This document shows positions 1 to 64,000 of a DNA stretch of 64,000 nt, piece by piece; position 1 is the stretch's first letter; each line of letters opens with the position of its first letter. The notes under the pieces were generated by a model. That model did no database searches. It saw only the letters and a list, made by a program, of their open reading frames with translations, and was not told where the DNA came from. The position numbers were made by a program, and so were the translations under genes. Origin of the DNA: a virus (taxonomy: Duplodnaviria; Heunggongvirae; Uroviricota; Caudoviricetes); the IMG/VR virus record IMGVR_UViG_3300028048_000105; one strand, 5' to 3'.

Positions 1-76
1 GATTTTCCGGTATTTTTTAATTTTTCTTATTTCTTTCCGTCGTAAGCATTTCCCTCTGCTTTGCTGCAATAAATTT

Positions 77-718
77 TCAAAGGTTTGCATCCGCTCTCGT
101 TAGCCTGCACCCCACGTTTACCCGGCTTTTCCCCGCCGGGATCACCCTTAAGACGGTTCCTTTCAGCCGGAACAAAGTGGGCTGCGCGGACCATCCGACT
201 TTTGTCTTAAACTGGACCTCAAGATGCATTCCTCTTTCCAGTCCAAAACCTTCATCGCACATCAAGCCTACGCCAGATCTGGAAATATCCCGAATTATGG
301 CATCTTTTGTAGTTCCGTCCATTCCAATGATTGCATCTTCCATTAACGGCAGACGGTATTCCGACCGCCTGTTATACGGTTTGACATTACCTGTACTGAA
401 CGCTATGTAGCAGTTCCCGGAATCCGGAAGGTTGATAATGATAATTTTCACACGATCCCAGATGTATGGACGTCCATCGATCAGCGCGGTCACGGAACAC
501 ACCGCTGTTTTGCTCTCGAAATTAACAACATATTCCTGTTCATAGACGATTGCAATCGGAATGTGTGACAGATTAAACGAACGTGGACACACCTGTTTTA
601 AGTATTCCCTGTCTTTTTCTGTCACTTCCAAGACACTGCTCGCAAAAGACAGGTTCTTTGTGCCATCAGAGGTATCAATCGTTATATCCGTACCTGGTTT
701 TAAACATTCAATTTTCAT
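77..718 (-). CDS. PilZ domain protein (c-di-GMP binding)
   Basis: RxxxR-like 'RRSEYR' and 'DISRSGVGL' (D-x-S-x-x-G) motifs typical of PilZ; 213 aa ORF. Confidence 0.5.
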   Translation of the reverse strand: MKIECLKPGTDITIDTSDGTKNLSFASSVLEVTEKDREYLKQVCPRSFNLSHIPIAIVYEQEYVVNFESKTAVCSVTALIDGRPYIWDRVKIIIINLPDSGNCYIAFSTGNVKPYNRRSEYRLPLMEDAIIGMDGTTKDAIIRDISRSGVGLMCDEGFGLERGMHLEVQFKTKVGWSAQPTLFRLKGTVLRVIPAGKSRVNVGCRLTRADANL

Positions 719-910
719 ACGTTTCCTTTCTTTCTACGGAGAATATCTTAAATTGCCCTCCCCCATATTAATTTGTGTCACTGAAAGTACAACGATGATA
801 ATTCCGCAGATCAGAACAAACCATTCGAGCCCATTTTCTTCCCACGAGTTCCATTTTTCTGATACTTGGCACAGTTTTCTGTCAAGGTAAGGTATTTGTC
901 ATTGTATCTT

Positions 911-1942
911 TTATTTATCTTTTATCATTTTAACTTTATTGACCGCTTCGATTTTCTTGAAAAAGTTATTTGTTGCGACAGCCTCCGACCGGATCCGCGC
1001 TTCAAATTCGTATCTTGACCTTCTGGTAATATCTTCATCGTGATACCCGATATTTACAAAAAACTGGACAACCCTTCCATCAAAGTCGTACCCACATGGG
1101 GAAATGTCCCTTACCGGGCGGCACTGTGTAAATCCATTGTCATTTTTGATCCCTGAAAGGATTAACGGTAACACACCAAGTTTCTGCTCTTCTGCAATCC
1201 GTCTTGGAATCTCCAAAAGCATACTCTCTGTAAGCGAGATTGCGGAATAAGTAGAGTATTTCGGAAAAATAAATTCCTCAATACATTTATCAATTCCGTA
1301 ATTCTGTGATGCCAGTCCTTCAAGAACATCAAATGCCACCATTACTTTAATGTCACCGTTCTTCTCTATAAAATAAATGCAGCCTTTTTCAAACCAAAAT
1401 TGCAGGTTTTCTTTTGCATATTCTGCCCCACAAAATACCCCATGCTTTTTTAAAATTTCCACATAATACTCATACAGCTTATCCAGATCACAGTATTCCG
1501 CACGCTTTGCCGTATACTTTACCTGCACAGGCTTCTTGGAATACATCATGCTCCGGATAGGCACATATGCCGAAACTGTAAAGCTATCCAGTGCAAGGTA
1601 ATTATTCCGTGAAACGAAATTAAAGGATTTCACATAACTTTCATAATATCCTTTCAGCTGCTCCATTGGCTTTTCTTTCAAATATGGAAGATACTCTTCC
1701 GGTTCAAATATCTTGTCGTCTTTCTTTTTGTTACACTCCTTACACAATGGTACAAGATTATAGCTGCGGTTTACCCCTCCTTTTGTCAACGGAATGTAGT
1801 GATCAACCGAAAACTGGTAGCCAATATAAATCGGCTTCCCGCAGTGCGCACATATTCCCCTGCTTTTCTTTAAAACATCTTCTTTTTCCTCATTTGTAAA
1901 ATTTGCTCTTTCTACTATTTTTTCCCTGTTCAAAATTTTCAC
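911..1942 (-). CDS. HNH endonuclease domain protein (N-terminal HNH, C-terminal unknown domain); GTG start
   Basis: CAHCGKP...DHYIPLTKGG...N..PLCKECNKKK HNH motif; module A promoter about 25 nt upstream. Confidence 0.6.
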   Translation of the reverse strand: MKILNREKIVERANFTNEEKEDVLKKSRGICAHCGKPIYIGYQFSVDHYIPLTKGGVNRSYNLVPLCKECNKKKDDKIFEPEEYLPYLKEKPMEQLKGYYESYVKSFNFVSRNNYLALDSFTVSAYVPIRSMMYSKKPVQVKYTAKRAEYCDLDKLYEYYVEILKKHGVFCGAEYAKENLQFWFEKGCIYFIEKNGDIKVMVAFDVLEGLASQNYGIDKCIEEFIFPKYSTYSAISLTESMLLEIPRRIAEEQKLGVLPLILSGIKNDNGFTQCRPVRDISPCGYDFDGRVVQFFVNIGYHDEDITRRSRYEFEARIRSEAVATNNFFKKIEAVNKVKMIKDK

Positions 1943-1965
1943 TTCCCTTCACTTTGTATATTGCG

Positions 1966-1994
1966 CCATTTTGCAAATCGTCAAATAGAATCAG
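1966..1994 (-). promoter_or_regulatory. Module A conserved promoter copy (TTGACG-N18-TATACA on minus strand)
   Basis: ATATTGCGCCAT..AATCGTCAAA repeat; 10 copies in the window, all in the same orientation. Confidence 0.45.
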
Positions 1995-2080
1995 CTATTT
2001 TTAATATTTTTCGCGGAAACTTTTTTTATCTCATATTGAAAATGTGAACTAAAGAAAACGCATCGAAAGGAGAAAAATTT

Positions 2081-2386
2081 ATGGATACAGAAACAAACAA
2101 AAAAATAGAAGAGCTTAAAAAAGCCTTCTATGAAGCATATAATGAGTACCAAAATCTGGAGGAACATCCCGAACTCATACAGGACATCCGGGCACTGTAT
2201 GCATTAAAACGCAAGCTGACGGTATACAGCGTTCTGGCTGACCGCTTTGGACAGGGATTATTTACCATTCGTGTCCAGAATTCAACCTACAAATGTATCA
2301 AGTATTTCCTTGATACCGAAAAAAGCAAGGTAGACTCCTTCAAAACAATGATGGAACTCTTTCTTGAGGAAGAACAGGCGTGCTAA
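2081..2386 (+). CDS. hypothetical small protein (module B upstream)
   Basis: ORF preceded by CATATTGAAAATGTGAAC..ATCGAAAGGAGA module. Confidence 0.5.
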   Translation: MDTETNKKIEELKKAFYEAYNEYQNLEEHPELIQDIRALYALKRKLTVYSVLADRFGQGLFTIRVQNSTYKCIKYFLDTEKSKVDSFKTMMELFLEEEQAC

Positions 2387-2490
2387 CAGCCTGCTCTTTT
2401 TTTTATGCAAATTTCCTCTCTCAAAACAGGAATACATATTAATGATGTAACTGGCATACAAACCCATCAGGACCATCAGGAGGAAGAAAT

Positions 2491-3457
2491 TATGTTTTTT
2501 GGAATTGGAAATAAAAAGAAAAAGCAGGTACAGACCGGCGTGGGAAATCCGCTACCTTTCTCCACGTCTGCCGCACCGGATCGGAAATCAGTAATAAATG
2601 TATCAAACCTGCAGACGAGCATCCAAATTGATGAGACATTATTGGAATCTGCTCTGCAAAAACTTGACAAAATGACAGGGCTTTCATCCATCAAGCAGGA
2701 TGTGCGCAATCTTGTCCAGCTGCAGAAACTTAATATTGAACGGGAAAACCGTGGAATGAAAACAGCACAGATCTCAAACCATCTCATTTTCCTTGGAAAT
2801 CCCGGCACTGGAAAAACAACCGTTGCCCGGATTATTGCTGATATCTACAAAGCCTTAAATGTGGTCGAGCACGGGCAGTTGATCGAGACTGACCGTTCGG
2901 GACTTATCGGGCAGTATCAGGGACAGACTGAGCAGAAAACAAAACAGATCTTAAGTGAAGCTGACGGAGGAATCCTGTTTATTGATGAAGCATATTCCCT
3001 CGCGTCCGGAGAAAATGATTACGGACAGCGGGCAATCGAAATTATCCTGAAAGAGATGGAAGATAACAGGAATAACCTTGTTGTAATTGTGGCCGGATAC
3101 CCAAATGAGATGCAGCGTTTCTTAAACTCCAACCCCGGGCTTTCCTCCCGTTTCGGGAAAACCCTGCAGTTTGAAAATTACTCACCGGATGAAATGTATG
3201 TGATCTCGCAGTCCTACGCCATGGAAAGCGGCTACATTCTCGATAATAGCTGTTTCGATGTCCTTAACAATTATTATGCATCAGAATGTAAGAAGCCGGA
3301 TTTCGCCAACGGAAGACTTGCCAGAAAGACTGTGGAATCCTGCATTAAGGCGCAGGCAGTAAGACTCACCGGAAAAAGTCCCCTAATTGCATTTTCCGAC
3401 AGAGACTTAAACACCATTGAAAAAACTGACTGCCAGAAAGCTATCCAGATGTTGTAA
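2491..3457 (+). CDS. AAA+ ATPase, CbbX/SpoVK-like
   Basis: Walker A GNPGTGKTT, Walker B LFIDEAYSL; AGGAGG RBS before the ATG at 2491 (ORF-track start 2405 is probably too early). Confidence 0.75.
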
Positions 3458-3509
3458 TTTCCAATAGGATTATCACAAAGAAAAAGCTGCGCAAAATCGC
3501 GCAGCTTTC

Positions 3510-5186
3510 TTATTCAGCAGCCTCCACATACTCCGCATTAATCTGCAGGGATGTTTTGCCTTTATACGTATTTGTTGACAGTCTGCCTACAACATTCAGT
3601 TTTTTCGGTTTTCCCATCTCCTTGTACTTTTCAGAAGCATTAAACCACAGAACATCAATTCCCTCACAAAAGAGTTTCAGATGCTGTTTTTCAGAACCCA
3701 TCTCTCGGAATAAATCACCAAATTTGTTTTCCTTGAGTTCCAACCCTTTCAGGCAGACAACCGGTTCTTCGTTTCCAACCCCGTATGGACCATATTTCCG
3801 GACATCTTTGTAAAGCGCATATAAGGTATGCACATTTCCATCAATATCATAAAATACGACGTCATCTCCAGGCTCTTCCACTTTTTCAATCAGATCACAC
3901 ATCATTTGCCGGAGCGTATCGATGTTTTCAATCTGGATGGAAGCTCCGCACGCAGCCGGGTGCCCTCCGTACTGGAAGAACAATCCGCTGCATTTATCCA
4001 TTACGGCTTTCAGGTTACACCAGTCACGGCTGCGCCCGCTACCAACGCAAATACCATTTTCCGGAGCACCAAATACAATGCTTGGAACCTTGTATTTCTC
4101 TGTCAGGTTTCCCGCAATAATTCCGCAGATACCTTTCAGAAAACGGTCATCCTGAAGCACCAGTACAGAATTGTTCATCTGTCCGGTTTCCTCGACCATT
4201 TTCTCTGCCAGTTCCGTCAGTTCCTTGCAATACGTTTTCCGCTCATCATTCATCTGTTTAACGATCTGTGCGGCATTTTTCGCTCCGTCAGATTTCCGTC
4301 CGGTATAAGATAACAATGCGGCAACTTTGCGGCTGCCTTCATCCTCCAGACGTCCAAACGCATTGATAGCCGGTACAAGGGAATATGCAATGTCTTCTAC
4401 AGAAAGTGTATCGCTCAGCTTCATTTCTTCAAGAAGAAGAGCAAGCCCGGTGGAAACACGTTTCTGCTCGATTTGTTCCATTCCTCTTCTTACAAGGAAG
4501 CGGTTTTCAGCCTTCATTGTAACACTGTCACCGACGGTTCCGACTGCAGCAAGTGCAATCATGGAAGACATGATACCGTTTAAATCAGCAGGTCTTCTCT
4601 TCTTTGCGAAAACTTCTCGCATGAAACGGTATGCCAGCCCCGCACCGCAGTAATCCTCAAAATCAGCTTCTGTGATGTGAGGATCAATCATAACATCAGC
4701 TTCTGGAAGGAACTGCTCACCATTTAAGATACGGGCTTCATGGTGGTCAAGAATGATCACTTTCATACCCTTTTCTTTTGCGGTATCAACCGCTTCATTT
4801 GCTGCGATGCCGTTATCTACGGTAATCAGCAGTCCGGACGGATCCATGTTCTCAAGATTTTTTACCTTGATTCCATAGCCGTCTGTAAAACGGCGCGGAA
4901 TAATAATGTGCGGCTTAATCCCGATGGAATTGCACCCGATGGAAATAATACTTCCGGATGTGATTCCATCGCAGTCGTAATCACAGTAAACATAGACTGG
5001 ACTGTCAATCATTGACCAGAAGAGATCAACCGCTTTATCCAGCCCTGCTATGTTTAACACGTTTTTGCACTTTCCGGAAACTTCTCTCTCCAGTTCCTGC
5101 GGGGTAACTCCAAGCCGGGATGCGACCAATTCCATAACGGAATTCGTTTTGCTTCTTTTTACAATCCTTTTCTTTTCTGCACTCAT
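3510..5186 (-). CDS. recJ: RecJ-like ssDNA exonuclease (DHH/DHHA1 phosphoesterase)
   Basis: DHH family motifs VYCDYDCDGITSG and ILDHH; 558 aa. Confidence 0.7.
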   Translation of the reverse strand: MSAEKKRIVKRSKTNSVMELVASRLGVTPQELEREVSGKCKNVLNIAGLDKAVDLFWSMIDSPVYVYCDYDCDGITSGSIISIGCNSIGIKPHIIIPRRFTDGYGIKVKNLENMDPSGLLITVDNGIAANEAVDTAKEKGMKVIILDHHEARILNGEQFLPEADVMIDPHITEADFEDYCGAGLAYRFMREVFAKKRRPADLNGIMSSMIALAAVGTVGDSVTMKAENRFLVRRGMEQIEQKRVSTGLALLLEEMKLSDTLSVEDIAYSLVPAINAFGRLEDEGSRKVAALLSYTGRKSDGAKNAAQIVKQMNDERKTYCKELTELAEKMVEETGQMNNSVLVLQDDRFLKGICGIIAGNLTEKYKVPSIVFGAPENGICVGSGRSRDWCNLKAVMDKCSGLFFQYGGHPAACGASIQIENIDTLRQMMCDLIEKVEEPGDDVVFYDIDGNVHTLYALYKDVRKYGPYGVGNEEPVVCLKGLELKENKFGDLFREMGSEKQHLKLFCEGIDVLWFNASEKYKEMGKPKKLNVVGRLSTNTYKGKTSLQINAEYVEAAE

Positions 5187-5303
5187 TTGCTTCTCCTTTC
5201 AAACTGTAGCAATTTGTTTACACAATCAATATGAAATGAGAAAAGAACCACACAAAAAAAAGAGACGCCACATAAGCGGCATCTCTTTGTAAAATTCAAA
5301 ATA

Positions 5304-6947
5304 TTAAAATTCATCCGACAGATCAAAATCCTCGATATCATCCATAACCGGGCTCTCTTCTATATCCGGCTCTTCTTTTACCGGTCTGTTAATGTCATAG
5401 TCTGGATCATCGTTGAACCGGCTGCCGTAATCACCGTTACCATAGTCGACATCCTGCTCGCGGTCCTCAATCGTAATGTCTGCACGACCCTCATCGACCG
5501 CAGGTACTTCCATTTCATACATCTGTGAAGTAAGGGAAACGGAAGAAAGATCCGTGCGGACTTTATCAACAAATCCCTGCATGTTTGAAGAATCCATCTC
5601 GATATTATTGGTTAATGCCGTCACGGTGTTATCGCTGTCATTCGTGATATTCAAAATTCCAACTTCTTCCATCACACGATAACGCCCGGCTTCAATAATC
5701 CCGGCCATATATGAAGAATTTCCATTGTATTCCATCAACGAATCATTTTCCATGTTTCTGATTTCCATATATGGCTTCCGCTTTGAGTCCGGCTCCATAT
5801 GAAGCTTCAAATCCCCGTTTTCAAAAAGATGTTCCATGTAGTCTTTCTGGATCCCGTTCATCTGCTCAATTATAGATAAAGATACATACGGCTTTGCAAG
5901 TTCTCTTAATGAAAATTCCTGTATTCTTCCTTCTGTCGAAGCGGGACAGACATAGAAATGGAATGTATCCTGCAGCTCTTTGACACATTCCGGATTTGCA
6001 AAATTCAGTTCTTTTTCAATCGCCTGATTCTTATATACGATCGCTCCTCCCGTTCTGAGGACAATATAATTTTCCGGATGTGCGGAGTCATAAATCGTAA
6101 TGCCTTTTACTTTTTCGCCGTCCATGATCCGGCTAATCGGTTCGAACGCTTTCATATTGACAGCCTGAACCTGCTCCATCGCTTTGTAAAGCTTTGTTGT
6201 CTTCTGTAAAGCTACAACCCCGACCGCTTCATTGAAGATTTTTTCTTTTTCCGGAGAACCAATATCTTTTTCTGACACAAGGAAAAGGTTCTTGTTCGGG
6301 TCTTCCCTGATCCGGGAAGCAATTCCTTTTTCAGCGAGAATAAGCTGGACCTGTTGCATCTGTGGATAAGAAAGATTTTCCATCTGACGGACAAAGCTAT
6401 CATTCATGAGATCATTTGCCTTGTCTGCATCCATGAATAAGGACTGGCTTTCAAATTTTGCTGCGATATCCATGATCTGTTCCATGTTGTCGCCGGATAC
6501 CATATAGATCGAAGTGTAATCTTGTGCATGAACCGGCATCATGACGAATGGCATATGACCTGCCGCCATTTCCCTTTCAAAATTGAAGCAGTCCCTGTTG
6601 TCCAACTGTACGAATCCGATCGAGTCACCATATTTCTCAACCCAGTATTTATCGGCTTCTTTAATTGCAAGATCTTCCGCTTCTACAACGGACAACCCTG
6701 TCTCCCTCTGAATCTCATCCTGCTTGTCCTGTTTGAACGTTTCCACATCCATGCTCTGTTTCGCCAGTTTGTCCAGCAGGTCTTTATTTGCCATCTCTGC
6801 TTCCTGCAAAAGCATAGATAACTTCTGCACCATTGTTAAATGTCTTAAAAGTGTATCGACTGATCCTGTAACTGTCCCGACAATCACGCTTGCCATTGGA
6901 TCAAGAGTTTTTATTGTGTTGTTCACCACTTTGTTTGCTTCTTCCAT
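5304..6947 (-). CDS. hypothetical protein with acidic C-terminal tail
   Basis: 547 aa ORF; no motif recognised; D/E-rich C-terminus. Confidence 0.5.
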   Translation of the reverse strand: MEEANKVVNNTIKTLDPMASVIVGTVTGSVDTLLRHLTMVQKLSMLLQEAEMANKDLLDKLAKQSMDVETFKQDKQDEIQRETGLSVVEAEDLAIKEADKYWVEKYGDSIGFVQLDNRDCFNFEREMAAGHMPFVMMPVHAQDYTSIYMVSGDNMEQIMDIAAKFESQSLFMDADKANDLMNDSFVRQMENLSYPQMQQVQLILAEKGIASRIREDPNKNLFLVSEKDIGSPEKEKIFNEAVGVVALQKTTKLYKAMEQVQAVNMKAFEPISRIMDGEKVKGITIYDSAHPENYIVLRTGGAIVYKNQAIEKELNFANPECVKELQDTFHFYVCPASTEGRIQEFSLRELAKPYVSLSIIEQMNGIQKDYMEHLFENGDLKLHMEPDSKRKPYMEIRNMENDSLMEYNGNSSYMAGIIEAGRYRVMEEVGILNITNDSDNTVTALTNNIEMDSSNMQGFVDKVRTDLSSVSLTSQMYEMEVPAVDEGRADITIEDREQDVDYGNGDYGSRFNDDPDYDINRPVKEEPDIEESPVMDDIEDFDLSDEF

Positions 6948-7032
6948 CTGTCATTCCTCCTGTAATTTTCTCCGGATATCCGGATAACAACAATATGTAT
7001 TATTATTTCTTCCGCTTGACCAGTCTGCCACA

Positions 7033-8088
7033 TCAGGATCTGTCAAGATCTTCCGTAAAATCAAGTTCCTCCCGTCCTGTTTCCTCAAGATTACTTAAAA
7101 GTGAATGCAATTCTTCACGTATCGATTCCCCGTTTTTCTGCAACTCAATCCCTTTTTCGATGCATTTCCTTTTGTAGTCACGTTCCTTGATTTCCCGTTT
7201 TAATCTTTCATTCTCCTCCTGCATCTGCTTAAGAATTTTTCTCTGTTCATTTTTCTCTCTATAAGCATCATCTCTCTGCTTCACCAGCTCTTCTGGAATT
7301 TTATTCTTTTCCTCATTTACAACCGATCCATCACCGCCATCCATAAAATCATCTTCCGCGGTCCGTCCGTCATCAAGGATTATATTTTTCATATATTCCT
7401 GTCTCTGGTTTACTTCCTTCGTAAGCTTCTCTGCATACCGGGAATTCTTTTTCAGATGTTCCGTACTCTGCCGCCTTGGGGTTTCCCCTGTGTTAAATCT
7501 TACGTGGTACTTTTCGTTGCACAGCTTTTCAACTGCCTGGTTCATTTTCAGGATATTGGTCAGGGAAGAGAAATCCTTGTTGCTTAATTTTCCATTTACC
7601 TCCGGAACAACCTGAATGTGAATGTGAGGTCTGGATACTTTAATCATTCCGTCTTTCGCATCCGTGTAAGGAGCGATCTCATCAAAGTGGCTTGTTGCGC
7701 TGATGATATTCTCATCCCCGAATTTTTCCCGGCACATATCGTAAAAATCTTGAAACAACTCCTTTGCTTTTTCATTTGTCATTCCAAGCGGTACCGGCAT
7801 TTCCAGACTTGTCATTTCAATCCGGTCATCCCTTTTGTTTGTATTTGTTGTTCTATCCAGTTCCGCAAGACGTTTTTCCCATTTTTCCCTTGATTCCTTC
7901 CATGACATTCCTGTGAAGTTTTGGTTTTGATATGACTTTGACGGATCAATCTCGATATTGCTGTGCTGCTTTGTTGGATCAGCTCGGAACGTCTGATCAC
8001 AATGTTTTAAAAGATTTACTCCGCGGATATGATCTTTTTTGCTGCATTTTGCACTTCCGTGATTGCCGCCCCAGTTAACTGAAGACAT
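7033..8088 (-). CDS. mob: MobV-family relaxase (plasmid recombination/mobilization protein, Mob_Pre)
   Basis: SHFDE...RPHIHIQVVP..NGKLS motif like pMV158 MobM HxDE/HxH; coiled-coil C-terminus. Confidence 0.75.
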   Translation of the reverse strand: MSSVNWGGNHGSAKCSKKDHIRGVNLLKHCDQTFRADPTKQHSNIEIDPSKSYQNQNFTGMSWKESREKWEKRLAELDRTTNTNKRDDRIEMTSLEMPVPLGMTNEKAKELFQDFYDMCREKFGDENIISATSHFDEIAPYTDAKDGMIKVSRPHIHIQVVPEVNGKLSNKDFSSLTNILKMNQAVEKLCNEKYHVRFNTGETPRRQSTEHLKKNSRYAEKLTKEVNQRQEYMKNIILDDGRTAEDDFMDGGDGSVVNEEKNKIPEELVKQRDDAYREKNEQRKILKQMQEENERLKREIKERDYKRKCIEKGIELQKNGESIREELHSLLSNLEETGREELDFTEDLDRS

Positions 8089-8179
8089 ATTTTATTCTCC
8101 CTCCTTACCCCTGCAACCACAATATGAAATAAAAAAAAGTTTGCGACAGGACTTTGGCAAAGTATTAGGTGCTATAGGA

Positions 8180-8800
8180 CTTTGCCCCCAGTACTTTCTT
8201 GCTTTCTCGCCTTCTTGCTTTCCTCCCAATCCTCCACCCACACCTCTCATCTGCCATCTGCTCCACGGAACCCTGTTTCCACATCATCCTTCCTTTCTCA
8301 CATCTCACCCCACATTTATCCCCTCTTTTCTTCCACGAAGTCTTTCTTGCGCTCTTGCGTTTTCACGTTTTTACGTTTTAACACTCTTGCACTCTTGTGT
8401 TCACTCTGCCCGCGCTCCGCCCAGTACTTCCTGCACAATAAGTCCGCGCTAACCTCACACTGCACCACAGTCCACTTACCCGCGCTCAGTTATAAAACCA
8501 CCGTACATAAGTCCGCGCCCACACCACTCCACGCATCAAGAAGTTTATGGAACTATCCTCCACTTTCCCCCCTATATTTCCATCTTTTTCCCCACCTCTA
8601 TACATTTTCACACCGTACAGATAAAGTATTCCCTCCACTTTGGCATATTTCTCGCATTCTTGCATTCTCGCGTTCTGCCTGCAATCCACGCCCTCACACC
8701 TCACATCTGCTACCCACACTACAGGTTCCCTGCCCGCATTTTTTTCTTGCATTCTCGCGTTGTTCCCTTGTGCTGTACTCACGCTCTGTACGCCATGCAT
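8180..8800 (+). repeat. Polypyrimidine (C/T-rich) tract with short TCTTGC / CTTGCATTCTCGCGTT repeats
   Basis: Plus strand is almost purine-free over about 600 bp; repeated CTTGCATTCTCGCGTT at about 8655, 8740, 8960, 9365. Confidence 0.6.
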
Positions 8801-8819
8801 CGCGCTACGGAAACATACC

Positions 8820-10085
8820 ACCTTAGTGATACTATTTTACACATTCCAAGGTGGTTTCCCAGTACCATCCCTGATCTTCCTATGTCCTCCTGTATTTCCG
8901 GTACCAGTAACGGTATCACCTTACGGATACTAAATGATACCACCTTGGTGATACTATTTCTTGCATTCTTGCATTCTTGTGTTCTCGCGCCCCACACGTT
9001 TTGTCCGTACTGTCTTCTTGCACGTCCTTATGAACTTTTACGGTATTCTTTCTTACCTTTCCCTTTTCCTTCCCGCATTCACCCTTCTGCGGCGCCACAC
9101 AAGCACATTTGTACTGTATATGCGCCGCAAAGCATCAGTGTCTGTAGTATCATAAAGCGGTCTGGCCGGCTCTGCCCGGAATAAAAGCACCAGATGACCG
9201 CCGGGATACCCTGCTTCTTCCTTGTCTCTCCCACGTACTCCACACGTTTTCTCTGTCCTCTACCATGTATCATATCAGTAAGGTGATACTTTTGTTTTCT
9301 TTTTACTTCCCATCCCCTCCCCCTTATGTTCAAGGTGTATCCCTGTTTTGTCCTGTTATTCCTGCTTTCTCGCGTTCTTGCGGTAAGATTTGTATCAGTA
9401 AGGTGATACTACATAGTACCAACAAGATGATACAAAATGGATTGCCACGGTCGTTTCTGTATTCAGTACCATAAAGGTGATACTATTTAGTATCAGTAAG
9501 TTGATACTTTTGAACATAAAAAATACTCCCACCATCCCCTGCCTACCGCTTCCTATACTTATTTCACAGGCTTGCGCGGAACCAGGCGCGGAACCAGGGA
9601 GAAAATGGGAAAGAAAAAGAATACCATACGGGTGATACTACTTAGTATCAATAAGGTGATACTGTTTAATATCAGCAAGTTGATACGAAAGTGACAGGAT
9701 CTGTATGTTTTCATTTATTTAGTATCATACGTGTGATACTATATAGTACCAATAAGGTGATACTATCTAATACCACAAAGGTGATACTATTTGGACAGAT
9801 TTGTAAAGGAACAGTAGTATCACCCGGTTTTCTTGTATTTCCTATGCTTCTTCCCCAACCCTTACGGTATTTGCCTAACCCCCTCGAATTCGATGGGTTT
9901 AAAATAGTATCACTGAAAAATAGTATCAGTAGCAATCTGTCTTTATCCGGATATTTCCTTATCGGTATGTGGGAGCTGGTTTACTGAAACTATTTTTGAG
10001 ATGATACTATTTTCTGTTCTTCTAGTGATGCCATTTTTGTTGTTTTTCTTTACTCCGGCCTGCTTTACTGATACTATTTTCCACC
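8820..10085. repeat. Iteron array: about 20 copies of GGTGATACTA(T) in both orientations (candidate replication origin / Rep-binding region)
   Basis: Copies at about 8826, 8946, 9283, 9401, 9425, 9471, 9495, 9641, 9664, 9690, 9738, 9762, 9786, 9820, 9905, 9925, 9997, 10066; many form TAGTATCA..TGATACTA inverted pairs. Confidence 0.6.
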
Positions 10086-10191
10086 GAAAGGCTGCTCTCC
10101 TGCTGTACTCTTCTGGGGCTTTGGAAAGCTGGTATTGGAAAATTCTGCGTTGTTTTCTTAACAGAAGGGTTTTCTGTACGGAAGCTGGTTT

Positions 10192-10221
10192 CTAACTGAT
10201 CTGCACGCGAAGACGCGGCAG
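10192..10221 (+). repeat. IS200/IS605-type subterminal hairpin (LE), CTAACTGATCTGCACGCGAAGACGCGGCAG
   Basis: Imperfect palindrome CTGCACGCG-AAGA-CGCGGCAG; identical copy at 13284-13312 and inverted copy at 12652-12681. Confidence 0.55.
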
Positions 10222-10338
10222 AGGAAAGCGCCACCTACACCTACACTTCTTTTTATATCCATACATTCATTTCTTAAATATTTATAAATTCCCATTTTTA
10301 TAGTTTATAAACAATAGATTCAGTAGTATAATTCTATT

Positions 10339-10761
10339 ATGGAAAATAAAAGAGAAAACAATAAAAGTTATGAATATCATTCATCATCCCATTTAAAATA
10401 TTTATGCCGTTATCATGTGATCTTCTGTCCGAAATACAGAAGAAAGATCTTAGTTAATGGTATTGACGAACGGCTGAAAGAAGTGTTTACAGAAACAGCC
10501 AAAGAACACGACTTCAGCATCATAGAGATGGAAGTCATGCCGGATCATGTACATCTGCTTATTGACTGCAACCCCAGATATGGGATCATGCAGTGTATTA
10601 CAGACCTCAAGTATGGATCTGCACATGTACTCGGGCGGGAATTCCCGTCCATCCGGAAAAAGATCCCTTCCATTTGGACACGCAGCTGTTTTGTAGCAAC
10701 CGTAGGAAGTGTTTCCTTTGATGTTGTAAAACAGTACATAGAATCACAGAAAGGAAAATAA
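10339..10761 (+). CDS. tnpA: IS200/IS605 family transposase TnpA (Y1 HUH)
   Basis: HVHLLIDCNPRYG HuH motif; 140 aa; typical N-terminal YHV..P KYRR. Confidence 0.85.
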   Translation: MENKRENNKSYEYHSSSHLKYLCRYHVIFCPKYRRKILVNGIDERLKEVFTETAKEHDFSIIEMEVMPDHVHLLIDCNPRYGIMQCITDLKYGSAHVLGREFPSIRKKIPSIWTRSCFVATVGSVSFDVVKQYIESQKGK

Positions 10762-10764
10762 ACC

Positions 10765-12321
10765 ATGCCGAGTTACTGTCTCGAATTAAAGTTAAAAGTG
10801 AAGAAAGACTCCGACAGGAATTACCTACAGAACTACTTTAATGCGGTGGCAAAGCTCGGTAATGAAATACGCAGGTTCGCAATCAGACAACTCGGGCATC
10901 TGAAACAGGACAGGAACTACAATTCCCTGCTTGCGGAGTACGTAAAAGTCAAAGGGGACGAAGATTCCCCGGAGCGCGAACGTCTGTCAAAAGAACTGTC
11001 TGTCATCGTAGGTTCCTACGGGCTTACAAAGTACGGACTTCAGAAATCAGCCTGTGAAATGCGTAAACATCTGAAATACGTGCATTCTGATGTTTACCAG
11101 AAACTCAGTGACAGTATCTGGCGAAGCGTAGAGAAATACCTTTACGGCAACGGAAAACAGATCCACTTCAAGAAGTGGGATGATGTCATGAGTTTTGAAA
11201 ACAAGAAGAACTCCACCGGCATCATTTATGCGGATGGAAAGGTATACATCAACTGTACGCCAAAGAGACCCAAATGCGGGATTGCCCTTGACATCATCCT
11301 CCCGCGCAACAAAGAATCCGCCCACTACATGTATGAAACCACATGTCTTACTGACAGGACGAAATACTGCCGGATCGTAAGGAAGATGTTTCCATCCGGA
11401 TGGCGGTATTACGTACAGCTGGTACAGGAAGGGATTCCTCCGCAGAAACATGAGATCGGGAAAGGGCGCGTCGGTATTGATATCGGTACATCCACAATCG
11501 CTGCGGTATCAAAAGATGGCTGCATCCTCGAAGAACTTGGGGAGCCTGCTTCCTCTCCTGCTGAAGAATGCCTGCTCCAGCGGAAGCTTGACCGGAGCCG
11601 CCGTTCTATGAATCCGAACAATTACAAGGAGGATGGCTCCGTAAAGAAAGGCAAAAAGACCTGGAAGAAATCAAAAACTTACCAGGCTGTCCAGAACCGG
11701 CTGAAATCCCTCCGGAGACAGAAGGCTGCCCGCCTGAAACAATGGCAGGAAGCCGAAGCGAATAAGATCGCCGCAATGGGAAACAAGGTCTTTGTGGAAA
11801 CGATGGATTTTAAAGCTTTGCAGAAGCGTGCAAAAAATACCGAGCGACAGGAACAAACGTCCCTTGTAAAACAGAAGGATGGAACGGAAAAGGAAGTACA
11901 TAAATACAGGAAGAAGAAACGATTTGGCAGTTCCATCGGAATGCATGCCCCCGCTCAGTTCTTATCCATACTGGAACGGAAGCTGGCATACCACAAAGGC
12001 GGGCTTTGCAGAATCAATACCTGGAAATTCAAAGCCAGCCAATACAACCATGTGGATGACACCTATGAGAAGAAGAAGCTCTCAAAACGTTACAACACCA
12101 TAGACGGCCGGTGGGTGCAGCGTGACCTCTATAGTGCATTCCTGCTGATGTGTTCGGATGATACACTTGAACACGCAGACCGGAAACGGTGTACCAGAAA
12201 CTATAAACGTTTCCTTAAAAACCACGATGCCTGCATCAATGAAATCCTCGCAGATATCCAAAAGAACCAAAAGAAAGTCCCATCCTGTTTCGGAATCAAT
12301 GCAAAAATGGCTGCCCTCTAG
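10765..12321 (+). CDS. tnpB: TnpB-like RuvC nuclease (IS605 OrfB family) apparently lacking the zinc-finger
   Basis: RuvC-I GIDIGTSTIAAV, RuvC-II VFVETMDF, RuvC-III-like WVQRDLYSAFLL; no CxxC pairs between II and III; 518 aa. Confidence 0.65.
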   Translation: MPSYCLELKLKVKKDSDRNYLQNYFNAVAKLGNEIRRFAIRQLGHLKQDRNYNSLLAEYVKVKGDEDSPERERLSKELSVIVGSYGLTKYGLQKSACEMRKHLKYVHSDVYQKLSDSIWRSVEKYLYGNGKQIHFKKWDDVMSFENKKNSTGIIYADGKVYINCTPKRPKCGIALDIILPRNKESAHYMYETTCLTDRTKYCRIVRKMFPSGWRYYVQLVQEGIPPQKHEIGKGRVGIDIGTSTIAAVSKDGCILEELGEPASSPAEECLLQRKLDRSRRSMNPNNYKEDGSVKKGKKTWKKSKTYQAVQNRLKSLRRQKAARLKQWQEAEANKIAAMGNKVFVETMDFKALQKRAKNTERQEQTSLVKQKDGTEKEVHKYRKKKRFGSSIGMHAPAQFLSILERKLAYHKGGLCRINTWKFKASQYNHVDDTYEKKKLSKRYNTIDGRWVQRDLYSAFLLMCSDDTLEHADRKRCTRNYKRFLKNHDACINEILADIQKNQKKVPSCFGINAKMAAL

Positions 12322-12700
12322 GACAGCCATAGATACAAATGTAACTTTAAACAAACACTGATATAACCTTATAAATATAGATATACGGGATCAAACTGAG
12401 TCCCTGGGCCGCATCCTGAGCTGAGTACACAGCTGTTCTCCTGATGCATAAACCGCTTTGCCGGGAGGCCCTGAAAGTTAATCCCTTCTGTAGTACGCAG
12501 GAGTGGCTGCAGCAGCAACACCGCTGTGGAGATCATCCATAAGACTACAACAAAAAGTGCGTATCGTCATCATAGGCTGACGGAGGTTCCCAAAGGGAAA
12601 ATCCAGATGTCCGGCGTACGTTTCTCAAGTGATGTCTTCTGGACCTTAAACCTGCCGCGTCTTCGCGTGCAGATCAGTTAGCTCGAAACAAAGTCATCAC
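12322..12700 (+). ncRNA. Candidate TnpB ωRNA / structured right-end region
   Basis: GC-rich, no credible ORF, ends in inverted copy of the 30-bp hairpin (12652-12681); position 3' of tnpB as expected for ωRNA. Confidence 0.3.
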
Positions 12701-13430
12701 GCAAAGTAGTATCACTTCCTGGGACGGGACTGCGTTTTTTTGGGAAACAGTACTACTAAAACAGTACCACCCGCACGAAGCAGGAAACAGAGTAAAGAGC
12801 GGAGGCAAAAAGTATGGCAGGCAGCGGGGCAGAAACCCATAGGAAAATTGGGCGGAAAGTAAGAAAAACAGGATACGCGCCCCGTGCCCCGCGCCAGACG
12901 GCTTCAAAAATCGTACCACCCGCGCTTCCATTCTGTACAATTTCCCGCACAGGAAACTATGAAAGAAGCCGTGCGGCGCACAACAAAAAACCGTGGATCT
13001 GTAATTTTTATGAGAAAATGGAGGAAAATTTATATTTGATATGGATGGCAGTGAAGTCTCACACAACCAAGGTTGCGTGCTTCCATACCCGTTTTTCTGG
13101 GGCATGGACTCGCTGACTGAAGATACAGTGAACTGCGGACATCCGGTTCCCGGATGCGTTTTCGTGGAAGCTGAGGCAGAAGCTGGTAAACAGAAGCGAA
13201 GCACCATTGGATACCACAACACCTGATGCGCAACCGCGTGGTTGCATTCCCAATGTCGGGTCCACCCGATCAGGCATCCATCGCTAACTGATCTGCACGC
13301 GAAGACGCGGCATCTTCCAGCTTAGTTTTTCGTGACAAAAAGGGCGCAGCTCCGGCCGTGTCTTTTTTTGTTCCATATTAAAGATGTAAATAAAGATGTA
13401 AATAAAAACATATCTGAAAGGAGAAAATGC

Positions 13431-13628
13431 ATGATTACGAAAGAATATATGACATCTGTTGAAGAATTAAAAGAGGAATTCAAAATTGGTTCCGTGGTCG
13501 AACAAGACGGGAAACTTCTTAAAGTCGTGGAGATTAATAACGCTCTGCCAACAACCTGTTTTGCATCTTTCCCAAGCGTGACATTCGAAGAAGTGCAAAA
13601 AGTTTCCCAGTCTGGCACCACCAGGTAA
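13431..13628 (+). CDS. hypothetical small protein (module B upstream)
   Basis: CATATTAAAGATGTAAAT(x2)..GAAAGGAGAAAATGC ATG. Confidence 0.4.
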   Translation: MITKEYMTSVEELKEEFKIGSVVEQDGKLLKVVEINNALPTTCFASFPSVTFEEVQKVSQSGTTR

Positions 13629-13747
13629 TCCGGATAAAATCCATCACACTTACAAAATGAACTTATGGCACAGCTTTGGCTGTGTCTTTTTTTTGTTTCA
13701 TATTGAAGATGTAAACCGATTTTTTAAACATCGAAAGGAGAAAAACC

Positions 13748-14590
13748 ATGAAATACGCAAGATATGATATTATCCTCCAGGAAAAGGAAGTAAACGAGGA
13801 TCTTTTAATCAGAATTGACAACAGCGAGGCATCCGGTGCGATCCCGCTTGAGCTGCCGTCACATGACCGAAAGGAAAAAGTTTCCGGTTACATGAACTTT
13901 CAGGGAGCGAAAGCTCTCGGATACAACCTGTCAAACAAGGAGCTGCTTGACAAGCTGAGTTTTCTCATCTTCAACACCCGCTCCGATTCCAGGTGCAGCT
14001 CGTATGACGAATACGAGCTGGGAGATCTTAAGGTGCTGGTATTCCGCCATATGGATCCAGAGGAAATTCCGGAAGATATGAGGGCAACAGACTCTGTATC
14101 TGAGATTTTCCCGAACTGCATCTGGCACAAGTTCCCAGATGGGTCCGGGTATCTTGATGGACCACGGAAAGGCCAAAAGCTTATCCAAGGTTACGACCTC
14201 TCTACTAACGAATTCAAGTATCGCGGAAACTGGTACTTTTTCGCTGACACTGACTCTGGACACTATATTACCTGCCAGGAGGCGATCAGCCAGATGGAAG
14301 TCCTCTTGTATAAAACACCAGATACTTTCGTCCGGCTTTACATCAACTGGTATGGCTCCTGCAACGAGTATGCACTTGAAGCAGAAGCGGAAACCGGAGA
14401 AAATGCAGGTGCGCTTGCCCTCCAGAAATTCCTCGAAACCGCAAAGGAAGAGGAACTGGTTGGATACATGCTCTATTCAACAGGCGGCCGTCAGGATGAG
14501 ATGTTTGATTTCCTGATGACCGGGCTCCCTGGGGTATCCGGGAAGAAGAAGGAAAATATCAGAAAAATTATGGAGAAAATGTACGCTTAA
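13748..14590 (+). CDS. hypothetical protein (module B upstream)
   Basis: 280 aa ORF; TTTCATATTGAAGATGTAAAC..ATCGAAAGGAGAAAAACC ATG. Confidence 0.55.
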   Translation: MKYARYDIILQEKEVNEDLLIRIDNSEASGAIPLELPSHDRKEKVSGYMNFQGAKALGYNLSNKELLDKLSFLIFNTRSDSRCSSYDEYELGDLKVLVFRHMDPEEIPEDMRATDSVSEIFPNCIWHKFPDGSGYLDGPRKGQKLIQGYDLSTNEFKYRGNWYFFADTDSGHYITCQEAISQMEVLLYKTPDTFVRLYINWYGSCNEYALEAEAETGENAGALALQKFLETAKEEELVGYMLYSTGGRQDEMFDFLMTGLPGVSGKKKENIRKIMEKMYA

Positions 14591-14668
14591 CCGCGGACAC
14601 GCAAAAGAGCTGCAAAAATCTGCAGCTCTTTTTTACTGTCTGTCTTTTCCCACTTTTTTTCTGCAATT

Positions 14669-14757
14669 TCCATCCATGCGCCTCATAAGGCGCAACAAGC
14701 CGGTAGCATCCGCAGCCTGATTGCATTTTAACCCATACATCCCATAAGGGATGCAAC
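14669..14757 (-). CRISPR. Satellite mini-array: 2 repeats (degenerate TTTCCATCCATGCGCCTCATAAGGCGCAAC and TTTTAACCCATACATCCCATAAGGGATGCAAC) + 28-nt spacer
   Basis: Same family and orientation as the main array at 21722-22148; hairpin stems GCGCC/GGCGC and CATCCC/GGGATG. Confidence 0.5.
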
Positions 14758-14926
14758 TGTAAATATACTTACTACATAAAAGATAGGTGTTATTCTTTCG
14801 CTTTTTGGCTTTTCTTCTATTCATTTTTAATCATCCTCTTTAAATTCTTCTACGTTTTCCAACATGATCACTCTCGGTCTCACCAGTCCCGCCCACCGGC
14901 AGATATGTTCCAATTTATTTTATAAC

Positions 14927-15331
14927 CTATGTGTCTTTCTCTGAGGACTGTTTATTCAACTCTGCCTTAATCTTGTCTATAATTTCATTTATCGGTAATG
15001 CTGAAAAATACTCATCAAGTGTTATGCTGACTGCATCATTTCTTTTCCCGTAAAGTTGGAAAATAATATTTGTCTCTTTATCCATGTACTCTCCAAACTC
15101 TATAAGCTGATCTGAATACAGATAAACACACTCTTCGATTATGTATTGCTGCAGCTCATCATGTTCCTTTGGAATATTACTTTCCCACACGCATGATAAA
15201 GGACAATCCTGCGCATTGACTGGCTCATTATTGACTATCTTTTCATATAGTTCGGGCTCATTATCTCTTACGTTCGTAATTGTTTTATCCGATACAGTCC
15301 CATAAGTTTCATATTTCTTGAAAAGCCTCAT
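14927..15331 (-). CDS. hypothetical protein
   Basis: 134 aa ORF. Confidence 0.45.
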   Translation of the reverse strand: MRLFKKYETYGTVSDKTITNVRDNEPELYEKIVNNEPVNAQDCPLSCVWESNIPKEHDELQQYIIEECVYLYSDQLIEFGEYMDKETNIIFQLYGKRNDAVSITLDEYFSALPINEIIDKIKAELNKQSSEKDT

Positions 15332-15594
15332 ACTCCTTCAACAGTTTTTTCTGCTCAAAAATATCCTTGATAACAATTGACGCAAATACTACAAGAAGTA
15401 AAAGCGTTACGTTTGATGAATCCATAGCATATTTTTCTAATCCCGGTATAAGTCTTACTAACATAAAAATCTCCTTAAAACAATATTATACTCTCCAATT
15501 TGCAAATTTTAAATGAAAATCAAAATTAAAGGAATCAGAAATATCTTTTCAGCTAAGAAATATCAAAACACCCAAAAAAAGTTGCGGATATGTA

Positions 15595-16140
15595 TCAACC
15601 TCCAAGCTTTCCCAGTTCTTCTTCTATTTCTGCAATTTCTTTGCTAAAACTATTATAAATCTGTTCACTCACATCATCGTACTTTTGTAAATAATCCTGT
15701 AAATATATGAGTCGTTTTTCTAACCTTTCTCGTCTGCTGGAAGAATCTTGAACGGCATCTACAACCCCATCCCATTCAGCAGCTTTCTTTTCCATTTCAT
15801 TCAGCAAAGTCTGTTCAGACAATCTCTTCTCATATTCAGCGAATGCTTTCTTTATAATATCCGGAGAAAGAACAAATAACATCTGATTGCAACTAATATT
15901 ATGGAATGAAATGGATGGATCTATTACAGATTTAAAGTAGATTTCCCCTGCGTCGAACAGCCGTTTTCCAGAATGTCCAAACAAAATTGTTTTTTCCCTG
16001 TACTGGCATGTGTACACCTTAACGTACCCGGACACGACTCCATCTCTACCCCAAAGGAGATCAACAGCATACGCTTTTCCTTTCCACAACACCGGGTAAA
16101 ATGTATACCCATTGGGTATTTTTCTCTTTTGTATTCCCAT
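15595..16140 (-). CDS. hypothetical protein
   Basis: 181 aa ORF; coiled-coil C-terminus. Confidence 0.5.
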   Translation of the reverse strand: MGIQKRKIPNGYTFYPVLWKGKAYAVDLLWGRDGVVSGYVKVYTCQYREKTILFGHSGKRLFDAGEIYFKSVIDPSISFHNISCNQMLFVLSPDIIKKAFAEYEKRLSEQTLLNEMEKKAAEWDGVVDAVQDSSSRRERLEKRLIYLQDYLQKYDDVSEQIYNSFSKEIAEIEEELGKLGG

Positions 16141-16167
16141 TTTCTCTGATCCTTTCTTATTTTTGTT

Positions 16168-16389
16168 TTACGAATAATTGTATCCCAATATAATCGTTAA
16201 AACACCCCAAAAAAATGTGACAATACCGCCTATTAGACCAGCCCACCAAGAATCATCCTCATCGTCTTTAAGTTTAAATGAATTAACAACTAAAATAATT
16301 CCTAGAACAATTATGATGATTCCATGAACTGGCACTATGGAAGATAGGCAATTTTCTGCAAATTTATTGCATTTTTCGATTTGATTCAT
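16168..16389 (-). CDS. small membrane protein
   Basis: 73 aa, two hydrophobic segments. Confidence 0.4.
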   Translation of the reverse strand: MNQIEKCNKFAENCLSSIVPVHGIIIIVLGIILVVNSFKLKDDEDDSWWAGLIGGIVTFFWGVLTIILGYNYS

Positions 16390-16832
16390 TTTTCCGTTTT
16401 GACTCCTAATTCTTTACATTTTTCACAGGTTACCGCATTCAGACCTCTCCAAATTATATTCTCTGTTTGAAAATCTTCCCTATTTGAAGATCGCGAATAA
16501 CTCCATTTTTGACCACACAGGCATTCTGTCGCACACTTAGTTATATGTACAATCCCATTTAGTTTCACACATGGAATATCCCCGTAATATTTAGCCATCT
16601 TCCACCTCCAAATTTACTCAATGACAAAATCAAAATCAGTGCAGTTAAAGTCCGTTTCTTTTTCTGGAATCGGCATACATACTCCAACTGCATCTTTTAC
16701 ATATGGCACTCCGTTTATCTCAATAACTTCCATTGGATAATAACCGAAACGTCTTTTGTAACAATCAATCTTCTTGCCTACAAGTTCCTTTGCATTTCCT
16801 TGATATAATTTCACCCTGCACCTCCTAAATCA

Positions 16833-17444
16833 TCATGCTTCTGGTTTTTCGCACCGCTCAAATTCGATAACCCACACCCACGGATTTGCATCCCAACCAT
16901 ATGTATCAATGTCAGATTTCTTGACGGTGCTGTTCCAAAGAGTCGAAAACGCATATCTTTTTTCTTCTCCATTCAATGCATGAGGATATTCTACCTCTAC
17001 ACCCTCTCTGCAAATCTGCTCAGATGTAATATCCTGCAACCGCTCCACTCTCACACTCGTAACTTTAAGCCAGATACGCGCAGCTTCTTTCGGCATGTGG
17101 ATGGATGGGTGCCATATATGACTATCATTTTTAAAGCCACTTTCTGCTACTTCGTCCGCTCTAAAAACATACTGTTTATCTGAATTTAAAGCAATTGGAT
17201 ACCCCCAAGTTTCCCGGACATACAGGATATCGCCCGGCTCGCAAGGCAACTTAAAAAATTTCTCTCCATACCCATCTGCAAATGTACCTCTACACGATAT
17301 GTACCCTTTAGGTGTAAAAGCGGTATATCCCCATACTGCATCATCAGGAATAAAGCCTTTTACAATTCCTCTCGTTGCATCTTTTCTCCCGTCCAGAATC
17401 GCCCGAACCATTTCTGTATTGAATAAAATCGGTTTAATTGCCAC
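16833..17444 (-). CDS. ASCH domain protein
   Basis: N-terminal KPILFNTEMVRAILDGRKDATRG typical ASCH/PUA-like. Confidence 0.6.
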   Translation of the reverse strand: MAIKPILFNTEMVRAILDGRKDATRGIVKGFIPDDAVWGYTAFTPKGYISCRGTFADGYGEKFFKLPCEPGDILYVRETWGYPIALNSDKQYVFRADEVAESGFKNDSHIWHPSIHMPKEAARIWLKVTSVRVERLQDITSEQICREGVEVEYPHALNGEEKRYAFSTLWNSTVKKSDIDTYGWDANPWVWVIEFERCEKPEA

Positions 17445-17730
17445 CTATCACACCTGCCTTTCTTCTCGTTTCTGTCCTGTGTTTTGCATCATATCTGTTG
17501 TGGCATCTCTGGCATAACGCTCTAAGATTACTGTAATCGCAATTTTCCGGTGTATGGTCTAAATGCGCTATTGTCAGGACAACTTTTGAGCCATTTTCGC
17601 GAATAGCATAATTCTCAATTCCACAAAATTCACATTTATTATCTGCCCGCTTGAGAATGTCTTTTCGGATATCCTTCCAGTTTGCCGGATATCTTTTCCG
17701 ATTTTCTGGTTTAATTGGCATCCGATTCAC
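17434..17730 (-). CDS. HNH endonuclease
   Basis: CEFCG...HLDH...N..ALCQRCHNRYD. Confidence 0.7.
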   Translation of the reverse strand: MNRMPIKPENRKRYPANWKDIRKDILKRADNKCEFCGIENYAIRENGSKVVLTIAHLDHTPENCDYSNLRALCQRCHNRYDAKHRTETRRKAGVIGGN

Positions 17731-18094
17731 CTACTTTCTCAAAATAGAACTTAATCGGTTCTCTGTTTTCCTGCACCATACCGAATCTGACTGCGATATT
17801 GTATGTAGAAACATCTCTTTTCAGTCTGTCAGGTATCTTCTGCAACTCCTTTCTAAAGTCTTCTAAGTCCATCGTTGACTTATATCGATTGCATGAACCG
17901 CAGGACGGCATCAGGTTGCTTATGTCGTGTACGTCAATTCCGGTAAATTCTTCGGTGTACTCATAATTTCTAAGACAATGCAAATGATCTACATTAAAAC
18001 CTTTCTCCGGTATCTCACAGCCACAATAAGCGCAATGCCCATTGTATTTCGCATATACCTGTTTCCTTACGGTTTTAGGAATCGGTTTTCGCAT
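17711..18094 (-). CDS. HNH endonuclease
   Basis: CAYCGCEI...VDHLHC...CGSCNRYK. Confidence 0.7.
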   Translation of the reverse strand: MRKPIPKTVRKQVYAKYNGHCAYCGCEIPEKGFNVDHLHCLRNYEYTEEFTGIDVHDISNLMPSCGSCNRYKSTMDLEDFRKELQKIPDRLKRDVSTYNIAVRFGMVQENREPIKFYFEKVGESDAN

Positions 18095-18374
18095 CTACTC
18101 CACCGCCTTTCACAATCTCGATTGCTTCTTTCAGCACTTCAACAGCTTTTCTTTGCTGAAATTCTTCTGTTATCGTTCCGTTTTTCTTTTCATATTCAAT
18201 ACAACGTTCATGCGTCTGTATCCTCTTCTCCAACTGTTCTACAACCTTGTCTACATCATAGGCGGTTGGCATATTGTTAATCACATCTTTTACTGCATCA
18301 TAATCTTTCATGCTTTCAAGCCGTCCGCTTAAGTTGTCTAAAACCGGATCAGCGTCAATCAGTCTTCCCATCAT
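18075..18374 (-). CDS. hypothetical protein
   Basis: 99 aa ORF overlapping neighbours by a few nt (operon). Confidence 0.4.
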   Translation of the reverse strand: MMGRLIDADPVLDNLSGRLESMKDYDAVKDVINNMPTAYDVDKVVEQLEKRIQTHERCIEYEKKNGTITEEFQQRKAVEVLKEAIEIVKGGGVDAKTDS

Positions 18375-18570
18375 TCACCCTCCTGTTCCATGTTTCCTTT
18401 GCTTTTCCCTGCGCGTCCATCTTGTTAGGAAATTCTTTAATTTTTACATACGGACCAGCACATCCGCATTTACCGCATATAATCCTGTATCCTTCACTTC
18501 CCATTTTTCTTACACTCACTCTGCGGTCATGGCAGCCACAGAACGGGCATGACTTAAGTTCTTCGTTCAT
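18355..18570 (-). CDS. Lar-like restriction alleviation zinc-ribbon protein
   Basis: CPFCGCHD...CGKCGCAGP motif, 71 aa. Confidence 0.45.
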   Translation of the reverse strand: MNEELKSCPFCGCHDRRVSVRKMGSEGYRIICGKCGCAGPYVKIKEFPNKMDAQGKAKETWNRRVNDGKTD

Positions 18571-19031
18571 TCTTCATCACTCCAATTAAATTCAATTTCT
18601 TCTGCGCCATCAACACCTAACTGCTCGCACTTCGCTCTGGTAGATGTACCGCCGGAGTGGTTTGTGCCTAAAAGAAACAGTTCCTGTACAATGCGGAAGT
18701 ATGATTTTCTAAAACAAAACCTCTCTTCCTCGTCAAGTTCCTCAATCGCATCCTCTCCATGTTGCCATCTGTACCACTCTGCAAACTCATTAACCACTTC
18801 CTGCATAAGGCTAATACAGTATTCAAGAATGTGTTTTTCATCGTGACTTTCCAATTCCCTGTTGACGTTCTGTTTCTCCATTGCCGCCCGACATTCTTCC
18901 AGTGTGCCAATTGCACGGTACTGTTCAATTTCTTCAAGTGCATTGATTGCCATTTCAATCTCTTCTGGAAATGATGTTCCACTCTGTGCTCTGTAGCATT
19001 TCAAACATTCTATTGCTTCCTGCTCTGTCAT
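18567..19031 (-). CDS. hypothetical protein
   Basis: 154 aa ORF. Confidence 0.45.
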   Translation of the reverse strand: MTEQEAIECLKCYRAQSGTSFPEEIEMAINALEEIEQYRAIGTLEECRAAMEKQNVNRELESHDEKHILEYCISLMQEVVNEFAEWYRWQHGEDAIEELDEEERFCFRKSYFRIVQELFLLGTNHSGGTSTRAKCEQLGVDGAEEIEFNWSDEE

Positions 19032-19402
19032 TCTCCATCACCTACCTTTAACTGTTCTGCTATCTCATCAATGTCTTTAAACCTGATTACAGACAAATCT
19101 ACGATTAAATTTTTGACCGATTCTGCAAAATCATCAACCGCCTTGCAATATTCTTCTTTCAACATTTTCTGTGTCATATCTCCACTAAATACCGAAGCTC
19201 TGTATGATTTCAACTCTTCCAACCACTCCGCAAGCTGTTTCTCTTCTTTTTCCTTTGGAATGTAACTTTTCATGCCTAATTCTGAATTTTTTTTACTATC
19301 TTCTGCTCTTTTTTTAAATTCAGATATGGCTTCATCAATCGTCATCCTACACCTCCAACAGTTCCGAATTGTCAATTGCGTTTCCAATGGCAACAATTTC
19401 AT
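19028..19402 (-). CDS. hypothetical protein
   Basis: 124 aa ORF. Confidence 0.45.
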   Translation of the reverse strand: MKLLPLETQLTIRNCWRCRMTIDEAISEFKKRAEDSKKNSELGMKSYIPKEKEEKQLAEWLEELKSYRASVFSGDMTQKMLKEEYCKAVDDFAESVKNLIVDLSVIRFKDIDEIAEQLKVGDGE

Positions 19403-19742
19403 CTGGTCTGAATTCTCCTAAAGAAATACTTTCCGAGCTTCCAATCGCCCGTGCTTCCCAACAGAGTGAGTAATCGCACCATTCAATAACATATCTTTCA
19501 TCATCGCACTGAAAAATATCTTTTTCATAGATCCCCCTATACCCTGTGCATTGGCAGAAGGTTCCCGGAAATACCGGATAAAAAGCAATATCCTCTCCAT
19601 CCCATACCTCGATTTCTTCAATCTCGCCATCTTCATCGCAACTTGGCAAGCCTTCCACCCATTCGCCATTATCAATCCGCTTTCCGCGGAATAAATATCT
19701 ATTTTCCATGTTGTTCCTCCTTTTGACCGCAATCTGAGGCAT
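19347..19742 (-). CDS. YopX-like phage protein (start probably at the internal Met, about 19709)
   Basis: MENRYLFRGKRIDNGEWVEG N-terminus resembles YopX family. Confidence 0.4.
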   Translation of the reverse strand: MPQIAVKRRNNMENRYLFRGKRIDNGEWVEGLPSCDEDGEIEEIEVWDGEDIAFYPVFPGTFCQCTGYRGIYEKDIFQCDDERYVIEWCDYSLCWEARAIGSSESISLGEFRPDEIVAIGNAIDNSELLEV

Positions 19743-20184
19743 CTATGTTAATTCCAATTTTTTCAAAATAAAATTTAACCGGTTCAATATGTTCCCGTAT
19801 AAGTCCATACTTAATCGCCAGACGGTACTGAAATGTTTTTTGCAGGTTTCTCATTAGTGTGCTGGTTAATGCTTCACGGAAAGACTCCAGGTTACCACAT
19901 GACTTGTAGAAGTTACATTGCCGGCACGCAGGAAGCAGATTTTCTTCTGAATACATTTCCTTTTCTGTCATTGTATGACTGGCATCGGTATTAGCAAAAA
20001 CAGACTTAACATGATCCACCTGCATATCCTTGTATTCCAACTCACATCCACAGTATGCACACCGGTGGTTGCATTTTTCATACACCAGAAGCCGGATTTT
20101 CTTTGGTATCTTTTTATGTGCTGACATTATTTCACCACCCTTCATTTTTTGAATCCGTCCATCGAATTCGCTGACCGCATTCAA
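19699..20184 (-). CDS. HNH endonuclease
   Basis: CAYCGCEL...VDHVKS...CRQCNFYK. Confidence 0.7.
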   Translation of the reverse strand: MNAVSEFDGRIQKMKGGEIMSAHKKIPKKIRLLVYEKCNHRCAYCGCELEYKDMQVDHVKSVFANTDASHTMTEKEMYSEENLLPACRQCNFYKSCGNLESFREALTSTLMRNLQKTFQYRLAIKYGLIREHIEPVKFYFEKIGINIDASDCGQKEEQHGK

Positions 20185-20329
20185 TACAGATATCAGGATT
20201 GATCAAACGTGCCCCGCATGTCGGACAGGCATATACAGGCTGGGTCCACCCTATCCGATTTGCATATTTTGGAATTTCCTTATTTTTTCTTCTTTTTCCC
20301 ATTTTTATCTTTCCCCTCTGACCTGTCAA
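20132..20329 (-). CDS. zinc-ribbon protein
   Basis: CPTCGAR...CIECGQR. Confidence 0.4.
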   Translation of the reverse strand: MTGQRGKIKMGKRRKNKEIPKYANRIGWTQPVYACPTCGARLINPDICIECGQRIRWTDSKNEGW

Positions 20330-20561
20330 ATTTTATCCCGAATGTATTTTTTATAAGAATAACCATGCCATAAATTGCCAAAATGATAAGCATAACGGCA
20401 ATTATTCCGCAAAAACATATTGTTAAAAGTGCAGTAATAGCTATAAGGGCATCTATACCATATACAATAGAAAGAATAATTGACAAAATTAGAAAAATGA
20501 TGACAAAAATAAGAATCAGAAAATCTCCAAAGTTATTTTTATTCTTTATATAAATCCTCAA
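20280..20561 (-). CDS. small membrane protein
   Basis: 93 aa, hydrophobic I/L-rich. Confidence 0.4.
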   Translation of the reverse strand: MRIYIKNKNNFGDFLILIFVIIFLILSIILSIVYGIDALIAITALLTICFCGIIAVMLIILAIYGMVILIKNTFGIKFDRSEGKDKNGKKKKK

Positions 20562-20572
20562 GACCTGACCTC

Positions 20573-21295
20573 CTAATATTCCACGGTTCTTGTTTTGACA
20601 TTCTGGCTGACGGGGATTAAAATCTCACTCTTTACAGAAGTGGAATGGTATTTCTTATCGCCTGGAGCCTTGATGGCAAGATCATAAACAACTGATAAGC
20701 GTTCAGCATATGTCCCAACTTTAATAATATTGAGTTCTGTCAAACGTTTATAAGTACTGCTTACAGTTCCGAAATCTCCACATGCATACCCCCACAACTG
20801 GTAAAACTGGTCTGTGTATCCTTCTATTGCAAAAGTTCGGTAATAACTTGTTTTATTATCAATCACAAAACCGTCCTGGGTGTTTCCGTGGAAAGAATTA
20901 TCCATGGAATCCTGTGTAATACCGTTGATCTGCGGAGATGTACTTACAAGCGAGATGTCTGCATGCATATGCTCCACCATAACATCATACCCATCCGGTA
21001 AATTTTTGGTATGCACATTCATGTTAATCGACTTTGCATCCGTTACATGCCAGTTTTTCAAAGAATACTTTCCCGTATCATACTTACATATCAATGAGAA
21101 ATCTTCTCCATTTACAAGAAGATTCTGTGTTAAGTTTGGAATACTTACAGTGTCATTGCTGTTTTCGGTATTTTGTAAAACATCAGTCTGTGTATCTACT
21201 GGAACATATTCCTCCTCATAGGAACATCCTGTAAAAGCACCCGTCAAAAGTGCTGCAGAAAGTACCAATCCTATTAACTTTGTTCTTTTCTTCAT
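20573..21295 (-). CDS. lipoprotein (signal peptide + lipobox)
   Basis: MKKRTKLIGLVLSAALLTGAFTGCS; module A promoter at 21391-21420 upstream. Confidence 0.55.
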   Translation of the reverse strand: MKKRTKLIGLVLSAALLTGAFTGCSYEEEYVPVDTQTDVLQNTENSNDTVSIPNLTQNLLVNGEDFSLICKYDTGKYSLKNWHVTDAKSINMNVHTKNLPDGYDVMVEHMHADISLVSTSPQINGITQDSMDNSFHGNTQDGFVIDNKTSYYRTFAIEGYTDQFYQLWGYACGDFGTVSSTYKRLTELNIIKVGTYAERLSVVYDLAIKAPGDKKYHSTSVKSEILIPVSQNVKTRTVEY

Positions 21296-21506
21296 ATTTT
21301 TCCCTCCGTTACTGTTACTGTAATGTTTTTAAACATTGAGTTAACTAAATTAAGATTTAAAAGAACTCCATGTTTATCCATTACAATATACATATTGCGC
21401 CATCTTCCAAATCGTCAAAAGGCTTTGGAAACTTTTTTTATTTTTTTTCAAAAATTTTCCCACATACAAAAAAGCTGCCCCTGAAAGAGACAGCTTTTAC
21501 AGCGAG

Positions 21507-21692
21507 TTACTTTTGAATTTTTTGGATCAGCTCGTTAACATCCACAGTATACAGCTTCGGCTTTCCGTCCGGATCAAGTTCCTGGACCATGCTCTGCCCG
21601 ATACTGTCGGCATACACTCCGAAACAACTTTTGTACGACTGCATCCAGACCGTCTCATCCTCGCTAATAATCGGAAGATCATCCTTCAGCAA
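21507..21692 (-). CDS. truncated paralog of the C-terminal domain of lipoprotein 36119..36496
   Basis: shares ..VWMQSYKSC.G..A.SIGQSMVQELDPDGKPKLYT.D.NELI.K.QK with 36119..36496. Confidence 0.4.
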   Translation of the reverse strand: MLKDDLPIISEDETVWMQSYKSCFGVYADSIGQSMVQELDPDGKPKLYTVDVNELIQKIQK

Positions 21693-21721
21693 TTACTCAT
21701 TTTTTCTAATTTATTTTCCTT

Positions 21722-22148
21722 AATCCATATACCCCTCGCGGGGCGCGACTACCTTCCCCGAAGGTATGGATTTGTCACAATTTTTTCAACCCATGCACCC
21801 ATAAGGGATGCAACGTTTTACCATGGAGAAGATACAAAGGGCAGCAGTGATTTCAACCCATACATCCCATAAGGGATGTAACGAGTAACTCAAAAATGTT
21901 ATGATCATATTAAAAATATTTCAACCCATACATCCCATAAGGGATGTAACGAGGAGTACAAAAAACGCTCGATGCGGTATTCTCTATTTCAACCCATACA
22001 CCCCTTGTGGGGTGCAACTCGCGCTGTTTATGGATCTGCCACAGGAATTTCAACCCCTGTACCCCTCGTGGGGGTACAACGTGAAAAATATGGTGTTCCT
22101 CATTTTATATATTTGTTTCAACCCATGCGCCCCTCCACGGGGCGCCAC
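21722..22148 (-). CRISPR. CRISPR array, 7 repeats (one degenerate), type I-C-like repeat (minus strand GTTGCATCCCTTATGGGATGTATGGGTTGAAA)
   Basis: Repeats at 21722-21750 (degenerate), 21784-21814, 21851-21882, 21919-21950, 21987-22018, 22048-22080, 22116-22148; spacers 29-36 nt; repeat stems differ by compensatory changes. Confidence 0.8.
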
Positions 22149-22397
22149 TGTAAACGCGAACGGAAACCTGTTTTCCTGTCCGCCAAAATATTAAACAATT
22201 TTCCTAATTAACCCATCCACAACTGCCTCCCGTGGTTGGGATTCGCGCTCTCTTGTACATCTCGCCTTCTCTCCCCCGTGCGAACCTCCTCTGGAAACTA
22301 CGTACGTCTCCGGTTCGCACCTGGACCAGGCATCCCAATACAACCGGCAGGTGCAGCCCTCAAAAAACGGGCTGCTTTGTGGCTGCCGGAAGCACTT

Positions 22398-23309
22398 TTA
22401 AATCATGCGCGTCATCGTCACACCGCCCGGGATTGCATCCTCATGGATCTTTACGGTGTAATCAGAGTATTTGCGAGGAAACTCGACATCATCGTTCTTC
22501 TTGACATCAACTGCTTCAAATAGCTTGTAGGAAGGACAGTTGCCGAGTTCGCTGTCATGCCTGAATACAATCAGCTCACGTACCGCCATCTTCCCGCGTG
22601 CTGCGGAATGGTCATTTTCAAACATATTGATGATGGCTTTCCAGAGAAGATCCAGATCATCTTCGGAAAAACCGGTGGTCTTGCGGGCAAGGTTGGCAGA
22701 AACATATCCTTCCACGCGGTAGAGACCATAAGGGATAATGCTCTTTCTTCCCATCTCGGTGTTCTTCTTTTCCGCATCCTTTTCAGTTGTGATCGCAACT
22801 CTGGTTACGGTAATATCCTGGCTGAAAACAGGATCAATACTTTTTGCAAAGCCAATCTGTACCGGGCCGCGTACCTGTCCACAGTTTAATGCCGCCTTTG
22901 TAAAAGTGGTCATAACAGCACCGAATGTACGGATATCGTAGTAGTTGCTGCACATATAGTCACGGAGCTTAAGGTCTACGTTCTCATCGGTCTTTTTCAG
23001 TTTCTTGACATCCTCAAGTGCCTTCTTACTGTCATCAACATCAACACCAAGGTTTTCGATTGCCTTAAGATCGCTGCGGTTCAACGGAATACCCTCTTTG
23101 ATGTAGATCTTGAAACCGTCTGCATCCTCCTTTGCGGTTTCCACATAGTTGCGGATCTTTCGCTTTAAGCAGGCGTCTGTCACAAGACCGATGCCGGTCT
23201 CTGGATCAACCCTTGGCATGTTTGCGGCATCCGGATCGCCGTTTGGGTTTCCATTCTCTACGTCAAATAATACTACAAAATCATATCTGTTCTGAATCGG
23301 TTTGCTCAT
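22398..23309 (-). CDS. cas7: Cas7 (Csd2), type I-C
   Basis: MSKPIQNRYDFVVLFDVENGNPNGDPDA..VDPETGIGLVTDACLKRKIRNY is the Csd2 N-terminal signature; GGAGG RBS; ORF-track start 23468 is an upstream extension. Confidence 0.85.
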   Translation of the reverse strand: MSKPIQNRYDFVVLFDVENGNPNGDPDAANMPRVDPETGIGLVTDACLKRKIRNYVETAKEDADGFKIYIKEGIPLNRSDLKAIENLGVDVDDSKKALEDVKKLKKTDENVDLKLRDYMCSNYYDIRTFGAVMTTFTKAALNCGQVRGPVQIGFAKSIDPVFSQDITVTRVAITTEKDAEKKNTEMGRKSIIPYGLYRVEGYVSANLARKTTGFSEDDLDLLWKAIINMFENDHSAARGKMAVRELIVFRHDSELGNCPSYKLFEAVDVKKNDDVEFPRKYSDYTVKIHEDAIPGGVTMTRMI

Positions 23310-23310
23310 A

Positions 23311-25050
23311 TTAGTTTTCCTCCATCTTCTCTGCATTTGTCTGGTTGCTTTCAGGATCGCTGTCTTTTGACTTATTGCTTGTATATTCTGCCTGCATCTG
23401 GTGGTAATAACCAAGTGCGAATTTGCCCTGATCCTCATACGTGAAACGCTTCGGGAACCCCGGATCATCCGCTGTAACCGGAATCAGGCCCATCAAACTT
23501 TGGATCTTAGCCGCAAAATAATATCCTTTGCCCGGCTTTGTGCGTTTCAGCTTGCTTAAATGGCTGTTGGACAGTCTGATCAGCACCGGAAATACCGATC
23601 CTGGCGTTGTGCATGCGGAATTGTAAAACTTGTCACAGATCGTCTGGTTGATGTTATCAATTGCTTCCTTCTGTGTCCTTTCCATTACTGCAAACAGTCT
23701 GCCGAGGATATACGCACGGTCTCTGCAGTCTTCGTTTAATACTTCCATATTTTTTCCTTCCTCCCATTTATAGTTCTTTATTAAAAAAGCCTTGATGACC
23801 GCTGCTTTTCTGTAAGTAACGCCTTTGTGCTCGGCACGGATGCGGGACAGCACTCCTGCATACAGGCTCTGCGGATACTTGGTATCCGAAATGACCGACT
23901 GTAACGTCATCGCAGCCATATGCGGAACCGGGGTCCTGTCTGTAAGGTTCTGGTTTACCGTCTCCATAAGCATCTGCCAGATATTGATGAATTCCTGATC
24001 CTCAAACACCGGCTTTATGATCATCATCCGGCTGGCATGTTCCAACAGGTTCTTCCAGATCACTCCGATGGCATCTTCATAGAAGAACCGGACTGCAATT
24101 CTGCCGGCATTCGGTGCAAGACAGAGCACGTACAGTTTTTCATCCGGATCTGCAAGGACATGATCTTTTTCATTGGCGCTCCCCATCATCTTCCGCAGTC
24201 TGCTTACATCATCCACATCCCCGGAATCCGTCCAGAAGACCACCATGGAATCTCCTACCTTGCTGTGGTACCCGTCCGTGGAAAGCAGGTAATTTAATGC
24301 TGTCACATATGCATACGCCACATAGGTGCTGATCGGCGCGTTATAACTTTGTGTTTTCTCATAAGACTCAAGGGACGCGCCGTTAAAGGATACAAGCGCC
24401 GCACCGGATGACTGTGTTCCCGGCACTCCTTTGACCTTCCCATGTGTGCGGGCAATCTCTGCTTCCTTCCCGGTAACCAGGCATCTTCCTGTTACCATTT
24501 CATATGGTACGCTGCTGTAATCCAGCCATGCTCTGCGCACGGTCTCATTGTCATGCACATATTTGCCGTCTACCTCAAATACGAGGTTCCCGCCTTTATA
24601 AAACTTTTCCGCAAGCTTCGCAACTGCCGGGTGATCCAGTGCCTGTTCCGGATCCCATGAACGGAAAAAGCGGCACACTGCCTGTGCTGCCGACTCATCC
24701 ACGACATCAAGGATATCAAGATGTTTCTTCCTTGCTGCTTTAAAACAGTCCAGCGTACGCGGGCTCATCTTCTCATCAATTCCAAAGAGATACTTTGCAT
24801 TTTCGCAGAGAAAGCCGGAAGCAATGTTGTTACCCCGGGTGACCATCTCTGGAACCTGCATAACTGTCGGGATTTCAACAGTCTTTTTCCCTCTCTGTAT
24901 CTCCCGCTTTACGGAAACAATATCCTGGATTATCCCATCGTGGTTTAACACCACCGCATAGGATACCTTTGCATTGCACCAGCCGGGACGGGATACTTTC
25001 CCCTGGTCTGCAAGCGTTTCATATAATTTTACAAGTGACTGCAGGATCAT
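23311..25050 (-). CDS. cas8c: Cas8c (Csd1), type I-C large subunit
   Basis: MILQSLVKLYETLA N-terminus and 579 aa size match Csd1. Confidence 0.85.
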   Translation of the reverse strand: MILQSLVKLYETLADQGKVSRPGWCNAKVSYAVVLNHDGIIQDIVSVKREIQRGKKTVEIPTVMQVPEMVTRGNNIASGFLCENAKYLFGIDEKMSPRTLDCFKAARKKHLDILDVVDESAAQAVCRFFRSWDPEQALDHPAVAKLAEKFYKGGNLVFEVDGKYVHDNETVRRAWLDYSSVPYEMVTGRCLVTGKEAEIARTHGKVKGVPGTQSSGAALVSFNGASLESYEKTQSYNAPISTYVAYAYVTALNYLLSTDGYHSKVGDSMVVFWTDSGDVDDVSRLRKMMGSANEKDHVLADPDEKLYVLCLAPNAGRIAVRFFYEDAIGVIWKNLLEHASRMMIIKPVFEDQEFINIWQMLMETVNQNLTDRTPVPHMAAMTLQSVISDTKYPQSLYAGVLSRIRAEHKGVTYRKAAVIKAFLIKNYKWEEGKNMEVLNEDCRDRAYILGRLFAVMERTQKEAIDNINQTICDKFYNSACTTPGSVFPVLIRLSNSHLSKLKRTKPGKGYYFAAKIQSLMGLIPVTADDPGFPKRFTYEDQGKFALGYYHQMQAEYTSNKSKDSDPESNQTNAEKMEEN

Positions 25051-25706
25051 CGAAACACCTCACTGTTCCCGACATCAATGATGCCATTTTTCATAACTGC
25101 ATGGTAATACATTGGCTGGATATCTCTTCCGCAGGAATAATCCAGGTCATAAAGCATCAGCCCGAAATCCCTGTCCGGAAGTCCTTCATGGCAGGATGCG
25201 ATCTTTTCATCCCCCTCGCAGAGTTTAAAGTGCGCGGGGAATTCCCTTACCCCGAAATACGGCATCGAATAGCACGCCCCTTTTCTTGCCCTGTTATTAA
25301 AGATGCTGATAAATTTCGCCGGGCTGTCCGTCGGGCTCGCCTTGTCCGTCATTTCAAAATGTGCTTCAATCACGTAGCTGACATCACGGAGGATCACGGA
25401 TGCCCTCTGGATAATATCGTCTCTTGACGAATTATACAGCTTGACATCGCCGCCGTTATATGCCTGTAACATATTTGATTTCGGTATCTTGCTGAGAAGT
25501 TCATTCCTTCTTACGCTTGTAGTGGCAATCGGATTTAATACGTGGATTTTATCTACGTACCACCGTAATCCCGGATGCCAGTAGATGGATTCCAGAATCC
25601 CCCTAGCTGCCGACGGAGTCATCACATCATAGGTATACCGTTCTGTTTTCAGTTCCGGTCTAGTGAACAATGCATAATCTCCCCAGACTTTCAGTTTCAC
25701 TCCCAT
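25047..25706 (-). CDS. cas5: Cas5d (Cas5c) endoribonuclease, type I-C
   Basis: MGVKLKVWGDYALFTRPELKTERYTYDVMTPSAARGILESIYWHP; module A promoter at 25806-25838. Confidence 0.8.
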   Translation of the reverse strand: MGVKLKVWGDYALFTRPELKTERYTYDVMTPSAARGILESIYWHPGLRWYVDKIHVLNPIATTSVRRNELLSKIPKSNMLQAYNGGDVKLYNSSRDDIIQRASVILRDVSYVIEAHFEMTDKASPTDSPAKFISIFNNRARKGACYSMPYFGVREFPAHFKLCEGDEKIASCHEGLPDRDFGLMLYDLDYSCGRDIQPMYYHAVMKNGIIDVGNSEVFR

Positions 25707-25926
25707 TCTTCTTTTTCCATTCCTTTTCATCATCATCCATACATCCGAAGATGCAACTTCTGTAATTTCTGTTATCCGGCAAGACATACATCCTGCCCTT
25801 TCAATACACATATTGCGCCATTTAAAAAATCGTCAAAAGATTTTGAAAACTTTTTCAAAAAAAATTGCAAAAAACTGCAGCCAGTTAAACTGACTGCAGT
25901 TTTTTGCGATCTTAAAAATCAATATG

Positions 25927-25958
25927 TTTTACCCATGCACCCCATGTGGGGGCGCAAC
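25927..25958 (-). CRISPR. Solo CRISPR repeat (TTTTACCCATGCACCCCATGTGGGGGCGCAAC)
   Basis: Same family and orientation as main array; lies between 25966..26838 and the cas5 promoter, next to bidirectional terminator hairpin 25875-25906. Confidence 0.5.
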
Positions 25959-25965
25959 AATAGTC

Positions 25966-26838
25966 CTACCACTGGCACTTAATGGTGCTGGCATCCGCAA
26001 GTTCATCGGATGAAAACAGAAGGTAAATGTTGGACAGAATATCCGCATATTTTTTCTTATCAAAATCGGAGTTGACCTGGCGGTCCACCAGATTTCTCAG
26101 TTTATCCGAAAACTCTTCTGACAACTGGACATTTCTGACTGTTTTCACTTCACCAACAGAAGAGTCGATCAGAAGAAGATATAACGGGACTTCGTCTTTT
26201 GCCGTAAAGTCGAAATCCGACAAATCTTTTGCAAGTTTTGCATGGTACGGCGCATCCATCCATGACAGGTCACCGGCTTTTACAGTAAACAGACCGGTTC
26301 CGTTCATCTCCGTAAAACGGATTTCCAGTCTGGAATCCGGGGAAAACTGTGCAATCTCATTTTCTGTGGGATTCCTGAAAAATACACGGATCTGCACGTA
26401 ATCCTTAACGATATCAACAACTACTGCTTCTGCATGGTTTGCAAATTCCGGATAGCATTTCCCTTGCTTGTAAGGAAACTCTCCGGATACTGCTTTCTCT
26501 GTCTCACTGGCATCTGCAGAAATTATTGATGTCTCATAATATTCTTCCGGAATACGCACTCCCAGCTTCTCACTGTATGGAACCTGGCATATTACATGGT
26601 CTTTGTACAGCCGGTATCCATTCTTAAGAACATATGCCACCGGAACCGGGCACTCGTAGTCATCCAGTTTGTCCCCTTCTCCTTCTGCTTTCTCCAACGT
26701 ATGTTCCGGTACAGCCATGATGACATGACCGGTTTCTCCATCACTCACAAAATAGTTAAATTCTCTCAGTTCTTCCGGAAGCCCCGGATAATTATCTCTT
26801 TTTGCAAAATTTCCATAATCCCTTACGCTATCTCTCAT
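25966..26838 (-). CDS. hypothetical protein
   Basis: 290 aa ORF. Confidence 0.5.
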   Translation of the reverse strand: MRDSVRDYGNFAKRDNYPGLPEELREFNYFVSDGETGHVIMAVPEHTLEKAEGEGDKLDDYECPVPVAYVLKNGYRLYKDHVICQVPYSEKLGVRIPEEYYETSIISADASETEKAVSGEFPYKQGKCYPEFANHAEAVVVDIVKDYVQIRVFFRNPTENEIAQFSPDSRLEIRFTEMNGTGLFTVKAGDLSWMDAPYHAKLAKDLSDFDFTAKDEVPLYLLLIDSSVGEVKTVRNVQLSEEFSDKLRNLVDRQVNSDFDKKKYADILSNIYLLFSSDELADASTIKCQW

Positions 26839-27161
26839 TCTCTTGCCTTCTCCTTGAATATATCTTTTATACTTTTAGTATACCACAGGTTCGGCTACGT
26901 GTACACCTCCGCGTTTCAACTCTTACACCCTACAGGTCTCAACTCTTAATCCATGTATCCAACAGCGGCAAGCACTTCGCGATACGGTGTTTCCATGGTT
27001 TTTGTGCTGCCCCACTGCGAAAGCCTGCCGTTCAAACCTGTATTGTACGGTCTTACTGCCTCGCCTCGTACCCGCAGATCATATTGGTTCCCCGCAGAAA
27101 TGCAAGCCCCTCATGGCAGGCAAGTAGATCGTGCTGGTAGTCCTCATCCTTAACCCGGTAC

Positions 27162-27698
27162 TCATCGAACAATTCCTTGTATTTTTTCCACCCCAGAGGC
27201 CATTTCTGTATTCCGGGCATCATGGCAGACGTTCTTCCTAACGAGGACAATATGAGAAATATGCTCCTCATCCGCTCTCAAAACGGCATCTGAAGCGGCA
27301 ACGTCATAGTTTAAGTTGAAGGTGCAGAAAGCGTTCTTCCCCTTAAACTTATCCAGCTCAAAGGTCGCAATATTTGCTCTGACGAAGCCTCCGTTCACGG
27401 CCAGCCAGTCGATCTTGTGCATCCGTATATGTTCTGCAACATACACTACTTCTTTTTCCATTACTTTCCATCCTATGCTTAAAAAAAAGAACATCCGGGG
27501 AACGATCCCGGAATAGCCTGTGGCTATGCACCTGCTGTCCCACAGCCTCTCCATACAATGTACGCGATGCATGGAAAAGGCATGATAAATATGAAAGGAG
27601 TATTCCTGTGCGCCGATAGTTCCCACGCCAACGCACGCTGCTGTTAATCTGGCGGTTATCGTTATTTTTGGTTCAGCGGGAAATCCCACAGGCCGCAT
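27162..27698 (-). CDS. hypothetical protein (true start probably internal, about 27467)
   Basis: ORF follows module A + tRNA-like leader. Confidence 0.35.
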   Translation of the reverse strand: MRPVGFPAEPKITITARLTAACVGVGTIGAQEYSFHIYHAFSMHRVHCMERLWDSRCIATGYSGIVPRMFFFLSIGWKVMEKEVVYVAEHIRMHKIDWLAVNGGFVRANIATFELDKFKGKNAFCTFNLNYDVAASDAVLRADEEHISHIVLVRKNVCHDARNTEMASGVEKIQGIVR

Positions 27699-27735
27699 CC
27701 GGCTGAATTTGAGAAGACCGTATGAGGCAGTTGAA

Positions 27736-27882
27736 AGGGATATCCGGGAGTCGGACCCGGAAACAGCTTACGCTGCGTCCTCACTATCCCTTTTCCGGGT
27801 ATTGCCCGGAAGCGTAAACAAATATCGAAAGGATTTCTGCCAGCCGGTAACCCTGGCAGCTCGGTTTATGGCCTTTATATGA
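27736..27882 (-). ncRNA. tRNA-like structured leader element, copy 1
   Basis: minus strand: hairpins CTGCCAGCCGGTAACCCTGGCAG, CTTCCGGG-CAAU-ACCCGGAA, CAGC-GUAA-GCUG, T-arm mimic CCGGGUCCGACUCCCGG + acceptor-like GGGAUAG/AUAUCCC. Confidence 0.45.
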
Positions 27883-27883
27883 T

Positions 27884-27915
27884 ACATATTGCGCCATATG
27901 GGGATTCGTCAAGGG
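27884..27915 (-). promoter_or_regulatory. Module A promoter copy
   Basis: ATATTGCGCCAT..ATTCGTCAAG. Confidence 0.45.
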
Positions 27916-27966
27916 AATTTTGAAAGTTTTTGAAAAAATTTTGTTTCATGTTAAATGTGACTTTAG

Positions 27967-27996
27967 TTTCAACCCATGCACCGCATAGGGTACAAC
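27967..27996 (-). CRISPR. Solo CRISPR repeat (TTTCAACCCATGCACCGCATAGGGTACAAC), degenerate stem
   Basis: Immediately 3' of stop codon of 27996..28358 gene; preceded on plus strand by a module B variant TTTCATGTTAAATGTGAC. Confidence 0.45.
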
Positions 27997-28358
27997 TATT
28001 TTCTCTCAACTACATTGAACTTCTTTGTTTTCTCAAATCGCGGCATTTCATTCTCATGGTAATCCGCGGATACATTACAGAGCATATCCCGAAGATTAAT
28101 CCAGTTAATCTTAATCACAGTCATCTCGACCGCTTTTGAACCATCGGAAACCAGTATTTTCTCTCCAAATTTGATTACCGGCGTTTCCACATCTGCATCC
28201 ATACGGAAAGTTAACTCTGTCCGGACCATTTTCCCTCTTGGTTCTTCCTCGTAATGCAGGCAGTTCCTTACGTTCTCAAAACAGCGACCTCCCTGCGAAA
28301 AGTGTTTTTTGCAGGTCAAACATTCCATTTCGTGTTTCCTCCTTCTTTCATAACACAT
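27996..28358 (-). CDS. hypothetical protein
   Basis: 120 aa; module A variant promoter at 28355-28386. Confidence 0.5.
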   Translation of the reverse strand: MCYERRRKHEMECLTCKKHFSQGGRCFENVRNCLHYEEEPRGKMVRTELTFRMDADVETPVIKFGEKILVSDGSKAVEMTVIKINWINLRDMLCNVSADYHENEMPRFEKTKKFNVVERK

Positions 28359-28465
28359 ATTGAGCCTTTTACGACTTCGTCAAAAAGTTTCCGGAAACCT
28401 TTTAAATATTTTTGTCATTTCATATTAAGAATGTAAACAAAACCATTCACGAAGGGAGAAAAATC

Positions 28466-29086
28466 ATGAAAATACAAAGAAATTTCAAATGCAAGGAATG
28501 TGGCATCTTTACAGCAGCTTACGACACCAGGGACAAAAGACTTCTTAGAATATTCCCATGCAAATGCGGGAAAGTTGAGATCAGCGCAAGAGGTATGAAC
28601 TCTTTTGCTATTTTCAAAGGAGACGATTTCGTTGAAAAGCTTCCGATCGAAGAAATCAAGCCAACCGTGGAATACTATCCGGAAGATTACCTTACGATTC
28701 CAGAGGAAATTTATGACCTGATGGAAAAAGCGGAAGGACTTGGGAACAAAATCAACGATACCAATAAACCTGGCGAATATTATAGCGATATTTCCGAGGA
28801 AGATGCTACATTTGAATTGTCTGGATTGTCGGATAACGGCGAAAGTTTAAAAATCTCCGCTAAAGGGAAATTCTTCGATGCATACAGTTGGCATTCAAAA
28901 AATCCCGAGGAAGTCATCAACCGCTTTAAAGAATCTTTGGAACGGTTCATCATTCTTGAAGAAAAAGTGCTGGCAGATGAGATCAATCTGGACAATGTCC
29001 GCAGCATCTGGGACAACGAAGAGTTTGAGTGGTCCAGTGGAAACAGAACACCACTCGATCTATATGACTACGAATTAACATGTTAA
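28466..29086 (+). CDS. hypothetical protein with N-terminal zinc ribbon
   Basis: CKECG..CKCG; module B upstream (TTTCATATTAAGAATGTAAAC..GAAGGGAGAAAAATC ATG). Confidence 0.55.
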   Translation: MKIQRNFKCKECGIFTAAYDTRDKRLLRIFPCKCGKVEISARGMNSFAIFKGDDFVEKLPIEEIKPTVEYYPEDYLTIPEEIYDLMEKAEGLGNKINDTNKPGEYYSDISEEDATFELSGLSDNGESLKISAKGKFFDAYSWHSKNPEEVINRFKESLERFIILEEKVLADEINLDNVRSIWDNEEFEWSSGNRTPLDLYDYELTC

Positions 29087-29140
29087 TTTTTAAATATCCG
29101 TCTATTTTGACGGATATTTTTATTTTTCAAATTTCCTGTT

Positions 29141-29175
29141 GACACTTCACAATCCATATGGTATTATATGTGCAT
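29141..29175 (+). promoter_or_regulatory. sigma70-type promoter TTGACA-N17-TATTAT
   Basis: Consensus -35/-10 with 17-nt spacer. Confidence 0.5.
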
Positions 29176-29182
29176 GAGATAA

Positions 29183-29265
29183 AAGAAGTGCCTGTCTTTT
29201 AACTCAGAGCTTTTCGAATGCGTAGCTTTGAGTTAAGCGACGGGCTTTTTTTATTTATCCGGCAT
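29183..29265 (+). ncRNA. candidate small RNA ending in intrinsic terminator
   Basis: Long hairpin TTAACTCAGAGC..GCTTTGAGTTAA nested in GCCTGTC/GACGGGC followed by TTTTTTT. Confidence 0.3.
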
Positions 29266-29677
29266 AATTGATTAAAATGAAAGGAAAAGAAAACCATGTT
29301 AAAGATAATGAGTTGTAAAAATTTTAATAATGATTATAGAACATATGGCGATTTCAGCAATATGTTTACTTTCTCATGCTCAAAATCAGGAAAAACATGG
29401 GGACAGAACGATTACTATACACCTTCCCGCAGTCGATTTCGATTTTAAACCAGGCACTTAAAACCGAAATATTGCAAAGCGCAGATGGCCGCGGAGAGAA
29501 GAAATTTCTTGATGCGGCTTTTTTATTGTTGAAAAAGTCATGGACAGGTAGCTGAGATGGATTAGCGAGGGACTGAAAATCCTTACAGGGTGGATCATTA
29601 CCACTCCTGTCCACTCCGCAGCGATGCGGTAAAAAACTGAATGGATAAGAGAAAACAGGCACTTCTTTTATCCGTAT

Positions 29678-29749
29678 GCATGTGAAGTGTTGTTGGCGGC
29701 ACACCTGCCTTCCAAGCAGGACGGGCGGGTTCGAGACCCGTCACATGCT
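29678..29749 (+). tRNA. tRNA-Gly (anticodon TCC)
   Basis: Manual fold: acceptor GCATGTG/CACATGC, anticodon loop CTTCCAA, T-arm GCGGG-TTCGAGA-CCCGT. Confidence 0.65.
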
Positions 29750-29750
29750 C

Positions 29751-29822
29751 TGATCCGTAGCTCAATGGTAGAGCACCCGGCTGTTAACCGGGGCGTTGAG
29801 GGTTCGAGTCCCTCCGGATCAG
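29751..29822 (+). tRNA. tRNA-Asn (GTT)
   Basis: acceptor TGATCCG/CGGATCA, D-arm TAGCTCAATGGTAGAGC, anticodon loop CTGTTAA, T-loop TTCGAGT. Confidence 0.75.
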
Positions 29823-29827
29823 CTCAT

Positions 29828-29909
29828 GCGTTGGTAGTCCAGCGGCGAAGACAGCTGACTGTAAATCAGCCACAAAGAAACACCGGAGGTTCGAGTCCTC
29901 CCCAGCGCA
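29828..29909 (+). tRNA. tRNA-Tyr (GTA), long variable arm
   Basis: anticodon loop CTGTAAA, long variable arm, T-arm GGAGG-TTCGAGT-CCTCC. Confidence 0.7.
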
Positions 29910-29913
29910 CTAT

Positions 29914-29986
29914 ACTTCCGAGGACAAACAGCAGAGTCACCGCCCTGTCACGGCGGAGATAGCGGGGTCAGCACCCGTCGGAAGTG
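29914..29986 (+). tRNA. noncanonical tRNA-like, anticodon GTC (Asp); possible pseudogene
   Basis: Good acceptor (ACTTCCG/CGGAAGT) and anticodon arm (CCGCC-CTGTCAC-GGCGG) but D-loop lacks GG and T-loop is GTCAGCA. Confidence 0.4.
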
Positions 29987-29991
29987 TTCCT

Positions 29992-30064
29992 GCTCCTGTA
30001 GCACAACTGGCAGTGCATCTGATTTGTAATCAGAAGGTTTCCGGTTCGAAGCCGGACGGGAGCT
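29992..30064 (+). tRNA. tRNA-Thr (TGT)
   Basis: anticodon loop TTTGTAA, T-arm TCCGG-TTCGAAG-CCGGA, acceptor GCTCCTG/CGGGAGC (one G-U). Confidence 0.7.
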
Positions 30065-30068
30065 TTAT

Positions 30069-30140
30069 GGATCTGTAGTATAAAGGCTATTACACCCGGC
30101 TGTCTACCGGAAAACGAGGGTTCGATTCCCTCCTGATCCG
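30069..30140 (+). tRNA. tRNA-like, anticodon GTC (Asp) with several stem mismatches
   Basis: canonical T-arm GAGGG-TTCGATT-CCCTC; acceptor with one mismatch; anticodon loop CTGTCTA. Confidence 0.45.
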
Positions 30141-30145
30141 CTCAT

Positions 30146-30219
30146 GTGCCTGTAGCTCAGTTGGCAGAGCACGCGACTTTTAATCGCGGTGGCGTCGGGT
30201 TCAAGTCCCACCAGGCACA
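30146..30219 (+). tRNA. tRNA-Lys (TTT)
   Basis: D-arm TAGCTCAGTTGGCAGAGCA, anticodon loop CTTTTAA, acceptor GTGCCTG/CAGGCAC. Confidence 0.7.
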
Positions 30220-30462
30220 CTAAATATTGAAAAATTCAAGGAAAGGAAGGAAAAACAATGATGACAACAGAAATGAGACAGTGTCCACAGAGAAGTATCA
30301 GTCAGCCGCAGTCATGCAGCTGGCGCAGTTGTCGTGCTCGTAAATACCGTCTCAAATTGAAAGAAATGTGGTCATTGCCTGGGAATTTCTGGGAAAATGT
30401 TGGAAATACTTAAGAAAACGGGGCATACATCTTTCGATTGAGAGGTGTGTGCCTTTATTTTT

Positions 30463-30545
30463 GCTGTACTGGCTCAACCGGAAAAGCAGCGGTCTTAAAA
30501 CCGCCATTCCGAAAGGATATTAGGGTTCGAATCCCTGGCACAGCG
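30463..30545 (+). tRNA. tRNA-Leu (TAA), class II
   Basis: anticodon loop CTTAAAA, long variable arm, T-arm TAGGG-TTCGAAT-CCCTG. Confidence 0.65.
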
Positions 30546-30576
30546 CTCTCCTCCCTTATCAGGGGAACCCATATAT

Positions 30577-30648
30577 GGCATCATAGCCAAACGGCTAAGG
30601 CGTCCGGTTGCAACCCGGAAGGTGAGGGTTCGATTCCCTCCGATGCCT
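30577..30648 (+). tRNA. tRNA-Cys (GCA)
   Basis: anticodon loop TTGCAAC, T-arm GAGGG-TTCGATT-CCCTC. Confidence 0.65.
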
Positions 30649-30653
30649 CTTAT

Positions 30654-30743
30654 GCAGACATATAAAGGTAACTGGTACCCCTCCACACTGCTAATGTGGC
30701 ATGCGGCACAACCGCTGTCCGGGTTCGAACCCCGGTGTCTGCG
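30654..30743 (+). tRNA. tRNA-Ser (GCT), long variable arm
   Basis: acceptor GCAGACA/TGTCTGC, anticodon loop CTGCTAA, T-arm CCGGG-TTCGAAC-CCCGG. Confidence 0.7.
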
Positions 30744-30749
30744 CTATAT

Positions 30750-30817
30750 ACACCTGTCTGATGGACAGAAAGTGGTCTCCAAAACCGCCAACGAGGGTTC
30801 GATTCCTTCCGGGTGTG
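30750..30817 (+). tRNA. noncanonical tRNA-like, anticodon CCA (Trp), shortened D-arm
   Basis: anticodon loop CTCCAAA, T-arm GAGGG-TTCGATT-CCTTC; only 68 nt. Confidence 0.4.
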
Positions 30818-30902
30818 CTCCTTTGTTCTCTTTGCTCACGGGCACGAATCGTGTGGGCGACGCCAGACTTTTCTGTAATTTCATTTAAAAAAGGGATATC
30901 CG

Positions 30903-30985
30903 GGAGTCGAACCCGGAAACAGCTTACGCTGCGTCCTCACTATCCCTCCCGGGTATTACCCGGAAGCGTAAACAAATATCGAAAG
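30903..30985 (-). ncRNA. tRNA-like structured element, copy 2 (3' half only; T-loop GGTTCGACTCC)
   Basis: Same element as 27736-27882 but lacks the promoter-proximal part; abuts the tRNA cluster in opposite orientation. Confidence 0.4.
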
Positions 30986-31091
30986 AGCTTTTAAAAAACT
31001 TACACCGTGTCCTGCTTGAGCCTTTTCAAAGTAAAAGGGCATATACCCTGAGCAAATAAGCTCTAGTATATGCCTTAAATTACATATTCCG

Positions 31092-32876
31092 TTAAATCAG
31101 ATTACCGTCAGCCTGCTCCTGATTGGAGTTATCTGCCACAGAACGAATCGTCTCTGCATTCTCTTCCGCAAAGTCAGAATCAATGCCGGAATTTGCGGTT
31201 CCATTTTCGTCCGCTTCACTCTTTGATCCACCAGAAATTGTCACCATGTCATTAATGCCGGTCAAATTAACATTGCGGTTAACCTTCGCATCGTAAGACT
31301 CAGCATTAACAATGCTTGTCAGATCAATTCCAGTCGCTTCCTTAACGCTTTCAAAGACCTTTGCCATAACAACAGGTACATTTCCGGCAACCTGATCGAC
31401 ACCATTGCCGCCCTCGCCGCCTCCGATGATTGTAATCTTATCAATCTGTCCAAGCGGCTCGGCAACTTTGGCTGCAATCTCCGGAAGCACTTTAATCATC
31501 ATTTCCGCAACGGCAGCCTTATTGTATTTCGAATAAGCTTCCGCTTTCTTCTCCATCGCCTGTGCCTCTGCAAGACCCTTCGCCTCGATCGCTTCTGCTT
31601 CTGCCTTACCTACAGCGGCAATACCTTCCGCTTCAGCTCTCTTGACCGCAAGGATACCTTCCGCTTCTTTCTTCTTCGCTTCCTTGTCTGCCTCTGCCTT
31701 AATCTGCTGGATTTCTGCTTCTTTCTCCTGCTGATATTTTTCTGCATCGGCCTGACGGGATTTTTCAATCAGATTTGCTTCTGCAGCCTGCTGTCTGCTG
31801 TACTTATCTGCATCCGCCTGCTTCTTTACCGTCGCATTAAGTGTCTGTTCTGCAACCTGTGCTTCCTTTTCTCGAAGTTCAACAGTTCTTTCCTGCTCCG
31901 CAATATCTGCATTAACCTTTGATGTTTCAATCGCCTTACGCTGTTCCTGTTCCTGGATCTTGTATGCAGCATCCGCAATCGCCTTCTTTGTGTCAGAAAG
32001 CTGTTGCAACTCTGCCTTCTTGATTGCAAGGTCGTTCTGCTTCTCAGCAATTTCCGTGTCAGCGGCAACTTTTGCATCATTTGCTTCTCTTGCTGCCTTC
32101 GCTTGCGCAATTGCAACGTCTTTGTCTGCCTCTGCCTTTGCAATACTTGCACTCTTCTGAATGGCAGCCATGTTGTCCATACCAAGGGCATTGATCAGAT
32201 CCTGCTCGTCCTCAATACGCTGGATATTGCAGGACTCGATCCATACACCAAGGGCATTCATGTCCGGCTGTGCCTTACTCTGGACCTCATCACCAAAGGA
32301 TTTACGATCCTGGCACAAAGCGCGTAAAGTCTGCGTACCAACGATTTCGCGCATATTTCCCTGTAAGGAATCCTGTAATGCCTCGATAATGTTGGATTCT
32401 TTCATATTAAGGAAATTCCGCATTGCCGCACGCGCCATATCTTCTGTAATCTTGATTGTTACGGCCTCTGTATGAGTTGAATATTCCTTATCCCCATCTT
32501 TTGTATTGCTTCCGTCAGTAATCTCATCAACGATTGTTCTGGTATAGGTTTTCTCTTTGCCTACATCCTGCATGGAAATCAGACGGATTTTTGCAATCGC
32601 ATCAATATCAACACCAATGAAGTCTTTCGTTGGAACATAACCTCCGGTTTTAATATCAATACCGATCTGCTTCAACAGAAGTTCGTCTTTTCTTTCCAGA
32701 AAAGGAATCTTAATTCCCGCCCGGCCAATTAACACCTTTGGCACTTTCTTAAGTCCGGAAATGATGTACGCCTTGTCTGCTGGCGCTTTGACATACCCAC
32801 TGGCAAGTATGCAGATAAGGATCACAACAACAGCAACAACCGCAATAATAATAGGATCTAATGGTAAACCACTCAT
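31092..32876 (-). CDS. flotillin-like SPFH/Band-7 domain protein
   Basis: N-terminal TM then SPFH domain, long EA-rich coiled coil (flotillin repeats); 594 aa; module A promoter at 33026-33056. Confidence 0.75.
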   Translation of the reverse strand: MSGLPLDPIIIAVVAVVVILICILASGYVKAPADKAYIISGLKKVPKVLIGRAGIKIPFLERKDELLLKQIGIDIKTGGYVPTKDFIGVDIDAIAKIRLISMQDVGKEKTYTRTIVDEITDGSNTKDGDKEYSTHTEAVTIKITEDMARAAMRNFLNMKESNIIEALQDSLQGNMREIVGTQTLRALCQDRKSFGDEVQSKAQPDMNALGVWIESCNIQRIEDEQDLINALGMDNMAAIQKSASIAKAEADKDVAIAQAKAAREANDAKVAADTEIAEKQNDLAIKKAELQQLSDTKKAIADAAYKIQEQEQRKAIETSKVNADIAEQERTVELREKEAQVAEQTLNATVKKQADADKYSRQQAAEANLIEKSRQADAEKYQQEKEAEIQQIKAEADKEAKKKEAEGILAVKRAEAEGIAAVGKAEAEAIEAKGLAEAQAMEKKAEAYSKYNKAAVAEMMIKVLPEIAAKVAEPLGQIDKITIIGGGEGGNGVDQVAGNVPVVMAKVFESVKEATGIDLTSIVNAESYDAKVNRNVNLTGINDMVTISGGSKSEADENGTANSGIDSDFAEENAETIRSVADNSNQEQADGNLI

Positions 32877-33188
32877 ATATTTTCCCTCACATTCTTTATG
32901 AAATTTTTAAATTGCTATATACGTATATTTTTTAAAAATTAACACTCAATAAGCACCACTGCTCCTTTCAAAGCACAAACACTGACTATTGTGCTTCCAA
33001 AATTTTATTATTTCGTCTTCATTACGTATATTGCGCCATCTGTATAAACGTCAAAATTTTTTACATATTTTTGAAAATTTTTTTAAAATAAAAAAAGAAC
33101 CTCATCCAAAGGCTCTTTTCTTACGATAAAACTTACAAGAATGCTCGTATATTCAATATACGAGATGAATTGTGCGAAGCCACACACT

Positions 33189-34722
33189 CTACGCAACAAA
33201 TACAAGCCCCTCGTTGTGTCTTATGATCCGGCATTTCTTTGCCGGGTAGTTTGTTTTCTTATCACCATACACACGAAGATACTGACCGTTTGACAACTGC
33301 CCGGACAATACATGGTATTCACCCATGTATTCGAACAGGGCACCAGGCATCAGACGGTCCGGATTGTTGTAACGTCTTGTGCTCTTCTCAACGGTCAGCT
33401 GCGACCGCATCCGGTCTGCCTCTTTCCGGCCATGACATTTAACCTGTTCTTCATACCAGCCGGAAAGTGACGGGCACTTTTGTTCAAACCGCGGTCTGCG
33501 GTTCTTTGCAATGATCTTTCCATTGAGTCTGTATGTCCTCTCCCTCTGGTTATTGATAATTGCACGGTCATGTCTCCGGAACTGTACGATTTTATGTACA
33601 TAGGTAAACCCCGGGGCTGCCGCCGGTATCAAACCGGCACCAAGGCAGGCAATGCAGAAAGCATCTGCTTCGTGCATTTGGTTATCCTTTGTCTTTTCAT
33701 AGCCAAGGGACTGTCTTGCCATGGAAGTATCCCTGCCTGTGCAGGCATTCAGGTGTTCCGTGTCGACATGTTCTGAAAGGCTGCTCCAAATATACGGGAT
33801 TGCCTGGTTTAACACACTTAAGGCACCGTACTTTTTCAGGATACCGGCTTTCAGTTTCTCAAGCCGTGCTTTTGCATCAGGACTGGTATGTACCTTTCCG
33901 TGACAGCATTCACACAGCCCGGCGATGTTCTTTAAGGTATTGGAGCCGCCCTGTGACCGTGGCACGATATGATGGAAATGTCCGATATCGTTTCCACACA
34001 GAAGACATTTGCCGTGCTGCTGGTCATAAACTGCAGCATTGACATCCCCGTAGCCTTTCAGCGGTCCGTTCTGGAAATCAATGCCGGAAGTTTCCGGATC
34101 ATCCATTAATGCAAATGCAAAACGGTTGACTTCCAATGTCACATCCGTGACCGGAAGAAACTTCTGGATTTTTTTAATCACGTTAACATGGGTTTTCACA
34201 AGCTGTCCTGCGCTCGGGGTGAGCCATCCGGCTTCCCTTACCCGGTTGCAGAACCGTGCCTGTGTATTCCGGATAATCCTGCATGTGACGAACTTATCTG
34301 CAGCGTACTGTGGAAGTTTCCGCATGACCATGCCGGCTTTCAGCATGGTGCCAAAACGTCTGGCAAGCCGTTGGCGTGCCTTGCGTTCGCCATTGCGTGA
34401 CGCCCGGCGGTGTGCCCGGCGCTCATCGACCAGCTTTTTGATGTCCTTGTTGCGGGTTTCCACAACTGCCGAGAATACAGGTTCCGCATTTTCGTTGACC
34501 ACGCTTACGCCGATGTTGGTGCGTCCCGGGTCAATGCCTGCCATAAGTGGCTGCAGAACCGGCTCATTCTCATAAAGCAGCTGTATGGTGTAAGGAATGC
34601 GGCAGGCAATCCTTGCCTTACCAGCATCAAGCAGCTTTTTGATATATCTTTTCCTTTTTGTCGGCATCTGCGGTTTCCCGTCCCTGCCAAGCACATATAT
34701 GTAGTCTGTATCCGGCATGTGA
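33189..34722 (-). CDS. iscB: IscB (OMEGA RuvC-HNH RNA-guided nuclease)
   Basis: PLMP-like N-term, RuvC-I GIDPGRTNIGVSV, Arg-rich bridge helix, HNH CLLCG..HHIVPRSQGG..N..LCECCH; start at M-PDTDYIYVL with AAGGAGGG RBS (ORF-track 34919 start is an extension through the ωRNA). Confidence 0.85.
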
Positions 34723-34995
34723 TGCCCTCCTTTTTGTTTCATTAAATGTTGCGTGCAGTACCGCCGTCCAGCGTATCGGACAGCACCGGTTGTAAACCTG
34801 TGCACACCTTGTCGTACTGTTTCCCTAAGCTGGGTGGACACTCTGCATTGTGCCGGACTGGGAAAATCCGGCAGTGCCTGCCTTGTGACACGTATCCATC
34901 CATGCTTCTGCTCAACCACCAGTCAGACTGGATGATTCAGCAGCTCCGAAGAACCGCTTCCTCATGCTCGGTTATTCAATTGCCGAGTTTGGTTG
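34723..34995 (-). ncRNA. candidate IscB ωRNA #1
   Basis: about 270 nt structured noncoding region immediately 5' of iscB, beginning at the element-end hairpin; by analogy with described IscB ωRNAs. Confidence 0.5.
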
Positions 34996-35310
34996 ACTTT
35001 TCCCTGTCATGATCTCTTCGTAAAAATAATTTTGATTAAGTAACAGCTTTTTGCTTTTCTCAATATATGTAAGGATATCCTCCAATGAATAACCACATTC
35101 CATCAACTGGAATCCAAACGAATCCATTCCCCATCCTTCACCAGCTTTGATGATTGCATTAATTACAGAAGCAGAAACACCACGCTTCAGCAAAAAGTAA
35201 TAATAATCTAAAGTGCATAACATCTGATTGCCACGCAATACAGCCAGCTGTTCTTCTGTAAATCCTTCTTTTTCTGCTTTTTCCAGTAATTTAATCTGTC
35301 CTTTTCTCAA
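34972..35310 (-). CDS. hypothetical protein; 3' end formed by IscB element insertion
   Basis: 112 aa ORF whose last codons run into the IscB element end. Confidence 0.4.
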   Translation of the reverse strand: MRKGQIKLLEKAEKEGFTEEQLAVLRGNQMLCTLDYYYFLLKRGVSASVINAIIKAGEGWGMDSFGFQLMECGYSLEDILTYIEKSKKLLLNQNYFYEEIMTGKSQPNSAIE

Positions 35311-36104
35311 TTATGGTTAATCCTTTCTTTTGCAATTTTGAAATAGTTTTCTTCAAGTTCTATACCAATAAATTTACGGTTTAGAAGTTTGCATGCTACA
35401 CCAACCGTTCCAGATCCCATACAATTATCCAGGACAATATCACCTTCATTGGAAAATGTTTTGACAAGTGTCTCACATAAAAGCAATGGTTTTTGGGTTG
35501 GATGCAAATTTGAAGTCAGACAATCTCTTTGGAATTTCCAAACTTGCGTAGGGTAACGCCACCCAGTATCATTATACTCAATTACTTTTTTTTCATTTTC
35601 ATCTGTAAGTTTTCCGAGTTTACCATTTTTTACCCTGTTTTTCCTTAGTTTCCCTTCATGCTTAACCATTTGAGGATTATATGTACATTGTTTTTTATAA
35701 AATACAGATATTGTCTCTACAGTTTTCCCAACTCTCCGTTTAACCTGATTAATATTTGTTAACCGCTCTTTTTCCCAGTAAATATCATACTTGTAATCGC
35801 TGATATTGCTTACCCTTAATAAAGAAGAAAATGGCTCCTGTCCAAACAATACGATTGCAGCATTATCTTTTGCAATACGACTATATTGATCCCACATTGG
35901 TTTAAATGGTATTACGATATCCCATTTGCACTTAGTTGTCCCATATGGCAGATCACATAAAATCATATCTATTGATTTATCAGGAATAGATTTCATTAAT
36001 TCCAGACAATTTCCATTCCACAATTCATAACTGTATTTTTCCAACATATTTAAACCTCTGTGTATCCGTATTTGACGATAAGAAACTGCCCCGGCATGAG
36101 GCAA
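35307..36104 (-). CDS. DNA methyltransferase (N6-adenine/N4-cytosine family, DPPY-type)
   Basis: DLPYGTT catalytic motif and SAM-binding MGSGTVGVA motif; 265 aa. Confidence 0.7.
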   Translation of the reverse strand: MPHAGAVSYRQIRIHRGLNMLEKYSYELWNGNCLELMKSIPDKSIDMILCDLPYGTTKCKWDIVIPFKPMWDQYSRIAKDNAAIVLFGQEPFSSLLRVSNISDYKYDIYWEKERLTNINQVKRRVGKTVETISVFYKKQCTYNPQMVKHEGKLRKNRVKNGKLGKLTDENEKKVIEYNDTGWRYPTQVWKFQRDCLTSNLHPTQKPLLLCETLVKTFSNEGDIVLDNCMGSGTVGVACKLLNRKFIGIELEENYFKIAKERINHN

Positions 36105-36118
36105 CTTTGCGGATCTGA

Positions 36119-36496
36119 TTACTTTTGGAACTTCTTGATCAGCTCGTTAATATCCCCGGTATACAGCTTCGGCTTTCCATCCGGATCAAGTTCCTGGACC
36201 ATGCTCTGTCCAATACTGATGGCATACATTCCGGATCCGGAACAGCTTTTGTACGACTGCATCCACACCGTCTTATCTTTGATATTAACAAACTCCGTAA
36301 TCACCGTCGGATCTTCATCGTTGTTATCGACCTTCTGCTCGGAAATTGGAAGAAACGTAACATCCCCGCTTAATTTATATGATTCATCAGACAATAATGT
36401 CCCTTTCGCAATATCCGGCATCCGGCATCCGCCGATGAATAATCCGCTGCAGAAAATACATCCAATGACTGCAAACATCCCAATTCTTTTCCTCAT
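36119..36496 (-). CDS. lipoprotein
   Basis: signal peptide MRKRIGMFAVIGCIFCSGLFIGGC; C-terminal domain shared with 21507..21692. Confidence 0.5.
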   Translation of the reverse strand: MRKRIGMFAVIGCIFCSGLFIGGCRMPDIAKGTLLSDESYKLSGDVTFLPISEQKVDNNDEDPTVITEFVNIKDKTVWMQSYKSCSGSGMYAISIGQSMVQELDPDGKPKLYTGDINELIKKFQK

Positions 36497-36816
36497 CTGT
36501 TTTCTCCTCCTGTTTCTGATATTTTCCCGATTTTTTCCCGCATTACCCGATATTTCTCCGCAAACGACATATATCGTTTAATAAGATTTTCCCACGGCAC
36601 ATCCACGCAATGGCGATCCCTGTGTGCTTCCCATTTTCCTTTATCCAAGGCCATTACTTCTTTAATCGTACAAAAACCACGGATTTTCTGTGACCCGCTT
36701 TCGAGAAGCGCAATCTCTTCTCCTACATGGGAAGTCCTGCATCCGCGGATCTCCAGAGTCTTTTTTCCGGACATGATTAAATCCAGCCACTTTTTCTTAA
36801 TGATAAGACCATACAT
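36493..36816 (-). CDS. ASCH domain protein
   Basis: LIIKKKWLDLIMSGKKTLEIR motif. Confidence 0.5.
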   Translation of the reverse strand: MYGLIIKKKWLDLIMSGKKTLEIRGCRTSHVGEEIALLESGSQKIRGFCTIKEVMALDKGKWEAHRDRHCVDVPWENLIKRYMSFAEKYRVMREKIGKISETGGENR

Positions 36817-37253
36817 TACGTTTCACCTATTTCCGGTTCCTTAACCTCAATCTGCTTGAATACAGCTTCGCCATCTTCAATGTAAATCAAGGTAGGATCG
36901 TAAAATTCTTCATATCTCGTGTAGCCAATGAATCCAAAGGTACAGATATGTGGTGCCAGCCAGTCAATGAACTTTTTGATTTCGGAATCTTGATTTATTA
37001 AGTTAGCCCTGATATTGACTTTCCATGTATTCGAAATATTATCGAATTTCATTTTGCTGCAGGTTTTTCCACCAAAATAATAACTGTCACAGCATGCAAT
37101 ACCGAACCATCTGTCACATTTAAAAAAATCGTGATCCGGTAATTCTGTTGGCATTTCTGTGCCTTCAATAAGGTATTGCAGAATATTCACTATTTTCTCC
37201 GGTGTATTTTCAAACATATCAAAACATACGTTAATTTCCGTGTAATTTCCCAT
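36816..37253 (-). CDS. hypothetical protein
   Basis: 145 aa. Confidence 0.45.
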   Translation of the reverse strand: MGNYTEINVCFDMFENTPEKIVNILQYLIEGTEMPTELPDHDFFKCDRWFGIACCDSYYFGGKTCSKMKFDNISNTWKVNIRANLINQDSEIKKFIDWLAPHICTFGFIGYTRYEEFYDPTLIYIEDGEAVFKQIEVKEPEIGET

Positions 37254-37289
37254 TGTAAGTTACTCCTTTTCCGACAGCCGGGATGCCGG

Positions 37290-37826
37290 CTACCATATCG
37301 TTACAGCTTTTCTCTTTCCTGCCTTTTCTCCTGCCGGATGGTATTCTCTATCCTGTTTCGACCGCTCAAAACTTTCATGCACGCTTAAGGAGTTTCCTTT
37401 GCCATACGCAAATGTATTCCCCGCACCCGTCTGGCGTTTCTGCATGGCTGCACTCGGCCGCCAAACAGCCTGTACTGTTCTGGCAGTTTGTGGAAATGTT
37501 TCCGCAGTATCAGTTGATTTGGATGATAAGCCATGGGGTTCCCCAAAAAGACGGGTATGCTGGTATTCCTTAAACTCTTCTTCCGTAAGTACGGATTTTA
37601 TAAGTACCCGGTAGATAAAAGGATGTTCCGATTTAACTTCAATTTTCCCGTTTAAAACGAGTTCCCCAAGTATGCGTTTCATTCGTGCAGGATAACTTTT
37701 CATCTCTTCGCTTAATTTTTTATATGATATTTTCTTCCAGCTGATATTTTCTCCAGTCCCGGCGCTTTTCAGGTTGTGTTCAAGTACGTATACCATTGCT
37801 TCATAATCTTTTATTGTTTCCATCAT
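37290..37826 (-). CDS. hypothetical protein
   Basis: 178 aa. Confidence 0.45.
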   Translation of the reverse strand: MMETIKDYEAMVYVLEHNLKSAGTGENISWKKISYKKLSEEMKSYPARMKRILGELVLNGKIEVKSEHPFIYRVLIKSVLTEEEFKEYQHTRLFGEPHGLSSKSTDTAETFPQTARTVQAVWRPSAAMQKRQTGAGNTFAYGKGNSLSVHESFERSKQDREYHPAGEKAGKRKAVTIW

Positions 37827-37835
37827 ATATCCCTC

Positions 37836-38135
37836 CTACGGACGAATATGGAATCCGAACGAAAAACGTTCATTGATCTCTTTTCGGATCATGTCCATTA
37901 CTTTCGGGTCATTTGTGTAGAACATTGGAATCCCGGTACCATCCGGTTTGCATTCAATTCCTTTTTTTCGGATCTTTTCTATAATCTTTTCCTTTTCACT
38001 TGCCGGAGGGATATATGATGGCACCTCCGGTGTTTCTGATGCTTTCTTTGGCATATTATATCTCCTTGCTTTATATTTTATATTCTTTTCTGTCACCATC
38101 TTTTGTGGTACCAGACAATATTTCAACCCATACAT
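37836..38135 (-). CDS. hypothetical protein (start probably internal; ORF-track start lies inside a CRISPR repeat)
   Basis: 99 aa ORF. Confidence 0.35.
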   Translation of the reverse strand: MYGLKYCLVPQKMVTEKNIKYKARRYNMPKKASETPEVPSYIPPASEKEKIIEKIRKKGIECKPDGTGIPMFYTNDPKVMDMIRKEINERFSFGFHIRP

Positions 38136-38217
38136 CCCATAAGGGATGCAACTATATCTATGCAGGCAGCGACGATTCAGTATAATATTTCAACCCTGCA
38201 CCCTTGCGGGGTGCAAC
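38121..38217 (-). CRISPR. Satellite mini-array: 2 repeats (38121-38152, 38188-38217) + 35-nt spacer
   Basis: TTTCAACCCATACATCCCATAAGGGATGCAAC and TTTCAACCCTGCACCCTTGCGGGGTGCAAC; perfect hairpins; located between two co-oriented ORFs. Confidence 0.6.
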
Positions 38218-38256
38218 TATAACAGTAGCTTAAAGCTATTCACTAACTTTGTTTGC

Positions 38257-38598
38257 CTAGTATATCAGTTTTGTTCCGCATTTCGGACAATGATTTGGAC
38301 GCTGCTCACGGTAATCGTCGATCGTTGCAACCTCATATCCGCAGAATGGACATTCAATATAATCATCCGCATCGTGCCCCTGGTAATGGACATCCATTCC
38401 ATACATAAACCTCTGCTTTAGTTTTTCAACGGATTCTTTTGCTTCCTGCAAAACATCTGCAGAATTCTCGAGCAATTCCACGGCGCCCTCGACTTCCCGC
38501 CCTGTTGATTCTTTTTCGTATGCATCAGCATATGCCCGAAGTTTCCGGATCAACTCGTCCATCTTTTCCCCTCCATATTGTTTTTTCTGTAATTTCAT
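38257..38598 (-). CDS. zinc-ribbon protein
   Basis: CPFCG..CPKCG; preceded by tRNA-like leader copy 3 and module A. Confidence 0.5.
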   Translation of the reverse strand: MKLQKKQYGGEKMDELIRKLRAYADAYEKESTGREVEGAVELLENSADVLQEAKESVEKLKQRFMYGMDVHYQGHDADDYIECPFCGYEVATIDDYREQRPNHCPKCGTKLIY

Positions 38599-38606
38599 TT
38601 AAAAAA

Positions 38607-38750
38607 GGGATATCCGGGAGTCGGACCCGGAACAGCTTACGCTGCGTCCTCACTATCCCTTCCGGGTATTACCCGGAAGGGTAAACAAATATCGAAAGGA
38701 TTTCTGCCAGCCGGTAACCCTGACAGCCCGGTTTATGACCTTTACAATAC
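38607..38750 (-). ncRNA. tRNA-like structured leader element, copy 3 (ends CCGGGUCCGACUCCCGGAUAUCCCUUUUUU)
   Basis: Hairpin + U-run 35 nt upstream of the downstream start codon (intrinsic-terminator-like). Confidence 0.45.
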
Positions 38751-38782
38751 ACATATTGCGCCATCTTAAAAATCGTCAAAAT
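38750..38782 (-). promoter_or_regulatory. Module A promoter copy
   Basis: ATATTGCGCCAT..AATCGTCAAA. Confidence 0.45.
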
Positions 38783-38849
38783 TTTTTTAAAAAAATATTG
38801 TATTTATTTTTATACATAGTATCAACCTTTTATTTTTAATATAATATTA

Positions 38850-41153
38850 TTATCCCAATTCTTCTATTTTTTCGAACGGGACACAACATTTAATTTCTCT
38901 GGATGAAGTGTCCTTTAGTTTTAATACAACACTCATGATTGTATTTGGATTAAAATAAATTTTTTCCCCATATTTTATAAGGTCTACGTTACGATCTACA
39001 AGCGTTTTTAATATAGTAATATATACACTTGCCTCTTCTGCTCCCATTCCTATATAAGGAATTTTTTTATCAACAGCCACTCCTCTGGTTTTTAATTTAT
39101 CTTTTAAATTACCAAGAAATTTTATCTGCGCATCGCTTGCTGTTTTTTTTGAACTAAAAACAGCAATATTAACTGTAATCGCCCCATTTTCGAGCATTTC
39201 TTCTTCCAAAGGCTTTTGTTCCTTTAATTTCTCTTCGTCTTTTTTCTTTTTTTCTACCAAAGCAAAGATTTTTGACTGGAATTCTCCAAACTCACTACGT
39301 CCCTGCTCTTTTGCCCTCAGTTCCTTTTCGAGTGTCTCCTTAAACATTTTCTTTTTCTTATCAATTGTTTTATCCTGCATTCTTGGTGTAATAAGCATCA
39401 TTTTCCCCTCTGCCTTCATCTTCGAAATACGAGAGGCAAGATCAATTAGTCTGGATGCTTGAAGTTTGTTAATATCGCCTTTGTAAAACCCGTCATACTC
39501 ATGCATTAGACGTCCAATTTGATTTTCAGTCGCTTTTATTTTCCCCCATTCATCTTGTAATGCCACGTCCCAGGAATATTTCATATAATCTGGAGATATC
39601 ATACAAAAATCATGAACAAATGAAATTGCATCCTGCATTTTCATTTCACCGATATAATATTTCCCGACACTAGCAGTAAGATCAAACGTAACTGTTGTAT
39701 TTCCCATAACATCTGGATCAGCAAGGTAAATATAGTCATTCCATGTAGGTTTGATACAATAACGATGTTCCGTATCCGGCATAAGTGAGTAGTCCATTCC
39801 AAGGAAATCATAATCATTTTGGAATTCATCCATTTTCTTTGAATTATATTTATCTACTGCATGCGCAAGGTCGCTTAAATCTGCATGTGGTTTTTTCCGC
39901 GCAGAAGATATAATTTCTTCCTGCTCCTGCACAAAGCGATTAACCTGCTCCAACCGATATTCATACGCCTTTGTAAGTTCTGCAAATCGTCCTGCAATTT
40001 CATCGCTAATCTCAAGCGGATCAATCTCACCTTCAAGCATTCGAGACTGTTTCTTTCCAAGAAGTTTTGCATCTATACCAAAAAGAGTAAGAGCTGTACA
40101 CAGATTTCTTGTCCCGCTGCCATCATCTGGAAGAATATCAATGCATAAACAGTTTTCCTTACCTTCATAGAGCCGGGTTCCTCTTCCGATGATCTGCTGA
40201 TACAAAGACGCGTTGCACGTCGGCCGGAAGTTGATAATGGTATCCGCAATAGGAAGATCTGTACCTTCTGTTAAAACCATGCAGTTAATAATGGCGCGGA
40301 CACTCCCGTTCATAAAACCATCAAGCATATTTTTTCTATCTTCTTCCTGTGTTTTCCCTGATAAAACAGCAACACTGCCACGTTCTTTTTCCGGGAGCAG
40401 TTTGTCAACTACTGCCTTCAGGAAATTACAGGTTCTGACAGTAGTACAATAAATAAGAATATGCCGATTCTCCTGGAGACAGTCTGTAAGAACTTTTGCA
40501 ACACTTATTACAGCTTCTTCCGTAATACAACCGTCCAAATCGGATACATTAAAATCCCCCATAGATTTTTTTACGCCTTTCAGGGAATATTTTGCACGGA
40601 CCTCCCGGCAGTGCACCGGACTTAAATATTTATTTTTAATCCCCCAACGAAGATCCTTTGCATAAATAATCTCGTTAAAAACGTCATCTAACCGTACGTT
40701 GTCGCCACGCTTCGGAGTTGCCGTGACACCGATCACACGCTTAGCGCCGGAAAAGTAATTTAAGATCTTCTTATAGGATGGCGCGGCAGCGTGGTGCGCC
40801 TCATCAATGATGATCGTGTGGAAATCGTCCGGCTTATACTGCTTAAGACGGGAGTCATGGCTGAGTGTCTGAACACTCGCAGATACTACCTCTTCCCCAT
40901 TGGAATGGTTTTCTGCCTTTTCTACGCCAAAACTACAGTCGAAATACCGTCTCGGCTGGTTGACCAGTTCATCCCTGTGTGAAAGAATAAGCACCCTTCC
41001 GTATCTCTTAAAGTGGGAGAAGATCCATGTCTTCCCAAGCCCTGTTGCAAGAGCAATCAGGAATCTTCCTTCTTTTAAGCTATCTACCTTATCAATGCAT
41101 TCCTGCTGGTATGGTCTTGATTTTTTCTCTGCTATCTTCTTATTCTGATTCAT
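38850..41153 (-). CDS. SF2 DEAD/DEAH-box helicase family protein (res-subunit-like N-terminus) with long unknown C-terminal region
   Basis: Walker A ATGLGKT, DEAHH box, helicase C motifs QIIGRGTR; 767 aa. Confidence 0.7.
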   Translation of the reverse strand: MNQNKKIAEKKSRPYQQECIDKVDSLKEGRFLIALATGLGKTWIFSHFKRYGRVLILSHRDELVNQPRRYFDCSFGVEKAENHSNGEEVVSASVQTLSHDSRLKQYKPDDFHTIIIDEAHHAAAPSYKKILNYFSGAKRVIGVTATPKRGDNVRLDDVFNEIIYAKDLRWGIKNKYLSPVHCREVRAKYSLKGVKKSMGDFNVSDLDGCITEEAVISVAKVLTDCLQENRHILIYCTTVRTCNFLKAVVDKLLPEKERGSVAVLSGKTQEEDRKNMLDGFMNGSVRAIINCMVLTEGTDLPIADTIINFRPTCNASLYQQIIGRGTRLYEGKENCLCIDILPDDGSGTRNLCTALTLFGIDAKLLGKKQSRMLEGEIDPLEISDEIAGRFAELTKAYEYRLEQVNRFVQEQEEIISSARKKPHADLSDLAHAVDKYNSKKMDEFQNDYDFLGMDYSLMPDTEHRYCIKPTWNDYIYLADPDVMGNTTVTFDLTASVGKYYIGEMKMQDAISFVHDFCMISPDYMKYSWDVALQDEWGKIKATENQIGRLMHEYDGFYKGDINKLQASRLIDLASRISKMKAEGKMMLITPRMQDKTIDKKKKMFKETLEKELRAKEQGRSEFGEFQSKIFALVEKKKKDEEKLKEQKPLEEEMLENGAITVNIAVFSSKKTASDAQIKFLGNLKDKLKTRGVAVDKKIPYIGMGAEEASVYITILKTLVDRNVDLIKYGEKIYFNPNTIMSVVLKLKDTSSREIKCCVPFEKIEELG

Positions 41154-41220
41154 TTTTTAATCTCCCTGTATTTTGTCATGTTTATGTAGTTTTTGCGCCG
41201 CTTCGTGCGGTCTTGTAAAA

Positions 41221-41365
41221 GAAGCATCCGGGAATCGGACCCGGAAGCAGCATGTGCTGCTATCCTCCTGCTCCTTTCCGGGTTTTTCCCGGAAGCGTAA
41301 ACATTTTTCGAAAGGATTTCTGCCAGCCGGTAACCCTGGCAGCCCGGTTTATGACCTTTACATGA
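41221..41365 (-). ncRNA. tRNA-like structured leader element, copy 4
   Basis: Same hairpin series; T-arm mimic CCGGGUCCGAUUCCCGG. Confidence 0.4.
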
Positions 41366-41396
41366 TACATATTGCGCCATCTGGTAAATTGTCAAA
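41366..41396 (-). promoter_or_regulatory. Module A promoter copy (TTGACA variant)
   Basis: ATATTGCGCCAT..AATTGTCAAA. Confidence 0.45.
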
Positions 41397-41653
41397 GGAA
41401 TTTAGAAAGTTTTTTAAAAATATTTTTGCAACCGTATACTGGAAAACCTCATATTTTAATTTTTGAGATAAGCTGTACACATCGTCCGCTTGCAGGCAGA
41501 AAAAGAAGGAACGGTTTCCCATTCCCCCTTAAGTGATTTGTTGCTATCTTCTCTTATCCACAACTTCCTTCGGGACATCCCAGATTTTTTCGCTGATTTC
41601 CTTCTCGATTTCATAGTTTCAAGATAAATAGGCGAGGATTCTCGGTAATTCAA

Positions 41654-43063
41654 TTACCGAGAGGAATCGCCCAGTGGAGTCCTTTTGTAACTATACCGGT
41701 AGCCATCGCCGTACTGCTTAAGCTTGCAGTTTTTGTAATTAACGGTTATGCGTTCACCTTCTGTTGTTTTTATATCAAAGTATCCACTTGCTCTTGTTGA
41801 TACGCGACCGGTATGTTTTCCTTTATATTTTCCTTTGGGTACATCTGCCGTTACGATATCTCCGTTCTGGAAACCGAAGATACGTTTTGGCGTTTTCCCC
41901 AGCTTTTGTATGATGATTCCGCATTTATTGATCTTCCCACGGAAATGGGTGCCTCTTCCCATCGCTTCTGCATACAGGAAGTAGCCGTTTGTAAGGTCTT
42001 TAAATCCTTTTTTTGGTACGGTACCGACACACAACGCATCATAATGGTGGTCTTTCGGAAGGTTTAACTTTGTACGGTTGTATTTCGTCTTCCCGCCTGT
42101 GGAACACTCCACGTCATCAAAGATTGCAAACAGCCCATTCTCTTCATACCGGCGCAGGATGCCAGCCCATGCACTGTAGCGGTTACTGTTCTTCTGCACC
42201 TTGCCATTCATGACAGCCTTGATGCCTTTTAACCTCGCCTTGTCAAGCTTCGTTTTCTTAGGCTTTACATTGATGGACTCCAGCCATTCTTCCAGCTTCA
42301 TGGAACCTTTTTCCTGATTACAGGTATGGCAGGAAAGGGTGGCATTTTTTACACTGTCACTTCCTCCTCTGGAACGTGGGATGACATGCTCCCACTCCAT
42401 GATGCTGTCATTGGATTCCCCGCCGCAGTACTGGCAGGTATGGGCGTACTTTTCCAGAAGGTATTCACGGATCTCTGTACCCGCAAGGGTTCCCTGCTGG
42501 TACTGGACACCTTCGATATCCGGGTTATCCATCAGCTGGGAATCAAACCTTACTGCCTCGAAAGAACAGTCTGTGATGTTAAAGAGCTGCTTTAACCTTA
42601 TGACCCATGAGATGACGTTATCACCGATGGAACGCTGGGATGGTGGAAGCCATCCGTCAGGACGGGAACTGTCATACTGCGGTTTCTTCCCTTCCGGGAG
42701 CTGTTTGTTTCCCCACTTCGGCCTGCGATAGCGGGTCTCCCGGTTCCTGCGGTTCCTCCTGCACTGGCTTCTTGTCTGCAGGTTCTTTTTTACCTGATCC
42801 CCGCGGTGCTCAATCTGCTGAAAGAATACCACGGCGTTGTCCTCATTCCTTACTACGGCAATCCCTGTATACTTTGCACCCGGGTCGATCTTGACCCGGT
42901 AGGTACCTTCCGGTTTGATTTCCCTTGTGTCTTTATCCTTTAAGATGATCACAAACGGAAAGGTTTTGTATACGCATGCCCGCTTCTTTTCCAACAGAAT
43001 GCGTGCCCTCCGCTCAGTGCAGACACCAAGGGGACGCTTTCTTTTATCAAGTGTTATGACCAT
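41654..43063 (-). CDS. iscB: IscB (OMEGA RuvC-HNH RNA-guided nuclease)
   Basis: PLMP N-term MVITLDKRKRPLGVC, RuvC-I IDPGAKYTGIAV, bridge helix RRNRRNRETRYRR, HNH CQYCG..HVIPRSRGG..N..SCHTCN, C-terminal TI-like domain. Confidence 0.85.
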   Translation of the reverse strand: MVITLDKRKRPLGVCTERRARILLEKKRACVYKTFPFVIILKDKDTREIKPEGTYRVKIDPGAKYTGIAVVRNEDNAVVFFQQIEHRGDQVKKNLQTRSQCRRNRRNRETRYRRPKWGNKQLPEGKKPQYDSSRPDGWLPPSQRSIGDNVISWVIRLKQLFNITDCSFEAVRFDSQLMDNPDIEGVQYQQGTLAGTEIREYLLEKYAHTCQYCGGESNDSIMEWEHVIPRSRGGSDSVKNATLSCHTCNQEKGSMKLEEWLESINVKPKKTKLDKARLKGIKAVMNGKVQKNSNRYSAWAGILRRYEENGLFAIFDDVECSTGGKTKYNRTKLNLPKDHHYDALCVGTVPKKGFKDLTNGYFLYAEAMGRGTHFRGKINKCGIIIQKLGKTPKRIFGFQNGDIVTADVPKGKYKGKHTGRVSTRASGYFDIKTTEGERITVNYKNCKLKQYGDGYRYSYKRTPLGDSSR

Positions 43064-43335
43064 AGTTACTGTCTCCTTAAAAATCCAGTTACGGACTTGT
43101 ACTGCGGCTGGCACCACGATGGTGCTGTGGTAGCCAGCTGCTTCTTCTCGTTAATGTTGAGAATGGGTTACGCGGGCAGCGCACTGTCCGGTGTCTCGGA
43201 CCTGACGACTTAGCAACCGCCCATCGGCTTTCATGCTGAAGAAGCACATACCGCCGCCTCCATCCTAACGTAGTCCCGAAGGACTGAAACTGCTCAACCA
43301 TCTATCGGACAGCTTCGCATGCTCTCGCATGCTCG
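43064..43335 (-). ncRNA. candidate IscB ωRNA #2
   Basis: Structured 270-nt region 5' of iscB, begins right after a truncated module B. Confidence 0.5.
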
Positions 43336-43449
43336 GCTATTCAATAGCCGAGTAGTTGACTTCTCCTTTTAAATATGTTTTGTTTACACCCTTAATATGC
43401 AATAAAAAAAGAAGAGCCCGAAGACTCTCCTTAATGTTATCTGCAGGTG

Positions 43450-43746
43450 TCAGGCTTTAAACCGCAGGTTACTGTGTACCTCAAAACTGGTACCTCGCAG
43501 ATCTTTCTGCAGTCTGTCCTTGATTTTCCAACCAACCTGTTTCATATCCGGCAGCTCGTATGCGGTCTTTCCCCGCACAAGCCGGTACACCGGTTCCCCA
43601 AGTTTAAACGCAGATGTCGTATGCTGGGAACACCAGAGATCAACTTCCTCATCGTTTTCAAGGAAAAGATCAAGAATGACATAAGGAAACTCCGGATGTT
43701 CTTTGATATCTTTTACCAGCTGGTCGTAAGATATAAGTTCATGCAT
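43450..43746 (-). CDS. hypothetical small protein
   Basis: 98 aa, start overlaps stop of upstream gene (ATGA). Confidence 0.4.
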   Translation of the reverse strand: MHELISYDQLVKDIKEHPEFPYVILDLFLENDEEVDLWCSQHTTSAFKLGEPVYRLVRGKTAYELPDMKQVGWKIKDRLQKDLRGTSFEVHSNLRFKA

Positions 43747-43747
43747 G

Positions 43748-44614
43748 TTAATACACCTCCCCGTATCCGACGACTTCCGCCCATGTTGTCTTATGGTTGG
43801 AGCCTTCCTGAGCGTAAAGGATGCCGCCGTCCGGCTTCCGGAAAACTTCTTCGTAGCCGTCCATGGAGGCGCGTTCCGCAGACTGGTAGGTTGCCTCGGC
43901 TGTGACCGCGCCGGCAAGCTGCGGATACTTTGCCAGAATTTCCGGGAGGTCTTCCGTCTTTGCGTATGCGATCTTTCCCCAGTCATCCCCGCTTCCTTCC
44001 GGAAGGAAAATAGCGGTCTCATCTGCATTATCAAGCAGTCCACGATTGTTGTAGTATTCTTTTTTTGCAACAATCGTCTGGTTTTTTGAATCGTGATGGA
44101 GGCTGTCCCAGCCAGGGAAAACATTGGAAAACAGGGCGCTCCGGATAGGAATCTGCTTATTTCTTTCCCATTCTTTTTCAACTCTGTTCCATTCCTTCTT
44201 ACAGTTTTCGATGAAATCTGCCTCAAAAGCCGCATCAGGCGTGACCTCTTCTTTTGTCGTAAGCGGTACAAGGTACGTCTTTGCAACATACTCCTGCAAT
44301 TTACTTCGGAAAGAAGTTTTGCACATAAAATCGCGCTGTCCGATATCCGTGTAACCTGCAATCTGCTGCATTTTTTCGCACACTTTTCTTTCAATATCGT
44401 ACCAACGATTGCTCTTCAAAAACTGGTAATTCCCCGCAAGCACTTCCATCCAGAATTCCTTGCATTTTTCTGCAAAATCGGTAATTTTGGAATCCATCGG
44501 ATTGTACTCAAACCGCTCGTAGTAAAGCGGGCACGAACCGGAATCCGCACAGGTAACAAAAATCTGTCCGGTCGTTCTCTTAAAATTAATACTTCTCACT
44601 TTGTAATAGCTCAT
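43748..44614 (-). CDS. hypothetical protein (module B upstream)
   Basis: start MSYYKVRS after GAAAGGAGATATTACC; 288 aa. Confidence 0.5.
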   Translation of the reverse strand: MSYYKVRSINFKRTTGQIFVTCADSGSCPLYYERFEYNPMDSKITDFAEKCKEFWMEVLAGNYQFLKSNRWYDIERKVCEKMQQIAGYTDIGQRDFMCKTSFRSKLQEYVAKTYLVPLTTKEEVTPDAAFEADFIENCKKEWNRVEKEWERNKQIPIRSALFSNVFPGWDSLHHDSKNQTIVAKKEYYNNRGLLDNADETAIFLPEGSGDDWGKIAYAKTEDLPEILAKYPQLAGAVTAEATYQSAERASMDGYEEVFRKPDGGILYAQEGSNHKTTWAEVVGYGEVY

Positions 44615-44705
44615 GGTAATATCTCCTTTCGATGATGTTTTGTCTACATCAGGAATATGAAACAAAAAAAGAGCCTGCACCGCTGCAAGCCCTTCTTCGT
44701 TGTTG

Positions 44706-46625
44706 TTAAATGAGTTCTTTTGCCTTGAGATCTTCGATCATGTCATGGATTGCTGCATTGATCGCTTTGCGCTCTTCTCCACGCGGCATCGCATAAACAG
44801 GATTAAGGTTTTTATCCATGCCTACACAGCTTTCTGAGTGCCCGGATAAGTAATCGCTCTTGGCGCCCTTGGCTTTCAGCATATCGGTCAGGTAGCATGC
44901 ACCAGCGCGGGCAAACATCTCAACGGTGGATGACCAGTATCCAAACTTGTCTTTGGCAGTGCAGTCATCCATCTTTTTGGATTCCTTGTAGTATTCCGAT
45001 AACATCTGCATGTCATTATAGGAAGCAGTCACAGCCCTTTCGTATCTGTACCAGGTCCAGAACAGATCTTTTCTGGATTCCTTATTGATCACACGCCCAG
45101 TCACTTCTTTTTTGTAGGAAGAAAGTGCCTCGATTGCAGCTGTTGCCGTTCCATCAATGGATATAAGATGCTCCTCTTTATCTGCGAAGATATTCCTTAC
45201 CAGTTCCGCTCTCTTTTTGACCTGCGCATCTGTAAGACCGTCTGCCGGGAAAACAGAATCGATACATTTCTGAAGAAGTTTTTCTGTATTCCCGATTTTC
45301 TTTGCCTTCTCAGCTTCGATCTCTTCTTTTGTCGCCTTGCGGTACTGCATGGTAGAAATCACATTTCGCACGCTCTCCGGGATTTTATCTTTCTCAAATG
45401 ATTCTGTCATCATCTTAGTTAATCCCAGTTTTTTCGCTACAATGTCATCAAGCGCATGAAACATTTCATGACCGAGTGACCCGGCCCCTTTCATCTTCGT
45501 AATATTAATTACCTCACGAAGCGGCTCGTAATGTGCAACTGCGGAACCCTGTCCTCTTGCACCGAAAGCGATCGCAAGACGGCCTCCAAAAGACACAGAA
45601 GATAACGGGATGCCAAGGACATCTGCAAAGTCACAGAATGCTTCATATGCCATGTTCAGGCTTGACTGAGCATCATTTTCCGTCATCCAGTTTCCGAACT
45701 CTCCGCCACGGATATTGAAATCTTTAAGGAAATCTTCTCCTACGATATCCCGTCCATTCCGGACATCAGAAAGGCCAATACGCTCAATTCGTTTAAGCTG
45801 CTTTGGAGTTGCGGAAGCCTTACGCGGTTTCTTTGCTCTAAGCTGCTTTGCGTATTCCTGACACTTACAAAGAGCCTCCTCATAACTTGGAATATTCTTT
45901 TCAATCACGGAATACCCTTTGGAAACGATGTAAGTGTCTTTGATACATCCAACTCGGCTGCGGCTGTAAAAACCATCCGGGGAATATTTTTCAATCTTCC
46001 ATCCGGCAGGTATCTTATCTTCTTTCTTCACAGCAAACTGTTCTTTTTCTGCACAGTATGCGTAGTTAGTAGAGAAAGTCTGATGACCACAGCGGATCGC
46101 ACGCAAAAGCTTTGTCTGGAACAATCCGGTATATTCCGGTTTGGTAGAGATTCTGTACCGTGCGCTACGCTCCGGATCAACAATCTGATTGTAAACAACC
46201 TGCTGTTTCTCCATAAACTCTTCTTCAGAAGAAACACCCGACATGGTATCCCTGATCATGGTCACGAATTTGACGTAACACTCCATCCGGTATTTCACCT
46301 TCTCTGGATCGTCCTGCTCGAAATACGAAACATATGGCTTTGCTGGAATTGCATTGCGCACCTCTTTGATCGCGTAAGCGACTACCTTCGGAACGCCAGC
46401 TTCGACCATCTGCTCATAATCCGGTTTCTTCCAGATATTGTCTTTCTTTACGAATTTTGCTTTCTCAGCATCATTCATATCCAAAAGATCCTCAAGATTG
46501 ATGCCTCCAGCTGACCAGAGTTCCTTTCTCGCGCCTCCGATATGTTCTCCAAAATCTCTGGAAACCTTAAGTGCCGATGTTCCGGATACCTCCGGTGTAT
46601 TGAATAAACTCATCTGTCCTTCCAT
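44706..46625 (-). CDS. large protein with zincin-like HExxH motif (ArdC/ImmA-like metallopeptidase domain?)
   Basis: GSLGHEMFHALDD; 639 aa; module B upstream. Confidence 0.5.
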   Translation of the reverse strand: MEGQMSLFNTPEVSGTSALKVSRDFGEHIGGARKELWSAGGINLEDLLDMNDAEKAKFVKKDNIWKKPDYEQMVEAGVPKVVAYAIKEVRNAIPAKPYVSYFEQDDPEKVKYRMECYVKFVTMIRDTMSGVSSEEEFMEKQQVVYNQIVDPERSARYRISTKPEYTGLFQTKLLRAIRCGHQTFSTNYAYCAEKEQFAVKKEDKIPAGWKIEKYSPDGFYSRSRVGCIKDTYIVSKGYSVIEKNIPSYEEALCKCQEYAKQLRAKKPRKASATPKQLKRIERIGLSDVRNGRDIVGEDFLKDFNIRGGEFGNWMTENDAQSSLNMAYEAFCDFADVLGIPLSSVSFGGRLAIAFGARGQGSAVAHYEPLREVINITKMKGAGSLGHEMFHALDDIVAKKLGLTKMMTESFEKDKIPESVRNVISTMQYRKATKEEIEAEKAKKIGNTEKLLQKCIDSVFPADGLTDAQVKKRAELVRNIFADKEEHLISIDGTATAAIEALSSYKKEVTGRVINKESRKDLFWTWYRYERAVTASYNDMQMLSEYYKESKKMDDCTAKDKFGYWSSTVEMFARAGACYLTDMLKAKGAKSDYLSGHSESCVGMDKNLNPVYAMPRGEERKAINAAIHDMIEDLKAKELI

Positions 46626-47395
46626 AATAAATTATCTCCTTTCAATGATGTATTTGTTTACATCAGAAATATGAGATGAAAAAAAAGCTCCGTCCTGGAA
46701 GATTTGAGGATATGGTAGATGTCCGTGAGGACTACAACGACATCGACGAATACCTCTGATGCAGCCAAGGCATTCAATGTATACAAAAAGCAGTTTCTTT
46801 CCCAGAATTTCTGGGAACGAGAAACTGCTTGCTATTTTTGTGTTAACCAGTTTTGATCAATCAAAGTACATCCTTACACAATTCTTCCTCTTTTTTCAAC
46901 CACCGGGGCATACGCCTTGGATGAATACTGTCCATACGACATGCCTCGCGCACGCGCCTCATGATTAACCTCATTAAGTTTCTCATTCGTCTTTTTCTTT
47001 CTTCTTACCGAAGTATCACTTGTTTTCATATGTTATCCCAATCCTTTGTATATTTTAATGGGGAGAATCTTAAAGACGCTCCCCTCTTTAACCTTAATAT
47101 GGAATACTGGTTTGATATGGAAATATCAGCAGACAGAAACAATAATTGTTCGACTTTTATCTGTACTGACGGACCATACTTCTTTTTCCATGATTCTCAT
47201 TTTTTCTTCCTTCGAAATCTTCTTTTCTCTTAAAAATCCGGCTCTTTTTCTCATTTCATACACCAGTAAAAGCCCTCTTGGAGCATATACATATTCTTCT
47301 TTTTCATCCAAAATTTCAAGATTCGTTCTTCCTCTTTCTGCCAACTTACAAATTTCCGAAACGAGCATGACATTACCTCCCTTCTTATGTGTACC

Positions 47396-47914
47396 TTACA
47401 ATTTGATAACTCCAAAAGGTATATCATGAAACTGCTTTAAAACCGCCAACTTTCGTTTCTCATCCGAATCAAAACTTGGAGTCGGTGGAAACTGAATTTC
47501 TCCGTTCTTCTTATATTTTCCATTTTCATCACACTCGCAGAGAATATGCACCAAATATCTGCTCTCAACAATAATATCCGCGAATAAACGGCCTTCCCGA
47601 AATTCAATTCCTGCTACATAGCCAATCCCCTTCAAAGGATAGCCAAGACCTTTAATCTGACACGATTTAACCATTTCATCTGGAATTTCCATATACTCCG
47701 GCTGATTCATATCGGTGCTGGTGACAAATTCCTTGTCAGTGTTATATGTAAATTCCAAACCCTTACACGACCATTTAAACCATGATACACTCAATAATTT
47801 CAGACTTTTCCCCTTATACTCGAATGTTTCTCCAAACTTACACGGTAATGGAATTCTCATATACAATACCTCCAAATGATCCTTTAGCAAAAAATATCCA
47901 GATAATCCAATCAT
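47396..47914 (-). CDS. hypothetical protein
   Basis: 172 aa; long leader from module A at 48290-48322. Confidence 0.45.
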   Translation of the reverse strand: MIGLSGYFLLKDHLEVLYMRIPLPCKFGETFEYKGKSLKLLSVSWFKWSCKGLEFTYNTDKEFVTSTDMNQPEYMEIPDEMVKSCQIKGLGYPLKGIGYVAGIEFREGRLFADIIVESRYLVHILCECDENGKYKKNGEIQFPPTPSFDSDEKRKLAVLKQFHDIPFGVIKL

Positions 47915-48895
47915 TCACAAATTTTTTTGTTTTGAGTTATAAAATTGTGGCGAAAACCACAGGTTTTCCTGTGGGAATTAGTGAGTTTTCCTTAAATTGC
48001 TATATTCACAGATGCGTAAAATACGCTCTGATTCTTGAACGGTTCGGGTAACCCCTGCCCCACATATCCCAGTAATTTTCTCCCGCTTTCCTTGCACATG
48101 CAATGCTTGAAACATGAGATTTTCTGTCCATCTTACGCTTCTTGGAATACGAAAACAGGACTTTCTCTCCGTTTCCATACCGGTATAGATTTTCCCGCTG
48201 TTTCTTTATTTTCCTCCCTTTCCCTCTCATCCTCTTTTTACACATACGAATTTTCCTTTCGAACGAATGCCTATTTATGTTTTTCTAATACAAATATTGC
48301 GCCATTTGGGGAATCGTCAAAGGGATTCGGGGAAAATTTATAAAAAAAGAGAGGGAAAATTTTCCTCTCTCTCATGCGAAATTTGGATAGCCTAGAAGAA
48401 CATAAGGCACAGTGGAAGCACAAAGATTGCATATAGGACCACCGTCGCAGCCATGATCGATATACATTTTGCCTTGAAAATTTTAACGTCATGAAGGAAT
48501 GCGCCTGATGATGGGTACAGCTTCTTAACCTGGCCCGTAAATATTGACGATTCCTCTCCAGGTGCGGCAATATCAGCGAATAAATTCCATTTAGTAATTC
48601 TTGAATATTCACTACTCTCAAATGACCACCCCCATATGCCAAACAAGCGTGGAAGACCGCATGAAAAATCGTGAGGATGTTTTGTTTCTCTCAGAAAACA
48701 TTTCTTTTCTTCCGGGTATCCGAAAAAAGTGGTTGAATATCACTAATTCGGATACCTTTTCTTATGTCTGTTTGGTCGCAAAAAGTGGTTGAAAAGTATG
48801 GGCGATTGTAGCAAATATACCCGATAAAAATTGTAATTAAAAAGAGCCGCTTGTTATGACGGCTCTGGTTGAAAAATCTGAAATATTTACTGTGT

Positions 48896-50284
48896 CTAAA
48901 AATCATCATCCTGGTTGAAATCATCATCTGGTTCTGGAAACGGCTCATAGTCATCCTCGTCATCGTCGTCCTCATATTCTTTCGCACTGTCAAAGCGGAA
49001 TACAGGCTGATCTTCGGGAATGATAGGACCGACTTCAACAAGTCCATTTTCAAGTATTGCTCTAAGATTTGCGTTTCTGTACAGTGTCCTTGCTCTCAAC
49101 ACTTCAAAAGAATATCCTCTGCCACGCAGATTGTTTTCACGGATAAGTCTGTTCATACATTCTGTATATCCATTTGATATAGCAATCGGGCAGTCCCAAT
49201 AGGCAAATATCTGCTCATAAAAATTATGAACCGTACCTGAAAGTTCTCTGAATTTATCGTATAGTTTATCTTCAGGAATGGACTTTTCCCATTCTTCAAA
49301 AGCTTTCTGGGCGTTATCCTTTGAGGATGGATTTTTATCATAAATATTGAAAAAATCTTCCTTAAGATCAAATGCTATGGCAAGTGGCTCTGTGTCCGGG
49401 TTGTTCCTTGCTGCTTTTATCTTTGCCGCTTCTTCCGGATCAAGGTCATCAAGCCTGGTCTTGAGTGTATATGCAAGTCCCCGCTTAGTCTTAATGCGGT
49501 CTTTTTTAGTCATATCCTTCTGTATTTCACGCCTTACCGCATCAACAGCCTCATTTGCCTTCATAACTACGTGAAAGTGATCAATAGCCCACCTTGCATT
49601 AGGCATTGCATCCCCGATACTCTTCTCAAAAGGCCTGTACATGTCAGAGCACACCCACTTTACTTTTTCCCTGTCACGCAGTTCCATGAAATATTCTGTT
49701 AGGGATTTTTGATTTCTTCCCTGAAGGATATCATACAGTGTACGATGTTCTATGTCCGTAATGACTGTCAGCTCACCAAGTTTTTTGACTTTAATCTCGT
49801 CAATTCCTATAAACTCAGGAGTCCTAAACCGGAGATTTAGCTTGTTATCATTTAGAAAGTCTACAAATACATTTTTTACAGTATTAGCTGACAGAACAAA
49901 ATCCAGTGAAGCATCTTCAAAGGTGGTGCGCATTGAATGTTCTGTAAGGCTCATAAGCGCCCTGCGGGTCATCATGTGGTTTTCGTCAACATTGTATAGA
50001 TCTGGCTTCCAGACGTGTTTTTCACCTTCATTACGACATCTTTTACGAGGAATCTCAATATCAAGCACAACAGGACATCCCTGTAGTGGGGTATCATTTA
50101 CCTGTATCCGCCTTGAACCATGCTTATACATAGGACTGCCACATACCGGGCATATATCAGGGATTCCTCCGCTGTATTTTAGAGATATAACTTTGTAATG
50201 CTTTTTTTTGTCATACTTATCTTCAATGCTCTCAATATCATAGTCCTTGATACCAAGGAGCATTAAAGCCATGTTATTAGCCAT
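48896..50284 (-). CDS. ISL3-family transposase with acidic C-terminal tail
   Basis: N-terminal zf (CPVCGSP..C..C), DDE_Tnp_ISL3-like core; 462 aa. Confidence 0.75.
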   Translation of the reverse strand: MANNMALMLLGIKDYDIESIEDKYDKKKHYKVISLKYSGGIPDICPVCGSPMYKHGSRRIQVNDTPLQGCPVVLDIEIPRKRCRNEGEKHVWKPDLYNVDENHMMTRRALMSLTEHSMRTTFEDASLDFVLSANTVKNVFVDFLNDNKLNLRFRTPEFIGIDEIKVKKLGELTVITDIEHRTLYDILQGRNQKSLTEYFMELRDREKVKWVCSDMYRPFEKSIGDAMPNARWAIDHFHVVMKANEAVDAVRREIQKDMTKKDRIKTKRGLAYTLKTRLDDLDPEEAAKIKAARNNPDTEPLAIAFDLKEDFFNIYDKNPSSKDNAQKAFEEWEKSIPEDKLYDKFRELSGTVHNFYEQIFAYWDCPIAISNGYTECMNRLIRENNLRGRGYSFEVLRARTLYRNANLRAILENGLVEVGPIIPEDQPVFRFDSAKEYEDDDDEDDYEPFPEPDDDFNQDDDF

Positions 50285-50287
50285 ATT

Positions 50288-53200
50288 TTACTCCTTGTTG
50301 TGTGTGAACTCTGATATTTCCTCGATATCAAGATGCTTCTTCTTGTTTACAAGGTCATATATGAGCTCTGCAATAGGCCTGATTGCCTGCGGATCATCGA
50401 GGATCTGCGTGGCAAGCTGTCCAAGCTCATTGTTCTTAAGCGACAGGGCAGCGACCTTGATGATATTTTCAAGCCTTCCGTCAGCGATAATGGCTTCCTT
50501 GCTGTTTGTTGAGTTTCTTATCTGGATACGGCTTACGTCATCAGCTGATACTGAATCCACAATGGCATTGACCGCTCTTGCGCCTTCAACAGCAGGAACA
50601 TCTTCACCAAATGCTTCATTCAGCTTTTCTACAATTTCTTTCAGAGATGATCTCTTTTTCTTTGAGGTGCCGGAACCCGAGCCCATAGGACGAAGGATTG
50701 CCGGATCATCGTCACCGCCGGGAAGAGGTCTGTCTACTTCGCTTATGCGGTAATCGGACAGTACAAGGCTTGAAATATCAATCTCTTCAAGGGCTGTTCC
50801 GTCAAGCCTCTTTAATAGCAGCTTTGCGAAGCCATAGAAAATCTCAAGTTCAGGCTCACCAAGGTCTACTATCTGCGAAATAAAGGTATAGGAGGAACAG
50901 TATTTCTTAAGGTCTTTCTTGAAATCAAGAAGTTTTTCCTGTTCTTTTCCAATCTCTTCCAGTTTAGTTTCTGCCTGTGCCAGAAGATCGTTATTGCCCG
51001 TTCTCTTTGCTTCTTCCTTATTGGAACTCCATGTGGCAAAGGAGTTATGGTTAGCCTTGTAAGCATTGTTCCATCTCTCGGCAGGGGCAGATACAGCCTG
51101 ATACAGTTTCTTCCTGTATGCGTCCTTTACGGATGCAGAAATAGCGTCTATGGACTTGTAACGGACATCCCGATAAATATTTATCTCATCCTGTGTATAG
51201 ACATCACGTTCATCAAGACGCTTCTTTGTGTCATATACGATTTCAAGTTTCTGGGCATGTTCCATATGTGCGCCGCGGTCATACTTATTAAAGGCTCTTT
51301 CCACGGTCTCAGGATCATTTACGAAGTCCACCACGAATACGTGATCTTTTCCTGAGAATGTACGGTTAAGACGGGAATAGGTCTGCACGATCTCGATGTC
51401 GTTACAGAGCTTCTTGTCAATGTACATAGCGCAGAGCTTTGGCTGGTTAAAGCCCGTCTGGAACTTGTCACACACGATCATGATGCGATTTTCAGGCTTG
51501 TCAAAGGCAACTTCCACCTTCTGATAACCGATATTGTTGGAATTCTCTTCCGTGTAGTCATAGTCCCTGCGGATGGCAGCAAAAGGATTCTCCTTAAGGT
51601 ACTCAAACTCCGTGATTGTGTTCTCGTCCTCATCTGTGATAGCCATAGCGCCATTTACCTTGCCGGAGAATGCCACAAGGGGTTCGCCCGGTACCTGAAA
51701 ACGGATGGCATCTTTTACCTTTTCCCTGTCATATTCAGGGTGTGCGTTAAGATACGCTTCAATAGCATACTTATAGCGGATAACAGCGGGACGGGACGAT
51801 GCTACGATCATTGCCTTTGCCTGTCCGCCAAGCATCATGGAGACATTCTTTATGAAATGCTCGATGATAAACTGTGTTTTTTGCATTACATTGGTAGGAT
51901 GCAATGACTCCCACATGGCGATGGTTCGCATTGCAGCATGTTCATCCACAAGTTTGTCCGACACGATATCCTCTTTCAGCTTATATGCGGTCTTGTAAGG
52001 TATATAACCCTGTAAAACGTCAAGGATGTAACCTTCCTCAATAGCCTGTCTCATAGGATACAGATCAAATGATTCGGGAATAGGCCTGCCGGTCTTTTCA
52101 TCAATTTTATCAGAGTCACGCCCGAATAATGTCTTTGTTTCGGGTTTTGGAGTAGCGGTATAAGCAAAGAATGATACGTTCTCAGGCCATGTGCGGTCCC
52201 CCTGCTCATTCTTGAAATAGGCAAGTATCATTTCTTCATCAGTTACAGCAGCGTCAGGATCGCCAGTTTCCTTGGATTTGTCTTTTGACGCAAGTTTAAG
52301 GGCAGCTTTCATTTTTCCTGCAAACTGTCCCGTCTGGGAAGAATGTGCCTCGTCGATAAGAACAGCAAAGTTAGCGCCTTCGAGCATATCATCAGATGCT
52401 ATCTCTTCAAGGGCAAACGGGAATGTTTGGAGGGTAACAACAATGATCTCCCGTCTGTCATGTAGAGCTTTTGCGAGCTGTTTGTTCTTCGCTCCCTGCG
52501 AACGGGTACCCTCGTCACCACCGATCATTTCAATAAGGCCGGGAGTCTTTTTGAGCTGCTTTATCGTGCCCTTGATGTTGGAATCAAGCCCTACACGGTC
52601 TGTAACAACGATTACCGAAGAAAATACCTTTTCTCCGTCAGGCTTTCTGATATTGATAAGCTCATGGGCAGTCCATGAGATCGTCTCCGTCTTTCCAGAG
52701 CCTGCGGAATGCTCTATGAGGTAGCGTCTGCCAACACCGTTATCCTTTACATCGTTAAGGCACTTTGTAACACAGTTCCACTGATGAAAGCGTGGGAAAA
52801 GCTGTGTACGGACTTCCTTGAGCCTTCCCGTGGCATCTTCCTTCTTTGATACGCTCTCAAAGATGAAATCATGAAAAATGCGGAGCCAGTTTTCCTTCTG
52901 GCATATCTCGTTCCAGAAATAGCCTGTAGGATAATCATCAGCGCCATCTTTCATTGGATCATTGCCTGCGTGACCGTCAGAGGTCCCCTTGTTGAACGGA
53001 AGAAAATGCGGTTCATCCGGTTCAAGGTTGGTGCACATCCAGATCTCATCCTCTGAAATAGCAAAATGAACGACAGCACCACGTTTGTACATCAGAAGAG
53101 GGTTCTTTCTTCTTGTGCCGGGTTCAATAGGCTTTCTTTGGGTCTGATATTCTTCAATAGCATCCTGCACTGTCTGGGTAAGCTCTGTCTTTATTTCAGC

Positions 53201-53668
53201 AGTAGCAACAGGAATGCCATTGATGAAGAATACAAGGTCAAGCGATTTATTTCCTGCGGTCTGATAGTGTACCTGGTGCATCACCCTGAGAATATTAGCA
53301 TTATATTTCTGCTTGATATTGGGAATACGGGTATCGTCAGGGTAATGGCCTGAACACTCAATGGTCTGATAGCCCGCCATTACAAAACCGTTACGAAGTG
53401 TCTGCACGGTTCCGTCAACTTCAAGAGAATTGATAAGTGCCTTTTCAAGGTTTCCTTTCCAATTTGTTCCAAATCCTTTCTGCATCTTTTCGATCTTATC
53501 AGGTGATATGGCAGTAACATAGTCAATAAAATCATCAAGAACAAGAGCAGTATTAGCATCAAAACCTGCGTCATTCTTGCTGATCTGCCAGCCATTTTTT
53601 GACAGTTCTTCGAGCTTACGGCTGATATAGTGCTCAAAGTTTGTTTCCAGTCTGATGTCTTCAGGCAT
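50288..53668 (-). CDS. hsdR: Type I restriction enzyme R subunit HsdR
   Basis: SF2 helicase motifs SAGSGKT, DEAH (LIDEAHSS); 1126 aa. Confidence 0.85.
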   Translation of the reverse strand: MPEDIRLETNFEHYISRKLEELSKNGWQISKNDAGFDANTALVLDDFIDYVTAISPDKIEKMQKGFGTNWKGNLEKALINSLEVDGTVQTLRNGFVMAGYQTIECSGHYPDDTRIPNIKQKYNANILRVMHQVHYQTAGNKSLDLVFFINGIPVATAEIKTELTQTVQDAIEEYQTQRKPIEPGTRRKNPLLMYKRGAVVHFAISEDEIWMCTNLEPDEPHFLPFNKGTSDGHAGNDPMKDGADDYPTGYFWNEICQKENWLRIFHDFIFESVSKKEDATGRLKEVRTQLFPRFHQWNCVTKCLNDVKDNGVGRRYLIEHSAGSGKTETISWTAHELINIRKPDGEKVFSSVIVVTDRVGLDSNIKGTIKQLKKTPGLIEMIGGDEGTRSQGAKNKQLAKALHDRREIIVVTLQTFPFALEEIASDDMLEGANFAVLIDEAHSSQTGQFAGKMKAALKLASKDKSKETGDPDAAVTDEEMILAYFKNEQGDRTWPENVSFFAYTATPKPETKTLFGRDSDKIDEKTGRPIPESFDLYPMRQAIEEGYILDVLQGYIPYKTAYKLKEDIVSDKLVDEHAAMRTIAMWESLHPTNVMQKTQFIIEHFIKNVSMMLGGQAKAMIVASSRPAVIRYKYAIEAYLNAHPEYDREKVKDAIRFQVPGEPLVAFSGKVNGAMAITDEDENTITEFEYLKENPFAAIRRDYDYTEENSNNIGYQKVEVAFDKPENRIMIVCDKFQTGFNQPKLCAMYIDKKLCNDIEIVQTYSRLNRTFSGKDHVFVVDFVNDPETVERAFNKYDRGAHMEHAQKLEIVYDTKKRLDERDVYTQDEINIYRDVRYKSIDAISASVKDAYRKKLYQAVSAPAERWNNAYKANHNSFATWSSNKEEAKRTGNNDLLAQAETKLEEIGKEQEKLLDFKKDLKKYCSSYTFISQIVDLGEPELEIFYGFAKLLLKRLDGTALEEIDISSLVLSDYRISEVDRPLPGGDDDPAILRPMGSGSGTSKKKRSSLKEIVEKLNEAFGEDVPAVEGARAVNAIVDSVSADDVSRIQIRNSTNSKEAIIADGRLENIIKVAALSLKNNELGQLATQILDDPQAIRPIAELIYDLVNKKKHLDIEEISEFTHNKE

Positions 53669-53682
53669 TTTTATATCCTCCT

Positions 53683-55065
53683 TTATCTGAGATAATAGGC
53701 AGCCTGTCTGCCAAGATTAAGTGTAAGTGCTTCTTCAAATCCTCTTGATACATCACTCTGTCTGCTCGAAGCATGAGTACATTCATGTATCAGGGTTCCT
53801 GCAAAGGCTTCAATAGATGAAAGCTGAGAGCGCTTTATCCATACAATGCCTTTCTTTGCATCCCATAATCCGAGTGTCTGTGATTTCTGTTCATCAGAGT
53901 ACAGCTCCTCAGATATTTTTATGCTTGAAACAACGCCCGGTAGTCCGCCCATGAAAGCTAATATTTCGGGCATTTTGTTGTAAACGTCCTGCTCGGCTTT
54001 TGTAAGCGCAGATATATCTATTGCGTCACCAGAGAAGGATTCGTTTTTCTTCTGGTTGTATTTTCCTATTGTTGTTACACTTCGGATGGAAGTAGCTTTT
54101 TCTTTGAGCTTGTCAGGAATGATAAATACCTGGTATCCGTCATCCTGAGCATCGGATATCTCCATGCGCCGATTCACCGCTTCCTCGCCCGTAACAAACA
54201 GAAGCTTGTTATTGATGCGGGATAGCTGTTCTATAACATACATCTGAACATCAATCCAGTTCATTTCATCGTGTCCGCCGCCCTTTACGACCATTTCAAG
54301 GTCTTTCATAAGAGATTTAAGAACATCCTCATTTTCGGCGCTTTTAACGATATTTTTAACGGAATCTGTATAAGCAGCACGACCCACGTTATCACGCTCC
54401 CTGTTAAGAGCTTTTCGGAGTTTTGTCGGGAGGTTTGTGATGTTGTAGGAATAGAGGAAATTGCTTTCCTCAGCTACTTTTACGCCATGGATATAGATGT
54501 TTGCAGGCTTACGAAGTGGTTTATCAAGTATCTGCCCGAAACCTGTGGATTCCAATACTATTTCATCTGAAAAGCACAGGAACAGCCTCTTTGCTGTTTC
54601 GATATCTTCATCACTACACCCCTCAAGAGAGAAGTCTGTACCGACCATTTCAGCGTCATCAGGATCAGATATCTCAGCATGAAGCGTAGTTACATCATCA
54701 AATCCTTCCTTCTGAAGCTGTTTAAGCCTAATAGTGCCATATTTTGAACGGATAACCACCTTTATGTCATGACGAAAGAACACCGCAAGGGAATCCTTTA
54801 AACCGACACCAAACTTACCGATAAGACCGTCTGCGGAGAGCTTTTCGTCATTCTCATTCTGCGTGAGATGATGATAATTAAGCCCCCTGCCATAGTCGGT
54901 AATATGCCAGATGCCATTTTCTTTATGGATACTGATATCAGCTGTTCTTGTCAGTTTCTGTTCATCGAGCGCATTTGCGATAACTTCTCTGACAGCATGG
55001 TAAACTTCCCAGTTTTCCAGTATCTTTTCTATATTGAGATCAAATTCTTTAACCATAGGTATCAA
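53683..55065 (-). CDS. GHKL (Bergerat-fold) ATPase fused to C-terminal HExxH region
   Basis: N-box EVIANALDE, G1 box DYGRGL, C-terminal LIHECTHA. Confidence 0.55.
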   Translation of the reverse strand: MIPMVKEFDLNIEKILENWEVYHAVREVIANALDEQKLTRTADISIHKENGIWHITDYGRGLNYHHLTQNENDEKLSADGLIGKFGVGLKDSLAVFFRHDIKVVIRSKYGTIRLKQLQKEGFDDVTTLHAEISDPDDAEMVGTDFSLEGCSDEDIETAKRLFLCFSDEIVLESTGFGQILDKPLRKPANIYIHGVKVAEESNFLYSYNITNLPTKLRKALNRERDNVGRAAYTDSVKNIVKSAENEDVLKSLMKDLEMVVKGGGHDEMNWIDVQMYVIEQLSRINNKLLFVTGEEAVNRRMEISDAQDDGYQVFIIPDKLKEKATSIRSVTTIGKYNQKKNESFSGDAIDISALTKAEQDVYNKMPEILAFMGGLPGVVSSIKISEELYSDEQKSQTLGLWDAKKGIVWIKRSQLSSIEAFAGTLIHECTHASSRQSDVSRGFEEALTLNLGRQAAYYLR

Positions 55066-55673
55066 AACACCTTCTGCATTCGTTGTAATGCTTCATCCCT
55101 GTTATCGCTATGGAACACTTCTTTATCAAATGTATCAAGCTGAACTTTCTTATATTCGTCAGCGTGATTGTAGTATTCAATAGCGTTACTGCATAGAGCA
55201 TAAATAAGGACACCCATATTAACAACAGGTCTGCCAAATTGCCATTTACCATCAACAAATGATTGTGATTGAATGGGATATTCAGCATTGGAATACGCCA
55301 TATCAAACAGATAATGTTCACCTTTCATATCACCTTCATGAGTGAGATTGTTTCTCAACCCGTAAAGTCTGTTTGCAAGATGCTCCATTCCGTCAGTATA
55401 CGCACTGTCTTGGGTCGGGCAGTTGTCCTTGCATACATTCATTTCTGAATTCAGATTATGACAATTCAAACAAGAGATAGTGGCCTCTATTGGGCATACG
55501 CCTTTCAGAAAATCTTTTGTCCATTGCTTATAGTGGTGTCCCACCCCTGTGTTTGGATATTCCACCTTGCCACATATATCAGGTAATGATATAGCAGCAG
55601 GAAGAACAACACGCCCAAACCCTTGCTTTCTCGCCTTTTCAATTTCTTCGCAATACTCTATGAAATGACTCAT
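55062..55673 (-). CDS. hypothetical Cys-rich protein, partner of the GHKL ATPase
   Basis: 203 aa, overlaps both neighbours by 4 nt. Confidence 0.45.
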   Translation of the reverse strand: MSHFIEYCEEIEKARKQGFGRVVLPAAISLPDICGKVEYPNTGVGHHYKQWTKDFLKGVCPIEATISCLNCHNLNSEMNVCKDNCPTQDSAYTDGMEHLANRLYGLRNNLTHEGDMKGEHYLFDMAYSNAEYPIQSQSFVDGKWQFGRPVVNMGVLIYALCSNAIEYYNHADEYKKVQLDTFDKEVFHSDNRDEALQRMQKVF

Positions 55674-56929
55674 ACAACCTCATTTCTGCAATCAATTTTG
55701 CCTGTAACAGCGTAGTAAATAAGGGATTTTTTGTATTCTTCCCATTTGTTTATAGCCTCTTGCTTTTTAGCAATAAGAGAATCAACAGAAGCGCATTTCT
55801 TATGAATGTAGTTCACAATATCCGTCTGTTCTTGCTCCGAAGGGACAAGCACATAAGTCCTAACAAAGTCCCAGTAATCAAGGCTTTGGCGCAAGCCACC
55901 ACCCATACTATAAAATACCTTTTCTATGTCATAGCAATGGAGCAGATAATGATAATATTCTGAGTTCACACCTGCCTTGGGTTTTAATGTCATATATGCC
56001 GATGTGATGATGCCGCGTTCTTTTACAAGTCCGGTTCTAAGACTTCTATGGTCATTTTGAAGATCCGTACCACGAATAACAATATCATCGGCTTCAACAA
56101 TGTTGTATCCGTCAAATGATTCCGGAAGAAGTCCCTCTTTGGTATCAATGTTTTTACGAATAATGTTTCCATAGCTGAGCGATAAAAGGTTCTTTTCCTG
56201 CAAATACTTATTTTTATTGAGTCTGCGAGAATAAAACTTGCGGAGCTGTTTAACCCCCCACATCTCCGGCACCTCACCAATCCACTCAACCCCCGAATCT
56301 TTCATCATCGTATCCGGATCAAGCCCCTTTGTCACAGCCTTTGTAATGACAGCCTTCTTGTATTCTTCCAGTTTCTCAATGGATTTCTTTGTCTTTTCGA
56401 TTGCTGTGTCGATGGCTGAGCACTTGCGGTCAAGGAAACTAGCAATCTGGCGCTGTTCATGTAATTCTGGGAATACAATATAAGAATTATTCATTATCCC
56501 CATGGTAATGAAGCCCATGGTTGTCTCATGGATTTCTGCTTTTAATGCTTCAGTAATGGTAGATAAATAATAAAAGGCAAATTTTTTATCAATGTTGTTT
56601 GAAAGAATTGCTTTCCAAATATGGTAGTGGAATATAACCTTATCCCCCGACCATATAAATGGTGCATACGACATAGACCAAGCATAAAGCAAGTCACCAT
56701 TACAACAGTATTTTTCAGGTTCCAATTCCAAACTTGATGTATACCATGTGGGATTTGTAAAAAGGTTTCCAACTCTTAATACTCGGTATTTCCCGTTTTC
56801 TTCAAACTCGGAATCTTTATACGCTCTTCCATTAAGAAGCTGTATTTCATATTTCTGTTTGCAACAATTCCAATCAGAAGGAATTTGACCTATCCATTTG
56901 ATTCCTGAATCTTTCAGCTCTCTGCTCAT
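55670..56929 (-). CDS. hsdS: Type I R-M specificity subunit HsdS (two TRDs)
   Basis: Two target-recognition repeats each beginning ..W.GQIPSDW / ..WIGEVPEMW; 419 aa. Confidence 0.8.
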   Translation of the reverse strand: MSRELKDSGIKWIGQIPSDWNCCKQKYEIQLLNGRAYKDSEFEENGKYRVLRVGNLFTNPTWYTSSLELEPEKYCCNGDLLYAWSMSYAPFIWSGDKVIFHYHIWKAILSNNIDKKFAFYYLSTITEALKAEIHETTMGFITMGIMNNSYIVFPELHEQRQIASFLDRKCSAIDTAIEKTKKSIEKLEEYKKAVITKAVTKGLDPDTMMKDSGVEWIGEVPEMWGVKQLRKFYSRRLNKNKYLQEKNLLSLSYGNIIRKNIDTKEGLLPESFDGYNIVEADDIVIRGTDLQNDHRSLRTGLVKERGIITSAYMTLKPKAGVNSEYYHYLLHCYDIEKVFYSMGGGLRQSLDYWDFVRTYVLVPSEQEQTDIVNYIHKKCASVDSLIAKKQEAINKWEEYKKSLIYYAVTGKIDCRNEVV

Positions 56930-58983
56930 ACAAACACTCCCTTCAGAGCCTCTTCAATCTCAGGCTCAAGAGCTTCCAGTTCTGCCATTATCTCTGCCGG
57001 ATCACGGGGAGCTTCATAATGGTAGAAGTATTTGTCAAAGGATATCTGCGTTCCGACAACGCCTGTCTTTTGGTCGCCCATTACTCCTGTATCAATAACA
57101 GTGTCATCAACCCATGCATCGGGCACGTAAGGATATACTTCTTTCTCCATGTATTCGTTGATGTCCTGCTCAAAAGGTACTTTTTCGACATCCTTAAGAT
57201 CAGGATCGGGTACGGGCTTGCCGTTCTTGTCGTAAACAATATCCTCATCATCCTCAGTCTTTACCCCAAATACCTTAATAAAGGCATCCTGAAGCTGCTT
57301 ATTTGTTATCTCGGGCTTATCAAGTTTATCCCTGAAATCAGATGAGTGACTGATGAACCAGTTATACTTAACAGTCTGACCGTCCATGGCTGCTACAGCA
57401 CGCTTTAATGTATCCTTGTTGGTCTCGGATAGTTTCTGCATAGCTTTTATCTCAAACAGTTCATCCCACTTTTCAAGGTCAAATGTAACCACCTGTTTAA
57501 GTGGTCTCTGTACAGTAACAGCACGGTACATGAACTCTTCAACAGGAAGAAGCTCTGACTTGCCGCCGTTATGTCCGTCAATATAGGTCTGGATGATCCA
57601 TTGCATTTTTGCATCCGGAATATCCTTACGCTTATTTCCAAGAGACTTCCTGCGAAGCTCGCCGCAATCAGAAGCATCAATGAGCTGTATCTTGCCTTTG
57701 CGGTTATCATCTTTCTTTGTGCTCAGAATCCACAGATAGGTGTTGATGCCAGTTCGGAAAAAGATATCCGTTGGAAGTTTTACTACGCAGTCAACGAGAT
57801 CGTTCCTAAAGAGCCATCTTCTTATATCAGAAGGGCCCGAACCTGCATCACCATTAAAGAGAGGAGATGCAGAAAGGACGATACCCGCCTTTGCGCCACC
57901 TTCTTCTTCAGTCTTCATGTGAGCGACCATATTCTGAATAAAGAGCATAGAGCCGTCGCTTATTGACGGAAGACCGGCTCCAAAGCGTCCTGCAAATCCA
58001 TGGTTCGCCTCGGCACGGACTTCCTCTGCCTCTTTTTCCCATTTTTTACCGTAAGGCGGATTTGAAACACAGTAGTCGAAGTGCATATCTTCGAATTGGT
58101 CGTCCGAAAGTGTATCAGCGTTCAGGATATGAGCTGACAAATCTTTTGTCTGATCGTATACATCTTTCTCCGTATCAGAAACATTTCTGATAAGAAGATT
58201 GGCCTTACCCATAGCCCATGTAACGCCGGATAGCTCCTGTCCGTAAGGGACAATGACAGCAGGAGCTTTCATCTGCTTGTTTTCATGCCATTCATTAAGA
58301 AGATCCAGAGCATCAGTAATAAACCCGCCTGTACCGCATGTCTGATCATAAAGAGTTCTTACGATACCTGTATCAGAGCTCATAAGCTCATCATCATTGG
58401 CAAAGATCATACCTATAGCGAGCCTTACAATATCCTTGGGGGTCATGAAATCTTCGGCGTCCTCAGCAATCTCATCGCCGTAACGCTGTATAAGGTGTTC
58501 ATATATATCCGACATATCCCTGTCGGTAACTGTATCTGAATCAAAGGGTAAAGCAGAGAACTTCTGACATACGGAATAGAGCATACCGTTATCATGCAGC
58601 TTCTTGCAGGTATTCTCCATTTCAAATTTAAGTAAGATATCACGGGCATTTGGTGAAAAGCCGTTGATATAAGAATCAAGAGCAGCGTAGGTATCTGATG
58701 CTCCGAGATTGTTAAGCCTGAATCCGGTCACGTTATAAAACGCCTTGCCGGAATACTGACAGTAGTTGTCGGACTCACGCCCCCAGTCATCCTCATGCTC
58801 TTCAAGTGCAGCACATACGGCAGCTCTTGTTGGTTCAAGAGCGCACTCAAGCCTTCTGAGAAGTGCAAAAGGCAGGACTACCTTGTTATAGTCTGCCCTG
58901 GATATTACATCCCTAACGTAGTCTGCGATGTTCCAAATCTCATTAACATAGTCCAGATTTGTTTTCTTTTGTTCTTCAGCCAT
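56926..58983 (-). CDS. hsdM: Type I R-M N6-adenine methyltransferase HsdM
   Basis: HsdM_N signature IWNIADYVRDVI, catalytic NPPYG, SAM-binding motifs; 685 aa. Confidence 0.85.
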   Translation of the reverse strand: MAEEQKKTNLDYVNEIWNIADYVRDVISRADYNKVVLPFALLRRLECALEPTRAAVCAALEEHEDDWGRESDNYCQYSGKAFYNVTGFRLNNLGASDTYAALDSYINGFSPNARDILLKFEMENTCKKLHDNGMLYSVCQKFSALPFDSDTVTDRDMSDIYEHLIQRYGDEIAEDAEDFMTPKDIVRLAIGMIFANDDELMSSDTGIVRTLYDQTCGTGGFITDALDLLNEWHENKQMKAPAVIVPYGQELSGVTWAMGKANLLIRNVSDTEKDVYDQTKDLSAHILNADTLSDDQFEDMHFDYCVSNPPYGKKWEKEAEEVRAEANHGFAGRFGAGLPSISDGSMLFIQNMVAHMKTEEEGGAKAGIVLSASPLFNGDAGSGPSDIRRWLFRNDLVDCVVKLPTDIFFRTGINTYLWILSTKKDDNRKGKIQLIDASDCGELRRKSLGNKRKDIPDAKMQWIIQTYIDGHNGGKSELLPVEEFMYRAVTVQRPLKQVVTFDLEKWDELFEIKAMQKLSETNKDTLKRAVAAMDGQTVKYNWFISHSSDFRDKLDKPEITNKQLQDAFIKVFGVKTEDDEDIVYDKNGKPVPDPDLKDVEKVPFEQDINEYMEKEVYPYVPDAWVDDTVIDTGVMGDQKTGVVGTQISFDKYFYHYEAPRDPAEIMAELEALEPEIEEALKGVFV

Positions 58984-59205
58984 TAGTTACTCCTTTATAT
59001 TAAATGTTATTTTCAACCACTTTTTGAGGAAACACCCCTATTAAAATATATCACACATACACGTACGTTTCAACCACTTTTTGAGGAAACACTACTTATA
59101 TTATGGTAATAAAAATAGCCAGGTAGAACAATGTCTACCTGACTATATGCTTTTGATATTTCAACCACAGAGGGTTATATATTTTGCTTATTCAGATATA
59201 GGTTT

Positions 59206-59652
59206 TCAACCACTTTTTGCGGTTAGCCTTTCTTCCATTGTATCACCTGGAACCATTCCGTATCCAACATCCTTACTGAAAGCTTTGTAATACTGTCCGA
59301 TACATTCACACAGCTTCTCAAAATTTTCAACACGGCATTTCTTCCCATCGTTAGCGAAATCATACTGTAATTCGTTACATTGATTACTTGCATTGACATA
59401 CTCTTCCGCAATCATATACATTTCCTTTAATTTCTTTGAAGCAAACCCGGCTTTGAAGACACCATGGTAAAATACCAGTACAGGTCCTGCAACCAACAGA
59501 ACAATTCCTACAAGATACAAAAATCCAAGCCCAATAACAAGAAACTCATATCCAACTGCCTGAAAATATTCAGCTGCTCCAGCCCCGGTCTTTCCGACAC
59601 TCGTCATCGCCTCCGTCGCATGCTGCAACAAATCAAGATACTTGTTTAACAT
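59206..59652 (-). CDS. membrane protein, hypothetical
   Basis: 148 aa with central hydrophobic helices. Confidence 0.4.
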   Translation of the reverse strand: MLNKYLDLLQHATEAMTSVGKTGAGAAEYFQAVGYEFLVIGLGFLYLVGIVLLVAGPVLVFYHGVFKAGFASKKLKEMYMIAEEYVNASNQCNELQYDFANDGKKCRVENFEKLCECIGQYYKAFSKDVGYGMVPGDTMEERLTAKSG

Positions 59653-59775
59653 CTTCTTTTTTCCTCCTTAAATCACAAACAATTTACAATTATGCTGCAA
59701 AAACAAAAGCATGGACTGGCCACACATTTCTCATACCGCCTCTTCCTTTCTGCGGGTTTCCAGCTTTTCCACGGT

Positions 59776-60000
59776 TCAGAGAATATGCTGGCAGACAAGT
59801 CCGCGCTCTAAGATGTTGTATTCAAAATCCGTCGAGGTTCCAAATTCCGGGAAATACTGAGAACCGTGGATATAGGGAATTCCCTTCCATTTCCCGGACG
59901 TATCACACTTGATGATGCCGTAAGAGTTGAGGTCCGGGCACCACACGGGCTGCCCTTGCATGTTTTTCAATTCTTCCAAAGTTAATGCTTCTTTGCTCAT
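59776..60000 (-). CDS. small hypothetical protein
   Basis: 74 aa, preceded by tRNA-like leader variant and module A. Confidence 0.4.
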   Translation of the reverse strand: MSKEALTLEELKNMQGQPVWCPDLNSYGIIKCDTSGKWKGIPYIHGSQYFPEFGTSTDFEYNILERGLVCQHIL

Positions 60001-60002
60001 TC

Positions 60003-60224
60003 TTTTTCCCCTTTCTTCTTATACGAAAGGAATCCTCCGGACTCGAACCGGATGAACAGCCACTTTGTGTCCAGTGCTGGCAAAGCTCTGTGGACTCCTC
60101 CTGTACTGCCCCGTAACAGGAGGACAGCGCAGTCATAGATATACATTTAAAATTCGGAGGTCTGTGGAGAGACGAATCTCCACAGGAAAAGGCAGGACCA
60201 TGAATCCTTTTATGCCTTTTCAAT
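60003..60224 (-). ncRNA. tRNA-like structured leader element, copy 5 (divergent; T-arm CCGGUUCGAGUCCGG, acceptor GGAGUCC/GGAUUCC)
   Basis: Between module A (60225-60258) and the 59776..60000 start. Confidence 0.35.
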
Positions 60225-60402
60225 ACACATATTGCGCCATTTGAAAAATCGTCAAAGGATTTCGGAAACTTTTTAATTTTTTTTCAAAGTTTTTGAGAAA
60301 ATCTTTGGAAAAGAGAAAATATAGGAAAAATTGCCACGAAGGTTGCCATAAAAAAGAGCCCGTCATCAGACGAACCCTTTCATTTCATTTCATTTTATTC
60401 CA

Positions 60403-61899
60403 TTATGCAAATTTCACTATTTTCCCATCCATGTTCAAGGCTTGTAACACATACTTTTTAACAAATTTTCCAATTGCCTGGGTTACACCGTTTCCAATCT
60501 GCTGTTGTTTCGCGTTTAAGGTTGATCCGAAAACTTTGAATTCCTTTGGGAGTCCCATAAGCGCTGCCGCCTCGGATACATTAAGAATACGGTTTTCCTC
60601 TGGATGTGTGAGGTTGATTTTCCTCCAGTTTACCAGGGTAGGCGACGGCTGATCCCATGCAAGGCGTTGGTAAATATCAGAGTGCGTTGCCGGTCCAAAT
60701 TTATGGATTTCCGGAGGAACATCTTTCCAGTTACCTCCCTGCGGAACGTAGCTCATTGTCAACCGGGTGGACTCTCTTGGGAGAGTCACATCGTCCCAGG
60801 TCAACCATGTACTATCCACGTCTTTTAATGCATCCCTTACGGTTTTTACCGTTTGAAATGTTACATCTGGGAGCACAATCTCGCCAATTCTGCTTCCGAT
60901 AACAATCGCTCTTTTCCGGGTTGTGTACCCGCCAACCGATGAATCACACACAACTTTCGTTGTAATCTTATACTCCGGGAGAAAATTAAATACCTTATTG
61001 ATATACATTCCGTGTTCCTTTGTAAGAAGCTGTGGTACATTTTCAATTACAAAGACCTTCGGCTGCTTACACTTGACGATCCGGATGTAATCTTCAATCA
61101 ACAGGCGTTTCTTTTCTGCATCCTCACTTTTCTCATTTCTTCTGTTTGCCGAAGAATACGCCTGGCAGCATGGGCCACCGATAACAACATCGGCGTCTGG
61201 CACGTCTTTTGCATCAACGTTCCTGATATCATCGCACATGATATGATTTCCGATATTATTCCGGTACGTTTCACATGCATCCTTATCGAAATCGATGCCA
61301 TATACAAATCGGAACTGCGGATCTTTAAACGCATAATCTAAAAGACCTGCCCCGGAGAAAAGAGAAACAACATCATATACTTTCTGGATCTCTTTTCTTG
61401 CCTTTCTGGAAACTGTTCCAGAAGAAGCGCTACCCTTACAGTTACTGCCACAAAGATACAAAAAATACGCATCATCGCTTAATGTTGGCTTGCCAAAAAG
61501 TTTCTGCGGATAATTCGATCCCACCGCACAATCCAGAACAATTTCTCCAGTGTATCGTCCAATAACATCCTCAATTTTTACAAGATTACTCCGATGGATG
61601 ATTTCCTTTTCTGAAACCTTCTTGATTGTATGAACAACAATCTTATTTTTGCAGACCTCAACTTCCAGGTAGTCACACGCACAAACGATTTTTCGAACTT
61701 CCTTTGAACGGATATCGAAAAGTGGCTTGTAAGCATTGCCGGATTTCTTTCTGCTCACCGTCATATTTCCGTTTTTGTCCGGAATAATAAGGATTTCCTT
61801 ATTTGCCTTATCGACAATATACCGGTACTTTTCTCCGATACCAAACAGCTTTTCCCTGATTGAGAATGTAAGTCCTCTTTTTAATCTCTTTATTTTCAT
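60403..61899 (-). CDS. dcm: DNA (cytosine-5)-methyltransferase with N-terminal extension
   Basis: Motif I FSGAGLLDYAF, motif IV PCCQAYS, motif VI ENVPQL; module B upstream. Confidence 0.8.
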   Translation of the reverse strand: MKIKRLKRGLTFSIREKLFGIGEKYRYIVDKANKEILIIPDKNGNMTVSRKKSGNAYKPLFDIRSKEVRKIVCACDYLEVEVCKNKIVVHTIKKVSEKEIIHRSNLVKIEDVIGRYTGEIVLDCAVGSNYPQKLFGKPTLSDDAYFLYLCGSNCKGSASSGTVSRKARKEIQKVYDVVSLFSGAGLLDYAFKDPQFRFVYGIDFDKDACETYRNNIGNHIMCDDIRNVDAKDVPDADVVIGGPCCQAYSSANRRNEKSEDAEKKRLLIEDYIRIVKCKQPKVFVIENVPQLLTKEHGMYINKVFNFLPEYKITTKVVCDSSVGGYTTRKRAIVIGSRIGEIVLPDVTFQTVKTVRDALKDVDSTWLTWDDVTLPRESTRLTMSYVPQGGNWKDVPPEIHKFGPATHSDIYQRLAWDQPSPTLVNWRKINLTHPEENRILNVSEAAALMGLPKEFKVFGSTLNAKQQQIGNGVTQAIGKFVKKYVLQALNMDGKIVKFA

Positions 61900-61999
61900 G
61901 ATTTTTCTCCTTTCAATTGATAAAAATGTTTACACAGAAAATATGAGATAAAAAAAAAGAGCCTGCCACAGTCAGACTCTTTTATACATTTGTTTCAGT

Positions 62000-62854
62000 T
62001 TACGATTCCACTTCTCGCATTGTATAAAGCATTGTGAGAAGCCCCGCTTCGCCAATGCTGTCGCTATGGGAAATGATACCTTCAAGCTCGTTTAAAAATG
62101 GATCTCCATCCCCATGATCTTTCTGTGGGCATCTCTTAACCATTTCCGGCATCTTGACCTCAATGATGTCGTGGTCTCCCATGCCATCCACGCTTTTGTC
62201 ATCCCCACGTCCAAGAGCTACTTTTTTGCCATAGGTGATCGCTTCCTCGCGCTGCAAAGCGTTGAAGTAGTTTTGGGCTGAAATATTGTCATTATAAAAA
62301 TATTCAATAAAAAATCCAGTCCCACCATGGTTGTGTCCAAGACCAAATGTATTTATAACATACATCGGTTCTCCACAAGTTTCCCAGATGACACCGTCAC
62401 ATACAATATAAACCTCGGCCCTTTTATTCGCGGAATTCATTTTCTCATTAAAATTGCTTTCCTTAATAATGGATTCTTCTGAATAATCCTCTCCGCCTTT
62501 CCAGTATGGAGCCTGTTCCTGCAGCTTATATTTTAAAGTATCCAATGGCTCAAAGTTTGTGCTAATTGCTGCACCATGCGTAACTCGTACCGGCATATAC
62601 AATTTCCCGTCATATGTTCTGATCTCCTCTGGAAACATCTTGTACTCTCCGTTTCCGTCAAAATCGCTATATGACTTTGCCCCTTCATACACACACTTAT
62701 AGTCGTGTATTATAAAAGCAACCGGAAATTCTTCCTTACTGACTTCGCGAATATCAATATCAACATCTTTGCTGACGGCACACTCTCTTAATTTACGGCA
62801 TCTTTTATTTGGCAGATATTTTTCCTCATACCACAGTTTAATCGTCACTTTCAT
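62000..62854 (-). CDS. hypothetical protein (module B upstream)
   Basis: 284 aa. Confidence 0.5.
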   Translation of the reverse strand: MKVTIKLWYEEKYLPNKRCRKLRECAVSKDVDIDIREVSKEEFPVAFIIHDYKCVYEGAKSYSDFDGNGEYKMFPEEIRTYDGKLYMPVRVTHGAAISTNFEPLDTLKYKLQEQAPYWKGGEDYSEESIIKESNFNEKMNSANKRAEVYIVCDGVIWETCGEPMYVINTFGLGHNHGGTGFFIEYFYNDNISAQNYFNALQREEAITYGKKVALGRGDDKSVDGMGDHDIIEVKMPEMVKRCPQKDHGDGDPFLNELEGIISHSDSIGEAGLLTMLYTMREVES

Positions 62855-62983
62855 AGATTCTTTCTCCTTTCAACTTTGTAAAAATGTTTACATAAGGAAT
62901 ATGAAATGAAATTTCTTCTCATTTCTCACACCCACACACAAAAAAAGCCATGCGAATATGCACAGCTTTTTCTTCTTTTTCAA

Positions 62984-63787
62984 CTATCTGGCAATCAGGA
63001 TTTCCTGCGTCCAGCTTCCATAATTTCCTGCAGAGGCCATATCCAGCGGGAATTCCTCCTGACTGTACATGTACGCACAATTCAAATAACCAGGAGTTAC
63101 ATCTGGGTGAACACCACGAAAAGTTTGATTTGCTCGTTTTGCATCAGTAGCAAGCACCTCTGTCCAGCCACTCTGGAAAGGAAACTGGTTACTGCTTCCG
63201 TATGTGTAAAACCATTTACGATATCTAGCACGCATTAAAGCAGACGTTGTTTCAATGCGCGATACAGGGCTCTCCTCATCCAGTCCAAGTTTTTCCATTA
63301 CCCTTTTCATAATTGTGAAAGGATTGTCTCCACAAACATCCGCATATCCATCCACTGGATTCATTTCATGGTTGAATACAAGGCATTTGAAGGAAGGTTT
63401 CTCCTTATGTGGAACAACAACGTACGGGCACAAAACAAAAGACTTTTCATTAATCGAGAACGCATCCATTACCTGTCCTCCAGACATCTCAAACATATAT
63501 TTTCCGCTGAAAAGAACTTCATAGTCATCCATCGTCATATCCATCGGATGCAGAGTTAATATCTCGCCAGCTTCAAACCGTTTTTGATCCTCCGGCAAAT
63601 GAATCGTACCATATTTTTTGTCTGCATCCATACTGTAAAAGTATTGCACAACCCCAGAATCATCTTTCTCTTTCAAACCAAGAAGCAGTAAATTGGTTTC
63701 AAAGAAAACGGTGTGAACAATATCCTCATAATCGTACTCATCCTTTTTGAACTGTATTGTTCCATCTGCTGATTTCTTTACTTTCAT
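62984..63787 (-). CDS. hypothetical protein (module B upstream)
   Basis: 267 aa. Confidence 0.5.
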   Translation of the reverse strand: MKVKKSADGTIQFKKDEYDYEDIVHTVFFETNLLLLGLKEKDDSGVVQYFYSMDADKKYGTIHLPEDQKRFEAGEILTLHPMDMTMDDYEVLFSGKYMFEMSGGQVMDAFSINEKSFVLCPYVVVPHKEKPSFKCLVFNHEMNPVDGYADVCGDNPFTIMKRVMEKLGLDEESPVSRIETTSALMRARYRKWFYTYGSSNQFPFQSGWTEVLATDAKRANQTFRGVHPDVTPGYLNCAYMYSQEEFPLDMASAGNYGSWTQEILIAR

Positions 63788-63925
63788 CTTATTTTCTCCT
63801 TTCTAATTTACAAAATTACTTACATAAGGAATATGAAATAAAAAAAACACTCACAGGACGAAACTTTTTATTCCATATTAAAGACGTAAACCAAAAAATT
63901 TCATTATCGAAAGGAGATACAAAAT

Positions 63926-64000
63926 ATGAGTATGAACTCAATCATTTACTGCGGCATTGGATTTAACTGCGATTGTAAGCCAAAAAAATTCAAAGAATTT
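63926..64000 (+). CDS. hypothetical protein, 5' fragment (runs off window)
   Basis: module B + GAAAGGAGATACAAAAT ATG. Confidence 0.35.
   Translation, partial: MSMNSIIYCGIGFNCDCKPKKFKEF

What the first reader, a model, noticed from the sequence alone, without database searches (positions are those of the whole stretch)
53683..55673. GHKL-ATPase/HExxH fusion plus a Cys-rich partner nested between hsdS and hsdR (the position PrrC occupies in prr loci)
Gene order is hsdM-hsdS-[203 aa]-[460 aa GHKL + HECTH]-hsdR, with 4-nt overlaps. In E. coli prr, the anticodon nuclease PrrC sits between hsdS and hsdR and is held latent by the R-M complex. A Bergerat-fold ATPase with a zincin-like tail in the same slot suggests a different R-M-guarded abortive-infection effector, MORC-like or protease-based.
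Basis: partly seen in the sequence, partly recalled or inferred. Interest (0 to 1): 0.6.

Follow-up and report, generated by a model that had tools for sequence, protein, structure and literature searches.

The report
Transposon-borne restriction system with swappable guest genes
Two uncharacterised genes (an RNase-like protein and an ATPase fused to a zinc-protease-like domain) sit inside a complete type I restriction-modification operon. The whole operon is the cargo of a jumping ISL3 transposon, and the first guest gene is swapped for unrelated toxin-like genes in sister elements, which points to an untested, modular anti-phage add-on.

Summary
On the minus strand lie hsdM, hsdS, a 203-aa gene, a 460-aa gene and hsdR, tightly packed and intact.

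- **460-aa protein:** a GHKL (Bergerat-fold) ATPase with all four motifs invariant, plus a C-terminal zincin-like domain (invariant HExxH). It belongs to a large unnamed family (Pfam MPN635_N; more than 4,490 homologs in Bacteria and Archaea).
- **203-aa protein:** probably a HEPN-type RNase (invariant D32 and R107-x4-H112) with a lineage-specific Cys-rich insert.

New findings:
1. The operon plus an ISL3 transposase is a 10.5-kb transposon, with 24-bp inverted repeats and a perfect 8-bp target duplication. Five sister copies have different duplications.
2. In 26 sister elements the gene between hsdS and the GHKL gene belongs to at least six unrelated families. These include the HEPN-like family, Zn-ribbon+DUF4145 and a nucleoside-deoxyribosyltransferase/TIR-like family.
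3. Outside this clade the GHKL-zincin gene is never next to homologs of these hsd genes. It is solo or follows varied partners, often nucleases.

A PrrC-like, R-M-guarded mechanism is therefore not supported as such. An embedded, modular defence add-on is the best reading. Neither protein matches PADLOC. No function has been tested.

The parts
59229..59236 (.). 8-bp target-site duplication TTTCTTCC (copy at the hsdM end)
   Evidence: Identical to 48706-48713.
59205..59228 (-). Terminal inverted repeat of the ISL3-type transposon (GGCTAACCGCAAAAAGTGGTTGAA, read on the minus strand)
   Evidence: The repeat is conserved in sister elements and resembles the ISPst2 repeat GGGTATCCGGAATTTCTGGTTGAT listed in PMC6305408.
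59012..59083 (-). Two internal copies of the repeat core CAAAAAGTGGTTGAA (59012-59026 and 59069-59083), overlapping a promoter-like site (59073-59045, 10/12 match, TG-extended -10) upstream of hsdM
   Evidence: (5 copies in the window against 0.45 expected).
56926..58983 (-). hsdM, type I N6-adenine methyltransferase subunit (685 aa, NPPYG motif present)
55670..56929 (-). hsdS, specificity subunit (419 aa); hypervariable between sister elements (31-72% identity)
55062..55673 (-). 203-aa HEPN-like protein (D32; R107-N-N-L-T-H112) with a Cys-rich insert (C60, C68, C71, C81, C85); it occupies the variable slot
53683..55065 (-). GHKL ATPase (residues about 1-210) + helical middle region + C-terminal zincin-like domain (H427-E-C-T-H431, D438, E444). 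Pfam MPN635_N family. The likely true start is the ATG at 55056.
50288..53668 (-). hsdR, restriction/translocase subunit (1126 aa; D...ExK and DEAH motifs present)
48896..50284 (-). ISL3-family DDE transposase (462 aa), starting 3 nt after the hsdR stop
   Evidence: DDE_Tnp_ISL3 3e-50; Zn_ribbon_ISL3 5e-8. The same junction is seen in all sister loci.
48843..48866 (-). Terminator-like stem-loop after the transposase gene
48714..48793 (+). Other terminal inverted repeat (GGGTATCCGAAAAAAGTGGTTGAA, 48714-48737) plus one internal core copy (48779-48793)
48706..48713 (.). 8-bp target-site duplication TTTCTTCC (copy at the transposase end)
   Evidence: Removing 48714-59236 restores a 245-aa ORF.

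Best explanation
**Shown: the element.** The region is a 10,515-bp ISL3-family transposon (48714-59228). Its cargo is a complete type I R-M system with two guest genes embedded between hsdS and hsdR.

**Shown: guest 2 (460 aa).** It is a member of a widespread, uncharacterised family. The family combines a catalytically intact GHKL ATPase, with a MutL/ParE/MORC-like extension, and a C-terminal HExxH zincin domain.

**Shown: guest 1 (203 aa).** It occupies a recombination-prone slot. In sister elements that slot holds at least six unrelated small proteins.

**Inferred: what guest 1 is.** Here it is a HEPN-type metal-independent RNase with a Zn-ribbon-like insert.

**Inferred: mechanism.**
- The pair is an abortive-infection-type second line of defence that rides with the R-M system.
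- The GHKL module acts as an ATP-driven dimerising clamp or switch. It senses an infection cue and controls the zincin domain.
- The zincin domain either releases or activates the neighbouring toxic effector (RNase here; NADase-like, membrane or other effectors in sister elements), or cleaves a host or phage target itself.
- The family works without Hsd proteins elsewhere, so I infer that the module is autonomous rather than masked by the R-M complex.
- Co-transcription with the hsd genes provides layered immunity and helps the transposon persist.
For: **Anatomy.**

**HEPN-like guest.**
- D32, R107 and H112 are invariant across 34 relatives down to 22% identity.
- The motif lies at the end of the long helix 86-113. 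The HEPN survey describes the same position, together with a polar residue after R, an acidic residue in helix 2 and an insert between helices 2 and 3.
- There is a weak profile hit to an ApeA-like antiviral HEPN protein.

**Variable slot.** Six unrelated families occur in 26 sister loci on an otherwise 76-89% identical backbone. Two reach Pfam thresholds: DUF4145 (a HEPN family) and Nuc_deoxyrib_tr, the latter with a TIR-effector hit in PADLOC.

**Partners elsewhere.** They include SbcCD-like, Mrr_cat, Endonuc_Holl, RmuC and RAMP proteins. Neighbourhoods contain OLD/TOPRIM, AbiEii-type AAA_21, RhuM and UvrD.

**Precedents.**
- GHKL-HEPN fusions embedded in R-M operons were proposed as PrrC analogues (PMC3710099).
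- A GHKL-nuclease protein, VcSduA, is a proven anti-phage protein that needs its ATPase glutamate (PMC12137116).
- Genes embedded in type I R-M operons are enriched for defence (bioRxiv 10.1101/2024.01.29.577857; TgvAB).

**Transposon.** Inverted repeats plus perfect 8-bp duplications occur at six independent insertions. Excision restores an ORF.
Against: - No experiment exists for any family member.
- Neither protein hits PADLOC, NCBIfam or any Pfam peptidase or HEPN model.
- Cooperation between the two guests is not shown. The GHKL-zincin gene is often solo (R. bromii; plasmids). Relatives of the 203-aa protein occur without it.
- The high conservation of the GHKL-zincin protein (45-53% identity between Bacteria and Archaea) is unusual for a fast-evolving immune sensor.
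Confidence: 0.45

Rival explanations
1. Two independent single-gene defence cargos. The slot between hsdS and the GHKL gene is simply a hotspot where autonomous Abi-type genes land. The GHKL-zincin protein is a separate, self-contained sensor-effector: an ATPase-gated protease, like Lit, or like VcSduA with a protease in place of the nuclease.
For: - GHKL-zincin genes are solo in R. bromii and on plasmids.
- Relatives of the 203-aa protein occur alone in a phage-like contig and in a chromosomal contig.
- No member of the 203-aa family was found next to any other GHKL-zincin gene.
- DUF4145 and other HEPN proteins are known as stand-alone or fused effectors.
Against: - In all 27 elements of the clade a slot gene is present and abuts or overlaps the GHKL start.
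- About 17 of about 62 informative non-hsd loci also have a tightly coupled upstream gene. This includes a conserved partner of about 170 aa in seven Bacteroidota-type loci.
Confidence: 0.3
2. Restriction-control module. The ATPase-protease tempers HsdR (restriction alleviation) or other adjacent nucleases. A mobile R-M system could then establish in an unmethylated new host without killing it.
For: - The gene lies directly upstream of hsdR on a transposon that repeatedly enters new genomes.
- Elsewhere the family neighbours nucleases: Mrr_cat, SbcCD-like, Endonuc_Holl, RmuC and GIY-YIG.
- ClpXP-dependent HsdR proteolysis is the known alleviation route for EcoKI (my own knowledge, not checked here).
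Against: - Most family members have no homolog of this element's hsd genes nearby, and many have no adjacent nuclease.
- This reading does not explain the toxin-like variable slot.
Confidence: 0.1
3. A PrrC-like latent effector is physically masked by the Hsd complex and is unleashed when a phage inhibits the R-M enzyme.
For: - The pair occupies the same slot as prrC (between hsdS and hsdR) and shows translational coupling.
- A HEPN-like RNase is present.
- GHKL-HEPN fusions in R-M operons have been proposed as PrrC analogues.
Against: - The GHKL-zincin family is embedded in hsd only in this one transposon lineage.
- Slot proteins of unrelated folds would all have to be masked by the same Hsd complex.
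- PrrC's ABC ATPase domain is absent.
Confidence: 0.1
4. A housekeeping or repair function. A MutL-like ATPase coupled to a Wss1/SprT-like protease removes DNA-protein crosslinks or stalled complexes, with no role in defence.
For: - Sequence conservation across domains of life is strong.
- The R. bromii copy was seen on 724 contigs.
Against: - The distribution is patchy: 259 pattern-confirmed hits among 185,579 species genomes.
- Copies lie on plasmids, next to IS elements, after parAB, and inside a transposon.
- The Wss1/SprT third-ligand histidine spacing is absent.
Confidence: 0.05

Closest known systems
PrrC / RloC anticodon nucleases embedded in type I R-M (prr locus)
   Same: - Located between hsdS and hsdR of a type I operon.
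- An NTPase is combined with a HEPN-type R-x4-6-H RNase.
- Presumed abortive second line of defence behind restriction.
   Different: - PrrC is one polypeptide with an ABC ATPase. Here the ATPase is GHKL, sits on a separate protein and carries a zincin domain.
- The GHKL family is mostly found outside R-M operons.
- Masking by Hsd proteins is untested and not indicated.
paraMORC / GHKL proteins of R-M neighbourhoods (Iyer et al. 2008). This group includes GHKL-Ymh(HEPN) fusions (Anantharaman et al. 2013) and the GHKL-Shedu nuclease VcSduA (= paraMORC3; PMC12137116).
   Same: - N-terminal GHKL ATPase with intact motifs, followed by a middle domain and a C-terminal effector-type domain.
- Sporadic, laterally mobile distribution in Bacteria and Archaea.
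- Association with R-M systems and nucleases.
   Different: - The C-terminal domain is an HExxH zincin. It is not an REase, TIR, HxH or HEPN domain.
- There is no significant match to HATPase_c_3.
- It is not one of the described paraMORC1-5 families.
Defence genes embedded in type I R-M operons (TgvAB in V. cholerae VPI-2; the 'guilt-by-embedding' candidates of Payne et al. 2024)
   Same: A two-gene cassette interrupts an otherwise canonical, active-looking hsd operon.
   Different: - The proteins are unrelated (no DUF262/GmrSD domains).
- There is no match to any PADLOC v2 model, including the PDC and HEC candidates.
- The upstream gene is exchanged between sister elements.
ISL3-family insertion sequences with passenger genes (for example ISPst2; PMC6305408)
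   Same: - DDE_Tnp_ISL3 transposase with a Zn-ribbon.
- 24-bp inverted repeats starting GG(G/C)TA.
- 8-bp target duplications.
- Passenger genes lie upstream of the transposase.
   Different: - The cargo is five genes (about 9 kb): a whole type I R-M system plus two guests. ISPst2 carries two small genes.
- Extra subterminal copies of the repeat core are present.
Lit protease of prophage e14 (zinc metalloprotease Abi; recalled from my own knowledge, not tested)
   Same: An HExxH metalloprotease proposed as a phage-triggered effector.
   Different: No detectable homology. Lit has no ATPase domain.

Membership tests
GHKL (Bergerat-fold) ATPase superfamily | Motifs I (ExxxNxxD), II (DxGxG), III (GxxGxG) and IV (GT) | tested here: met
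   E27/N31/D34, D57/G59/G61, G83/G86/G88 and G142/T143 are invariant in 40 homologs.
GHKL (Bergerat-fold) ATPase superfamily | Bergerat fold | tested here: met
GHKL (Bergerat-fold) ATPase superfamily | Pfam HATPase_c above the gathering score | tested here: not met
   21.3 bits against a cut-off of 26.4. The family is instead covered by PF25856 MPN635_N in precomputed annotation.
MORC / paraMORC1-5 (Iyer et al. 2008) | GHKL followed by an S5-fold (transducer) domain | tested here: inconclusive
MORC / paraMORC1-5 (Iyer et al. 2008) | Family-specific features: the MORC motif, or the C-terminal REase (pM3), TIR (pM4), HxH (pM5) or ExxxH-in-S5 (pM2) features | tested here: not met
   The C-terminus is an HExxH zincin. 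HATPase_c_3 scores E 0.019, below threshold. The family descriptions were read.
Zincin metallopeptidases | HExxH with a downstream third ligand | tested here: met
   H427-E428-x-x-H431 is invariant. D438 and E444 are invariant candidates for the third ligand, but which one it is remains undetermined.
Zincin metallopeptidases | Zincin fold, or a match to a peptidase family model | tested here: inconclusive
HEPN superfamily (203-aa protein) | R-x4-6-H motif with a polar residue after R, at the end of helix 3; an acidic residue in helix 2; an insert between helices 2 and 3 | tested here: met
   R107-N-N-L-T-H112 and D32 are invariant in 34 sequences. The motif lies at the end of helix 86-113, with the insert at about 40-85. 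The criteria were taken from PMC3710099.
HEPN superfamily (203-aa protein) | Significant fold or profile similarity to known HEPN domains | tested here: inconclusive
- Foldseek finds nothing significant; AbiV is the match with the best TM-score and probability.
- The profile against PDB gives E 0.23 to an ApeA-like protein.
- hhalign against the DUF4145 slot family is negative.
- No Pfam hit.
PrrC-type R-M-guarded anticodon nuclease | ABC-ATPase N-domain fused to the HEPN nuclease | tested here: not met
   No P-loop or ABC domain is present. The ATPase is GHKL and lies on a separate protein.
PrrC-type R-M-guarded anticodon nuclease | Near-exclusive embedding in type I R-M operons | tested here: not met
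   Only three of 80 species-level GHKL-zincin loci are embedded in hsd (L008-L010). The two relatives of the 203-aa protein that were examined lie outside R-M operons.
PrrC-type R-M-guarded anticodon nuclease | Latency through physical association with the Hsd complex; activation by a phage anti-restriction factor | not testable with these tools
   This needs co-purification and phage-challenge experiments.
ISL3-family transposable element | DDE_Tnp_ISL3 transposase, terminal inverted repeats, 8-bp target-site duplication | tested here: met
   - Transposase match at E 3e-50.
- 24-nt inverted repeats.
- Perfect 8-bp duplications in the window and in L091, L098, L101, L105 and L106.
- Excision restores a 245-aa ORF.
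- Repeat and duplication conventions are as listed for ISPst2 and ISArsp7.

The most novel reading that the evidence does not exclude
The GHKL-zincin protein is the conserved sensor and activator of a previously unrecognised, modular anti-phage system. An ATP-gated metalloprotease licenses whichever toxic effector is encoded immediately upstream: a HEPN RNase, DUF4145, a deoxyribosyltransferase/TIR-like protein, a membrane protein, or a nuclease. An ISL3 transposon spreads this system together with a type I R-M system, and the effector slot and hsdS diversify by cassette exchange.
Probability: 0.3. Interest if true: 0.75.

Novelty: new variant of a known kind. Interest (0 to 1): 0.55.

Why it matters
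1. **A candidate new immune component.** A family with more than 4,490 homologs, present in Bacteria and Archaea and in abundant human-gut species such as Ruminococcus bromii, is annotated only as 'ATP-binding protein'. It would gain a testable function, as an ATP-gated protease in immunity.
2. **A natural experiment.** Sister elements keep a near-identical backbone but carry six different upstream genes. This can show whether the conserved protein and the variable one work together.
3. **Mobility of restriction systems.** A complete type I R-M system moving as the cargo of a simple IS-type transposon, with six documented insertions, is a clear example of how restriction systems and their add-ons spread between genomes.

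Tried and rejected
**Searches that gave nothing**
- PADLOC, NCBIfam and Pfam gave no family for the 203-aa protein. For the 460-aa protein they gave only sub-threshold GHKL hits.
- phmmer against PDB found nothing for either protein.
- The A1 profile against PDB gave only weak GyrB motif-I hits.
- Foldseek against PDB found nothing significant for the 203-aa model.
- The AFDB library was unavailable.
- Full-text searches combining GHKL with HExxH, metalloprotease or anti-phage returned no papers. 'MPN635' appears in one unrelated paper.

**Ideas tested and rejected**
- The 203-aa family is a divergent DUF4145: hhalign was negative.
- The 203-aa family is the general partner of GHKL-zincin genes: hmmsearch over all fetched loci found it only in the hsd clade.
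- The family is the HEF_HK/Response_reg_2 paraMORC-like system of PMC8011034: there is no match to those Pfam models.
- The ISL3 gene is a chance neighbour: rejected by the conserved 3-4-nt junction with hsdR, the inverted repeats and the target duplications.
- The 203-aa and L005 221-aa slot proteins are divergent homologs: BLASTP showed no similarity. The same holds for the L115 197-aa protein.
Full report
**1.

On the minus strand the window carries five genes in this order:

| Gene | Coordinates | Length |
|---|---|---|
| hsdM | 56926-58983 | 685 aa |
| hsdS | 55670-56929 | 419 aa |
| 203-aa ORF | 55062-55673 | 203 aa |
| 460-aa ORF | 53683-55065 | 460 aa |
| hsdR | 50288-53668 | 1126 aa |

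- The three Hsd assignments are unambiguous.
- hsdM/hsdS and hsdS/203 overlap by 4 nt.
- The 460-aa ORF starts either at a TTG that overlaps the upstream stop, or at the ATG at 55056. The ATG is more likely. It is preceded by AAGGTG, lies 5 nt after the stop and gives the 457-aa length of the homologs.
- hsdR follows after 14 nt, with a GGAGG ribosome-binding site.
- All ORFs are full length relative to homologs, so nothing is pseudogenised.

**2. The 460-aa protein**

Sequence models give only sub-threshold GHKL matches: HATPase_c at E 4e-4, the sacsin ATP-binding domain at 8e-5, and HATPase_c_3 at 0.019.

The family is large. There are 4,490 hits among 8,000 scored candidates. All are labelled PF25856 'MPN635_N' in precomputed annotation and 'ATP-binding protein' by NCBI.

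In an alignment of 40 members (43-91% identity), two sets of residues are invariant:
- all four GHKL motifs (E27-x3-N31-x2-D34; D57-x-G59-x-G61; G83-x2-G86-x-G88; G142-T143);
- the C-terminal H427-E428-x-x-H431, with D438, R441 and E444.

So 'GHKL ATPase + HExxH zincin' is correct. 'MORC-like' holds only at superfamily level. None of the features that define paraMORC1-5 is present.

**3. The 203-aa protein**

It has no hit in Pfam, NCBIfam, PADLOC or PDB, and only seven close homolog clusters. An exhaustive profile search found 148 distant relatives of 160-250 aa. Ten of them were scanned against Pfam and gave no significant match.

Across 34 sequences, down to 22% identity, only M1, D32 (in L-P-D-I-C-G), R107 and H112 (in Y-x-L-R-N-x-x-x-H-x-G) are invariant. 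The Cys-rich stretch (C60, C68, C71, C81, C85) is an insert specific to the close homologs.

The AF2 model (pLDDT 87, pTM 0.84) is helical. R107-H112 lie at the end of the long helix 86-113. The HEPN survey describes the same layout: the R-x4-6-H motif at the end of helix 3, a polar residue after R, an acidic residue in helix 2, and a variable insert between helices 2 and 3.

Fold searches are only suggestive:
- Foldseek finds nothing significant. The HEPN-family protein AbiV is the match with the best TM-score and probability.
- The family profile weakly matches (E 0.23) the R-N-x3-H region of an ApeA-like antiviral HEPN protein.
- A profile-profile comparison with the DUF4145 proteins found in the same slot elsewhere is negative.

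I rate 'HEPN-type RNase' at about 0.6.

**4. The operon is transposon cargo**

An ISL3-family transposase gene (DDE_Tnp_ISL3 at E 3e-50) starts 3 nt after hsdR. The same junction occurs in every sister locus that extends that far.

The unit is bounded by 24-nt inverted repeats:
- GGCTAACCGCAAAAAGTGGTTGAA at 59228-59205;
- GGGTATCCGAAAAAAGTGGTTGAA at 48714-48737.

Three further subterminal copies of the repeat core are present. That makes five copies in the window against 0.45 expected.

The unit is flanked by a perfect 8-bp direct repeat, TTTCTTCC (48706-48713 and 59229-59236). Removing 48714-59236 fuses the truncated 148-aa ORF at 59206-59652 into an uninterrupted 245-aa ORF.

Sister elements keep the same inverted repeats. 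Five of them have their own perfect 8-bp duplications: CTTTTTAG, GTAATTAA, GAATATCC, AAAAAAAA and AAATATTT. With the window that makes six independent insertions. The repeat sequence and the 8-bp duplication match published ISL3 elements such as ISPst2.

A promoter-like site lies between the repeat copies and hsdM, and a terminator-like hairpin follows the transposase gene.

**5. Comparative context**

*(a) Distribution of the GHKL-zincin family.* A pattern-based scan of one genome per species found 259 confirmed loci, of which the best 80 were kept, from Firmicutes to Asgard archaea at 45-53% identity. Only the clade at about 79% identity (L008-L010) lies in hsdM-hsdS-X-GHKL-hsdR-ISL3. No other locus has a homolog of these Hsd proteins within 10 kb at phmmer E below 1e-5.

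*(b) The sister elements.* A metagenome scan added 20 more members of the clade. Wherever the contig extends far enough, the order is the same.

| Protein | Identity to the window |
|---|---|
| HsdM | 78-89% |
| GHKL-zincin | 76-79% |
| HsdR | 84-87% |
| Transposase | 77-84% |
| HsdS | 26-72% |

The gene between hsdS and the GHKL gene belongs to at least six mutually unrelated families:

| Slot family | Loci |
|---|---|
| 203-209 aa, HEPN-like | 6 including the window (L102 has the gene, but its contig ends inside the GHKL gene) |
| 221-224 aa; Nuc_deoxyrib_tr at 33 bits, above threshold; weak PADLOC TIR-effector hit | 8 |
| 248-256 aa; Zn-ribbon + DUF4145 at 30 bits, above threshold; DUF4145 is a HEPN family | 5 |
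| 289-304 aa; N-terminal transmembrane helix | 4 |
| 188 aa; unknown | 2 |
| 197 aa; Zn-ribbon-like | 1 |

*(c) Outside the clade.* The GHKL-zincin gene is solo in R. bromii and on the three plasmids inspected. Elsewhere it follows a co-directional gene. About 17 of about 62 informative loci are tightly coupled. The partners include SbcCD-like pairs, an Mrr_cat fusion, Endonuc_Holl pairs, RmuC, a RAMP protein, and a conserved protein of about 170 aa of unknown function in seven loci. Wider neighbourhoods contain OLD/TOPRIM, AAA_21 (AbiEii type), RhuM, UvrD, resolvases and IS elements. One copy sits just after parA-parB.

*(d) Relatives of the 203-aa protein.* They occur without a GHKL-zincin gene, one of them in a phage-like contig.

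**6. Interpretation**

*Shown*
- A mobile ISL3 transposon carries a complete type I R-M system.
- A conserved GHKL-zincin gene has co-diverged with the backbone.
- A hypervariable slot just upstream of it holds small proteins, several with toxin or effector-type domains.

*Inferred*
- The two guests are defence add-ons. Genes embedded in type I R-M operons are enriched for defence. GHKL-HEPN fusions in R-M operons were already predicted to be PrrC analogues. A GHKL-nuclease protein has been shown to defend against phage in an ATPase-dependent manner.
- The 'conserved NTPase plus swappable effector' pattern leads me to favour a two-component reading (confidence 0.45). In it the ATP-driven GHKL clamp controls the zincin domain, which licenses the upstream effector.
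- The main rival (0.3) is that the two are independent single-gene systems sharing a hotspot.
- A restriction-control role (0.1) and a Wss1-like repair role (0.05) remain possible.

**7. Novelty**

The kinds are known: defence genes embedded in R-M operons, GHKL ATPases in conflict systems, HEPN abortive-infection nucleases, and ISL3 elements with passengers.

What I could not find described is the following:
- the GHKL-zincin architecture as a defence candidate. There is no PADLOC model, including the 2023 PDC and HEC sets, and no paper was retrieved;
- the hypervariable effector slot;
- an ISL3 element carrying a whole type I R-M system (one search found none).

Function remains untested, so this is a well-supported lead rather than a discovery.

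Noticed in passing
window 48714-59228 (TSDs at 48706-48713 and 59229-59236): The whole hsd operon plus the ISL3 transposase is a 10,515-bp transposon. It has 24-nt inverted repeats and a perfect 8-bp target duplication. Five sister copies (L091, L098, L101, L105, L106) have different perfect duplications.
   Followed up: yes
window 59206-59652 and 48392-48713 (minus strand): The transposon interrupts a gene for a predicted membrane protein. In-silico excision restores a 245-aa ORF. The protein has no Pfam match.
   Followed up: partly
L005 7343-8008; L090 1965-2735; L010 9112-10026; L103 6136-6702; L115 966-1559: In sister transposons the position of the window's 203-aa gene is filled by five other, mutually unrelated proteins: Nuc_deoxyrib_tr/TIR-like, Zn-ribbon+DUF4145, a protein with an N-terminal transmembrane helix, and two unknowns. 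hsdS is also hypervariable, while the rest of the element is 76-89% identical.
   Followed up: yes
window 59012-59026, 59069-59083, 59205-59219, 48723-48737, 48779-48793: The inverted-repeat core CAAAAAGTGGTTGAA is repeated three times at the hsdM end and twice at the transposase end. One internal copy overlaps the best promoter-like site upstream of hsdM. The transposase may therefore bind there and influence operon transcription.
   Followed up: partly
window 60403-61899 (minus strand): A 498-aa C-5 cytosine DNA methyltransferase (E 9e-46) with an N-terminal extension of about 175 aa of unknown function. No cognate endonuclease is evident next to it, just outside the transposon.
   Followed up: no
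window 38850-46625 (minus strand): An SNF2-type helicase (38850-41153), an RRXRR-HNH protein (41654-43117) and a protein with an LPD1 'large polyvalent protein' domain (44706-46625). Together they suggest that the transposon landed in a conjugative or other mobile element.
   Followed up: partly
L088 7001-7609: The closest relative of the 203-aa protein outside the hsd clade (about 40% identity) lies in a 112-kb contig. Its surroundings are a long run of small co-directional ORFs without Pfam matches, which looks phage-like.
   Followed up: no
P0023 (772 aa); P0037 (531 aa); L017 1877-4516; L056 8343-11774: Architectural variants of the GHKL-zincin family were seen: a tandem duplication of the GHKL part (P0023), a C-terminal fusion to an RNA-polymerase-alpha-CTD-like domain (PF03118; P0037), and two much longer ORFs (879 and 1143 aa).
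   Followed up: no
L116 7039-11430: A 63%-identical GHKL-zincin gene lies directly downstream of parA-parB. It is followed by a staphylococcal-nuclease-like gene and two PAPS-reductase-like genes, so it sits in the maintenance region of a mobile element.
   Followed up: no
L029, L032, L035, L036, L037, L040, L063 (gene just upstream of the GHKL-zincin gene): A conserved helical protein of about 166-185 aa with no Pfam match overlaps the start of the GHKL-zincin gene in seven loci, mostly Bacteroidota. This is a second, stable two-gene arrangement of the family.
   Followed up: partly
L115 8625-11939: In the closest sister element (89% identical GHKL-zincin), type I-E CRISPR genes (Cse1, Cas7-like) lie about 1 kb beyond the transposase gene. 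That copy therefore sits in or next to a defence locus.
   Followed up: no
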